A stretch of DNA of 63,450 bases, filler included, from Reclinomonas americana ATCC 50394 (lineage: Eukaryota), in NCBI GenBank assembly GCA_048213135.1. It is 10 parts of 10 records of this genome, joined end to end, with 100 filler letters (N's around TTAATTAATTAA, not from the genome) between each part and the next. Parts side by side here need not be neighbours in the genome. Positions count along the whole stretch, not along the records: positions 39,230 to 58,262 come from AFZH01016816.1; 9 more parts are not named here. The stretch is one strand, 5' to 3'. The translations under genes were made by a program, and so were the position numbers. The notes below the pieces were generated by a model. The model did not search any database and was not told where the DNA came from. It worked only from the letters and a program-made list of their open reading frames with translations. The stretch's first letter is position 1; each line of letters begins with the position of its first letter. This document shows positions 1 to 63,450 of the stretch, piece by piece.

Positions 1-3000
1 ATGAGACGTAAGTTTTGCCGCTTGTCTTGCAGGGCTCGCAAGCGCGTAGCATTGCTTATCGGCAACTCTTGCGATGGCGAGGGAACGCATGGGTTACTGA
101 GAAACCCACCGCGTGATGTGGGTACGTCGATGCATACTTCGGCACGCAACTCCCGTTCACCGTCGGGTTTGGTCTCTCACACACGCACACGCAGACGAGT
201 TGCAACCAGTGCTTGCGGACTACGGCTTCCACGTTTGCTCGCATGTCGATGTGGTTGGCGATCGCATGCACTCCGTAGTTAAGAGATTTGTGGGCGAGTT
301 CGTGAATGAGGAGTGCGAATGTGTGCTGTTTTTTTTCTCTGGTCACGGTCTGGCGATTGAACGAGACTTGTTGCTCCTCCCAAGTGATGCCAACCGCATT
401 TTTGAATCACGCGTGGTGAGGTTGGCGGTCGCTTTGTTGTTTCGCGGAAGTTGTATTTACAACTGCAATCGCAGACAAATGGCGACAAATCACTGGCGCT
501 TCTCCGGTTCTGCATGCCGGAACTGTGCAACAATCGATCAGAGCATACGGTTGTGATTATGTTGGCGAACTGTTGCCGCTCAACTAACAGGTGCGTGTGG
601 TTTGATACATTGAAGCGTTTATTGTCGCAATTGTGTTAAATCACGCGGTCATTGTGTGCTCGGTCACAGCGCTGTTCGCTCGGTAACCAGAGACGATGTG
701 GAGAAGAATGTATTTGCTGGTTTAGCATGCTACCACGGTTGCGGAGCGCACGAGGGTGGTGAGTTATTGGCCTACTTTGCTTATCTGCAGGTTGCTGACT
801 TCTCGTCTCAGACTTGCAAGCATCTGCGTCTCCCTACGTGCGGGCGCTGGTTCACGCCATCAAGGGGCACGGGCATTTATCACTGCCTGCATGGCACGAC
901 AAAGTTAATTGTCGGCTGAGAGAAATGCAACAACAGTCTTTCGAACAAGACTCCGAATATCATCATGACCTAAAAGAAACCGAACTGGTTGAGTTTCGAC
1001 TGTGTTTGCATCCCGGTAAGCAGTTCGACCTCCTACGATCATGAGTGGAGTATTGTTGTATGTGCCGAAATCGCCGCTGCTCTTTTGCCTGTGAAGTATT
1101 GAGTTGTGTGCCTTTGGTGTTACTGCCGTTCGTAGTTCCCTATGTATTATTAGCGACGGTTACGACTGCTTACTGTACTGTGCCGCAGGCGTACACGCGC
1201 TGTGTCTTCGGGAGCTCTCGTTCTACCAACACGACGAGAGTGTGCGCAAGGACATGCAGATGTATGTGCCACTGCTGTGCTCCCGTGATCGTGACGTCTC
1301 GTCGAGGGACAAGATGACGGATCTGTTGTCGGAGGTGGATGCTTTCCTCTCCGAAACCAACACCACGCAACGTGTGTTGGTGCTGCTTGGCAACAGTGGA
1401 GCCGGCAAGACCACCACCATGTCGGTGCTGGCCGAGCGAGCCTGGCGACAGTGGCAAACGAGAGAGAGTCGTCGAGTGCCTGTGCGGGTGCCTCTCGGTG
1501 CGCTGCGCAATGCGGATGAGCGACTGTTGGAGGAGGCATTAGAACGCCTGTCGCACAAGTTACGATTGAAGCCGGATGTGCGAAAATTGAAGGAGGAGCC
1601 TCTCCTGTTGTTGCTTGACGGGTACGACGAGTTGTACCGTGGTGGAAATCTGTTTGTGACGAACCAGCTGGATGTGTGTCGCGATGTGAAGGTGATAATC
1701 ACTTGTCGCAGCGATTACGCACTGACGGCACTGGGTGGAGTGACGCAGTATCGACGGTACTTTGCACCGGTGGATGCAAGCGGTCAGTTGTGCATGCAGC
1801 AGCTGATGGAGCGGCACATTGCACCATTCAATATGGAGCAGATCGAGGAGTACTTCAAGCGACTGGTGCAAGTGGGTGGTGACGATGATGATGATGGTGA
1901 AGTGCGATGGTCAACTTCCGAGCAGTACATTCGTGCATTGAAGAGTGTGCATGGACTGGATGCATTGGTGTCGAATCCATTCCTACTGGCAGTGGTGGCT
2001 CGTGTGTTGCCTCAGTTGGTGGCGAGTGGTGCACAGCGACCTACTCGGCGTGATGTATTTGATCGATTTATTCGACAGTGGATTGTGAGGGAGCAGGAGA
2101 GGCAGACGCGTCTCGGTGCAGAGCGTGTGCCGAGTGAGGAGACGTGTCTGGCATTCTGTGAGGGACTTGCTCGCTTGATGCATGAGAGGAATGTGGTGCG
2201 TGTGACTGTGACGGAGAGTCGGTCAGGGGAGGAGGATGACTTTGGCGGTGCGCCACTCGCCTTGCGACGAGTGGAGGAGGGACCGTTTGACAAGTTCCTC
2301 GGCCCCAAGAACCAGCATGTGCGAGCGTGCTGTCCGATTGTGCGACGGTATGCGACGACGCAGTGGGGATATGTGCACCTGTCGTTGCTGGAGCACTGTG
2401 TGGCACGTCATGTGTTTGCATGGGAGACGTGGGATGAGGAGAGGAGGTTGACGATGCAAGATGTGCAGCAGCATGTGCTGGCAGTGCGACTGCTAAATGA
2501 TCGACCATCGCTGGTGGAGCAGATGGCCGAGGTGGTGCGACGGTCTCCTGCACTGCCAGCGAGACTGTGGGAGGTGATTTATATGTCACGGGAGATGGAT
2601 GAGGTGCGATTGGTGACGGCAGCCGCCAATGCAGCAACGGTGTTGTGTGTGGCGCAAGTGTCGTTCAGTGGGCGAGACCTGTCGGGAGTGCGAGTGAGGG
2701 GTGCGGATTTGAGGGATGCGGTGATGCACAGGACGGATTGGAGGGGAGCAGATTTGCGAGGGGTGAATATGTGCATGGCGTATGCGAGGGAGGCGGATTT
2801 CAGGGATGCGGATGTGACGGATGTGAAGTGGCCGAGGAGACCGATGGTGGGGCACACTGATCAGGTGAGATCTGTTGCTGTTACTCCCGACAGTCAGTAC
2901 ATTGTGAGTGGCAGTGGGGACAAGACTTTGCGAGTGTGGTCGGTGGCAAGTGGCGAGGGGGTGCGTCGACTGGAAGGCCATACGATAGCGGTGTCTGCAG

Positions 3001-4877
3001 TGGCAGTTACTACTGATGGCCAGCACGTTGTGAGTGGTAGTTGGGACAATACTGTACGGGTATGGTCGGTGGCAAGTGGCGAGGAGGTGCGCCGACTGGA
3101 AGGCCACACATTGATGGTAAACTCTGTCGCCGTAGTTCCGGATGGAGTGCACATTGTGAGTGGCAGCGCTGACAAGACCGTGCGAATGTGGTCGGTGGCA
3201 AGTGGCGAGGAGGTGCGCCGACTGGAAGGCCACACGAGTTGGGTGTTTGCAGTGGCGGTGGCACCCGATAGCCAGCACATTGTGAGTGGCAGTCATGACA
3301 ACACTGTACGGGTGTGGTCGCTAGCGAGTGGCGAGGAGGTGCGCCGACTGGAAGGCCACACGGAGTTGGTGTCTGCAGTGGCAGTAACACCCGATGGCCA
3401 GTGCATTGTAAGTGGCAGTTGGGACAAGACTGTGCGCGTGTGGTCACTGGTGAATGGAGATGAAGTGCGACGGTTCGTGGGACACACTGCCGCTGTCAAC
3501 ACTGTCGCCGTCACTCCTGATGGGCAGCGCGTCGTCAGCGGGAGTGGGGACTCGACTGCGCGAGTGTGGTCACTTGCGAGTGGCGGAGAGGTGCGACGGT
3601 TGGAGGGACACACTGGTCCGTTGCATTCAATCAAGGTGACTCCTGACGGTCAGCATATCGTGAGTGGGAGTGCAGATATGACAATACGAATGTGGCCTGT
3701 GATAGGTTATGAAGAAGTACGACGGTTGGGTGGACACAACGGATTGGTGCATTCAGTCATGCTCACCCACGATTGTCAGCATGTCTTGAGTGCCGGTGAT
3801 GACGGCACGGTGAGGATGTGGTCTGTGTCGACAGGCGAGGAACTGTGGAAGGTGGCAGGACAGTCCTCCGCATTTTCTGTTTCTCCAGATGGTCAATTCG
3901 CTGTGAGTGGGAGTCGGGACGGGTCTATTTTAGTGTGGTCTTTGGTTCGTGGAGAAGAAATGAGACGATTTGAGGGACACAATGGTAGTGTAACGTGTGT
4001 TGCCGTCACTCCCGATGGTCAGTACATTGTCAGCGGAGGTTGGGACAAGACAGTGCGAGTGTGGTCATTGGTGAGTGGAGAAGAAGTGCGGCGGTTGGAA
4101 GGACACACAAGTTGGGTAGAATGTGTCGTTGCCACTCCTGATGGTCAGCGCATTGTGAGCGGAGGCGGGGACAAGACAGTGCGTGTGTGGTCATTGGCGG
4201 GTGGAAAAGAAGTGAGGCGGCTGCGGGGACATACTTCCGGTGTGCTTTCTGTCGTCGTCACTCCTGATGGTCAACATATAGTAAGTGCGAGTTATGACGA
4301 GACAGTGCGAGTGTGGTCACTTGCTAGCGGCGAGGAGGTGCGCCGACTGGAGGGACACACCGGCAGTGTGTTGTCAGTCGCCGTCACTCCCGATGGTCAG
4401 CACGTCGTAAGTGGGAGTTGGGACGAAACAGTGCGCGTGTGGTCACTGGCGAGTGGAGAGGAACTGTTACGACTGGGGGGACACACGGGTGCGGTGTGGG
4501 CTGTCGACGTCACTCCTGATGGCCAGTACATCGTGAGTCGCGGTGGTCACGGAGAAGTACGGATGTGGTCTCTGGCGTATGGGGAGGAAGTGCCTCTTGA
4601 TGAGCAGGCGGAACTCGTAAACCCGTCAACGGAACGTGTGACTTATCTTCGCTGCATGGCGTTCGACTCTGCGTACACCGCCCGTGTGTCCGGCAGGGCG
4701 ATCCAGCTGATGCGTCGAAACACTCGCAGGCTTGTGGAGCGTATTCTCGGCACCGTCTTGCCCGATTTCACCAATGCGCTTGGTGCTGCGGGTGGCGTCG
4801 GCCTACAGGAAGTGACCATCGAGGGGGACGGGGGTGACGAGGAGGATGAGGAGGACGAGACAGTCTTAGTGCGATGA
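1..4877 (+). CDS. NLR1: caspase-like (Peptidase C14)-NACHT-pentapeptide-WD40x14; 5' end possibly outside the window
   Basis: GT-AG introns 122-194, 416-474, 591-669, 759-811 and 1016-1188 join in frame: RVALLIGN..LRNPPRDV / DELQPVL..GF..VLFFFSGHG..LLLPSDA / ..VVIMLANCCRST / ..AHEG / DLQASASPYVRAL.. / GVHALCLRELSFYQH. The last exon (1189-4877) has Walker A GNSGAGKTT, Walker B LLLLDGYDE, VIITCR, NPFLL, pentapeptide repeats (GADLRDAVM..GADLRGVNM) and 14 WD40 repeats. Confidence 0.85.
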
Positions 4878-5348
4878 CGATGATTGGAGCCTTTATGGCG
4901 ATGAAGACGACAACGCAAGCGTTACTGATTGACACGACGGAGATCATCATGCATCTGTTCGCGGATTGGAGTGAACTTCTCAATACTTGTGAGTGTGGCA
5001 TCAACAAATCCCCTGATGCACTGCGTTTGCCTTGCCTTGATGTACAAAGTGGGAGAAGAGGAAGAGGTCAACATGGGTAGGAATGAGGAGGAGAGGGAGA
5101 TACCTTGCTGTCCTGCTAAAAGATCATGACCATGTCGGGACAGACTGACTGTAGATCGCTGTGCCATCGTTGGAGCACGATGATGCTCATCACTCTCGCC
5201 CGTTCCATCATCCACAGTGCGTTGCTCAGATGCATCCCTCGAGCAAGGGAAGAGATTCGCACACTTCTTGTGTTGTTCTCCTCAGGCGTCCAGCTGCTTC
5301 ACACCGCGTCTCCCCGCCTCCTCTCTCGGCCTCTGATGACGAGGTGTA

Positions 5349-5427
<79 letters not shown>

Positions 5428-5697
5428 ATCATCTTTCTCTTGGAGAGAAGAAGCATTTGCTCTGAGAATCGTATGTTTGATCTCCGTCTCCCACTCCCCC
5501 TCTCACTCTCCCTCTCCCTCTCCCTCTCCCTCCCTCTCTCCCTCCCTCTCTCCCTCTCACCCCTTCCTCTCCCTCTCCCTCTCACCCCTCCCTCTCCCTC
5601 TCCCTCTCCCTCTCCCTCTCCCTCTCCCTCTCCCTCTCCCCCTCTCCCCTCTCCCTCTTCCCTCTCTCCCCTCACCCTCTCGTCCACCTCCTCGCAG

Positions 5698-7688
5698 TCG
5701 TGCATTCGTGTCCTCGAGCTCGCCGTCGATCACTGAGCCCCAAGGCGTCGGTACTGTTTCGTTTCGCGCTGGTGAGCGCAAGTGCGCTGCTCGTTCTTTC
5801 TCTATTTCTCTCGCCCTCATTCCTGCTGGCAGAGGATGTCGAGGAGCGCATCCGCGCCATTCGCCGCGCCACTCTGTGGCGAGTGGATCCCATCACGTCG
5901 GCGCGCAGCAAGACCACCGACATCACCACCACCACCTACATCGAGTTGGAGCAAGGCATGCAGTGGCCGGGCACCGATTCACCCGTTCTCTTTGTGCGCG
6001 ACTTTTACGACCGTCTCTACTCGACGTCGATTGGCCTTGGCGGCCTCGACCCCGCCCGCTCGCGACGAAAGCTCCACAAGTTCTACATTACGGGCACGCC
6101 GGGCATGTGAGTTACATGCTGCATATTCTCTCAGCATGCACACCCCACTCACAAAAGGATTCATTTGTGTAGCTCCAAATCGGCGTTCGGTATGTACGTG
6201 CTGTACCGTGCGCTGATGGCCGACAAGACGACCCTGCTGCGCCATGGCGACGTCAAGGCATACGAGCCACACCTCATAGCCGGCAACCGTGTGTGGAGGT
6301 CTGCGACCGAAGGACCACTGTCAGAGAAGCGACTCATCGACCTGTACCTGGTGGATGGTACAACTCCCAGCCTGTACGCGCCCGCGGAAGTCACCATGAC
6401 GCTCCTCATCAGCTCGCCCAACCGCCTCCTTTGGAAAGACTTTGTCAAGCGTGGCGCTATTCCTCTCTTCTTCCCCACGTATACTGTTGGAGAGTTGGAG
6501 TTGCTGCGACTGGTGGCGTTTCCCGACCAGAACCGTGAGGAAGTGTTGCAGCGGTATGTCAAGTGGGGTGGGTCGGCGCGCTCGGTGCTCGTCAACATCA
6601 GTCCGGAGGCCCAGCACAGCTTGGAGTCGACATTCAAGCGCTTCAAGCCGCACGATCTTCTCCGTGCTGTGGAGCTGGCCGAGGAGCGCGAGGACAACAG
6701 TGGTGCTGCCATCTCCCATCGCCTCGTGCATCTCATTGTCAATCGCACGGACTTTACGCTGGAGAGCGTGGACTTTGCCTCCTCCTATGTGGCGATGAAT
6801 CTGCTCGAGCTGTGGCGCAAGTCGAACGAGGTGGACGCCAAGCGCTTGCTTTCACGTCTGCATGCGTTGGGCTCGACGGCGTCGGTCATGTACGGCCGCG
6901 TGTTTGAGGAGTGCGCTCACATGGCGTAGGCTGCCGGCGCAGGTGAGTTGGAGCTGCCACCGAGTTGCTTTTTTTCCTTGTCGTTTATCGTGTTGTTCTT
7001 GCGCTCATTGCATCGATCGCCGTCGCAGATCCGACGCATCAGAGGTGGCTGCGAGCTCGTGTTTGAGGAGTTCGGTGGGGGCGCGCAGGTGACCTGTGTT
7101 GGAGCTGCCACCGAGTTGCGTTGTTTTCTTTGTCGTCATTCCTGTTGTTGTCGCAGCGCTCAATTCGTCCATCGCCGTCGCAGATCCGACGCATCAGAGG
7201 TGGCTGCGAGCTCGTGTTTGAGGAGTTCGGTGGGGGCGCGTAGGTGACCTGTGTTGGAGCTGCCATCGAGTTGCGATTTTTCCTTGTCATTTATCCTGTT
7301 GTTCTTGCGCTCATTGCATCGATCGCCGTCGCAGATCCGACGCATCACTATTCCGATGCGTCGGAGGTAGCTGCGAAGTCTGCAGAGTCCAAGGGCCGTC
7401 TGCTTTCCTGCATTTGACTGCATCATGCGCCACAGCACGAGCGGTGGTCTTCTTCTGGGCAACGTGACCGTCAACGACAAGCACGATATTATCGCGTTGT
7501 TGGGAAATGGCCGGCGCCAGTTGCATCCTGTTCGCGCGCTGGGCCACGAGGACGAGAAGATCGACTTCTACTGGGTGGTGCCAGCACACGTGTTTGATAG
7601 GATGCAAGAGCCTGGTGCCAACACCAATCCAAGGGTGGAGGAGGAGGCCTTGTTGCATCTAGTGCGGCAGTTTGTGTTGTGCATGTGA
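5698..7688 (+). pseudogene. Crinkler/RHS-like NTPase + restriction-endonuclease-fold effector, probably pseudogenised; 5' exon(s) unresolved
   Basis: Introns 5751-5832 and 6107-6172 give LFVRDFY...ITGTPGISKS (Walker A), YLVDG, LISSPN..WKDF, FPTYTVGEL, RYVKWGGSAR, SHRLVH, FASSYV, GRVFEECAH, then FPAFDCIM..GNVTVNDKH..FYWVVP. In-frame TAG stops at 6927-6929 and about 7368-7370, plus a duplicated intron/exon unit. Confidence 0.7.
6948..7347 (+). repeat. ~150-155 bp tandem repeat (about 2.6 copies) of an intron plus a 60-nt exon
   Basis: ttggagctgcca(c/t)cgagttgc recurs at 6948, 7099 and 7254; cgtcgcag|atccgacgcatca recurs three times. Confidence 0.9.
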
Positions 7689-8159
7689 AAGGGAAGTGAC
7701 TGTATTCTCCGAGGACAACGAATTCGAAGAGAAGGTGGTCATGGATGAAGAGAAGGCGGTGAGAGCAAGAGAGTGAGTTGTTCTCCATTGTCGTTTTGAA
7801 GATCTAAGGGAAAGGCAGTGGCTCGGCCTTCTCCCCTCTTCCTCGCCTCACAAAACGTAGGGAGGAGGAAGAGGAGCAGGAGCAGCAGAGAGATCCACTG
7901 CACTCTCCCATCAAGACCAATGAGAACAACTCACTCTTCATTCATGCAGTATCGGAGACTGATCCAGAGATAACAATGGTGCAAACAGCTCACTCGCTCT
8001 TGCTCTCGCCGCCCTGTCTTCATCCACGCAACATCCCTGTTCTCCTCGCCAAAACGTCGACAACTGTCGACTCCCTCGAGGCAGAGGCATTTTTCCTTTG
8101 GTGAACAACTCTCACCGCCCTCTCTTCATCCGTGCAGCATCGCAGCACTCTCTCCTCCA

Positions 8160-8895
8160 ACTCAGCGCCTCCCAAACTCCAAAACGTCGCCTTCTGTCCT
8201 TCACTCCCTCTCTCAAAATGGCACAACGAAAGCGACCACCACCACCTTCCCAGCCTCCACCCGCCTCTCCACCCACCATCGACTTCTCCCCCGGCTGGCA
8301 ACCCGACCCCGCTCTCCTCGAGGACACTGGCGCCGGCGGAGGCAGTCCTTTCCGCTGCCAAGGAGAAGGGGCATGCGCAGGAGGCCGAGGCTCAAGACTA
8401 CTCACTCTCTTGCTCTCACCGCCTTCTCTTCATCCATGCAGCACTCTCTCTCACTCAAACGGCCTTCTGTCCTTCACTCCTCTCAAAATGTCACAACGAA
8501 AGCGACCACCACCTCCTTCCCAGCCACCTTCCCAGCCTGCACCCACCATCGACTACTCCCCCGGCTGGCAACCCGACCCCACTCTCCTCGACGACACTGG
8601 TGGCGGCAGTCTTTTCCGCTGCTAAGGAGGAGCAGCATGCGCAGGAGGCAGAGGCTCAAGACAACTCACTCTCTTGCTCTCACTGCCTTCTCTTCATCCA
8701 TGCAGCACTCTCTCTTCCAACTCCCTGACTCCAAAACTTCGCAATCTGTCCTTCACTGCTCTCAAAATGTCACAACGAAAGCGACCACCACCACCTTCCC
8801 AGCCTGCACCCACCATCGACTACTCTCCCGGCTGGCAACCCGATCCCGCTCTCCTCGACGACACTGGCGGTGGCGGAGGCAGTCCCTTCCGCTGT
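8160..8895 (+). repeat. ~270-280 bp tandem triplication of a Pro-rich gene 5' end
   Basis: ctcaaaATG(T/G)CACAACGAAAGCGACCACC at 8218, 8488 and 8767; each encodes M(A/S)QRKRPPPPSQP..PTID(F/Y)SPGWQPDP.LL.DTG..G(G)S.FRC. Confidence 0.9.
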
Positions 8896-9021
8896 CGCCA
8901 CCTCCTCGACTGCTTTGTGTGGCTGATCATTGCTGTTGGCGTTGCCTGGTTCGCCTACGCGTTGACGGGCTTCGATGTGTGGAGTGAGTGGTTGCAGCCG
9001 AGAAGAGATCACACGATATGA
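8767..9021 (+). CDS. Putative small (84 aa) Pro-rich single-pass membrane protein
   Basis: ATG 8767 to TGA 9021; a hydrophobic segment CFVWLIIAVGVAWFAYALTGF is present only in this last repeat unit. Confidence 0.5.
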   Translation: MSQRKRPPPPSQPAPTIDYSPGWQPDPALLDDTGGGGGSPFRCRHLLDCFVWLIIAVGVAWFAYALTGFDVWSEWLQPRRDHTI

Positions 9022-9246
9022 ATGGATGGCGATGTGTGTGTGGTGAAGGGAGAGGAATGTTCTATCCTTTCCACTCCATATCCGGTATGCAGGTGGGTGA
9101 AAAGCGCGTGCGTGATGTGAGGGCAGGGAGAGAGGCAGGGAGGGAGAGGTGCGGAGAGAGAGAGAGAGAGGAGAGGGCGGGAAAGAGGACAGACGGATCG
9201 ATGGCTGTTAGTTGTGTTCAGTGTGATTGATTGAGTTGAGTGAAGA

Positions 9247-9281
<35 letters not shown>

Positions 9282-9376
9282 GAGGGAGGAGGAGGAGAGA
9301 GAGAAGCATGTGTGCGATATGAGCGACTGTTTCGTGTGTGATTGATTGAGTGGCGTGTGTGCAAGTGTGTAAGTGA

Positions 9377-9428
<52 letters not shown>

Positions 9429-9448
9429 GTGAGTGAGTGAGTGAGGTA

Positions 9449-9548
9449 NNNNNNNNNNNNNNNNNNNNNNNNNNNNNNNNNNNNNNNNNNNNTTAATTAA
9501 TTAANNNNNNNNNNNNNNNNNNNNNNNNNNNNNNNNNNNNNNNNNNNN
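9449..9548. other. Artificial assembly gap spacer (also at 13552, 16820, 18631, 35337, 39130, 58263, 60022 and 62154; 100 nt each)
   Basis: Identical N44-TTAATTAATTAA-N44 block with stop codons in all six frames. Confidence 0.97.
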
Positions 9549-9562
9549 TAGGTAGGTAGTAG

Positions 9563-9601
<39 letters not shown>

Positions 9602-9619
9602 GTGAGTGAGTGAGTGAGA

Positions 9620-10510
9620 GTGACAGAAGAGATACAGAAATTTGTGTATTTCTTAGCGTTTTTGTGTGCAAGTGTGAGAGCAAGTGAGTGTCAGGGAGAG
9701 GCAGCAGGTAAGAGAGTGCTCTGTGTGTCTACCTGTGTGATATAGGGAGAGAGTGCGAGAGAAAGAGAGAGAAGAAAGAAAGAGAGACTCTGATACAGAT
9801 ATTTGAGAGCGGATTTCTTCGCTTTTTTTGTGAGCAAGTGTGAGAGTGGCTGTCAGAGAGGCAACAGGTAAGAGAGTGCTCTGTGTATCTACCTGTGTGT
9901 GGCAGGGAGAGAGTGCGAGAGAGAGAATGAGAGAGAGAAAGAGAGACAAGATATTTGAGTGCGGATTTCTTTGCATACTTGTGCAAGGAGTGAGTGAGTG
10001 TCAGGGAGAGGCAGCAAGTAAGAGAGAGTGCTCTGTGTGTCTGCCTGTATGTGATAGAGAGAGAGAGAGAGTGCAAGAGAGAGAAGGAAAAAAAGAAAGC
10101 AAAGAAGAGAGATATTGAGTGCATAGTTTGTGTACTTTGTGCAAGTGAGAGAGAGTCAGGGAGAGGCAGCAAGGAAGAGAGTGCTCTGTGTGTCTACCTT
10201 GTGCGTGACAGGGAGAGAGTGCGAGAGAGAGAAAGAAAGAAGAAAAAAAGAAAGACTGACTCAAATACAGATATTTGAGCGTGGATTTCTTTGCATACTT
10301 GTGAGCAAGTGTGAGAGTGGCTGTCAGAGAGGCACAGGAAAGAGAGAGTGTTCTGTGTGTGTGACAGGAAGAGAGTGCAAGAGAGAGAAGGAAAGAAAGA
10401 AGAAAGAAACAAGGAAAATGAAATAGGCAGATGCAGATGAGTGTGTATTTCTGTGTACAGTTGAGAGAGGCAACAGGAATGAGAGAGCTCTGTGTGCCTA
10501 TCTGTGTGCG
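9620..10510. repeat. Degenerate tandem repeat / low-complexity region
   Basis: Recurrent gatatttgag..cggatttct..gtgagcaagtgtgagagtggctgtcagagaggc..gtaagagagtgctctgtgt blocks separated by (GA)n. Confidence 0.8.
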
Positions 10511-12566
10511 ATAGAGTGCAGAGAGTGCGAGGTGGCGAGAGACAATCGCCGTCAGTGTGTCCGCTTCCATGTTGCGTCATCGCAACTGTCTCACCCCAGA
10601 GTGCGCTCTCTCCACCCTCCCTCTGTCTCTCTCACTCACACCAACGAGCGACTGACACACGCACACGAAGAAAAAAAAACGCGTCTCTTTTTTCTGTTAC
10701 ATTCCAATGACGCAAACAAACAACAAACATCAACACACAACAAAAAAACGACATACAAAGATTATGAGAGACGCGCACCACATACGCGCATCTCTCTCAC
10801 ACACACACAACACGCACACAAAGATAGAGAGAGTGAGGGAAAAAGATTATGTTTTTTCTGCGAGTGTGTGTTTACGTCATACACGTATTCCGCGTTCTTC
10901 ACACAACTGCGACACCGCCTCGCGTTCCACAGGCGTCAACTCGCACCATAATGACGACACGGGTGAGCCGCTTTCGTGACATATTCTCAACAGTGCGCCA
11001 ATCGTCTGTGCACACACACAGAGTCAACACACACACTAACACACTCAACACTGTCTCTCTCATGTCTCTCACCATCCATCTTGTGGGCTGTGCTAATCTG
11101 CACGAGGCAGGCAGGAAGAGCACTGGAGGAGGTGTTGGTTCGTGAAAAGTGTCGTGTGTCGGCTGCATCAAAGCGCTCTCTGTGTTTTTGTGTGAGTGTG
11201 TTGTGCGTCTAACTTTTGAGTTGTTGGCCTTTTGGACGGATTGATTCCCGCGGGGTCACTGGATTTGTGGACAGCGACGAAGGAATCATTCGGGGTCGTG
11301 GTGCGTGGGGACGAGGGTGAGGCGGGGAGGTGGGTGGGGTGGCGTGGGTGGGGAGTGGGAGGTGGTGGTTTTCGTGTGGCGTGGCGTGGTGCGAGGGAGG
11401 GAAGCGCGACATTGTACATTGTCTGAAAATAGCCCTGGCTGGGGGGAAGGGAGGCTTTGGTGGGGTCGCTGGCAGTGCAGAAGGAGGTACTTTTCAGAAG
11501 AAATAAAAGGGGGAAGGAAAATGTTGTGGATTCGCAGAGGTTGCCAGTTGGAATTGCAAATCAATCAAAAGAAATAAAGGGAAGTGTCTTGTCAGACCAA
11601 CTGCAAGGTCAGAGCACCATGCTCCTTGCGATGCTGACAGTGCAGCAGACGAAACGGGGGCTGCTTCGGCATTTACAGGAAAAGGGAATTTGCTGTGTAC
11701 ATTCAGACTTGCCGGCGATACCGGCGCGCAGTTTGTGACCCGTCTGCAGCTACATGTGCACATACAGACACAGGAGAGCAGCTACGTAGTGATATTATAT
11801 TCAAAACATACACATGCGCCAGTCTTGACGGGTTGTCTTGTGCATGTTCGATATCGGAGCTTTGAACAAATGAACTGTCGATGTCATGCACTTGCACAGA
11901 CGCCAACAAACAAGCAACAGCTGTCTTGATGACCAAGTTCAGCCGTATCCAAATCATCAACACAGACACCAATCTTGAGGCAGCAGCAGGTTCCTTGTGT
12001 GTGTGTGTTCGCTCTCGGAGCTCCGAACAAGTCGAGAACTGCGATCTTCACCGCATAAGCGTGGTTGACCAGTGGATTTGACGCACTTGCATAGACGCAT
12101 AGCGTTTTATATTGTTGGTGTGCCAAGGTCATTGTCGGCAAGGGATTTGTGGGCGTTTATCGCATTATTGGAATGTGGTGAATGAAGTGTTTTGTTGTTG
12201 ATGTGGCAGCAGCCACTGACCGGTGGCCGCCAGCGGCCTGCGCCCAGCACCAAATACCTCTGCCCCTGGCTCGGAGAATCATTACCAGACAGCCTCCGAA
12301 GATTTCTTCACTGACTTTTATTCTGTATCGTGTACATTCCCGTTTGGTTTCTCGTCCGCATTTCGAGATATTCACAAAATCAAGCGCATCCATGACACCA
12401 ATCACTGTACCCATCCACCACACACAGCACACAGCAGGGCGCCTGCCTCCAAAAACGCAAAAATCCCCCACGACCCCCACCCAAAAGCGAAAAGATTCAA
12501 GAATAGCATCTTTCGCAACTGCCACATCAAAAATCGTCTATTCACTTTTCCTCTCTCCCTCTCCTT

Positions 12567-13741
12567 TCACCGCCTCACATGCTCGCGCTCCGCATCGGCA
12601 TCCACCACCAGTCGATCCACCGTCTGCTGCAGCTTCTGCATCGCCTTGATCGAGGCCAGCAATGCACGCGCGGAAATGGTTACTGCCGCCACCGGTCCCG
12701 CCGCCGTCGTCACCATGGCAATGGCCGTCGAGGAGCCTGCAGGAGGTGCCGCACTGCTACCGGCACTCGCCAGTGCCGATCCACTGCCGGCAGCATTGGA
12801 GGCGTTGCTGGTGGGTCGGGGGCTGTGTGAGAATCGGAGATGTGAGTGAGAGGGAGATCTAGACACAGAGTTGTGGACAAGGCGAGTTGGTGGACAGCCA
12901 AGTACCTGCGGCCCTCCTGCACGCGCGAGTAGTACTCCAGGTTGCGGGTGAGTGTCTGTGGGCGACGAGGACAAGCGGAATGAGTGGGGGAGATAGGAGC
13001 AAGGGAGGAGAGGGGAGAGGGAAAGGAAAGAGGCAGGGAGAGAAGAAAGAAAACAACGGATGAGAGAGGCAAAGTTGGAAGGAACTCAGCTGGATGAAGG
13101 GAACTGGCTTGGGGGCATGGAGGGAGAGAGAAAACAGAGAGAGAGAGAGAAAGAAAGCCATGGGAAGGAGGAAGGTGGTGGAGAAGACGGCGAGGACGGG
13201 AAGAGTGGAGCGGGGGAGGGAGGTAGGGGGAAAAGCAATCAAGCAAGCAAGCATGCAAGCAAGCAAGCATGCAAGCAAGCAAGCGTGCAAACAAGCGAGA
13301 AAACAAGAGAGAAAGAGAGAAAGACAGAAAGAAAGAAAGAAAGAATGAAAGAAAGAAAGAATGAAAGAAAGCAAGCAATGTATGAGAGGGGGAGTGGAGT
13401 GGCCTGTGGGAGAGGAAGAGACGAAGAAGACGAAAAGACAGAAGAGAGAGAGAGAGAGAGAGAGAGAGGAGGAGGAGGACGGAAGAAAGAAGAGAAAGAA
13501 CGCTGCTGACGACGAAGGCGATGTACGGTACAGACAGACAATACGCGACTANNNNNNNNNNNNNNNNNNNNNNNNNNNNNNNNNNNNNNNNNNNNTTAAT
13601 TAATTAANNNNNNNNNNNNNNNNNNNNNNNNNNNNNNNNNNNNNNNNNNNNTAGTCTGCATGTTGTCGAAGTTAGTGTTCCTTTCCGTTCTTCGTCTTCG
13701 TCTCTTTCGTCTCCTCCTTCGTCCGTCTACTCTCCTCTCTT

Positions 13742-13780
<39 letters not shown>

Positions 13781-15325
13781 CTCTCTCTCTCTCTCGTCTC
13801 TCTCTCTCTCTCTCTCTCCCTCTCTCCGTCCTTCATCCCGCTCACCTCGCAACGGCTCGTTCTCCATATCCCGCACATACTTGCACTGTCGATCGTTCGT
13901 GGCCGCCATGACCAGCTGGAGACAGGCACGCTCCAACGCCACATCTACGCAGACAGGGTGAGGAAGAAAGACAAGACAGAGAATGATGGAGAGAGAGAGA
14001 CAGTGGAAGAAATAGAGACAAAGAGGCAGAAACGTGCGAGATGGAGACAAACACAGAGACAGAGAAACTTGCGGAGATAGAGTCAGACACATTCGCAGTC
14101 ACTGTCTTCGGCCTTCAGTCTCGCGCTATCCTTTCCATCCCACACACGTACCAAACACCGACACTCGCGGCACACCCGACATTGGCGAAAAGGTCAGCGC
14201 CTCTGTCAGCTCCCACGGACACACGTGCTGCATTCGACCGTCTTCGTCGTCCCTGCACCACACTTCGGTGAGCATCAAAGGAGAAATGATGAATGGCACA
14301 AGCAACACGAACCATTGCACAGACACACAGTCCCACAGTCGCCGCGGCAGTTGCTGGTCCAGCAAGTGGCCGACAATATGCCGACGCACGTGATGCACCT
14401 GCACTGCGTCTCCGTGCTGTCGGGCGAGCGTCCACTCGACCTGCGCGTGAATGGGGGAATGAGGAAAGGCGAATCACGCCAATTCATTCCCTTGCCCTCG
14501 CAACTCCCGAAGTGACATCGAGATGAGACGACAAGACACTCGCCCTTGGAGAGAATCAAAGAACGATCACCCAAGTCCCCTTCTCCACTCACTCTGCACC
14601 CTCCTTCTCCTTCCCCTCCCTCTTCCCTTTCCCCCTCCCTTCCGCCTTTTCCCACCACGCACCACCCGATGAAACATATCCAGTGGCAACAAGAACGGCG
14701 CCGACGCCGACTGCGGCCGAATCATGACCGTAAAAGCCGGCGGCACGCACACAGCCGACACAACTGCCCGCATCAAGAGAAGCACAAGTGAGCACACAGC
14801 ACCAGCAAATCCGCACCACCACCACCACCACGCACCTGTATCATCGCCCGGCACTGTCCACGGCACCGACATGTACCGGTCAATGTGCGGCGTCGAGTGC
14901 GCCAGCGACGAGGGCGAGCGAGCCATGAGCTGCACCACGGCAACGATCTCGCCAGTGTTGCGGCAGCGGTCGTACCACACGCCTTTTTATACACAAGGGA
15001 TGATGAGCACGAGACAAGAGGCGAGCTCGGCGAGAAAACGCAACTGTCGACACGATACGGTGCGGCGTCGCAGAGGCACTCTGCGGAGAGATAATGAGTC
15101 AGCGCTCTCAGCAGCCTTATTCATTTCAGTGACCACAGCAACTGTTTCCTCTTGTGAACCCTATCTTTTCCCTCCAACGACATAGACTTATCTACCCAGG
15201 AGCACACCATCCAACTCTCGCAACCAAGCTGTCACTCACTTTCTCCTCTTCAAAAGCAGGGCGTTACTGAGTTGCGGCACTGACACTGGCGATGCTACCC
15301 TTGTCCCCTTTCCGTCTCTACGGTC

Positions 15326-15358
<33 letters not shown>

Positions 15359-16735
15359 ACACACACACTCTGCCTCCATTTAGCCCACCCCCTTCTTCCC
15401 ATCTCTCTCTCACTCACCCCCTCCCTCTCTCTGTCTCTCCACGTCCCACTCTCCCTCTCCCCGTCTCCCTTCCCGTTTCTTTCCCCCTTCCCCTTCCCTT
15501 TTCCTCTCCCTTTCCTCACCCCTTGCCCCCACATCCAACATCTCCCACGGGGGCGTCAGCGACCTTCCCCTCGTCAACGCCAACGGATGCTGCTCCAGCG
15601 CCTCGCCATGCTGCTGCACCATGCGCCAGTGCGCACCGGGCACATACATGACCACGTCGCCGCGCTGCGCCACGCGAAGTGTGAGCCACAAGGTAAGGGA
15701 AGAGAAAAGGCCCTTTCCATAAATCACCTGCGGCACATACAACAACAGGCTCGGCGCCTTGCTCAAGTACCACGGCGGCGGGTTGCCGGAGCCAGCAGGC
15801 GGCGTCATCACGGCGTCCGTCGGCGACCCCAACGACATTGCCAAAGCCGGCAACTCCACGGCGGCATTCGGTGACACCACCGGCAGCGGGCTGACACTCG
15901 ACGTTGGCGTGGCGGGACGCTCGCGCTTCACACCCGCTGCACTTCCACCGGATTTGCGACGCCACCGAGCACCACCGCCGTTGGCCGCGCGTGCCGAGGA
16001 GGTGGGTGTTGCTGCGAGATAGAGGTCAGGGAAATGGAGAGACGAGAAGGCATTTATGGTGAGACGCTCACCCGCCGCGGCGGAAGCCACAGGCGTCGAT
16101 GCTTGCCTGCCGGTGGTTGGGGTGCGCCCTTGGCCCTCGTCCTCATCCTCGTCACTGGAGAGCGGCTCTGATACGTCAATCATGGACACCTCACGACTCC
16201 TGCAGCGCGGATGAGAAAAGGAGAGGGATTAAGGGAGGAGGGCGGGCATCGCACCTTTGCGGCACAGAGACGCGTTGCAATTGTGCCTCGTAGGCGGCCA
16301 GCTGCACGCGCGGTCCATCCCACATGGTCACTGCGCGGTGGTCAGATGGCAGAAAGAGATCCAGAAAGGGGAGGTGGACGCAACAATCATCGCCCCATGG
16401 CTGCTGCGTGTATGCCGCGCCGGCAGCGTTGAGAAGAGGGCCTTGTCGCACTTCACTCAGAGGGAGCTGCGAGGAAAGGCAAGAAAGGGGCAATAGGGTG
16501 AGAGCACAGTACATTTGAACTTAAACCGCAACACACGACGTCTCTCCTTCAACAAATCGAGGATGAAACTCGGGTGGAGTCCTCTCTCTCTATCTCTCTC
16601 TCTCTCTCTCTCCTATCTCTCTCTGCGTCCCCTCTCACAGATACGACAGCTCGCGTCGTTATTTTCTCTCCCTCTCATTTTTCTCACAGCCATGAAGTCG
16701 TCTCTCTCACAGTTTGTCGAGTACGATTCTCTCTC

Positions 16736-16768
<33 letters not shown>

Positions 16769-17522
16769 TGCCATCTCTATTCTTCTTTCTCCTCCTCCTC
16801 CTCTCTCTCTGCGCCCCCTNNNNNNNNNNNNNNNNNNNNNNNNNNNNNNNNNNNNNNNNNNNNTTAATTAATTAANNNNNNNNNNNNNNNNNNNNNNNNN
16901 NNNNNNNNNNNNNNNNNNNTTCGCTGTCGCGTGCTTGCTCACTCGCTGTCGCGTGCTTGCTCATTCGCTGTCGCGTGCTTGCTCACTCGCTGTCGCGTGC
17001 TTGCTCACTCGCTTTCGCGTGCTTGCTCACTCTCCCTCTTCGTCTCCCTTCTCGCTCCTCCTCTAACAGAATCCATCATGGAAACGCAACAGCCCAGTGA
17101 CGACAAACGACCCACAGGAGGTGAACTTGACAAAGTTGACGCCGAAAAGCAGCTGAAAGGCGTGCAACTGCAGAGAAAAATAGTGAGCGAGTGGCTGGTA
17201 AGGGAATCAGCATGTCAAGCTCACCGGTCGCGCCTCATGTGCCGACGTGTCGTACACGCGCAGCAGGCCAGTGGTCATCGAGGCCAGCAGCACGACTTGC
17301 TCGCGGACGGGGTGGATGCAGATGCACAGTCCTGCGAAGTGAGGAAAAGGGAGACTGAGTGAGTGAGTGTGTGTGTGTGGGTGAGAGAGAGAGAGAGTGG
17401 TAGACAACAGGAGAAGGAAAATGAGAATGAGAGAAAAAGAGAGGAAGAGAGAACGAGAGAAAAAGAGAGGAAGAGAGAACGAGAGAAAGGGAGCAGAAGA
17501 GAAACAGAAGTAGAGTGTGACG

Positions 17523-17554
<32 letters not shown>

Positions 17555-19677
17555 AAGAGAGAGGAAGAGAACGAGAGACAGTTAATGAGAGAGGAAGACA
17601 GAACGAGAGAAAGAGAGAGAGAGAGAATGAGAGAAGAAGAGAAAGAGAGAGAGAGAGAATGAGAGAGGAAGACAGAAAGAGAGAGAGAGGAGGGGGGAAG
17701 AGAGAAAGAGAGAGGCAGAGAAACAGGAGGAGAGAGTGAGGGAGAGGAACAGAGAAGGTAGGACAACAGATGCAAGAGAAAGTTAGCATCGGCGAAGGCG
17801 GTCGTGAAGAGGCAAACAACGAACAGGGGGAGTGTGAAATGAAAGAATGAAGGAGACAGGGTGGAACGCAAGAGATTATGGATTCAAGAAGAGAGAGATT
17901 GAAAACTAAAGAAGGATGAAAGAAAGCATGGAGAAAGAAAGAAAGAGAGAGAGAGCAAAGAAACTCGGACGAAGAAGACAAACGCGGAGAAGGACGTAAG
18001 AAACAAGGAGAGCAAAAGAAAAAAGAAATCGAAAGTAAGATACCAAGAAGATGATGAATAAAAGAAAGAAAAGAGAAGACAAATGAAAGAGAGAAAGAAA
18101 GAAAGAATGAATGAGGGAGGCAGGGAGAGAGAGGGAGATTAAGAGGGGGAAGGGAAAGGGAGAGAGGATGGGAGAGGGAAAGGGAGAGAGGGAGAGGGAG
18201 GCAGGGTGAGGGAAGGAGACTCAACGTCAGCTTGTAGTACTCCTCCTTCAAAAGAGGAAAGAGAGCAAGGAAACTCGGACGAAGAAAACAAACGCGGAGA
18301 AGGACGTAAGAAACAAGGAGAGTGAAAGAAATAAGGAGAATGCCAGAGAGATACCAAGAAGACGATGAATGAAAGAAAGAAAAGAAAAGTCAAATAAAAA
18401 AAAGAGAGAGAGAGAGAGCGTGAACAAGGAAGCTTGAACGAAGAAGACAAACGTGTAGAAGGACGTAAGAAACAAGGAAAGCGAAAGCAAACAAGAAGAT
18501 CGCAAGGATACCAAGAAGAAAAAGAAAAGAAAAAATGAAAGGGAGAGAGAGAGAAAGAAAGAAAGAAAAAGAAAGAAAATAAGAAAAAAAGAGAACACGA
18601 TACTCCCGTTCCTACCCTCCCTCTCCATATNNNNNNNNNNNNNNNNNNNNNNNNNNNNNNNNNNNNNNNNNNNNTTAATTAATTAANNNNNNNNNNNNNN
18701 NNNNNNNNNNNNNNNNNNNNNNNNNNNNNNGGGGGGAGGGGGTGGTGGTGGTGGTGGGGGTGGTGGAGCGGGAGCGGATGTAGGAGACTGCGTGGGAAGG
18801 GAAAGGGGGAAGAGTGAGGGAAGGGGGAAGAAGGGGGAATGTGGGGGAAGGGGGAAAGGGGGAAGCCGGAAGAATAGGCCAAGGATGCCTCGTCGTCTTT
18901 CTTTCTCTCTCCCTCTCTCTGTTTCTTTGCCCCCTTCAAACGCACCCCAACTCCTGTTCGCCGATGGCATCGACAATCGGCGCGGGTGAACCAACGAGTG
19001 CACCGGCAGCAGCAGGAGGGAGGAGGGCGCCACTGTGCCCAGCTTCTCCGCACGATCGCGCTCCACTTCCGTCAAGCGGGCGAGAAGACGCGGGAGGAGG
19101 TGATGGATGCGGTCGCCGTGTCGATGCACCTGGAGGGCAAGAGAACGATGAGCGACATGCAACGAATTTATCCACCCACGTCTCACGCCGCAAGGCGGAG
19201 AAAGAGAGAGAGAGAGAGTGAATCAGGCATGCATGCAGAGAGTTCCTCAAAGACAGTTGAAAAGACGCTTCCCTGCTCAAGTTACAATTCAGGGAGACAA
19301 CTGCATGCAGACAAGCGAACTCACGAACGGATTGCGACCGTGCAACGACACACATTGTGCGCTTCTCCATTGACGCAGAAAAAAGAGAGCACATGCAAAG
19401 ACAGGAATGTGGAAGTGCGTCGCTCTTTGATCACGCGTCTAGTTACATCTCTCTCTCTCTCTCATTCTCTCTCTCTTTCGAAGCGTTTTGTCGCGTCCAA
19501 GCTGATACATCGCCCGCACTGTCGGTGTCACGCAAGCTCTCTCTATGTGTGCGTCTCTCTCGCTTCTCCTTTCCTTCCCTCGTCCTCCCACCACCATCTC
19601 CACCTCACAAACGTATCAATTGACGCTCCTCTAATCTCCACATCGTCCTCTTCTCGTCAGAGGCAGAGGCAGACAGT

Positions 19678-19726
<49 letters not shown>

Positions 19727-20151
19727 GTGTGTGTGTGTCACACACACACACAATGTCTTAGTCGCTCTTGCGCACTCCCATTCATCACACTCTCACGGAA
19801 GCATTCCGTCGCGTCCAACCTGATACATCGCCCACACTGTCTTTGTCGCGTGCAAACTCTGTGTGCATCGCTCTCTTTCTCTCTCTCTCCCTCTTATATG
19901 CACACTCATAGCACTCGCTGCACACGCACACGCACACACTGTCCCTCACTCCTTCTCCTCTTCACCCTCTATATCCTCACCAACGAATCAAATGACGCTC
20001 CTCTATTCCCCACATCCTCCTCTTCCCCTCAAAGGCAGAGGCAGACGGTGCTCTCTCTCTCTCTCTCATGCACACTCTTCCCCTTCTCCTCTTCTCCCCT
20101 TCTAATACCATCCCCACGTCCTCTCTCTCCCCACCAAGGTCAAGGTCAAGG

Positions 20152-20184
<33 letters not shown>

Positions 20185-20720
20185 TCTCTCTCTCTCACTC
20201 ACTCACTCTCTCTCATCTGCCTCCCGCCCTCTCTTGCACACACACCAACGCACACTCATTCTCTCTCTCTCTCACACACACAAACCCACTCTCTCTCTCA
20301 CACACACACACACACCACACTTCTCCCACTCCTCTCCCTTTATCCTCCCCTTATCCTCCCCATATCCTCCCCTTATCCTCCCCCTATCCTCCCTTCCCCT
20401 ACACTCACCAACGACTCAAACGACGCCCCACTCATCCCTTCCTCTTCCCCTCCTCCTCCTCCTCCTCCTCCTTGCGCAAACACCAGCGGAGGCCGTCTGC
20501 GCACTCGCGGCAGCGCATCCTTCTCGTGCGCTTCTCGTTGCGCAACCTGCGCAGCCTCAGAGAGCCCTGCACTGCGCAACCATGCAACACACAAGAGAGT
20601 GACCTCTGCAGAGAGAAAGAGAGTGAGAATGTCATTGTCATTATTGTTGTCAAAAGTGCATGTTGCTCAACCTCGACGCTGCTCGTCGGAGAGAGTGGCG
20701 GGGAGAGGTTTGTTGCTCAT
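12567..20720 (-). CDS. BRWD/PHIP-like (bromodomain and WD repeat family) multi-exon gene, incomplete because of gaps
   Basis: The spliced N-terminus MSNKPLPATLSDEQRR/EVTLLCVAWLRSAGLSEAAQVAQREAHEKDALPR resembles the PHIP N-terminus. WD-like exons at about 17080-17330 (CIHPVREQVVLLAS..LLRVYD). Tudor-like motifs YVPQ/RGDVVMYVPGAH..PPWE (about 15540-15780) and LWDCVSVQW..MQHVCPWEL (about 14200-14350). The 3' end is tentative. Confidence 0.65.
16921..17030. repeat. 22-bp minisatellite x5 (intronic)
   Basis: tcgctgtcgcgtgcttgctcac repeated head to tail. Confidence 0.9.
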
Positions 20721-21167
20721 GTGCGTGTCTCTCTCACGCACACACAACACACAAGCGCGCGAAAGGAATTCCGCGCTCCGAGATTGCGCGCGAAAAATTG
20801 TGTGGGACAATGTGTGTGGCGGACAACGGCGAAGTTGAAGTGTTTGCCGTGCGCAGTGCATTGTGTTTGATGCACAATGAGTTTCCTAGCTCTAGACCCG
20901 TCACCCGCGCGCGTGGAATCGCAGTTTCTCGACCCTTGACCCTTGACCCTTTACCCTTTGTAGGACAAGGCGCGCAGATCAGCTTTATCCAGCCGCCTGG
21001 TAGCTCGCGTCCTTTTTTTGCTCTGTTCACATTACATTTCAGCAACGTGACAAGCGTCCGTACGACCGCTGTGCAAAGGTTTTTTTGTGTGCCAAGGTCA
21101 TTGTCGGCGATCATCGCATTATACAGGAATGTGGTGAATAAAGTGTTTGATTTGTTGTATAGCACCA

Positions 21168-21453
21168 GACACCGACCTTTCTCTCACACACACTCTCTTA
21201 CTGTTTCACGCATGCAGGCCGATGAAGAGGACGCTGTGCATGAGGAAGACGAGGCGATGGAGGAGGACGAAGAGGTGCAGACCACACTCAGCGGCACCCT
21301 TCGCCCCTACGACACCGACCTTTCTCTCACACACACTCTCTTACTATTTCACGCATGCAGGCCGATGAAGAGGACGCTGTGCATCAGGGAGACGAGGCGA
21401 TGGAGGAGGACGAAGAGGTGCAGACCACACTCAGCGGCACCCTTCGCCCCTAC
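21168..21453 (+). repeat. 143-bp tandem duplication with an acceptor site and acidic exon-like fragment
   Basis: gacaccgacctttctctcacac at 21168 and 21311; catgcag|GCC GAT GAA GAG reads ADEEDAVH.EDEAMEEDEEVQTTLSGTLRPY in both copies. Confidence 0.9.
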
Positions 21454-21515
21454 CCTACCCTTCACCCTTATTATCCTTTCCCCCCTCTTCCCTTCAGTCC
21501 TCCTCTCTCCTTTAC

Positions 21516-24500
21516 TCAGGAGGCGCACATCAGACTTGCAAACCCTCGCAAACGCGCACGCGGTCGCAACTTCACCCCCCGCACATCGGTAAAATCGCAC
21601 TCTACGGTGCCGAGGATGCGCTCCACCAACCCACGAGTGCCTCGCCGCACCAGATGGATGGAGCTCCCGGCCACACGGGCAGTGTAGGCGGCGCCAAACG
21701 CCAATAGCCCAAAAGCAGTCACGCGATCCACCGCCGGGTCCACGAGATCCGCCTGCTCGTCAAGCGGCACTGGTTCTCCACTCGCCAGTGACCACACTCG
21801 CACGGAGTTGTTCTCACCTCCACTCACAACGTGCCGGCCGTCGGGAGTGATGGCGAGAGACCGCACCGCGCCATCGTTTTCCGCCAGCACTCTCACCTCC
21901 TCACCGCTGACGAGTGACCACACCCGCACTGTCTCGTCCTCGTCACTGCCACTCACAATGTGCTGACCGTCGGGAGTGACTGCAAGATATCGCACCTCAT
22001 CAATGTGCCCCTCCAACTGCCACACCTCCTCACCACTGGCCACAGACCACACTCGCACTGTGTCGGCATCGCTTCCGCTCACAATGAACTGGCCGTCGGG
22101 AGTGATGGTAAGAGACCGCACCGCAGCAGTGTGTCCCTCTAACCGTCGCACCTCCTCTCCACTCGCCACAGACCACACATGCACAATTCCATACCATTCT
22201 CCACTCACAACGAACAGCCCGTCGGGAGTGATGGCGACAGAGAGCACAAACGAATCGTGAACAAACCGTCGCACCTCCTCTCCTCGCGACAGTGACCACA
22301 CCCGCACAGTCTCATCAAGACTCCCAGTCACAACAAGCTGACCATCAGCAGAGATAATGACTGGCTTCACACGTTCATCGTGACCCTCCAACCGTCGAAT
22401 TTCATTCCCATTCGCCACAGACAACACACGCACCGGTCCGTCTCTACTGCCACACACAAGAGATTGGCCGTCAGCTGAAAAAGCGAACGAAGCGGGTGAC
22501 TTTGGCTGTCTCTCCAGCATCCACAGCTCCTCACCAGTTGTCGCGGACCACACTCGCAGTGTCTTGTCATCGCTGCCACTCACAACATGCTGATCGTCGC
22601 GAGTGAGCGCAACGTAACGCACAGTGTCGGTGTGTCCCTTGAATCGCCGCACCCCGTCTCCATTCACCAGCGACCACACACGCACTGTCCCGTCAGCACT
22701 GCCGCTCACAACGCACTGACCGTCGGGAGTAATGGCGACGGAGAGAACATCCCACACGTGTCCATACAACCGCCGAACTTCCTCACCAGTCGCCAGTGAC
22801 CACACTCTTACGGTGCAGTCCGCGCTCCCACTCGCGACGCACTGCCCATCGGGAGCGACAACGACACAGTTCACTGATCCAGTGTGGCCTTCCAATCGGC
22901 GCACTTCATCCCCACTCACCACGGACCACACACGCAGCGTACAGTCGCCGCCCCCACTCACAATATGCTGACCATCGGGAGTAACGGCAAATGTGCGCAC
23001 TGCACCGGTGTGCCCTCGAAACAGACGCACTTCTTCGCCACTCGCCGACGACAGCAGTCGCACAAAGCTATCCTCACCGCCAGTCACAATGTGCTGGCCA
23101 TCTGGCATTGTGAAGGGAGGTGGCATGTCAACGGCGTAATCCTCCAAACGTCTTACCTCTTCTCCACTCGCCAGTGACCACACGCGTGCGGTCAGGTCCT
23201 TACTCGTACTCACAACGTGCTCACCATCTGGAATGATGGCAACGGAAAAGACAGAGCCAGTGTGACCCACCATTCGCTGAACTTCCTCTCCACTCACGAG
23301 TGACCACACTCTCACTGTCATATCTCCACTCCCGCTCACAATGTGCTGACCATCGGTAGTGACAGCAACAGAATTCACCCATCCAGCATGGCCTACAATC
23401 GGCTCCCTCGGCCACTTCACACCGGTCACATCAGCATCCGTAAAGTCTGCCTCCTTCGCGTACGCCACGCACACATTCACCCCTCGCAAATCCGCTCCCC
23501 TCCACACTGTCCTGTGCATAACCACATCCCTCAAATCCGCACCCCTCACTCGCACACCAGACAGATCCCGCCCACTGAACGACACTTGTGCCACACACAA
23601 CACCGTCGCTGCATTCGCGGCGGCCGTCACCACTCGCCGAGTATCGACTTCTCTCGACAGCTCAATCACCTCCCACAGCCTCGCCTGCAATCGAGGAGAC
23701 CGTCGCACCACCTCGGCCATCTGCTCCACCAACGACGGTCTGTCGTTCAGCAGTCGCACAGCCAACACATGCTGCTGCACATCCTGCACCGTCAACCTCC
23801 TCTCCTCGTCCCAGGTCTCCCACGCAAACACATGGCGTGCCACACAATGCTCCAGCAACGACAGATGTACGAATCCCCACTGCGTCGTTCCATACCGTCC
23901 CACAATCGGACAACACACTCGCACATGCTGATTCTTCTCGCCCAGGAACTTGTCAAACGGCCCCTCCTCTACTCGTCGCAAGGCGAGTGGCGCACCACCA
24001 AAGTCATCCTCCACTGACCGACTCTCCGACACAGACACACGCACCACATTCCTCTCATGCATCAATCGTGCCAGTCCCTCACAGAACGAGAGACACGTCT
24101 CCTCAGTCGGCACACGCTCCGCACCGAGACGCGTCTGCCTCTCCTGCTCCCTCACGATCCACTGTCGAATGAATCGGTCAAATACATCACACCGAGTCGG
24201 TCGCTGCACACCACTCGCCACCAACTGCGGCAACACTCGAGCGACCACAGCCAACAGGAACGGATTTGACACCAGTGCGTCCAATCCGTGCACACTCTTC
24301 AGTGCACGAATGTACTCCTCGGCAGTCGACCATCGCACTTCACCATCACAATCATCACCACCCACTTGCACCAGTCGCTCAAAGTACTCCTCAATTTGCT
24401 CCTTGCTGAATGGTGCAATGTGTCGCTCCATCAGCTGCTGCATGCACAGCTGTCCGCGTGCATCCACCGGCGCAAAGTACTTTCGGCACTCCCTGGCTCC

Positions 24501-26404
24501 TCCCAGAGCCGTCAACGCGTAATCGTCACGACAGGTGATAATCACTTTCAAGTCGCGACACACATCCAGCTGGTTCTTGACAAACAGATTCACACCACGA
24601 TACAACTCGTCGTACCCGTCAAGCAACAACAACAGTGGTTCCTCCTTCAATCGTCGCACATCCGACTCGCTGAATCCTAACTCAGGTGACAGTCGCTCCA
24701 ATGCCTCCTCCAACAGTCGCTCATCCGCATTGCGCAGGGCACCAAGAGGCACACGCACAGGCACACGCCGACTCTCTCTCGTCTGCCACTGTCGCCATGC
24801 TCTCTCGGACAGCACCGACATGGTGGTGGTCTTGCCGGCACCACTGTTGCCGAACAGCACCAGCACACGCTGGGTGGTATTGGCGTCGGCGAGGAATGCA
24901 TCCACCTCCGCCATCAGATCCGTCATCTTGTCTCTCGATGAGACGTCACGATCACGCAAGCACAGCAGCGGCACATACATCTGCATGTCCTTGTGCATAC
25001 TCTCATCGTGCTGGTAGAACGAGAGCTCACGCACAGCCAGTCGGTGCAGTCGCTCCTCGAATGTGCTGATAATGTGCTGGACGTGACGCGCCTCGCGGAT
25101 ACGAGCAGCGGATCGAGATCGCTCATCATCGGTCAAATGCAGCCGTGAGAGGATGGAGAGGAAGACACCACCGTCACCAAGGTACTCCTGCACAGAGGCA
25201 TCCGTCACCATGAGGTCCTTGTGCGCCAAACCCTTTCTCACATCATTCAGCTCCTCTACCGCATTCCGTTCATCAACATCGTCAATCAGCAGCAGCTTGC
25301 GACCGTCACCAAGAACGAGGCCACCATACAGCATGATGGAAGTGAGTGCCGTCGTATCGAAACCGTCACACGGGGGATCGGACGAGGGGTCGGCGTCGAA
25401 TGTAGCACGCCAGGCCAACATCACCGGCTGCTTCTCCTCAAACAACTTGACTCGCCCAGGATGAAGCGGGGCATGTCGATCACGCCACGCCTTCACAGCC
25501 GCTGCGTCCATGCCAGCGGGCGCGAAACCCGCAACCCATGCCCGCACATCAAAGTCGGCATGATCGCGACTGAACTGGGCCAGTGCGCGTTGACAGCGCA
25601 GACGCACGGCCTCCTCCACCACCTCGAAAGCCATGGTGATGCGATTGAAATTGATCATGCTGTCCACCAGCACACAGAAGCATCAATCAGAATAACAAGC
25701 GGAGGAGAGAGAGAGAGAGAGAGATGAGGGCAAGATAAATCAAACCGAGCCACAAACTCCGAGTTGCTGTGTGACGACAAGAGTGAGATGCATGTTGGGC
25801 GAAGAGAGATGGATCCAACACATCACCACACCAGAGAGGGAAGGGTAGAGTAAGCTCGGCTGTGACCACATGAAGAGCACGAAGAGCACAACGGCAACAC
25901 ATGTGCAACAGACACAAGGAGAGAGTGTGTGTGCGAGAGAGATGAAGATGTACACCAACGCACAAGTACACACGCACACTGGACAGACCTTCCACTCTCG
26001 CTTCCACTCTCACTCCCACTCCCTCCACTTGACTGCAGCGCCACGCGAAGGTTCACACGGACGACGAGATGGGTGGATGCGTTGATGCCGAGTCCGATGA
26101 GCGGCACGCCACCGGCAAACTCAATGTTGAAAGCACTCGGCTTCTCCACTCCCACAATCTCCATCGCCTCATCTCCACTCTTCTCACGCAGCAAGCGAGT
26201 GGCCTCGCGCAGCAAGTACGTGAGAGTGGACATCGGTGTCATTGCCTCCACCACCACCGACAGCGATGAATCATGCGCTGCGCTCACATTCAGAGAGAAC
26301 TGTGATACACACAAGGGCAGTGAGAGCACAGAAAGAGGAAACACAGAAGGAGGAGTGAGAGCACAAAGAGATGGAGGGAAGGGAGAGAATGCACTCACCG
26401 ACAT
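21516..26404 (-). CDS. NLR2: Ubl-HEPN-NACHT-pentapeptide-WD40x13 with a divergent WD40 array
   Basis: Exons 26404-26399 (MS), 26299-25989 (Ubl-like + SGSESG linker) and 25659-21516. Motifs FDTTALTSIMLY, VRKGLAH, GNSGAGKTT and LLDGYDE; the reading frame is intact. Confidence 0.88.
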
Positions 26405-26744
26405 CGTGTTGTGTCCGCCAAACAAAATGCAATACAGACCTGTCACGAAATGGTGGATTTGGTGGGGTTTTCCACAGCGATCTTTGCAAGCCAGAGGGGA
26501 TGCAGGTGTGACCGCGGGTGTCACATCCCCGTGAACTTCTCTGTGATCATCTGTATTCAATGCATGTCGAAGAAAATCGCTTTTCCGCTTGTCTTCCGTT
26601 TCTTTCCTCTTCCCGTCCCTCTGCAAAGACCCCGCCTCAGCACATGAGAAGCTGTCTTCATCTTCCCACCCTCACCACTGTTTGCATTTCACGATTCATT
26701 GCTATTTTCAAACAACCCCGCTCCGCCTGGCGCTCATGATCATC

Positions 26745-28113
26745 TAGTCACCAGCCTCCTCCGCCGTACAGCACCGCATCTCCATCTCCGCCAAACACCA
26801 CCTGTCCTCCTCCTGTACCACCCACATCGCCGCCCTCGCCCACCGCACCTCCTCCGCCATATAACACCGCAGACACCGTACTCCCCAACTCCTTCACCCT
26901 CCTACAACACCTGCCCCGCCACCACGCATCTGTGCACCACCACCTGCGCCTCCTCTGCCAGAAAACACCGCATCACCATCTCCACCAAACATCGCACTTC
27001 CCCTTCGTCTGTGCACCACCACCTGCGCCTCCTCTGCCAGAAAACACCGCACCACCATCTCCACCAAACACCGCACTTCCCCTTCCCCTTCTCCTGCCTA
27101 CAACACCTGCCCCGCCACCAAACATCTGTGCACCATCACTGATGAAGGCAAGGTGGTGCTGCAAGTCAAGGGACACCGCGGCTACGTGTCGTGTGTGGCC
27201 GTCACTCGCGACGGGCGGTACATTGTCAGCGGCAGTGGCGACAAGACGGTGCGGGTGTGGTCGATGGCGACGGGTGAGGAGGTGTGTCGACTGGTGGGTC
27301 ACACGGGTGGTGTGGTGGGGTGGCGGTGACGCACGACGGGCAGCGCGTGGTGAGTGGCAGCACCGATGGCACGGTGCGTGTGTGGTCCACGGTGTATGCG
27401 CTGACGTGCGGGGTGCTAGAGTGGGCGAAGATGGCGCAGAGGGTGTTGCGCGGGATGGTGCAAGAGGGTGAGGTGGAAGTGCGGTGTTTGGTGGAGATGG
27501 TGGTGCGGTGCCTTCTGGAAGTGGAGGCGCAGGTGAGCGACCACACACGAATCGTCGCATCACAACCCGAGCCCGTCACCACATGCAGACCGTCGGTGGT
27601 GACGGCCACTGACGTCACTGGCCAGTGATTCCCGATCAGCAGCAGCTGTTCCTCTTGCCCGCTGTCCAGCGAGAACACATGCACAGAGCGATCCTCTCCC
27701 GCACTCACAATCACCTGCCGATGCGCGGTGACGGACGCCGAGCGCACCTGCCGCGTGCATCGCAGCTTGACGTGCCACACCTGCTCGCCACTCGCCAGCG
27801 ACCACACACGCACAGTGCCGTCTGCGCCACCACCGCTCACCAGGTGCTGGCCGTCGGGGGGTGAAGGCGATGGATGACACGGGTCCTCCACTTGACTTGA
27901 TCTCTCGCACACACTGCTCCTCCTCTGCAGGTGGGAGTGACCACACGCGCATGGTGGCGTCATTGCTGCCGCTCGCAATGTGGTGGCCGTCGGGGCTGAC
28001 GGCGACGCAGGAAGGCGAGCGGTGGGGGAGGGAGTGCACGAGGGCGCCGGTGGAGAGGGTGTGTATGAGCACGGCGGTGGAGGTGATGGTGATGATAGGA
28101 GAGGATGAGGCAA
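26745..28113 (-). pseudogene. WD40-only partner gene remnant with an internal 401-bp inversion, frameshifts and duplicated C-terminal motif
   Basis: Minus-strand WD40 repeats at 28072-27537, a plus-strand WD40 + C-terminal segment at 27136-27536, then minus-strand MVHRCLVAGQVL*. Extra copies of RCLVEMV.RCFLAEEAQVVVHR at about 26900-27080. Homologous to 40623-41738. Confidence 0.8.
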
Positions 28114-28343
28114 GGTGAAAGTTGTCCTGTCAAGTGTTTTGTTTTTTTGTCACTCAGCAGATGTGAGTGGCATCGAGAAAGACAAATGCACCTGGTCTTG
28201 TCTGCCTTTGAATCGGTAATGTAGATGTTACTGTTCTGCTGCTGCGAGTTCTTTCAAAAAAGGAAACGCAAACGTCTCGACGCCGTTGCACTTGCAACAG
28301 ATCGCATGCGAAGCCAGTAACATGCGCAGCCAACCGTACAGGT

Positions 28344-28392
<49 letters not shown>

Positions 28393-28610
28393 TCCCTCCT
28401 CATTCCTCCCCATATGCATCTCTTCCCTCCTCGCCCACTTTGTACACCAAGGCAAGGCAAACGCAGTGCATCTTGGGATTGATTATGCCACAACTCACAA
28501 GTACTGAGAGGTTCATTCCAAACCGCAAACAGCTGCATGCCGATCTCCCTCGTTTCAATCAGTAACTGCTCGCGTCGTCGTCTTCATCGCCAGCAGGGCT
28601 CACATCATCG

Positions 28611-31600
28611 TCATCGAACTATGACTCTTTCGTCCTCCTCATCCTGTTTGTCGCCCCCGACCCCCTCGTAGGTCACTTCTTCAAGGCCGACGCCACGCAC
28701 AGCACCAATCGCGTCGGTGAAATCGGGCAATACTGTGCCGAGAATATGTTCCACCAGCCCGCGAGTGTTTAGACGCATCAGAAAGATCCTCTTGCCGGAC
28801 ACACGGGCGGTGTACGCAGAACCGAACGCCATGCAGCGAAGATAAGTCACACGACCCGCCGAAGGCTCAACGAGGTCCGCCTGCTCATCAAGAGGCACTC
28901 CTTCTCCAGTCGACAGAGACCACACTCGAACTTCTCCGTGACCACCGCGACTCACGATGTACTGACCATCGGGAGTGACTTCAACACACCACACCCCACC
29001 CGTGTGGCCTTCCAATCGCAGCAGTTCCTCTCCACTCATCAGTGACCACACTCGCACTGTCTCGTCCCCACTCCCGCTCACAACATGCTGACCATCGGGA
29101 GTGACGGCGACAGAAAACACACTGTCAGTGTGTCCCTCCAGTCGAAGCAGTTCCTCGTCACTGGCCAGTGACCACACTCGCACTCTGTTGTCAAAACTCC
29201 CGCTAACGATTTGCTGACCATCAGGAGTGACGACGACAGAACACACACTGTTAGTGTGTCCCTGCAGTCGCCGCACTTGCTCTCCACTCACCAACGACCA
29301 CACGCGCACTGTCACGTCACCGCCACCGCTCACAATGTGCTGACCATCAGGAGTGACGACAACACATGTCACCCACAAAGTGTGACCTTCCAACCGCCGC
29401 AACTCTTCTCCACTCACCAACGACCACACGCGCACAGTCTCGTCACGGCCCCCGCTGATAATGCACTGACCATTGGGAGTGACGGCAACACACGATACAT
29501 AACCATTGTGCCCCTCAAATCGTCGCATTTCTTCTCCACTCGCCAAAGACCACACCAGAATAGACCCGTTCCGACTCCCACTCACAGCGAATTGACCATC
29601 TGGAGAAACAGTAAATGCGGAGGACATTCCTCCCACCTTCCACAGTTCCTCGCCTGTTGACACAGACCACATCCTCACCGTGCCGTCATTACCGGCACTC
29701 ACAGCATGCTGACAATCGTGGGTGAGCACAACTGAATGCACCGATCCGGTGTGTCCACCCAACCGTCGCACTCCTTCATCACCTATCACAGGCCACAATC
29801 GTACTGTCATATCCTCACTCCCACTCACGATATTCCGACCATCAGGAGTAATCTTGATTGAACGCAGTGGACCAGTATGTCCCTCCAACCGCCGCAACTC
29901 CTCGCCACTCGTCAGTGACCAAATTCGCGCAGTCGAATCCCCACTCCCGCTGACGACGTGCTGCCCATCAGGAGTGACGGCGACAGCATTCGCCCAGCCA
30001 GTGTGTCCCTCGAACCGTTGCACTTCCTCGCCACTTGCCAGCGACCACACTCGCACTGTCTTGTCATCACTCCCACTCACTACGTGCTGGCCATCGGGTG
30101 TTACTGCCACTGCACACACCCTCCACGTGTGGACTTCCAGTCGGCGCACTTCCTCGCCACTGGCAATCGACCACACTCGAACAGTCATGTCATCACCACC
30201 ACTCACAATGTGATTACCATCGGGTGTCACTGCCACCGCCCGCACCTCATTCGTGTGGCCTTCCAGTCGGCGCACCTCCTCACCACTTGACACCGACCAC
30301 AGTCGTACAGTCTTGTCCGCACTGCCACTCACAATGTGATTACCATCGGGTGTCACTGCCACCGCCCGCACCTCATTCGTGTGGCCTTCCAGTCGGCGCA
30401 CCTCCTCACCACTTGACACCGACCACACCCGTACAGTCTTGTCCGCACTGCCACTTACGATGTATTGGCCATCAGCTGTCACTGTCACCGCGTACACCCA
30501 ACCGGTGTGACCTTCCAGTCGCAGCACCTCCTCTCCACTTGCCAGTGACCACACCCGTACAGTCTTGTCGTCACTGCCACTCACAATGTGCTGACCATCG
30601 GGCGTAATAGTGACAGATCTCACACAATCAGTGTGTCCTACAAACGGTCTCCTTGGCCACTTCACGCCCGTCACATTCGCTTCTCGGAAATCCGCCTCCC
30701 TCGCATACGCCATGCACACATTTACCCCTCGCAAATCCGCTCCCCTCCACACCGTTCTGTGCATCACCGCATCCCTCAAATCCGCACCTTTCACTCGCAC
30801 ATCCGACAGATCTCGCCCACTGAATGACACTTGCGCTACACATAACGCCGTCGCCGCATTCGCTGCTGCCGTCACCACTCGCTCCTCATCCACTTCTCGT
30901 GACAACTCGATCACCTCCCAAAGCCTCGCTTGCAGTCGGGGAGACCGTCGAACCACCTCGGCCATCTGCTCCACCAACGACGGTCGATCATTTAGCAGCC
31001 GCACTCCCAACACATGCTGCTGCACATCTTCCATCGTCAATCTCCTCACCATAGCCCACGTCTCCCACGCGAACACATGACGTGCCACACAGTGCTCCAG
31101 CAACGACAGATGCACGAATCCCCACTGCGTCGTCCCATACCGTCGCACAATCGGACAGCACACTCGTACGTGCTGATTCTTGGGACCGAGGAACTTGTCA
31201 AGCGGTCCCTCTTCCACGCGTCGCAAGGCGAGTGGCGCACCACCAAAACCATCATCTTCCTCCTCACCAGACCGATTCTCCATCACAGACACACGCACCA
31301 TATTCCACTCATGCATCAACCTTGCCAGTCCCTCACAGAATGCCAGACACGTCTCCTCACTCGGCACACGCTCCGCACCAAGACGCGTCTGTCTCTCCTG
31401 CTCCCTCACAATCCACAGTCGAATGAATCGGTCAAATACATCGCACCGAGTCGGTCGCTGCACTCCACTCGCCACCAACTGCGGCAACACACGAGCCACC
31501 ACTGAGAGCATGAACGGATTCGACACCAATGCGTCCAGTCCATGCACACTCCTCAGTGCATGTATGTAATCAGCAACAGTCGACCAGCGCATTTCGTCAT

Positions 31601-33447
31601 CGTCACCCACTTGCACCAGTCGCTCAAAGTACTCCTCAATCTGCTCCTTGTTGAATGGTGCAATGTGTCGCTCCATCAGCTGCTGCATGCACAGCTGTCC
31701 GCGTGCATCCACCGGTGCAAAGTACCGTCGATACTGTGTCACACCACCCAATGCCGTCAGTGCGTAATCGCCGCGACAGGTGATAATCACTTTCAAGTCG
31801 CGACACACATCCAGCTGATTCTTGACAAATAGATTCACACCGCGGTACAACTCGTCGTACCCGTCAAGCAACAACAGCAGTGGCTCCTCCTTCAACCGTC
31901 GCACATCTGTCTCACTGAATCCCAATTCAGGTGACAGTCGCTCCAGCGCCTCCTCCAACAATCGCTCATCGGCATTGCGCAGAGCACCAAGAGGCACACG
32001 CACAGGCACTCGTCTGCTTTCTCTCGTCTGCCACTGTTGCCATGCTCGCTCGGCCAGTACTGACATGGTGATGGTCTTGCCGGCTCCACTGTTGCCAAAC
32101 AGCACCAGGACACGCTGGGTGGTGTTGGTGTCGGAGAGGAAGGCATCCACCTCCGTCAACAGATCAGTCATCTTGTCACTCGATGAGACGTCACGATCAC
32201 GTGTGCACATCAGTGGCACATACATCTGCATGTCCTTGCGCACACTCTCATCATGCTGGTAAAACGGGAGCTCACGCACAGCCAGTCGATGCAGTCGCTC
32301 CTCAAACGTGTCCACAATGTGCCGAGCGTGAAGTGCCTCACAGATACGAGCAGAGAATCGAGCTTGCTCCTCAGCCGTCAACTGCAGTCGGGAGAGGATG
32401 GAGAGGAAGACACCACTGTCACCAAGGTACTCCTGCACAGTGACGTCTGACAGTACGAGGTCCTTGTGCGCCAACGCCTTTCTCACATCGTTGAGATCCT
32501 CCACCGCCTGTCGTTCATCAGTATCGGCAATCAGCAGCAGCTTGCGACCGTCATCCTCGACAAAGCCACCATACAGCATGATGGTGTGCAGAGCCGTCGT
32601 ATCAAAACCGTCACACGGAGGGTCGGACGAGGGATCGGCATCGAATGCAACACGCCAGGATAACATCACCGGCTGCTTCTCCTCGAACAACTTGACTCGA
32701 GAAGGGTGGAGTGGAGCATGTCGCTCACGCCATGCCTTCACAGCCACCGCATTCATGCCAGCAGGCGTGAAACTCGGCACCCAGGCCCGCACATCAAAGT
32801 CGGGATGATCGCGACTGAACTGCGCCAGTGCGCGTTGACAGCGCAGACGCACGGCCTCCTCCACCACCTCAAAGGCCATGTTGATGCGCTGCGAGTTGAT
32901 CATGCTGCCCGTGCACACACATAACACAGTCAGCACAGACTCACTCCGAGTGAAATAACAAGGAAAGGGAGAGAGAGAGTACGGTGCCGAAACAAACCGA
33001 GTCGCTCGCTCCGAGTTGCTGTGGGAAGACATGAGAGTGAGATGCATGTTTTGCACAGGGGATGACACATCCAGCACACATACCTTCCACTCCCACTCCC
33101 ACTCACTCCACTCGACTGCAGCGCCACGACAAGTGTCAGACGGACGACAAGATGCGTGGATGAGTTGATTCCTAGAATGCGCAGCGGAATGCCACCACCC
33201 TCCTCGATATCGAATGCCATCGGCTTCTCCACTCCCACAATCTCCATCTCCCCATCTCCACTCTTCTCACGCAGCAAGCGTGTGGCCTCGCGCAGCAGGT
33301 CCGCAAGAGTGGACATCGCCGACATGCCCCGCCACCACCAGCGATGAATCATGCGCCGCACTTACATTCACAGAGAACTGCGAAAGGAGGACAGTGAGCA
33401 CACACACAGAAGGAGGGAAGAGTCAGCACCCAAACACACACCGACAT
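28611..33447 (-). CDS. NLR3: (Ubl, frameshifted)-HEPN-NACHT-pentapeptide-WD40x14
   Basis: Exons 33447-33442, 33377-33084 and 32904-28611. A net 5-nt deletion near 33330-33345 shifts the Ubl exon; re-initiation at ATG 33325 (MSAMSTLADLL) or ATG 32903 would be in frame. VRKALAH, GNSGAGKTIT and LLDGYDE are intact. Confidence 0.82.
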
Positions 33448-33703
33448 TGTGTGCGCGTGTTCTGTTCTCAGTCGCGTTTCACAAGAAATTCCTGTCAATA
33501 AAGTTGTCACAATGCTGGTGGATTTCTCATGTGACAGCGATCCTTGCAGCCAAACCAAGCCGGGATGAGGGGACAGCAGATGTTTCTGTGACAACTTTAC
33601 TTGCAACACATCTCTTCGTTGCACGCAAAAACTATCCAACGGCTAGTTCACGCGGGAAATTTCACCTCATCTTCTCTCTTATCCCTTCTCTCTCCAACAA
33701 ACA
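33448..33703. promoter_or_regulatory. Short divergent intergenic region between NLR3 and TEX9, containing the conserved NLR upstream block
   Basis: The head-to-head ATGs are at 33447 (-) and 33704 (+). 33480-33575 is homologous to 42160-42250 and 49650-49760 (ttgcaagg..gctgtca..agaaacccaccagc..gacaactt.attgacaggaatt). Confidence 0.6.
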
Positions 33704-34537
33704 ATGAGCAGTGGCGACAGCATCGACGAAAGCCTCATGGAATCATCTCCTGTTGCGCGACTCGCATCGCGTGGAGGTACACCTCATTCTCTTTCGATTT
33801 CTGTGTGTGTTTAAGAGAGAAAGTGAGACTGACAGACAGGGAGTGTTTGCCGCTCTCCCTGTGTGTTTGAGAGAGGGAGAGAGGCAGAGGGTGAGAGAAT
33901 GTGACTGTGTGTGTGAGAGTGATTGAGAGATGTTGAGGAGACAGAGGAGAGAGAGTGTGTGCTGAAGAGAGAGAGGGAGAGAGAGAGCGCGCGTGTGTGT
34001 TTGTGTGAGCGTGAGTGCGAGAGATTGAGGAGAGTGACAGGTGAGATGAGTGTGTGTGTGTGAGAGAGGGGAGGAGCACAAATGCACTCTCTTTCTCTCA
34101 CTCTCTCCCCTCCATCTCCCCCTCGCTCTCTCACACCCTCTCAACTTACACACTCTCCGTCTTCATTCCGTCTCTCCCCCTTATCCCTCTCTCCTCTCAC
34201 TCTCCCTCTCTCCTCCAATACTCTCCGTCTCTTTGTCTCCCTCACTCTCTCACCTCTCTCTCTTCCTTGTCCCTCTCGCTCTCTCCCCTCTTTCTCCTTT
34301 CTCACTCTCCTTCTCTCTTCTTTTTATGCTCAGGAGGCATGTCCAGTCAGTTGCTTGCGCGCGAAGAGGAACTGCGACGACTCAACGATGAGATTGAGTC
34401 GCGCAAGGATGATATTCTGCGAATGACGGAGAAGGTGATGGTGAGTGGGCGATGGACGAAAGGAGAGGGAGGGGGAAAGGGGAGGGACAGAGAAAAGTGG
34501 TGGAGAGGGAGACATGGAAGAGCAGACAGTGAGGGAG

Positions 34538-34610
<73 letters not shown>

Positions 34611-34850
34611 GAGAAGAGCAGAGTAGAGGCGAGGAAAGTCGGAGAGGAAGGGGAAGAGAGGGATACAAATGCACACGCAGGAGAGCGAGAGCGAGGAGAG
34701 AGAGAGGGGGAGAGAGAGGGAGGGAGAGAGGAAAGGGAGAGGGACAGAGGAAAGTGGAAGAGAGGGAGACATGGAAGAGTAGACAGTGAAGGAGGGAGGA
34801 CAGGCGGAGATAACGGGGAAGAGAGGGATTCATATGCACACGCAGAAAAA

Positions 34851-34883
<33 letters not shown>

Positions 34884-35218
34884 AGGACTGGAATAGAGCG
34901 GGAAGGGGAACTCGATGTATCTTGCGTCTGTCGTCTCTCTGTACGAGAGTGTGGGACTGGGCGGGAGGCGAAATGCCTGTTTGCGTGTGAGGTTGACGTG
35001 AATGAGCCAGAGAGCGTGGGAGTATGCTTGTTGTCTCTTGCCAAAGTCTCTGCGACGAACAATGCGAGTGGATTTTGAAGGCAGCGGATACGTCGGCGAC
35101 ATTACGCTGTGTCAGACCATACTCCGTGTGCTGCATTATCGTGCTTGCATTCTGTCTCGCTCGCTCTCTCTTTCGCTCTCCGTCTCTCTCTCGCTCTCGC
35201 TCTCTGTCTCTCTCTCTT

Positions 35219-35255
<37 letters not shown>

Positions 35256-38200
35256 TGCTCTATCTGTTCGTGTGTGCGTGTGTGTGTGTGTGTGTGAGAG
35301 AGAGAGGGAGATTCAGGCGACGAGCAAGCCGTCGCCNNNNNNNNNNNNNNNNNNNNNNNNNNNNNNNNNNNNNNNNNNNNTTAATTAATTAANNNNNNNN
35401 NNNNNNNNNNNNNNNNNNNNNNNNNNNNNNNNNNNNTTTCCCTTCGTGTCTGCCGCTCTCTCTCTCTCTCTCGCTCTCTGTCTCTCTCTCTCGCTCTCTG
35501 TCTCTCTCTCTCTCACTCTCTGTCTCTCTCGCTCTCTCTCTCTCTCTCTCTTTCTCTCATTGTCTCTCTCTCTCTCGCTCTCTGTCGCTCTCGGTCTCTC
35601 TCTCTCTCTCTCGCTCTCTGTCGCTCTCTCTCTCTCTCTCGCTCTCTGTCTCACTCTGTCTCTCTGTGTCTCTGTGTCTCTGTGCCTCTCTCTGTCTGTC
35701 ACCTTTCCCCTCACTCTTGCTCTCTCTATTCTTGAGCGTGTGTGCGTGATTCAGGTGATTCATCATTCTCTCTGGGTACCTCGACATCTCTTGCCTGTTC
35801 CACTTTCCTCCCCTTGGTTTCTCTTTACGCTTTTGTCGTCTCTGTTGCTGAATCACTTGTTCTTTTCTCCCAGCGGGAACAGGAGTCGTCGAGCGGCACC
35901 GCGTCCGGATACTCTGCATCGCGAGGATCGTCGCGCAGTGGCTCGCGAGGTGGACCACGTGAAGTTGAGTCTGGAAATGGGCAAGGGAGAGAAAAATTGT
36001 TTCCTCCTCTCCCTCACACCCTCTCTCTGTGTCTGTTGTTCTGCTGGCCTGTTTGTCGATCTCCTCGTCTTTGTTATCTCCATCTCTTCGCTGTTCCCTC
36101 ATTCTCCATGTCGCTACCTTTTGCTGGGGACGCATTCACTTCCCGCCATTCTATCCTCGCTCCCTCTCTCACACACGCGCTTCCTTGTTTGCAGCCAGTT
36201 GTCCTCCACTTCTAATACCTTCTGAATCTCTCTCGCTCCCATCCCTTTCCCAATCCCTCGACACCTCAAGTCCTTCTCCCTGTCTGTTCAACTCTCGTTG
36301 TTCGTCTTTTCTGTGTCCTCTCTCATTATTCTTTCCTCTTCGTTTCCTATTTTCATCCCGCCTGTCACATTTTGTGTTGTCTCTGCTCTGTCGTTTTCGT
36401 CTCTTTCGTCTCCTTTCTTCATTCCTTCCTCTCTTCCTCTCACTTTCTGTTTTGTCTCTGCTCTGTCTGTATCCTAGCTTTCGTCTCTCCATCCATTCCG
36501 TCTCTCCCCCCTCCCCCTTCTCTTCACCTCACTTTCCCTCTCCTTCCCCTTCTGGTAGCAGGACTCCGTGGCCAGCCTCTCCTCCATGGCCTCCGCCACC
36601 CGCTCTGGCAGCTCCTCCGGCACCCGTCTCACCACCCCACCCGCCAGCAACGCCACCCTCACAACAACCACCACCACCACCACCGGCGGCGGCTCCTCCT
36701 CATCCTCCTCTTTCGGCCCCCCACCCCTGACCCCCTCACAGTACGGCTCCTCGGCGACCACGATGACGGCCAGCACGCCCCTCATTGACCAGCCGCCCTC
36801 GTCGTCCTACTTGCCATCCCCGGCCACCACGGTGGCGACCGGCAGCGACCTGACCACGCCCGTGGAACTCCGCGTCCAGCGTGCTCGCGTCGCCGCCCTG
36901 GAGGAGGAGATTCACCAGGCGCTGACGCAGCTGCAGGAGCGCGAGGATGCCGTGAACGAGCAGAAGCAGCTGATTCGCGAGCTGCAGGAGGAGGTCACGA
37001 AGCACGCCAAGGCCGCGCAGGCGCTGGAGGGGAAGATCGAGAAGGAGAGGCAGAAGCGGGTGGATGCGGAGAGGGAGGTGGAGGATGTGAGGGCGGCGGT
37101 GAGTGGGAGATGGGGAAAGGAAAAGGGAAAGGGTGGGGAAGGGAAAGGGTGGAGATGGGGAAAGGAAAAGGGGAAGGGTGGGGAAGGGGAAGGGTGGGGA
37201 AGGGGAGGCTTGGAGGATGGTCTCTAATTCTCGTGGAGATGAACTCTGTCGGCACCATTTCCTCCTGTCTCTTGATGTCATTTCTCGAATTTTAGTCGCA
37301 TTTGGCTCTTGTCTCCCTCTCATGGTTCCTCTTTCTCTCTGTCAATGTCTCTCTCTTTCTCGCTGTTTCTCACTTTCTCTCTCTCTTTGTTTTCTCTCTT
37401 TTCGTCTCTCGCTCAAGCTCTCTGCTCTCTCATTTATTCTTTCTGTCTTGATAACACTGTCTGTTTTCACTCTCCACCTTTCTGTCTCGCTTCTGTGTTC
37501 CTTTGCGATGCCTTTCCTTTTCCCTCGACGTCACTGTCTTTCTCTTCTCTCATCCTGTTCCTGTGTGTCTTTCTCTGTTGCCGTCTCTCTCTCCATCTCC
37601 CTCTGTTATTTTCTCCCTTTTCGTTTCTCGCTTTATTTCTTTCTGTCTTGTAACACTGTCTGTTTCCTCTCTCCATCTCTCTGTCTTTCTTTCTGTCTTG
37701 CTGTCACTGTCTTTCTTTCTCTCTTACTGTCACTGTTTCTCTCTCTCCCTCTCTCTCTATATGTCTCGATTCTTTCGTGACTTCTTTCTCTCATTGCCTG
37801 TCTTTCTCTTCCTCCCTTTCGATCTCTCTGTTCTCTCTCGATGTTACTGTCTTTCTCTCTCTCTTTCCATCCCGCTGTCTCTCTCTGTCTTTGTTTTGTG
37901 TTCCTCGCGATGCCTTTCTTTTCTCCATGATTTCACTTGTATCTGTCTCTCGATGTCACTGTCTTTCATTTTCCCTCTCTGTCTCTCTCTCTCTCTCTCA
38001 GAGTTTCTGTGTTGCCCTCTCTATTCTCTTTCGAATTCTCTCCGTGTCCTTCTCCTTCCCAATGTTATTCACTATGCTTTCTCGATGCTCCTCCATCTCC
38101 ATCACGATGCCTCTCATTCTCTCGATATCACTGTCTTTTATCTCTCTCGATGACTGACACTGTCTTTCATATTTTCTCTGCGCGTTTCTGCTTCATGATC

Positions 38201-39040
38201 CCTCGCCCTCTCGATGTTTCTGCCTCGCTCCCTCTCTTGGTGTCTCACACTCACTCCTGGTACAATTACTCAATGCGTGTGTGTTCTCCGACGCTGAGAT
38301 CTTTCAGTTTCTCCTCGTCATTCTTTCCGTCTCTCGTGTCTTGTGCTTTTGCTGGCGCTGTGACTGTGCATCGTTCCCTTCTCTCGCTCTCTCACCCTCA
38401 TGCTCGATTATTCAAGCGTTTCTTACTGCCGCGTCTCGAGTATGTCCGCCTTTTGCACTCCTCGCTCCCTCTCTCTCTCGCTGTCTTTATCCTACTTTCG
38501 CTCTGTTCTCTTTGCCTGCTTCGTCTCTCCTTTTCTGCAACCTTCTGCTCCGTTCACCCTTCACTCGTCTCCTTCCCTCACATCATGCTTTCCCTTCTTA
38601 AGATGGCCACCATGCGCCGCGAGCTCGACACCCTCGAGCGCGCACAACGACAAGTCGACAACGAGGCCGCCACCAAGGACGTGCGCCTCACTCGCGCCAT
38701 GGAGGAGGTCGAGAGATGTAAGCAGCAGGCGCGAAAGGCCAAGGAGGAGGTCTGACCACCCTTTTAATCCTGCCTCTCTCTTTGCCCCTTCATCCTCACC
38801 CCTCCTTTCACAATGCAGGCACAAGAGCAAGCCATTCAATTCCGCAAGCAAAAGGAGCGCATGCAGTCGGAGATCACCCGCCTGCAACGCCAAAAGCAGG
38901 AGCTCACCTCGGCTTTCGGCAAGCAGCTCAAGCTCATCGACATTCTCAAGCGGCAGAAGATTCACGTGGAGGCCGCGCGACTGCTGTCGTTTACCGAGGA
39001 GGAGTATGCGGCGACGCTGGATTTGGGGAGCAAGTTGTGA
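33704..39040 (+). CDS. TEX9: Testis-expressed protein 9 homolog (coiled-coil, basal body/cilia-associated)
   Basis: Exons include 33704-33776, 34334-34440 (LLAREEELRRLNDEIE), about 35874-35959, about 36560-37098, 38603-38749 (DVRLTRAMEEVERCK) and 38819-39040 (QKQELTSAFGKQLKLIDILKRQKIHVEAARLLSFTEEEY, the conserved TEX9 C-terminus). Spans one gap. Confidence 0.88.
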
Positions 39041-40044
39041 GCGGGTGAAGTGAAGGTACACAAGCTTTGCAGCTCGAACTTGACAGGTTTTTTCTGTGCA
39101 CCGGGCAACTCGCTCTCTCTCTCTCTCTCNNNNNNNNNNNNNNNNNNNNNNNNNNNNNNNNNNNNNNNNNNNNTTAATTAATTAANNNNNNNNNNNNNNN
39201 NNNNNNNNNNNNNNNNNNNNNNNNNNNNNGAGGGAGGGAGAGGGTATGTGCGTGAAGAGTGTGTGTGAGAGAGAGAGAGACAGAGTCACGAAGAGTGTGA
39301 GTGAGTGAGAGTGTTACGACGAATGGACAAGAGAGAACGAGCGCTGCACTTGCAGCAACGCTCATGCGCACCCACCAAGGGCCACGTCTGCTGCTTGTCT
39401 GGCTTCTCTCGTTCTCGCCACGCTGGTGACCGAGGTGCTGATGTCAAGGGTTGAACCAAACTGCTGCTCCAGTCTCCGGAGCACGCTGCTTGCTGTCAGC
39501 AGCCGCTGCTGTTCACCTCGTGACGAGAGTAAACAAACTCCTGCCTTCTTCAAATGCGCATGCTCTACATGGTGACACTGCGGAGGAGGCAGTCATTTCT
39601 CCTTTGTCACTGGCATCCGCTATCGACACTGCGAAGGGGGCGCCCTGAGTGTGGCAAGCGCAGGAGCTTGCACGCACAGCCAACAACTGGTTCGCAGAGA
39701 CACTCGCAAGTGAGAAGGACGCAATGTGCGCTGTGTGTGCGCGTCTCACACTCCGCAGCATGCGGTGCACGCCTGTGAGAGTCTGTCTGCATGAGTGAGG
39801 CGGTGGGCGAGTGTGGTGGTGGGGTGCGGGGCACTTTGGTGGTGTGTGAGCGACATGGCTGGTATGCACAAGTGAGGGCGGGAAAAAAGTGGCCAAAGTG
39901 AAGCGGATGTTGCAGGAAGCCGCAAAACGCCACAAAGTCCTTCACTGACGCCGGGTTTGGCGCAACCCGCAGGCTGTCAGCCGCCGGGTTGTAACCCGGC
40001 GAACCGGACACTAGCAGGTCAAGGTTGACCAAAAACCACCTGCG

Positions 40045-40380
40045 TGGCCACCACACTGTTGGCGAAGTGGTTTCCCGCATAGGACACCTTTGTTTTCTCT
40101 CTTGTTGCACTCTTGCTCTCTCGCCTCTTTACTAATCTACTGACCGCAATACACGTGCCTCCAACTGCACAGCTTAACTCTTCAGACACCACTCGGACCA
40201 GCGCAGCGAAGTCGTTCCCGAGCAGGACAACTTGTTCTCTCCATCCCTCCTTGCATCTGATCTTGCATCTCTCAAGCATCCCAACTTTCCTCAAGTACTA
40301 GAGTCACAAGCTGCGCACTTGTGTGACCACCACACCGTCGGCGAAGTCGTTCCCGCACAGGACATTTTTCTTCTCTCTCT
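40045..40380 (+). promoter_or_regulatory. Repeated upstream motif of the WD40-only genes (3 copies here, 1 at about 48027-48095)
   Basis: ggcgaagt(c/g)gtt(t)cccg..(c/t)aggaca..t..ttctctc at about 40081, 40207, 40340 and 48055. Confidence 0.55.
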
Positions 40381-40622
40381 TTGCCCACCCTTCTCTCTCC
40401 CTTGCTCTCTTCTCTCCTTCCATTGCTCACTCCTTCCCTCCTTCCCTCTCTCCTCTCTCTCTTCTCTCTCTCCTCTCTCTTTGCCCACTGTTCTCTATCC
40501 CTTTGCGCTGCCTTCTCTCCTTCCATTACTCACCTTTTCTCTCATCCCTTCCCTCTCTCCCTTTCCCCTCCCATCCCTCCTTCCTTCTTCTCTCACTTCT
40601 CCTCTCCCTTTCCCTCTTCCCC

Positions 40623-41738
40623 ATGACCTCCTTCCCCAAACTCCACGGCCACAAACTCCACGGCCACATCCGTCCCGTCACCTCCGTCCTCATCACCCCC
40701 GACGGCCTCCACATCATCAGCTCCAGCACCTCCGACATCTCCATCCGCATCTGGTCACTGGCCACCGGCGAACCACTGCACCACCTCACTCACCCCTCCA
40801 TGCACGACCTTGTCTGCATCGCCGTCACCCCCGACAGTCGACACATTGTCAGCGCAGGCTACCAGACACTGCGAGTGTGGTCAGTGGCCACGGGAGAGCA
40901 TCTGCACGAGGCACACATGGGACGCATGGGAGTACAATGTATGGTGGTGGCTCCCGACGGACAGCATGTGGTGCTGGGAGGACTGGGATCGGCGCATGTG
41001 TGGTCACTGCAGCAGGTGGCCACGACAGTGGAGCGCGTGGCGAGTTACACGGGAGTGGCTCACCGCGTGGTCATCACTCCCGACAGCAAGTACGTGCTCA
41101 CTGGCGGCTTGGACTGCCCATCGGTGACTGCGTGGCAGCTGCGCAGTGGGTGCGTGGTGCGATATTACGCGGCGCATAGTGGCGTGTCGTGCTTGACGGT
41201 GACGCCCGACGGGAGGCACGTGATTGTCGGGTGTCGCGACAAGACGATCCGGGTGTGCGAGTTGGAGAGTGGGCGCGAGGTGCGACGGTTGGAGAAGCAC
41301 GCGCAGATGCAGCTGCTGTTGAGTGTGGTGGTGGCGCCCAGTGGTCTGCATGTGGTTGGCGGCAGTGATGATGGGGTCGTGTCGGTGTGGTCGCTGGCCA
41401 GCGGCAAGGAGCTGCGGCGGTGGAAGGGACTCGGCTACTTTCACCCGGCGTCGGTAGCGGTCGCGCCCGGCGGCCAGTACGTGGTGTGCGCGGGGCGACA
41501 GGAGTCGGTGGAGGTGTTGTCGACGCCTCTCGCGTTGGCGCAAGGGGAGTTGCGGTGGGCGACCGCGGCGGTGCGGGCGGTGCGGGAGGAAGTAGACAAG
41601 GAGAAGGAGGAGATGGAGGAGGAGGTGAAGGAGGAGGAGGAGAGGCGGTGCTTGGTGGAGATTGTGTTAAGGTGTTTTATCGCGGAAGAGGCGCAGTTGG
41701 TGGCGCACAAGTGTGTGAGGGAGCAGATGATGTTGTAG
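40623..41738 (+). CDS. WD40-only partner A (about 7 WD repeats + acidic helical C-terminal tail), intronless, 371 aa
   Basis: MTSFPKLHGHKLHGHIRPVTSVLITPDG..., seven TPDG/WS-type repeats, tail ELRWATAAVRAV..EEERRCLVEIVLRCFIAEEAQLVAHKCVREQMML*. Confidence 0.85.
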   Translation: MTSFPKLHGHKLHGHIRPVTSVLITPDGLHIISSSTSDISIRIWSLATGEPLHHLTHPSMHDLVCIAVTPDSRHIVSAGYQTLRVWSVATGEHLHEAHMGRMGVQCMVVAPDGQHVVLGGLGSAHVWSLQQVATTVERVASYTGVAHRVVITPDSKYVLTGGLDCPSVTAWQLRSGCVVRYYAAHSGVSCLTVTPDGRHVIVGCRDKTIRVCELESGREVRRLEKHAQMQLLLSVVVAPSGLHVVGGSDDGVVSVWSLASGKELRRWKGLGYFHPASVAVAPGGQYVVCAGRQESVEVLSTPLALAQGELRWATAAVRAVREEVDKEKEEMEEEVKEEEERRCLVEIVLRCFIAEEAQLVAHKCVREQMML

Positions 41739-42285
41739 GGGATCCGGAGGGAAAGGTGGGGAAAGGGAGAAGATTGGCATTGCCCCCTGAAAGGGAAGAT
41801 GACTGTTTGGAGAAGATTATGTATGTTTTTTGTTTGTTGTTGGTGTGCCAAGGTCATTGTCGGCAAGGGATTTGTTGGCGTTTATCGCATTATTGGAATG
41901 TGGAATAGATGTGGAGCAGGGCCCGGGTTTGTATCTAAGAGGCGAGAGGGAGAAAGCAAATAAATCGTCGTCAAACAAATAATGGTGAGGGAGTGGGAGA
42001 TGAAGACAACCTCATATGATGAGGAGGGGCTTTGCAGAGGGACGGCAGGAGGAAAAGGAACTGATCATGAAGAGGCCGAACGCGTTTCTCTTGGACTTGC
42101 ATTGAATGCAGATGATCGCACGTGAAGTTGTACGAGGGTATGACACTCCTGTACATGCTCCCCTCATCCCGACTTGGTTGGGCTTGCAAGGATTGCTGTC
42201 AGAAGAAACCCACCAGCTTTGCGACAACTTCATTGACAGGAATTTGTGAGAAACGCAACTGAGAACACAACGCGCCACAAGCGCA

Positions 42286-45200
42286 ATGTCGGTGTGTTTC
42301 TTTGTGCATTCTCTCTTCCCTCATCCTCTGCGCGTGTGCTCACTTTGTTTGTGCGACAGTTCTCTGTGAGCGTGAGTGCGGCGCACGATTCGTCGCTCTC
42401 GGTGGTGGTGGAGGGCATGTCGGCCATATCCACTCTCGCGGATTTGCTGCGCGAGGCCACACGCTTGTTGCGTGAGAAGAGTGGAGATGGTGAGATGGAG
42501 ATTGTGGGAGTGGAGAAGCCAGTGCCATTCGACTTGGAAGACGTGGGAGAGCTGAAGTTGAAATCACTGGGCATCAACTCATCCACTCACCTCATCGTCC
42601 GTCTGACACTTGGCGTGGCGGTGCAGGCGAGTGGAGCAAGTGGGAGTGGGAGTGGAAGGTGTGTGTCTCTGTGTATGTGAATCATTTCTCCGCAACATGC
42701 AGCTCATTCTCTTCGCTCAGCAACTCGGAGCGAGAGACTCGGTTTATGTTTGTTGCTTTTGTCATCCTGCTCTCTCCCTTTGCTTGTTCTTCATTTTGGG
42801 TGAGTCTGTGCTGACCGGCCGCGGTTGTGTGCGCGCAGCATGGTCAACTCGCATCGGATCAACATGGCCTTCGAGGTGGTGGAGGAGGCCGTGCGTCTGC
42901 GCTGTCCACGCGCACTGGCGCAGTTCAGTCGCGATCATCCCGACTTTGATGTACGGGCGTGGGTTCCGGCATTCACGCCTGCTGGCATGGATGCGACGGC
43001 AGTGAAGGCGTGGCGTGAGCGACATGCTCCACTCCACCCCTCTCGAGTCAAGTTGTTCGGGGAGAAACATCCGTTGGTGTTGGCATGGCGTGTTGCATTC
43101 GACGTTGATCCATCGTCCCACCCTCCGTGTGACGGTTTCGACACGACAGCACTCGCCTCCATCATGATGTATGGTGGCTTTGTCGAGGATGACGGTCGCA
43201 AGCTGTTGCTGATCGACGATGCTGATGAACGCAAGGCTGTGGAGGAGCTGAATGATGTGAGAAAGGCGTTGGCGCACAAGGACCTCGTGCTGACGGATGC
43301 CGCTGTGCAGCAGTACCTTGGTGACGGTGGTGTCTTCTTCTCCATCCTCTCTCGACTGCAGTTGACGGTCGATGAGCGAGCTCGATTCACTGCTCGAATC
43401 TGTGATGCGCGTCATGTCCAGCACATCATCAGCACGTTCGAGGAGCGACTGCATCGACTGGCTGTGCGTGAGCTCTCGTTCTACCAGCACGACGAGAGCG
43501 TGCGCAAAGACATGCAGATGTACGTACCACTTCTGTGCTCTCGTGAGCGTGACATCTCGTCGAGTGACAAGATGACGAATCTGCTGACGGAGGTGGATGC
43601 TTTCCTCTCCGACACCAGCACCACCCATCGTGTGCTGGTGCTGTTTGGCAACAGTGGTGCCGGCAAGACCACTACCATGTCGATGCTGGCTGAGCGAGCA
43701 TGGCGACAGTGGCAAACGAGAGAAAGCAGACGAGTGCCTGTGCGTGTGCCTCTTGGTGCTCTGCGCAATGCCGATGAGCGGTTGTTGGAGGAGGCACTGG
43801 AACGACTGTCACCCGAGTTGGGATTGGAGTCGGATGTGCGACGATTGAGAGAGGAACCTCTGCTGTTCTTGCTTGACGGGTACGACGAGCTGTACCGTGG
43901 TGTGAATCTGTTTGTCATGAACCAGCTGGATGTGTGTCGTGATGTTAAGGTGATTATCACCTGTCGAGGCGATTACGCACTGACGGCGATGGGTGGAGTG
44001 ACACAGTATCGACGGTATTTTGCGCCGGTGGATGCACGAGGGCAGCTGTGCATGCAGCAGCTGATGGAGCGACACATTGCACCGTTCAGCAATGAGCAGA
44101 TTGAGGAGTACTTTGAGCGATTGGTGCGAGTGGGTGGTGATAATGGTGACGGTGAAGTGCGATGGTCGACTGCCGAGGAGTACATTCGTGCACTGAACAG
44201 CGTTCGTGGACTGGATGCACTGGTGTCGAATCCGTTCCTGCTGACAGTGGTGGCTCGTGTGTTGCCGCAATTGGTGGCGAGTGGTGTGCAGCGACCGACT
44301 CGACGTGATGTATTTGACCGATTCATTCGACAGTGGATTGTGAGGGAGCAGGAGAGGCAGACGCGTCTCGGTGCTGAGCGTTTGCCGAGTGAGGAGACGT
44401 GTCTCTCGTTCTGCGAGGGACTGGCACGGTTGATGCATGCGAGGAATGTGGTTCGTGTGGCTGTGACGGAGAGTCGGTCAAGTGAGGATGACTTTGGTGG
44501 TGCGCCGCTTGCCTTGCGAATAGTGGATGAGGGACCTTTTGACAAGTTCCTTGGCCAAAAGAACCGACACGTGCGAGTGTGCTGTCCGATTGTGCGACGG
44601 TATGGGACGACGCAGTGGGGATTCGTGCATCTGTCGTTGTTGGAGCACTGTGTGGCACGGCATGTATTTGCGTGGGAGACATGGGATGAGGAGAGGAGGT
44701 TGACGGTGCAGGATGTGCAGCAGCATGTGTTGGCTGTGCGACTGCTGAACGACAGACCATCGTTGGTGGAGCAGATGGCGGAGGTGGTGCGACGATCTCC
44801 CACATTGCAAGCGAGACTGTGGGAGGTGATTTCGTTGTCACGGGAGGAGGACGAGGAGCGATTGGTGACCGCGGCAGCGAATGCAGCCACGGTGCTATGT
44901 GTGGCCCAAGTGTCGTTCAGTGGGCGAGATCTGTCGGGTGTGCGAGTGAGGGGTGCGGATTTGAGGGATGCGGTGATGCACCGGACGGTGTGGAGGGGGG
45001 CGGATTTGCGAGGGGTGAATGTGTGCATGGCGTATGCGAGGGAGGCGGATTTCAGAAAGGCGGATGTGACGGGTGTGAAGTGGCCGAGGAAACCGATGGT
45101 GGGGCACGCGAGAGAGGTGACGTGTGTTGCTTTCACACCCGATGGTCAGTACGTTGTGAGTGGCAGTTCGGACGAGACTGTACGAGTGTGGTCGGTGGCA

Positions 45201-47135
45201 AGTGGCGCGGAGGTGCGCCGACTGGAAGGCCACACGAGTGCGGTATCTGCAGTGGCAGTGACACCCGATGGCCAGCACATTGTGAGCGGCGGGGGAGACA
45301 AGACTGTACGGGTGTGGTCGGTGGCAAGTGGCGAGGAGGTGCGCCGACTGGCAGGCCACACGGATTGGGTGCGGGCAGTGGCAGTTACACCCGACGGTCA
45401 GTACATCGTGAGTGGCAGTGATGACGAGACTGTGCGGGTGTGGTCACTGGCAAGTGGCGAGGAGGTGCGCCGACTGGAAGGCCACACGGAGTGGGTGCGT
45501 GCAGTGGCATTTACACCCGATGGCCAGCACATTGTGAGTGGCAGTAGGGACAAGACTGTACGGGTGTGGTCGGTGGCAAGTGGAGAGGAGGTGCGCCGAC
45601 TGGAAGGTCACACGGATGAAATCCGTGCATTGGCATTTACACCCGCTGGCCAGCACATTGTGAGTGGCAGTTGGGACAAGACTGTGCGAGTGTGGTCAAT
45701 GGCGAGCGGAGATGAAGTGCGGCGGTTGGAGGGACACACTGGTGCAGTGCTCTCTGTCGCCGTCACTCCTGATGGGCAGCACGTCGTCAGCGGGATTGGC
45801 GACTCGACTGCGCGAGTTTGGTCACTGGCGAGTGGCGAAGAGATGCGACGGTTGGAGGGACACACTGGTGATCTGCGTTCAATCAAGATTACTCCTGATG
45901 GTCAGTACGTCGTGAGTGGGGGTGAAGATATGACGGGTCGAATGTGGCCTGTGATTGGTGATGAAGATGTACGACGGTTGGGTGGGCACACCGGAGTGGT
46001 GCATTCAATTGTGCTCACTCACGACTGTCAGCATGTTGTGAGTGCCGGTGATGACGGCACGGTGAGGATGTGGTCTGTGTCAACAGGCGAGGAATTGTGG
46101 AAGGTGGCAGGACAGTTCTCCGCATTTGCTGTTTCTCCAGATGGTCAATTCGCGGTGAGTGGGGGTGAGAATGGGTCTATTCTGATGTGGTCTTTGGATC
46201 GTGGAGAAGAAGTGCGACGATTTGAGGGGCACAATGATCGTGTAACGTGTGTTGCCGTCAGTCCCGGTGGTCAGTACATTGTCAGCGGATGTTGGGACAA
46301 GACTGTACGTGTGTGGTTACTGGCGGGTGGAGATGAGTTGCGGCAGCTGCGGGGACACACTGAATGGGTGAGCTCTGTCGTCGTCACCCCCGATAGTCAG
46401 CACATTGTGAGCGGAGGTGGAGATAATACAGTTCGAGTGTGGTTACTGGCGAGTGGAGAAGAAGTGAGGCGGCTGCGGGGACACATTTTGTGGGTGAACT
46501 GTGTCGTCGTCACTCCTGATGGTCAACACATCGTCAGCGGGAGTTATGACAAGACAGTGCGAGTGTGGTCACTGGCCAGCGGCGAGGAGATGCACCGACT
46601 GGAGGGACACACTGCATGGGTGAACTCCGTCGTCGTCACTCCTAATGGTCAGCACATCGTAAGTGGGAGCTTTGACAAGACAGTGCGAGTGTGGTCACTG
46701 ACGAGTGGAGAGGAACTGCTTCGGCTGGAGAGACACTCTGGTGGGGTGCGGTGTGTCGTCATCACTCCCGATGGCCAGTACATCGTGAGTGGCAGTGGTC
46801 ACGGAGAAGTACGGGTGTGGTCTCTGGCGGATGGAGAGGAAGTGCCTCTTGATAAGCAGGCGGACCTCGTGGACCATTCGGCGGATCATGTGGCTTACCT
46901 TCGCTGCTTGGCGTTCGGTTCTGCGTACACTGCCCGTGTGTTTGGTAGGTCGATCCAACTGATGCGTCGAAACACTCACGGGCTTGTGGAACGTATTCTC
47001 GGCACCGTCTTGTCAGATTTCACTAACGCGCTTGGTGCTTTGAGTGGCGTCGGCCTTGAAGAGGTGACCGACGGGGTGGACGGGGGCGACGGAGAGGATG
47101 AGGAGGACGAAAGAGTCTCAGTTCGATACCGATGA
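42286..47135 (+). CDS. NLR4: Ubl-HEPN-NACHT-pentapeptide-WD40x14, intact
   Basis: Exons 42286-42291 (MS), 42360-42658 and 42839-47135; introns are GT-AG with a ctgac branch point at about 42811. HEPN RKALAH at 43260-43277; Walker A and B are intact. Confidence 0.9.
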
Positions 47136-48253
47136 TTGGAGCTCTGCTGGCGATGAAGACGACGACGCGAGCTTAGAGGAGATCATCATGCAGCTGTTCG
47201 CGGTTTGGAGTGAACTTCTCAATACTTGTTGGCATCAGTAATCCCCAGATGCACTGCAGTTGCCTTGCTTTGATGTGCAAAGTGGGCGCGGAGAAAGAGG
47301 TGCATTTGGGGAGGAATGAGGAGGAAAGGAGAGGAGAGAGAGAGAGAGAGAATACCCTGCTGCCTGCTGTTTTTGAATAGAGATGACAGGTGGCTGCGCC
47401 TGTCACTGGCTGCGCATGCGATGTGAAGTGCAACGGCGTCGATCGAGCTCGAGACGATTGTAGCAGCTCAACAGGAACGTCTGCATTACCGCTTCAAAGA
47501 CTTGCAATGTTTCTCTCGATACCATGGCCACTCACAGAAGCCCCGCACCGCACACAGGACATGTGGCCTCATTTGGCGACCTGCTTGGAGGATGAAGGCG
47601 ACGGTCAGCGACATATGCAACAGGGTGCAGTTGGCGACCTGCTCCTGATCAGTGACCAGCTTTTCAAGTGCGGTGTTGGTGGAATCCAGAGGACTGGAGA
47701 ATGCAGGCACTGTTGGTTGACTGAAGGGCGTCGACAGGGACATGTCAGTTGGTCACCAGCTCGACGACCAGTTCGTGCCACGGGCAGATTGGTCGCCGGC
47801 TTGTCGACCAATCGGGCAAGTAGCCATCGACCAAGACTTGTAATGCACGCAGACATCGCCGGCTACCACAGCTGAGCTCCTCAGAGACCGACACTCGCTG
47901 CGCAGTGGAAAAGAGAATCCGAAGTCACTACTTTTAAATTTGCAATTCTCTCATTGTGTTCCTCTTTCTCGCAGCGCTCTGGATCATTCCAACACCTCTC
48001 CTCATGTATTACAGCGACAAGCAGTACACCTGCGTGGCCACCACCGACACTGTCGGCGAAGTCGTTTCCCGCACAGGACATTTTTCTTCTCTCAGCTCGC
48101 CGGCACTCTCCTCTCTCTTTGCCCACTCTTCTCTCTCCCTTTGCTCTGCCTTCTCTCCTTCCATTGCTCACTCCTTCCCTCCTTCCCTCTCTCCTCTCTC
48201 TTCTCTCCCTTCCCCTTCACCCCCCTTCCCCTTCCCCCCACTTCCCCCCACCA

Positions 48254-49372
48254 ATGACCTCCTTCCCCAAACTCCACGGCCGCAAACTCCACGGCCACAC
48301 CCTCCCCGTCACCTCCGCCCTCATCACCCCCGACGGCCTCCACATCATCAGCTGCAGCGAGGACGACTCCATCCGCATCTGGTCACTGGCCACTGGCGAA
48401 CCACTGCGCCGACTCACTCACCCCTCCATGCACGACATTGCCTATGTCGCCGTCACCCCCGACAGTCAACGCATTATCATCACAGACTACTGCATGCTGC
48501 GAGTGTGGTCGCTGGCCACGGGGGAGCAGCTGAGCGAGACATACCGGCGACTGTTCTTTGCCGAGTGCATGACGATTTCTCCGTGCGGACTGTACGTGGT
48601 GATTGGAGGGGCGGCGTCGGCGCAAGTGTGGTCGCTGGAGAGTCTGTCGCTGGTGGCGACGCACTACCCGGAGGCGGAGAGTGTGGCCATCACTCCCGAC
48701 AGTGAGCTCGTGCTCACGGGCAGCACGCACCACAACAGAGTGGATCTGTGGTCGCTGCGCAGTGGACGCCACGTACGACAGTTCGCCGTGTATGTTGCTG
48801 TGGCGTGCTTGGCGGTGACGCCCGACGGTCGCTACTTTATTGCGGGGTGCTTTGACGCAACGATTTGTGTGTTTGACTTGGAGAGTGGGCGCGAGGTGCG
48901 ACTGTTGGAGAAGCACGCACACGTGCAATTCTTGATGACGGTGGCGGTGGCGCCCAGCGGTCCGCATGTGGTTGGCGGCAGCAGCGACGGTGTGGTGTCG
49001 GTGTGGTCGCTGGCCACTGGCAAGGAGCTGCGGCGGTGGAAATCGCTGGACCGTTTTCAGCCGACGTCGGTGGCGGTCGCGCCCGGCGGCCAGTACGTGG
49101 TGTGCGCGGGGCGGCAGAATACGGTGCAGGTGTTGTCGACGCCGCTAGCGTTGGCGCAGAGGGAGCTGTGGCGGGCGACCGCGGCCGTGCGGGCGGTGCA
49201 GGAGGTGTTGAGGAGGCGTGAGAGGAGAAGGGAGACGTCGATGGAGGGTGGGGAGGAGGAGGTGAAGGGGGAGGAGAGGCGGTGTTTGGTGGAGATTGTG
49301 TTGAGGTGCTTTATTGCGGAGGAGGCGCAGTTGGTGATGCACAAGTGTGTGAGGGAGGAGATGATGTTGTAG
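48254..49372 (+). CDS. WD40-only partner B, intronless, 372 aa
   Basis: Paralog of 40623-41738 (MTSFPKLHGRKLHGHTLPV...RCLVEIVLRCFIAEEAQLVMHKCVREEMML*). Confidence 0.85.
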   Translation: MTSFPKLHGRKLHGHTLPVTSALITPDGLHIISCSEDDSIRIWSLATGEPLRRLTHPSMHDIAYVAVTPDSQRIIITDYCMLRVWSLATGEQLSETYRRLFFAECMTISPCGLYVVIGGAASAQVWSLESLSLVATHYPEAESVAITPDSELVLTGSTHHNRVDLWSLRSGRHVRQFAVYVAVACLAVTPDGRYFIAGCFDATICVFDLESGREVRLLEKHAHVQFLMTVAVAPSGPHVVGGSSDGVVSVWSLATGKELRRWKSLDRFQPTSVAVAPGGQYVVCAGRQNTVQVLSTPLALAQRELWRATAAVRAVQEVLRRRERRRETSMEGGEEEVKGEERRCLVEIVLRCFIAEEAQLVMHKCVREEMML

Positions 49373-63200: not shown

Positions 63201-63309
63201 CGGAGCAGAAGCGCATGGCCTTGGTCGACAGCACGGCGTCGCGCTCGGCACCCTCCACGAATTGTACCGGTGTTTCGCTGACCACTTGCATGGTGTTCAT
63301 GCGGTTCTG
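60255..63309 (-). CDS. ERCC2: TFIIH helicase subunit XPD (RAD3), C-terminal part; 5' end outside the window
   Basis: Exons encode [115 protein letters not shown] and [18 protein letters not shown]. Confidence 0.96.
61180..61575. repeat. ~85-bp degenerate tandem repeat in an XPD intron
   Basis: ggacgcagaa..agag..aaaggacgaagtc..aggacagacgagt..ccagctccac.tcacatgcagacaacaga, about 4-5 copies. Confidence 0.8.
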
Positions 63310-63450
63310 CGGGGGGAAGGCGGAAGGGGGATGAGAGGGGAAGGGAGGGTGAAGAGAGCTAAGGGGGAGAGCGAAAGGGAGAGGAGCAACGGGAGACAAA
63401 CGAAGGGGGAAGAGCGAAGGGGAAGAGCGGAGGGGGAGAGCGAAAGGGGA

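Follow-up and report, generated by a model that had tools for sequence, protein, structure and literature searches.

A candidate all-in-one NLR gene of Reclinomonas americana with an N-terminal C14 protease module and a possible exchange point for effector heads

Known receptors that carry or recruit a protease

In the Apaf-1 apoptosome and the NLR inflammasomes of animals, oligomerisation of a STAND NTPase that bears C-terminal repeats activates a caspase-family protease by proximity. Animals recruit a separate caspase for this through CARD or PYD adaptors, and the NTPase of Apaf-1 is of the NB-ARC type. All-in-one receptors, whose single chain holds the sensor, the switch and the protease, are regarded as ancestral to this logic, and have been documented mainly in bacteria, plus fungi in which the protease is CHAT or S8.

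The available text of Asplund-Samuelsson et al. (2012, PMC3501461) describes metacaspase-NACHT-WD40 proteins from cyanobacteria and other bacteria; in one cyanobacterial form, a pentapeptide domain separates NACHT from WD40. The accessible parts of a preprint and a review describe fungal NLRs whose N-terminal domain is an S8 or a caspase-related CHAT protease, and there the HET-Q2-like protease NLRs adjoin gasdermin genes and cleavage of the gasdermin is proposed (Daskalov et al., 10.1101/2021.06.03.446900; PMC10197012). The effector lists of fungal NLRs name S8 and CHAT, not Peptidase_C14, in the portions available of PMC4986451 and 10.1101/2022.03.16.484565, and protease-NACHT fusions are not mentioned in the available portions of PMC2246300 and PMC1325252. 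The literature searches made here yielded no C14-NACHT fusion from a eukaryote, which is weak evidence that such a fusion is not yet in print; the supplementary tables of the fungal gasdermin/protease preprint may list C14-type cases.

The DNA analysed here (the window, 63,450 nt in total length) is composed of parts of 10 records of the R. americana ATCC 50394 assembly GCA_048213135.1, joined with filler. We favour, with moderate confidence, the reading that positions 1-4877 (gene A) are one spliced gene for an all-in-one NLR of approximately 1479 residues, in which a proximity-activated protease serves as a swappable head on a NACHT, pentapeptide and 14-repeat WD40 core. Provided that splicing follows the model at all five introns, the C14, NACHT, pentapeptide and WD40 domains would lie in one polypeptide, in the same order as in the cyanobacterial metacaspase (orthocaspase)-NACHT proteins described in the source cited above. 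The C14 motifs of gene A are also of the bacterial type (RVALxIGN, L.NP..D, GHG and a DxCR-like motif). Unlike the cyanobacterial proteins, however, gene A has a eukaryotic context and five spliceosomal-type introns in its protease part. It resembles the fungal HET-Q2-like NLRs, as far as these are described in the sources above, in being eukaryotic, in having the protease within the receptor and in its C-terminal WD40 repeats, but its protease matches PF00656 (C14), whereas theirs are CHAT or S8. The combination of a STAND NTPase, C-terminal repeats and a caspase-family protease would also resemble Apaf-1 and the inflammasomes in principle, except that the protease would share a chain with an NTPase of the NACHT type and that Pfam showed no adaptor domain. 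The novelty that the sequence-only reading had ascribed to this architecture was overstated, since the cyanobacterial metacaspase-NACHT-(pentapeptide)-WD40 proteins (PMC3501461) and the fungal S8/CHAT NLRs were already described, as the available text of these sources indicates.

Gene model and C14 protease domain

The gene model of gene A consists of the following features, all on the plus strand.

1..121, + strand: exon 1, in the extent visible in the window; encodes the first part of the C14 domain, with the RVALLIGN strand and the L.NP..D motif that holds the first S1-pocket Asp
122..194, + strand: intron 1, GTACGT...GCAG, 73 nt, phase 1
195..415, + strand: exon 2; p20-like core, in which CAC at 344-346 encodes the catalytic His of SGHG
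416..474, + strand: intron 2, GTGAGG...GCAG, 59 nt, phase 0
475..590, + strand: exon 3; strand ending in N-C-C-R (568-579, AAC-TGT-TGC-CGC), with Asn at 568-570 and the catalytic Cys codon at 574-576
591..669, + strand: intron 3, GTGCGT...ACAG, 79 nt, phase 2; exact donor uncertain
670..758, + strand: exon 4; matches the ..S..pG..A.dG segment of C14 relatives
759..811, + strand: intron 4, GTGAGT...TCAG, with CTGAC upstream of the acceptor, 53 nt, phase 1
812..1015, + strand: exon 5; the C14 domain ends here in a p10-like part with the SPYVRAL helix, plus a linker of about 35 residues
1016..1188, + strand: intron 5, GTAAGC...GCAG, 173 nt, phase 1; junction of the protease module and the NLR core
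1189..4877, + strand: exon 6; NACHT, pentapeptide repeats, WD40 repeats and an acidic tail, stop TGA at 4875-4877

The sequence-only reading had joined the fragments of this region in frame to the NACHT exon through five GT-AG introns of consistent phases, the last of them in phase 1. Both points held; the six joined exons give an open frame of 4440 nt (1479 codons) with a sole, terminal stop. Its coordinates for the His of SGHG (344-346, CAC) and the second Cys of NCCR (574-576, TGC) were also correct. The introns are short and of the fungal type. Translation may begin at the ATG at 1-3. An additional exon upstream of the window edge is nevertheless possible, because bases 14-32 resemble a pyrimidine tract followed by a CAG acceptor. 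A 25-nt intron at 8-32 was rejected, because its removal would bring a stop into frame and because its length falls far below that of the five modelled introns.

The Pfam search that had been proposed as a check placed exon 2 alone above the curated cut-off of PF00656 (Peptidase_C14; E 9.5e-8, 32.4 bits vs 21.4, profile positions 29-101 of 233). Exon 5 gave a PF00656 match of E 0.12 at profile positions 178-223, and exons 1, 3 and 4 individually had no Pfam match. A second C14 profile was built from 8 C14 domains without the gene A sequence. With this profile, the joined N-terminus of 255 residues scored 96.2 bits, compared with at most 4.1 bits for 200 shuffles. Together with the PF00656 match of exon 2, this score places the gene model beyond chance. 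In the removal test each exon contributed 12-20 bits, the score falling by 20.4 bits without exon 1, 12.4 without exon 3, 12.9 without exon 4 and 12.1 without exon 5; exons 1, 3, 4 and 5 alone still scored 23.5 bits, in colinear order.

Other searches with exon 2 gave the following results. In the atlas search, 29 of the 30 matches lay in the Peptidase_C14 set. The top match of the whole-library search was a non-C14 protein (E 1.5e-7), and the best C14 match had E 5.3e-6. The PDB sequence search returned a chance match alone (E 0.53), and neither the word-index search of longer proteins nor PADLOC returned any match. Among the Pfam matches to E 1 in the protease exons, CHAT and S8 were absent and PF00656 was the sole family reported. 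On these sequence comparisons, we assign the N-terminus of gene A to Peptidase_C14, as an orthocaspase- or metacaspase-like domain. A stand-alone donor gene was sought in the window only; the C14 profile had no match outside 1-1041 among 1641 six-frame fragments, and tblastn with the module found gene A itself as the sole match.

The same profile was used to compare splice sites. For introns 1-4, the modelled sites were the best or at most 2.4 bits off the best among 38 in-frame alternatives (modelled ones included). For intron 1, 122..194 ranked first of 8 in-frame alternatives with a lead of 8.4 bits, and for intron 2, 416..474 ranked first of 3. For intron 3, the alternative donors 597, 600 and 624 outscored the modelled donor by 0.5-2.4 bits, and for intron 4 the in-frame alternatives 759-820 and 756-811 scored within 0.7 bits of the modelled one. 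At the sequence level, gene A was confirmed in silico as a real gene model, and it is probably functional.

Catalytic dyad and S1 pocket

In the alignment with C14 relatives, the SGHG His lines up with GHG, and the second Cys in NCCR with D(A/C)CR, in all eight relatives. Both residues thus occupy the catalytic dyad columns, and their retention, which the sequence-only reading had claimed, was borne out. The Gly after the His and the Arg after the Cys are retained, as is the first S1-pocket Asp, where RDV of gene A aligns with NDA. By the alignment alone, the His/Cys dyad would be juxtaposed in the caspase-like domain. A five-exon Peptidase_C14 module with this dyad, in frame with a NACHT-WD40 core, is supported by the profile scores and the alignment together.

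The position two residues before the catalytic Cys is Asn (568-570) in gene A and Asp in 8/8 relatives, as the reading of a D to N change had it. We take this position to be that of Asp211 in TbMC2. In non-caspase C14 members, according to the available part of the source, Asp95 and Asp211 of TbMC2 represent the two acidic residues of the S1 pocket; the second is highly conserved, even in pseudo-orthocaspases, and the pair is important for the binding of a basic P1 residue (PMC6426788). Gene A lacks this acidic pair, its second residue being Asn, and this also sets it apart from the cyanobacterial metacaspase-NACHT proteins. This replacement suggests that the P1 preference has shifted from the strict Arg/Lys of the relatives, and it could also reduce or change the activity.

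The substitution bears on whether the domain is a peptidase at all. The fusion might be real and the C14 domain a pseudo-protease or a strongly altered one, serving as an oligomerisation, recruitment or decoy module instead of an Arg/Lys-specific peptidase. In its favour, the residue that is replaced in gene A and is Asp in every relative is one of the two conserved pocket residues for basic P1 binding (PMC6426788, available part), an intact dyad is no proof of activity according to the accessible text of a review (PMC5756287), and the domain is divergent, as the top library match of exon 2 was not a C14 protein (E 1.5e-7, against 5.3e-6 for the best C14 match). However, both dyad residues, the Gly after the His, the Arg after the Cys and the first pocket Asp are all kept. 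In addition, active caspases have Gln at the position in question, as in caspase-7 (Gln184/Cys186; PMC4357240, in the part available), and an amide there would therefore be compatible with catalysis. We consider a pseudo-protease or strongly altered domain unlikely, and retain the reading of gene A as a receptor with a protease.

NLR core, paralogs and a possible exchange of the N-terminal head

The following features were identified in exon 6 and among the paralogs of its core.

~1371-1859, + strand: NACHT (PF05729, E 5.8e-9, 36.4 bits vs cut-off 26.7)
1389-1415, + strand: Walker A, GNSGAGKTT, read from the sequence, intact
1602-1631, + strand: Walker B, LLLLLDGYDE, read from the sequence, intact
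~2658-2762, + strand: pentapeptide repeats (Pentapeptide, E 7.6e-8)
~2835-4613, + strand: 14 WD40 repeats (Pfam WD40 in 14 stretches)
42840..47135, + strand: paralog B, intronless; N-domain of 202 residues followed by the NACHT-pentapeptide-WD40 core
21516..25658, - strand: paralog C, built as paralog B
28611..32903, - strand: paralog D, built as paralog B
50877..54182, + strand: paralog E, homologous only from residue 136 of the NACHT query onward, and therefore truncated on its 5' side

The profile match, the Walker A and B motifs and the C-terminal repeats identify the core as a NACHT-type STAND NTPase of an NLR. Its nearest named relatives by NACHT are fungal (Mortierellomycotina, 27-29% identity), and PADLOC gave a weak mad8 match for this part. 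All 9 NACHT relatives lacked a C14 domain, as did all 21 prokaryotic loci retrieved by the NACHT profile, a search that recovered no cyanobacterial homologue; the C14-NACHT fusion is thus without a confirmed orthologue. The window forms an NLR cluster rich in repeats, in which several WD40 and NACHT pieces are truncated. The pentapeptide repeats and the paralogs had not figured in the sequence-only reading.

The core is common to gene A and the full paralogs B, C and D (86-88% identity), and its dN/dS of 0.15 between gene A and the paralogs, at dS of about 0.4, indicates purifying selection on this part of the sequence. These values also argue that gene A has been maintained for a long time. 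They weigh against the view that the C14 exons are a decaying remnant, gene A being on its way to a pseudogene and the open frame a leftover. Such decay would fit the repeat-rich surroundings with their truncated pieces. The window also holds no second copy of the module on which constraint could be measured, and codon usage, which favours the modelled frame in 5/5 exons with small margins and overlapping intron values, is too weak to count as support for the C14 exons. On the other hand, the five exons are free of stops and frameshifts, all ten splice dinucleotides are intact and the catalytic residues are kept, and we regard decay as highly improbable.

Intron 5 is the joint between the module and this core, and the C14 profile is uninformative on it, giving no choice among 6 in-frame alternatives. 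If intron 5 is retained, the frame of exon 5 (ORF 799..1044) ends at the TGA at 1045-1047. The locus could accordingly consist of two transcription units, or have intron retention as its main isoform, with a stand-alone C14 protease up to this stop and a shortened NLR starting from the ATG at 1254. However, no in-frame ATG lies between the stop at 1092 and position 1254, while the 15 codons before the latter keep the protein sequence of the paralogs, with 4 synonymous and 0 non-synonymous codon changes between A and B. Exon 6 therefore needs an upstream exon, as this conserved coding sequence has no start codon of its own. The gap between the two supposed genes would be just ~200 nt, intron 5 has good sites, with GTAAGC as donor and a pyrimidine-rich acceptor ending in GCAG, and its removal restores the frame exactly. 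Two separate products have, in our judgement, a small chance, and a single spliced gene is the reading followed below.

The sequence-only reading had proposed exon shuffling for the junction, and the paralogs lend support to this idea. In B, C and D, which are intronless, this core follows another N-domain, which is unrelated to the C14 module of gene A, and their DNA homology to gene A starts approximately 10 nt downstream of the intron-5 acceptor. The best explanation of this pattern is a local NLR family with at least two effector heads that can replace one another, among them the protease module, and with the swap point at intron 5.

For the N-domain of the paralogs, neither the word-index protein search nor PADLOC gave a match, and its structure prediction from a 3-sequence alignment was unusable (mean pLDDT 41.9). 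The atlas rows showed HEPN families on 11-38% of members, Pfam matched HEPN_Swt1 at E 0.091, and an R-x5-H motif was read by eye in all three full paralogs. A HEPN-like nature of this domain is a lead only. More tentatively, the intron may mark where, within one NLR cluster, a caspase-like module rich in introns took the place of an unrelated head, perhaps a HEPN-like one; the module would have lost one acidic S1 residue (Asp to Asn, at the position of the caspases' Gln), and its preference may have moved off Arg/Lys, as toward animal caspases.

By analogy with the known systems, the WD40 propellers would keep the gene A protein closed until a ligand is met, upon which NACHT would bind nucleotide and oligomerise. 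The oligomer would bring the N-terminal protease domains together and switch them on, and we infer activation through NACHT-driven proximity on this basis. The activated protease might then have a downstream executioner, or its own receptor, as the substrate that it cleaves, leading to a cell-death or non-self-recognition response. A substrate candidate was sought among the ORFs of at least 90 aa at window positions 4771-36806, where spliced genes would be missed; 149 of the 150 had no Pfam family and one was WD40, and no gasdermin-like gene was seen by Pfam among them downstream of gene A.

If the replacement at the intron joint is true, it would show, in a living case, how exon shuffling makes NLR effector diversity in a eukaryote. 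A eukaryotic PF00656-type receptor with a clear swap point would provide a simple system for testing whether a NACHT oligomer activates a caspase-family protease by proximity. Gene A would also let the role of the pocket residue two positions before the Cys in P1 choice be tested, and its family would show how NLR families trade effector heads.

Gene structure and caspase-family identity of the N-terminal head

At the left end of the window, short open fragments precede a single long frame without stops (1095-4877). These were joined into a six-exon model, gene A (1-4877, plus strand), a predicted C14-NACHT-pentapeptide-WD40 gene with the protease head in exons 1-5 and the NLR core in exon 6.

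Modelled exons and introns of gene A
1-121, +, exon 1
122-194, +, intron 1 (73 nt, phase 1)
195-415, +, exon 2
416-474, +, intron 2 (59 nt, phase 0)
475-590, +, exon 3
591-669, +, intron 3 (79 nt, phase 2)
670-758, +, exon 4
759-811, +, intron 4 (53 nt, phase 1)
812-1015, +, exon 5
1016-1188, +, intron 5 (173 nt, phase 1)
1189-4877, +, exon 6

All five introns start with GT and end with AG, and the joined frame of 4440 nt has its sole stop at its end. Gene A may have an additional exon beyond the left edge of the window, and the ATG at 1-3 may not be its start codon. The splice-site test covered 44 in-frame, stop-free choices no more than 45 nt from the modelled sites, which were themselves counted. 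On a C14 profile, the chosen pairs of introns 1 and 2 scored best, and those of introns 3 and 4 fell short of the top score by no more than 2.4 and 0.7 bits, respectively; because intron 5 is beyond the C14 domain, the profile does not discriminate among its choices. Trained on the NLR cores, a test of codon usage favoured the proposed frame in all five exons; its small margins overlapped the intron values, and it was not counted.

The search against Pfam Peptidase_C14 (PF00656) that the sequence-only reading had proposed placed exon 2 alone above the cut-off (E 9.5e-8; 32.4 bits, cut-off 21.4; profile positions 29-101 of 233). Exon 5 matched weakly (E 0.12, positions 178-223), and exons 1, 3 and 4 singly had no Pfam match at E up to 1. 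When exon 2 was compared with 1.84 billion representatives by phmmer, 14 proteins were obtained at E up to 0.001, comprising nine Peptidase_C14 proteins by Pfam and five repeat or low-complexity proteins. Peptidase_C14 clusters accounted for 29 of its 30 matches in a language-model atlas, and a PDB sequence search with exon 2 gave no match. A pyrimidine-rich stretch ending in CAG (14-32), directly before the first conserved C14 residues, resembles a splice acceptor.

The C14 profile was built from domains of eight of the nine C14 relatives, with the 157-residue fragment P0023 omitted and the window sequence excluded. The joined 255-residue N-terminus scored 96.2 bits (positions 3-201), against 4.1 for the best of 200 shuffles. 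Since the relatives had been found with exon 2, leave-one-exon-out scoring was added; the score was 75.8, 83.8, 83.3 and 84.1 bits without exons 1, 3, 4 and 5, respectively, and still 23.5 bits without exon 2. The drop for each omitted exon indicates that all five contribute parts of a single C14 domain in colinear order, which they are predicted to encode together.

Catalytic dyad and S1 pocket

In an alignment with the eight relatives, the conserved C14 blocks were matched by RVALLIGN, L.NP..D, FFFSGHG, the strand ending in NCCR, and SPYVRAL. The dyad columns were filled by the SGHG His (codon 344-346) and the second Cys (574-576) of NCCR (568-579), positions that the sequence-only reading had placed correctly. 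The extra Cys is a natural variant, because two of the eight relatives have D-C-C-R. The residue two before the catalytic Cys is Asn in gene A and Asp in all eight relatives, in agreement with the D-to-N replacement noted earlier.

We take Asp211 of the metacaspase TbMC2 to be this Cys-minus-2 residue. The TbMC2 pocket is described as Cys92, Asp95, Ser156/159 and Asp211, both Asp residues being important for basic P1 (PMC6426788, PMC4357240) and reported as highly conserved in orthocaspases (PMC6426788). In caspase-7, the Cys-minus-2 residue is Gln184, which contacts P1 Asp (PMC4357240); the Asn of gene A would thus be compatible with catalysis. It would also point to a changed P1 preference.

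NLR core, paralogs and the junction at intron 5

Exon 6 encodes a NACHT domain (E 5.8e-9; 36.4 bits, cut-off 26.7) with intact Walker A (GNSGAGKTT) and Walker B (LLLLLDGYDE), pentapeptide repeats (E 7.6e-8), and 14 WD40 repeats. The WD40 DNA (2883-4593) forms tandem arrays with a period of 126 nt (multiples 252 and 378; 72-80% matches), which recall fungal NACHT-WD proteins, whose WD repeats closely resemble one another.

Beyond gene A, the window contains the NACHT part four more times (86-89% protein identity) and the caspase part not at all; the C14 profile detected only gene A's own domain among 1641 six-frame fragments of the window. An NLR cluster at 21516-54182 holds these four NACHT-pentapeptide-WD40 cores and loose WD40 pieces.

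Repeats downstream of gene A and members of the NLR cluster
5356-5681, repeat
6947-7347, repeat
9683-10360, repeat
21516-25658, -, paralog C, single open frame
25053-25658, -, N-domain of C
26865-27326, loose WD40 piece
27226-28149, loose WD40 piece
28611-32903, -, paralog D, single open frame
32298-32903, -, N-domain of D
40302-41738, loose WD40 piece
42840-47135, +, paralog B, single open frame
42840-43445, +, N-domain of B
47876-49372, loose WD40 piece
50877-54182, +, fourth copy (E), truncated

One of the downstream repeats is a perfect (GT)34 microsatellite; TCTCCC recurs about 33 times in an array, and units of 155 and 160 nt make up two tandem arrays.

Paralogs B, C and D have a common, mostly helical N-domain of 202 residues (80-82% identical to one another), for which no Pfam family or homologue was found; AlphaFold gave no usable model of it (pLDDT 41.9). 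A HEPN identity is weakly suggested by Pfam (HEPN_Swt1, E 0.091), by atlas rows in which 11-38% of members carry HEPN families, and by an R-x5-H motif that the three sequences conserve near the C-terminal end.

The DNA of gene A can be aligned with B, C and D from a point roughly 10 nt past the AG at 1188 and is unrelated to theirs further upstream. This homology edge beside the intron-5 acceptor indicates an NLR family in which at least two effector heads have been exchanged on one conserved core, at or next to intron 5. Together with the confinement of gene A's introns to the caspase head, it supports the exon shuffling suggested by the sequence-only reading.

Reading upstream in the frame of exon 6, a stop is first met at 1092, and no ATG occurs after it until 1254. 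The 15 codons before this ATG keep the protein sequence of the paralogs, with 4 synonymous and 0 non-synonymous differing codons between A and B, 3 and 2 between A and C, and 5 and 1 between A and D, the non-synonymous ones being sites where C or D alone differs from the other three. Since these codons are conserved without an ATG, they would be translatable only via splicing to an upstream exon. In all six pairs of the four full cores, dN/dS of the NACHT-pentapeptide region was 0.14-0.16 at dS 0.39-0.44, indicating that the core of gene A has long been maintained as coding sequence. The sequence also allows retention of intron 5, whereby the protease frame would end at 1045-1047 and leave a head-less NLR, but this fits the 15 conserved codons and the core dN/dS less well than splicing does. 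The sequence-only observation of caspase-like exons that can be joined in frame to the NLR was confirmed in silico; homology, paralog comparison and frame logic support the predicted gene A model well. The six near-equal dS values suggest a burst of duplication or homogenisation of the four full cores.

Relatives and known systems

The closest proteins in a large protein collection were NACHT-pentapeptide-WD40 proteins of 27-30% identity (nine at E <= 0.001 of 8000 candidates scored), the named ones from Mortierellomycotina fungi; the C14 profile found no C14 domain in these nine. A NACHT-region profile retrieved 21 prokaryotic loci (21-31% identity), none with a C14 domain in the available flanks. 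Ten (L001-L010; 28-31% identity) are in metagenome-assembled genomes labelled Mycoavidus cysteinexigens, a Mortierella endosymbiont, and are about as similar to the NACHT core as the Mortierellomycotina proteins are, reflecting either host DNA binned into the assemblies or gene movement between host and symbiont.

In fungi, NLR-like proteins bearing an S8 or a caspase-related CHAT protease are described as adjoining gasdermin genes (Daskalov et al., preprint; PMC10197012). The upstream neighbour of gene A falls outside the window, and the partner scan concerned the downstream side. Neither a gasdermin nor any other partner could be recognised among 150 ORFs of at least 90 aa in 4771-36806 (90 more beyond 36806 were left out), a scan that spliced genes would escape; 149 had no Pfam family and the remaining one was a WD40 piece.

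Metacaspase-NACHT-WD40 is reported as a widespread bacterial architecture, and its cyanobacterial version has a pentapeptide domain between NACHT and WD40 (Asplund-Samuelsson et al., PMC3501461), the same domain order as in gene A as modelled. All-in-one forms are described as common in multicellular bacteria, and the list of fungal NLR N-terminal domains in the same source includes Peptidase S8 and not C14 (Dyrka et al., PMC4986451). No eukaryotic PF00656-NACHT fusion was found in the literature searched, which covered papers outside their supplementary tables and leaves the absence of such a fusion unproven. Judging from known systems, activation of the gene A protease by proximity would be reasonable.

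In summary, gene A as modelled is a further example of an architecture already known from other systems, such as the cyanobacterial proteins, and two points are worth pursuing: the effector-swap boundary, which falls cleanly at an intron, and the replacement of Asp by Asn in the S1 pocket.

What the first reader, a model, noticed from the sequence alone, without database searches (positions are those of the whole stretch)
42839..43460. HEPN-type RNase effector (FDTTAL..IM.Y ... RK(A/G)LAH) conserved in four paralogs
Seen: a ~200-aa helical domain ahead of NACHT with an invariant R-x4-H (43260-43277) and an upstream FDTTAL motif in NLR2-5. Known: DZIP3/hRUL138-like and Swt1-like HEPN domains carry a D(I/T)TLL-like motif and a catalytic RxxxxH, and dimerise to cut RNA. 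The second position is K rather than the usual N/D/H. Inference: a ligand-activated endoribonuclease, analogous to RNase L or bacterial abortive-infection effectors.
Basis: partly seen in the sequence, partly recalled or inferred. Interest (0 to 1): 0.75.

Follow-up and report, generated by a model that had tools for sequence, protein, structure and literature searches.

The report
Orphan N-terminal domain of NLR-like genes
A real, conserved ~207-residue domain sits at the front of four tandem NACHT-WD40 immune-receptor-like genes where a cell-killing effector is expected, but whether it is a HEPN-type RNA-cutting enzyme remains only a weak lead.

Summary
A ~207-aa domain (42840-43460, +) opens a 1431-aa ORF with NACHT, pentapeptide repeats and 14 WD40 repeats. 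It recurs at 80-83% identity in three other copies. The domain is under purifying selection (dN/dS 0.25-0.32).

The HEPN reading is only a lead. Pfam gives a ~26-residue sub-threshold match to HEPN_Swt1 over the RKALAH helix (12.7-16.4 bits, cut-off 27.5). It never extends and never reaches FDTTAL. A language-model search also puts HEPN_Swt1 and HEPN_DZIP3 first, at 0.78-0.79, below the tool's 0.9 mark. R-x4-H alone is chance level: 69% of shuffles carry one, and the domain holds a second. No homologue turned up among 1.84 billion representatives, the PDB or 185,579 prokaryotic genomes. AlphaFold2 failed (pLDDT 35 and 53), so the fold test is open.

New context: paralog NLR1 carries a caspase-like Peptidase_C14 domain in the same slot (E=3.6e-8), swapped at an exon boundary. 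That supports an effector role.

HEPN RNase is my leading guess (~0.45). A novel non-HEPN effector is nearly as likely.

The parts
42840..43460 (+). N-terminal orphan domain (aa 1-207) of NLR4; candidate effector, possible divergent HEPN
   Evidence: Open frame. 4-copy conservation. dN/dS 0.25-0.32. Its end coincides with the breakpoints of NLR1 and NLR5 homology at 43460/43467.
43137..43154 (+). FDTTAL motif (aa 100-105), start of a predicted helix 102-111
   Evidence: Invariant in 4 of 4 copies. Predicted helix in both low-confidence models. Not covered by any Pfam match.
43260..43277 (+). RKALAH (R141-x4-H146), candidate HEPN catalytic motif at the end of predicted helix 128-147
   Evidence: R and H invariant in 4 of 4 copies. 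Lies inside the only Pfam match, HEPN_Swt1 aa 129-155 against profile 74-100/115. The motif type is chance level.
43461..43628 (+). Linker (aa 208-263) shared by all five NLR copies that keep it, including NLR1
   Evidence: tblastn aa 204-247 matches NLR1 1191-1322. megablast homology with NLR1 begins at 43467=1209.
43629..44120 (+). NACHT NTPase domain with Walker A GNSGAGKTT
   Evidence: Pfam PF05729 E=7.9e-10, 39.2 bits, cut-off 26.7.
44916..45077 (+). Pentapeptide repeats between the NOD module and the WD40 repeats
   Evidence: Pfam PF00805 E=7.9e-7, 29 bits, cut-off 20.2.
45096..46841 (+). WD40 repeat array (14 stretches), presumed sensor
   Evidence: Pfam PF00400 E=2e-154, 14 stretches.
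32283..32903 (-). N-domain copy in NLR3 (RKALAH at 32466-32483)
   Evidence: 83% identity. Weakest HEPN_Swt1 signal: 0 hits on the whole domain, 3 of 7 sub-windows.
25038..25658 (-). N-domain copy in NLR2 (RKGLAH at 25221-25238)
   Evidence: 81% identity. HEPN_Swt1 E=0.12 on the whole domain, 7 of 7 sub-windows.
50344..50964 (+). N-domain copy in NLR5 (RKALAH at 50764-50781); the gene lacks ~390 nt (the equivalent of 43461-43850, including Walker A) and changes frame
   Evidence: 80% identity. Deletion junction at 50964. N-domain in frame 1, downstream ORF 50877-54182 in frame 3.
1..1188 (+). NLR1 alternative N-terminal module: caspase-like Peptidase_C14 in several short exons, in the same slot as the orphan domain
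   Evidence: Pfam PF00656 E=3.6e-8, 33.8 bits, cut-off 21.4 on 185-391. Weak C-terminal piece at 820-960, E=0.15. SGHG at 338-349, NCCRS at 568-582, a GT..AG intron at about 122-193, and an acceptor CAG at about 1188.

Best explanation
The region encodes the N-terminal effector module of a tandemly duplicated family of NLR-like STAND proteins. The architecture is N-domain, linker, NACHT, pentapeptide repeats, then about 14 WD40 repeats.

Most likely mechanism, by analogy with other STAND/NLR proteins (inference):
1. The WD40 array senses a ligand.
2. The NACHT module oligomerises.
3. The N-terminal domains are brought together and become active, causing growth arrest or death of the cell.

The leading candidate for the activity is a very divergent HEPN-type, metal-independent endoribonuclease. 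[quoted passage not shown]

Shown here: the domain is real, conserved, selected and fused in one ORF to NACHT. The slot is interchangeable with a caspase-like domain.

Inferred: the HEPN fold, RNase activity, activation by dimerisation, and the immune or death role.
For: Architecture and ORF continuity.

Four copies at 80-83% identity with the motifs intact.

Purifying selection: dN/dS is 0.25-0.32, against 0.12-0.16 for NACHT. Third-position substitution bias.

Effector slot: NLR1 has Peptidase_C14 there (E=3.6e-8), joined at an exon boundary about 20 nt before homology resumes. A eukprot relative of the NOD module (P0101) lists TIR_2 and SAM domains.

HEPN lead:
- HEPN_Swt1 is the only Pfam family hit in all four paralogs. 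It appears in 24 of 28 sub-windows, always at aa 128-155 against profile 73-100/115.
- The Atlas puts HEPN_Swt1 (0.79) and HEPN_DZIP3 (0.78) first. 10 of the 10 best family-bearing hits fall in one family or clan for the whole domain, and 9 of 10 for aa 92-220.
- The motif sits at the end of predicted helix 128-147, followed by a break and helices 153-159 and 163-172. This fits the placement of Rx4-6H at the end of helix-3 with a kinked helix-4 (PMC3710099, passage).

Precedent:
- HEPN-NACHT fusions in the DZIP3 and CXorf38 families, and bacterial HEPN-STAND proteins (PMC3710099, Table 1 and passages).
- DZIP3-like HEPN is the commonest non-LRR partner of NACHT in 9 of 15 cnidarians (PMC8260672, passage).
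- HEPN is listed among bacterial NACHT effectors (bioRxiv 10.1101/2022.07.19.500537, passage).
Against: - The Pfam match is far below the gathering score (12.7-16.4 bits against 27.5). It spans only about 26 residues and never extends over the other about 90 profile positions.
- Unrelated families reach the same E-values in the same scan.
- NLR3's whole domain gives no hit at all.
- Atlas scores of 0.78-0.79 are below 0.9. The tool states that shuffled proteins reach 0.8 a third of the time, and that all-ten agreement occurs for a third of shuffles.
- R-x4-H is expected by chance (69% of shuffles), and a second one exists at R61-H66.
- The residue after R is K, not the typical N/D/H (PMC3710099, section 6).
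- FDTTAL lacks the E-x3-[KR] form of the upstream acidic motif.
- No HEPN chain appears in PDB sequence searches. The best hits are a glyoxalase at E=0.12-0.76 and caspase-3 at E=1.4.
- The AlphaFold2 models are unusable (pLDDT 35.4 and 53.0). The better one puts a beta-hairpin at aa 113-127 and strands after aa 149.
- Foldseek finds 0 matches at E<=0.001.
Confidence: 0.45

Rival explanations
1. The domain is a lineage-specific, non-HEPN effector or adaptor with a new or unrecognised fold. It would signal or kill by another route after NACHT oligomerisation, for example membrane attack, recruitment of a partner, or another enzymatic activity. The HEPN_Swt1 signal would then be noise from one amphipathic helix that happens to carry R-x4-H.
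For: - No homologue at E<=0.001 among 1.84 billion representatives. The single hit, P0002, is a repetitive bacterial protein scoring over 8 stretches.
- Nothing among 1958 plus 673 word-sharing candidates.
- Nothing in the PDB, PADLOC, NCBIfam or PHROGs.
- Nothing in 185,579 prokaryotic genomes.
- None of the 120 listed relatives of the NOD module share the domain: best E=0.59 with filters off.
- The Pfam match is local and at noise level.
- The motif is chance level.
- The better AF2 model contains beta elements.
- Fungal NLR studies report many small unannotated N-terminal effector clusters (PMC9815663, passage).
Against: Two unrelated methods, a profile HMM and language-model features, independently rank the same rare family first. 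The position of the motif relative to the predicted helices fits HEPN.
Confidence: 0.37
2. The domain has a HEPN fold but is catalytically inactive. It would be an RNA-binding or regulatory module, as proposed for the HEPN dyad of Swt1 itself and for MtlR, and it would serve as sensor or adaptor rather than nuclease.
For: The position after R is K, not N/D/H, and no clear E-x3-[KR] acidic motif lies in the candidate helix-2 (PMC3710099, section 6). The Swt1 proper HEPN is described as probably inactive (PMC3710099, passage and Table 1).
Against: R141 and H146 are both retained in 4 of 4 copies. The slot holds a catalytic caspase-like domain with SGHG and a Cys motif in NLR1. The WD40 array already provides a sensor.
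Confidence: 0.1
3. The domain is a degenerate caspase-like (Peptidase_C14) domain derived from the one in NLR1, with its catalytic residues lost.
For: - NLR1 has C14 in the same slot.
- A PDB profile search gives a weak hit to caspase-3 p20 (7jl7_A, E=1.4). It aligns YLGDGGVF with the SHG region.
- A 14-residue similarity between TFEERLHRLAVREL and IFESRVVRLAVALL lies near the module boundary.
Against: - hhalign of the 4-copy alignment against the NLR1 C14 piece gives probability 0.78% and E=0.072 over only 14 columns. BLASTP gives E=0.39.
- Pfam shows no Peptidase_C14 signal on aa 1-267 even at E<=10.
- The caspase-3 hit is at noise level.
- The catalytic His equivalent would be Asp, and no Cys strand is present.
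Confidence: 0.05

Closest known systems
DZIP3/hRUL138-like and CXorf38 (Swt1-clade) HEPN domains fused to NACHT in animals (cnidarians, molluscs, cephalochordates)
   Same: An N-terminal domain of about 100-200 aa directly ahead of a NACHT NTPase in lineage-specifically expanded, tandemly duplicated genes. It carries an R-x4-H motif at the end of a helix. The predicted role is a ligand-activated RNase in immunity or cell death (PMC3710099, passages; PMC8260672, passage). Atlas neighbours of the window domain carry exactly these Pfam families.
   Different: The window domain does not reach either Pfam model's threshold. HEPN_DZIP3 is never hit, and HEPN_Swt1 scores 12.7-16.4 bits against 27.5. 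It has K after R. The C-terminal sensor is pentapeptide plus WD40 rather than LRR, ankyrin or Death. The host is an unidentified intron-bearing eukaryote whose NOD module is closest to the Mortierellomycotina/Mycoavidus family, not to animal NLRs.
NACHT-pentapeptide-WD40 proteins of Mortierellomycotina fungi and their Mycoavidus/Glomeribacter endosymbionts
   Same: The NOD-pentapeptide-WD40 body is homologous. 168 proteins score E<=0.001, the best at 2.0e-55, with 27-31% identity over 90-100% of aa 225-745.
   Different: Those relatives carry long N-terminal regions (median about 601 aa before the NOD match). Sources name them Arm-like repeat domains, and the literature describes them as helical solenoids (PMC9815663, passage). 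None of the 120 listed shares the window's N-domain.
RNase L / Ire1 KEN domains and bacterial HEPN-STAND or HEPN abortive-infection effectors
   Same: The proposed logic is the same: a sensor and oligomerisation module brings HEPN domains together, and the R/H active site then cuts RNA. This rests on established knowledge summarised in PMC3710099, section 6. HEPN is listed among bacterial NACHT effectors.
   Different: No sequence or structural similarity to these families was detected here. Activity is untested.
Caspase-like (Peptidase_C14)-NACHT-WD40 STAND proteins
   Same: NLR1 in this same array has that architecture, so it shares everything downstream of the linker with NLR2-5.
   Different: The N-domain of NLR2-5 shows no significant similarity to C14.

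Membership tests
HEPN superfamily (Swt1-like / DZIP3-like) | Profile match at or above the curated Pfam gathering score (PF18731 cut-off 27.5 bits; PF18738) | tested here: not met
   HEPN_Swt1 scores 12.7-16.4 bits, E=0.012-0.16, over aa 128-155 only. HEPN_DZIP3 is never reported, even at E<=10.
HEPN superfamily (Swt1-like / DZIP3-like) | [quoted passage not shown] | tested here: inconclusive
   AlphaFold2 gave pLDDT 35.4 (aa 1-237) and 53.0 (aa 48-176). Foldseek against the PDB gave 0 matches at E<=0.001, with a best TM of 0.37. The predicted helices 78-89, 102-111, 128-147 and 153-172, with a hairpin at 113-127, are compatible but of low confidence.
HEPN superfamily (Swt1-like / DZIP3-like) | Rx4-6H motif at the end of helix-3 | tested here: met
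   R141-K-A-L-A-H146 is invariant for R and H in 4 of 4 copies and lies at the C-terminal end of predicted helix 128-147 (placement rule from PMC3710099). The weight is low: 69% of shuffles carry an R-x4-H.
HEPN superfamily (Swt1-like / DZIP3-like) | Polar N, D or H immediately after the conserved R | tested here: not met
   The residue is K142 in 4 of 4 copies. The rule comes from PMC3710099, section 6.
HEPN superfamily (Swt1-like / DZIP3-like) | Upstream conserved acidic residue in helix-2, typically E-x3-[KR] | tested here: inconclusive
   D101 of FDTTAL is invariant at the start of predicted helix 102-111 but has L at +4. [ED]-x3-[KR] occurs at 116, 117 and 127, outside that helix, and E116 is not conserved.
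HEPN superfamily (Swt1-like / DZIP3-like) | R and H conserved in distant homologues | not testable with these tools
   No homologue outside the window was found. The four copies are 80-83% identical.
HEPN superfamily (Swt1-like / DZIP3-like) | Metal-independent endoRNase activity that depends on R and H | not testable with these tools
   This needs a bench assay.
NLR-like STAND NTPase (NACHT clade) | NACHT domain with a Walker A P-loop, above the Pfam cut-off | tested here: met
   PF05729 E=7.9e-10, 39.2 bits against 26.7. GNSGAGKTT is present.
NLR-like STAND NTPase (NACHT clade) | C-terminal repeat sensor and variable N-terminal effector slot | tested here: met
   14 WD40 stretches and pentapeptide repeats. 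The N-terminal slot holds Peptidase_C14 in NLR1 and the orphan domain in NLR2-5.
Peptidase_C14 (caspase-like) | Profile match or similarity of the NLR2-5 N-domain to the NLR1 C14 domain | tested here: not met
   No C14 hit on aa 1-267 at E<=10. hhalign probability 0.78% over 14 columns. BLASTP E=0.39.

The most novel reading that the evidence does not exclude
The domain is not HEPN but a previously unseen effector fold. It is restricted to an unsampled eukaryotic lineage, with no relative among 1.84 billion representative proteins. It has been plugged by exon-level swapping into the same NLR slot that a caspase-like protease occupies in the neighbouring paralog. That would make it a new cell-death or immune executioner family, with a ready-made natural comparison (C14 against X on near-identical receptor bodies).
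Probability: 0.35. Interest if true: 0.6.

Novelty: new variant of a known kind. Interest (0 to 1): 0.4.

Why it matters
NLR-like receptors with swappable N-terminal executioner domains are a shared theme of immunity and regulated cell death in animals, fungi, plants and bacteria.

This array places two different N-terminal modules on receptor bodies that are about 85% identical at the DNA level. One module is a recognisable caspase-like protease. The other is an orphan domain whose only leads point to HEPN RNases.

If the HEPN reading holds, it extends HEPN-NACHT receptors beyond animals and bacteria to another eukaryotic lineage and to a pentapeptide-WD40 sensor. It would also show a HEPN variant that current profiles miss. 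If it fails, the domain is a new effector family.

Either way the claim is modest. The architecture type is known, and the catalytic assignment is unproven.

Tried and rejected
- **Sequence homology for the N-domain.**
  - The word-indexed search of 5.8 billion proteins with region 1-240 scored none of 1958 candidates at E<=0.01. With the domain alone, none of 673 scored at E<=10.
  - The exhaustive HMMER search of 1.84 billion representatives with the 4-copy profile gave one hit, P0002 (E=2.2e-4). It is a 1000-aa repetitive bacterial protein matched in 8 stretches, and I rejected it as spurious.
  - PADLOC, NCBIfam and PHROGs gave nothing relevant.
  - PDB sequence searches gave only a glyoxalase (E=0.12-0.76) and caspase-3 (E=1.4).
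  - In genome contigs, 39 pattern matches were found and none was confirmed.
- **Structure.** AlphaFold2 on aa 1-237 gave pLDDT 35.4. On aa 48-176 it gave pLDDT 53.0, with the other four models at 33.7-38.9. Foldseek of the second model against the PDB gave 0 matches at E<=0.001. The top hit was the Alba-like Sso10b2 at E=0.023 and TM 0.32, which is meaningless for such a model.
- **Homodimer prediction.** ESMFold2 with two copies scored 0.01 and 0.00. The tool's verdict was 'no answer', and the controls were not run. This counts neither for nor against dimerisation.
- **N-termini of NOD relatives.** phmmer with filters off against the 120 listed relatives gave a best E of 0.59.
- **Caspase-origin idea.** Tested and not supported.
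- **Antisense ORF 42762-43808.** Rejected as a shadow ORF. It is open in 1 of 4 copies.
- **HEPN alignments in print.** The supplement of PMC3710099 held here is only an HTML index. The HEPN family alignments were not available.
Full report
**What is there.** The finding lies at the 5' end of a 1431-codon ORF (42840-47135, +). Pfam places the following in it:
- a NACHT NTPase at 43629-44120 (E=7.9e-10, 39.2 bits against a cut-off of 26.7);
- pentapeptide repeats at 44916-45077 (E=7.9e-7);
- 14 WD40 stretches over about 45096-46841 (E=2e-154).

The window holds five such genes: 1254-4877 (+), 21516-25658 (-), 28611-32903 (-), 42840-47135 (+) and 50344-54182 (+). They are 82-86% identical at the DNA level over their bodies. 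The segment containing a 371/372-aa WD40-only gene plus an NLR is itself duplicated: 40468-47351 matches 48106-54159.

The host is an intron-bearing eukaryote. An XPD-like helicase on the minus strand at 60.0-63.45 kb is split so that consecutive parts of the Helicase_C_2 profile (positions 53-107 and 107-152) lie about 0.9 kb apart. The window also carries many dinucleotide repeats and nine pairs of 44-N runs.

**Checking the observation.** The first 207 residues (42840-43460) recur at 83.0, 81.0 and 80.2% identity at 32903-32283 (-), 25658-25038 (-) and 50344-50964 (+). The alignment has no gaps.
- FDTTAL (aa 100-105; 43137-43154) is invariant.
- R141 and H146 (43260-43277) are invariant.
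- The sense frame is open in 4 of 4 copies. The overlapping antisense ORF (42762-43808) is open in only 1 of 4.
- Differences pile up at third codon positions (42-55 against 14-24 at second positions).
- Pairwise dN/dS of the domain is 0.25-0.32. NACHT gives 0.12-0.16 and the WD40 array 0.27-0.43.

So the domain is a real protein module under selection.

The motifs add little by themselves. At 80% identity, invariance is expected. An R-x4-H occurs in 69% of 20,000 composition-preserving shuffles of the domain, with a mean of 1.09 per shuffle. The domain has a second invariant R-x4-H at R61-H66.

One of the four copies sits in a decaying gene. NLR5 lacks the equivalent of 43461-43850, which includes Walker A, and its N-domain and body are in different frames.

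**Is it HEPN?** For:
- Pfam's only recurrent hit is HEPN_Swt1 (PF18731). On whole domains it gives E=0.089, 0.043 and 0.12 in 3 of 4 paralogs, and nothing for NLR3.
- In 28 sub-windows (7 per paralog) it appears in 24: 7, 7, 3 and 7 of 7. It always aligns aa 128-155 to profile positions 73-100 of 115.
- The ESM Atlas feature search, which is independent of HMMs, ranks a HEPN_Swt1 cluster first (0.79) and a DZIP3-like HEPN cluster second (0.78). 10 of the 10 best family-bearing hits fall in one family or clan. For aa 92-220 alone HEPN_Swt1 is again first (0.78), with 9 of 10.
- Both AlphaFold2 runs, though of low confidence, put RKALAH at the C-terminal end of a long helix (128-145 and 130-147). 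In the full-domain model it is followed by a break and helices 153-159 and 163-172. Upstream lie a helix 102-111 that starts at FDTTAL and a hairpin-like stretch at 113-127.
- Anantharaman et al. [quoted passage not shown] The layout is therefore HEPN-compatible.

Against:
- The Pfam scores are 12.7-16.4 bits against a 27.5-bit cut-off.
- The match never grows beyond about 26 residues and never reaches FDTTAL.
- HEPN_DZIP3 is never reported.
- In the same scan unrelated families reach the same E-range: DUF4651 at 0.011-0.037, UBAP-1_UBA2 at 0.018-0.082, and IcmW at 0.042-0.11. These occur only in NLR5.
- The Atlas tool rates scores under 0.9 as leads only.
- The residue after R is K, not the typical N/D/H.
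- FDTTAL does not have the E-x3-[KR] form.
- PDB sequence searches return no HEPN chain.
- The models (pLDDT 35.4 and 53.0) are too poor for fold assignment. Foldseek gives 0 matches at E<=0.001.

It cannot be run, because no homologue exists in any collection I could search.

**New context that bears on function.** NLR1 lacks the domain. Its homology to the others starts at 1209, which corresponds to 43467, seven bases past the end of the finding. Upstream of that point NLR1 encodes a caspase-like Peptidase_C14 domain:
- Pfam E=3.6e-8, 33.8 bits against a cut-off of 21.4, on 185-391, with a weak C-terminal piece at 820-960;
- ALLIGN at 49-66, the His motif SGHG at 338-349 and a Cys motif NCCRS at 568-582;
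- these lie in alternating frames joined by at least one clean GT..AG intron (about 122-193);
- an acceptor CAG lies at about 1188, just before the shared linker.

So near-identical receptor bodies carry either a recognisable death protease or the orphan domain, exchanged at an exon boundary. This is the strongest evidence that the orphan domain is an effector. It says nothing about which kind.

I tested whether the orphan domain is a decayed caspase domain. hhalign gives 0.78% probability over 14 columns, BLASTP gives E=0.39, and Pfam gives no C14 signal. It is not supported.

**Relatives of the receptor body.** Residues 225-745 find 168 proteins at E<=0.001 among 7998 scored candidates. The best is 2.0e-55, with 27-31% identity. 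Almost all named ones come from Mortierellomycotina fungi and from Mycoavidus or Glomeribacter endosymbionts, plus two eukprot entries. One of those, P0101, lists TIR_2 and SAM domains. Their N-terminal regions are long, with a median of about 601 aa before the NOD match, and are unrelated to the window's domain. The shared fungal-endosymbiont helical N-domain is described in PMC9815663 (passage).

**Mechanism.**
- Shown: one ORF joins the domain to NACHT-pentapeptide-WD40. The domain is under selection. The slot is modular.
- Inferred from the STAND/NLR paradigm: ligand sensing by WD40, then NACHT oligomerisation, then induced proximity of the N-domains.
- Inferred from the weak HEPN leads and from established HEPN biochemistry (PMC3710099, section 6): paired domains form an R/H site that cuts RNA without metal and shuts down the cell.

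I put the HEPN RNase reading at about 0.45, a non-HEPN novel effector at about 0.37, an inactive HEPN at about 0.10 and a degenerate caspase at about 0.05.

**Comparison and novelty.** HEPN-NACHT fusions are well documented:
- DZIP3 and CXorf38 families in animals, and bacterial HEPN-STAND proteins (PMC3710099);
- the commonest NACHT partner in many cnidarians (PMC8260672);
- pearl oyster and coral genome papers, which I saw only in the search listing;
- HEPN among bacterial NACHT effectors (bioRxiv 10.1101/2022.07.19.500537).

The concept is therefore known. My three literature searches surfaced no report of a HEPN-type domain on the pentapeptide-WD40 NACHT family, but that is a narrow search.

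I rate the finding a new variant of a known kind. It is a profile-invisible, lineage-restricted effector module on a known receptor type. Interest is moderate (0.40). It rises if the domain proves to be a new fold, or if the natural C14-against-X pair is exploited experimentally.

Noticed in passing
window 1-1188 (+), with NLR1 body 1189-4877: NLR1 carries a caspase-like Peptidase_C14 domain in place of the orphan N-domain. Pfam gives E=3.6e-8 on 185-391. The motif SGHG is at 338-349 and NCCRS at 568-582. The domain is encoded in several short exons, with a GT..AG intron at about 122-193 and an acceptor at about 1188. The effector swap between tandem paralogs falls at an exon boundary. The window starts inside or at the first exon.
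   Followed up: partly
window 50344-54182 (+): NLR5 looks degenerate. About 390 nt, equivalent to 43461-43850 (linker plus Walker A), are missing at junction 50964, and the N-domain and the body are in different frames. It could be a pseudogene or an assembly error.
   Followed up: partly
window 40623-41738 (+) and 48254-49372 (+): Two paralogous WD40-only genes of 371 and 372 aa (78.5% DNA identity) each sit about 1.1 kb upstream of an NLR (NLR4 and NLR5). They are duplicated together with it. They may be a partner, decoy or regulator.
   Followed up: no
window 60066-63450 (-): An XPD/Rad3-like helicase is split into exon-sized pieces. Helicase_C_2 profile positions 53-107 lie at 61621-61854 and positions 107-152 at 60070-60753, with HBB pieces at 62688-63450. 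This shows that the genome has spliceosomal introns, whereas the NLR2-4 ORFs are intronless.
   Followed up: partly
window 9449-9548, 13552-13651, 16820-16919, 18631-18730, 35337-35436, 39130-39229, 58263-58362, 60022-60121, 62154-62253: Nine pairs of 44-N runs, each pair separated by 12 bases (masked or gap stretches), lie mostly in repeat-rich intergenic or intronic DNA full of CT/GT/CA dinucleotide repeats.
   Followed up: no
window 32904-33047 (-): NLR3 has an upstream in-frame ATG that would add 48 residues ahead of the conserved MINSQRINMAFEVV start. The other copies start at the conserved Met, so the extension is probably 5' UTR.
   Followed up: no
window 42762-43808 (-): A 348-codon antisense ORF overlaps the N-domain. 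It is open only in the NLR4 copy and has 1-2 stops in the other three, so it is a shadow ORF and not a gene.
   Followed up: yes
window 46842-47135 (+) and equivalents: After the WD40 array, the NLR1, NLR3 and NLR4 copies share a tail of about 90 aa. It contains YLRC(M/L)AF(G/D)SAYTARV followed by an acidic GD/EE-rich end. The NLR2 tail differs in its last part. dN/dS for the NLR3-NLR4 pair reaches 0.86.
   Followed up: no
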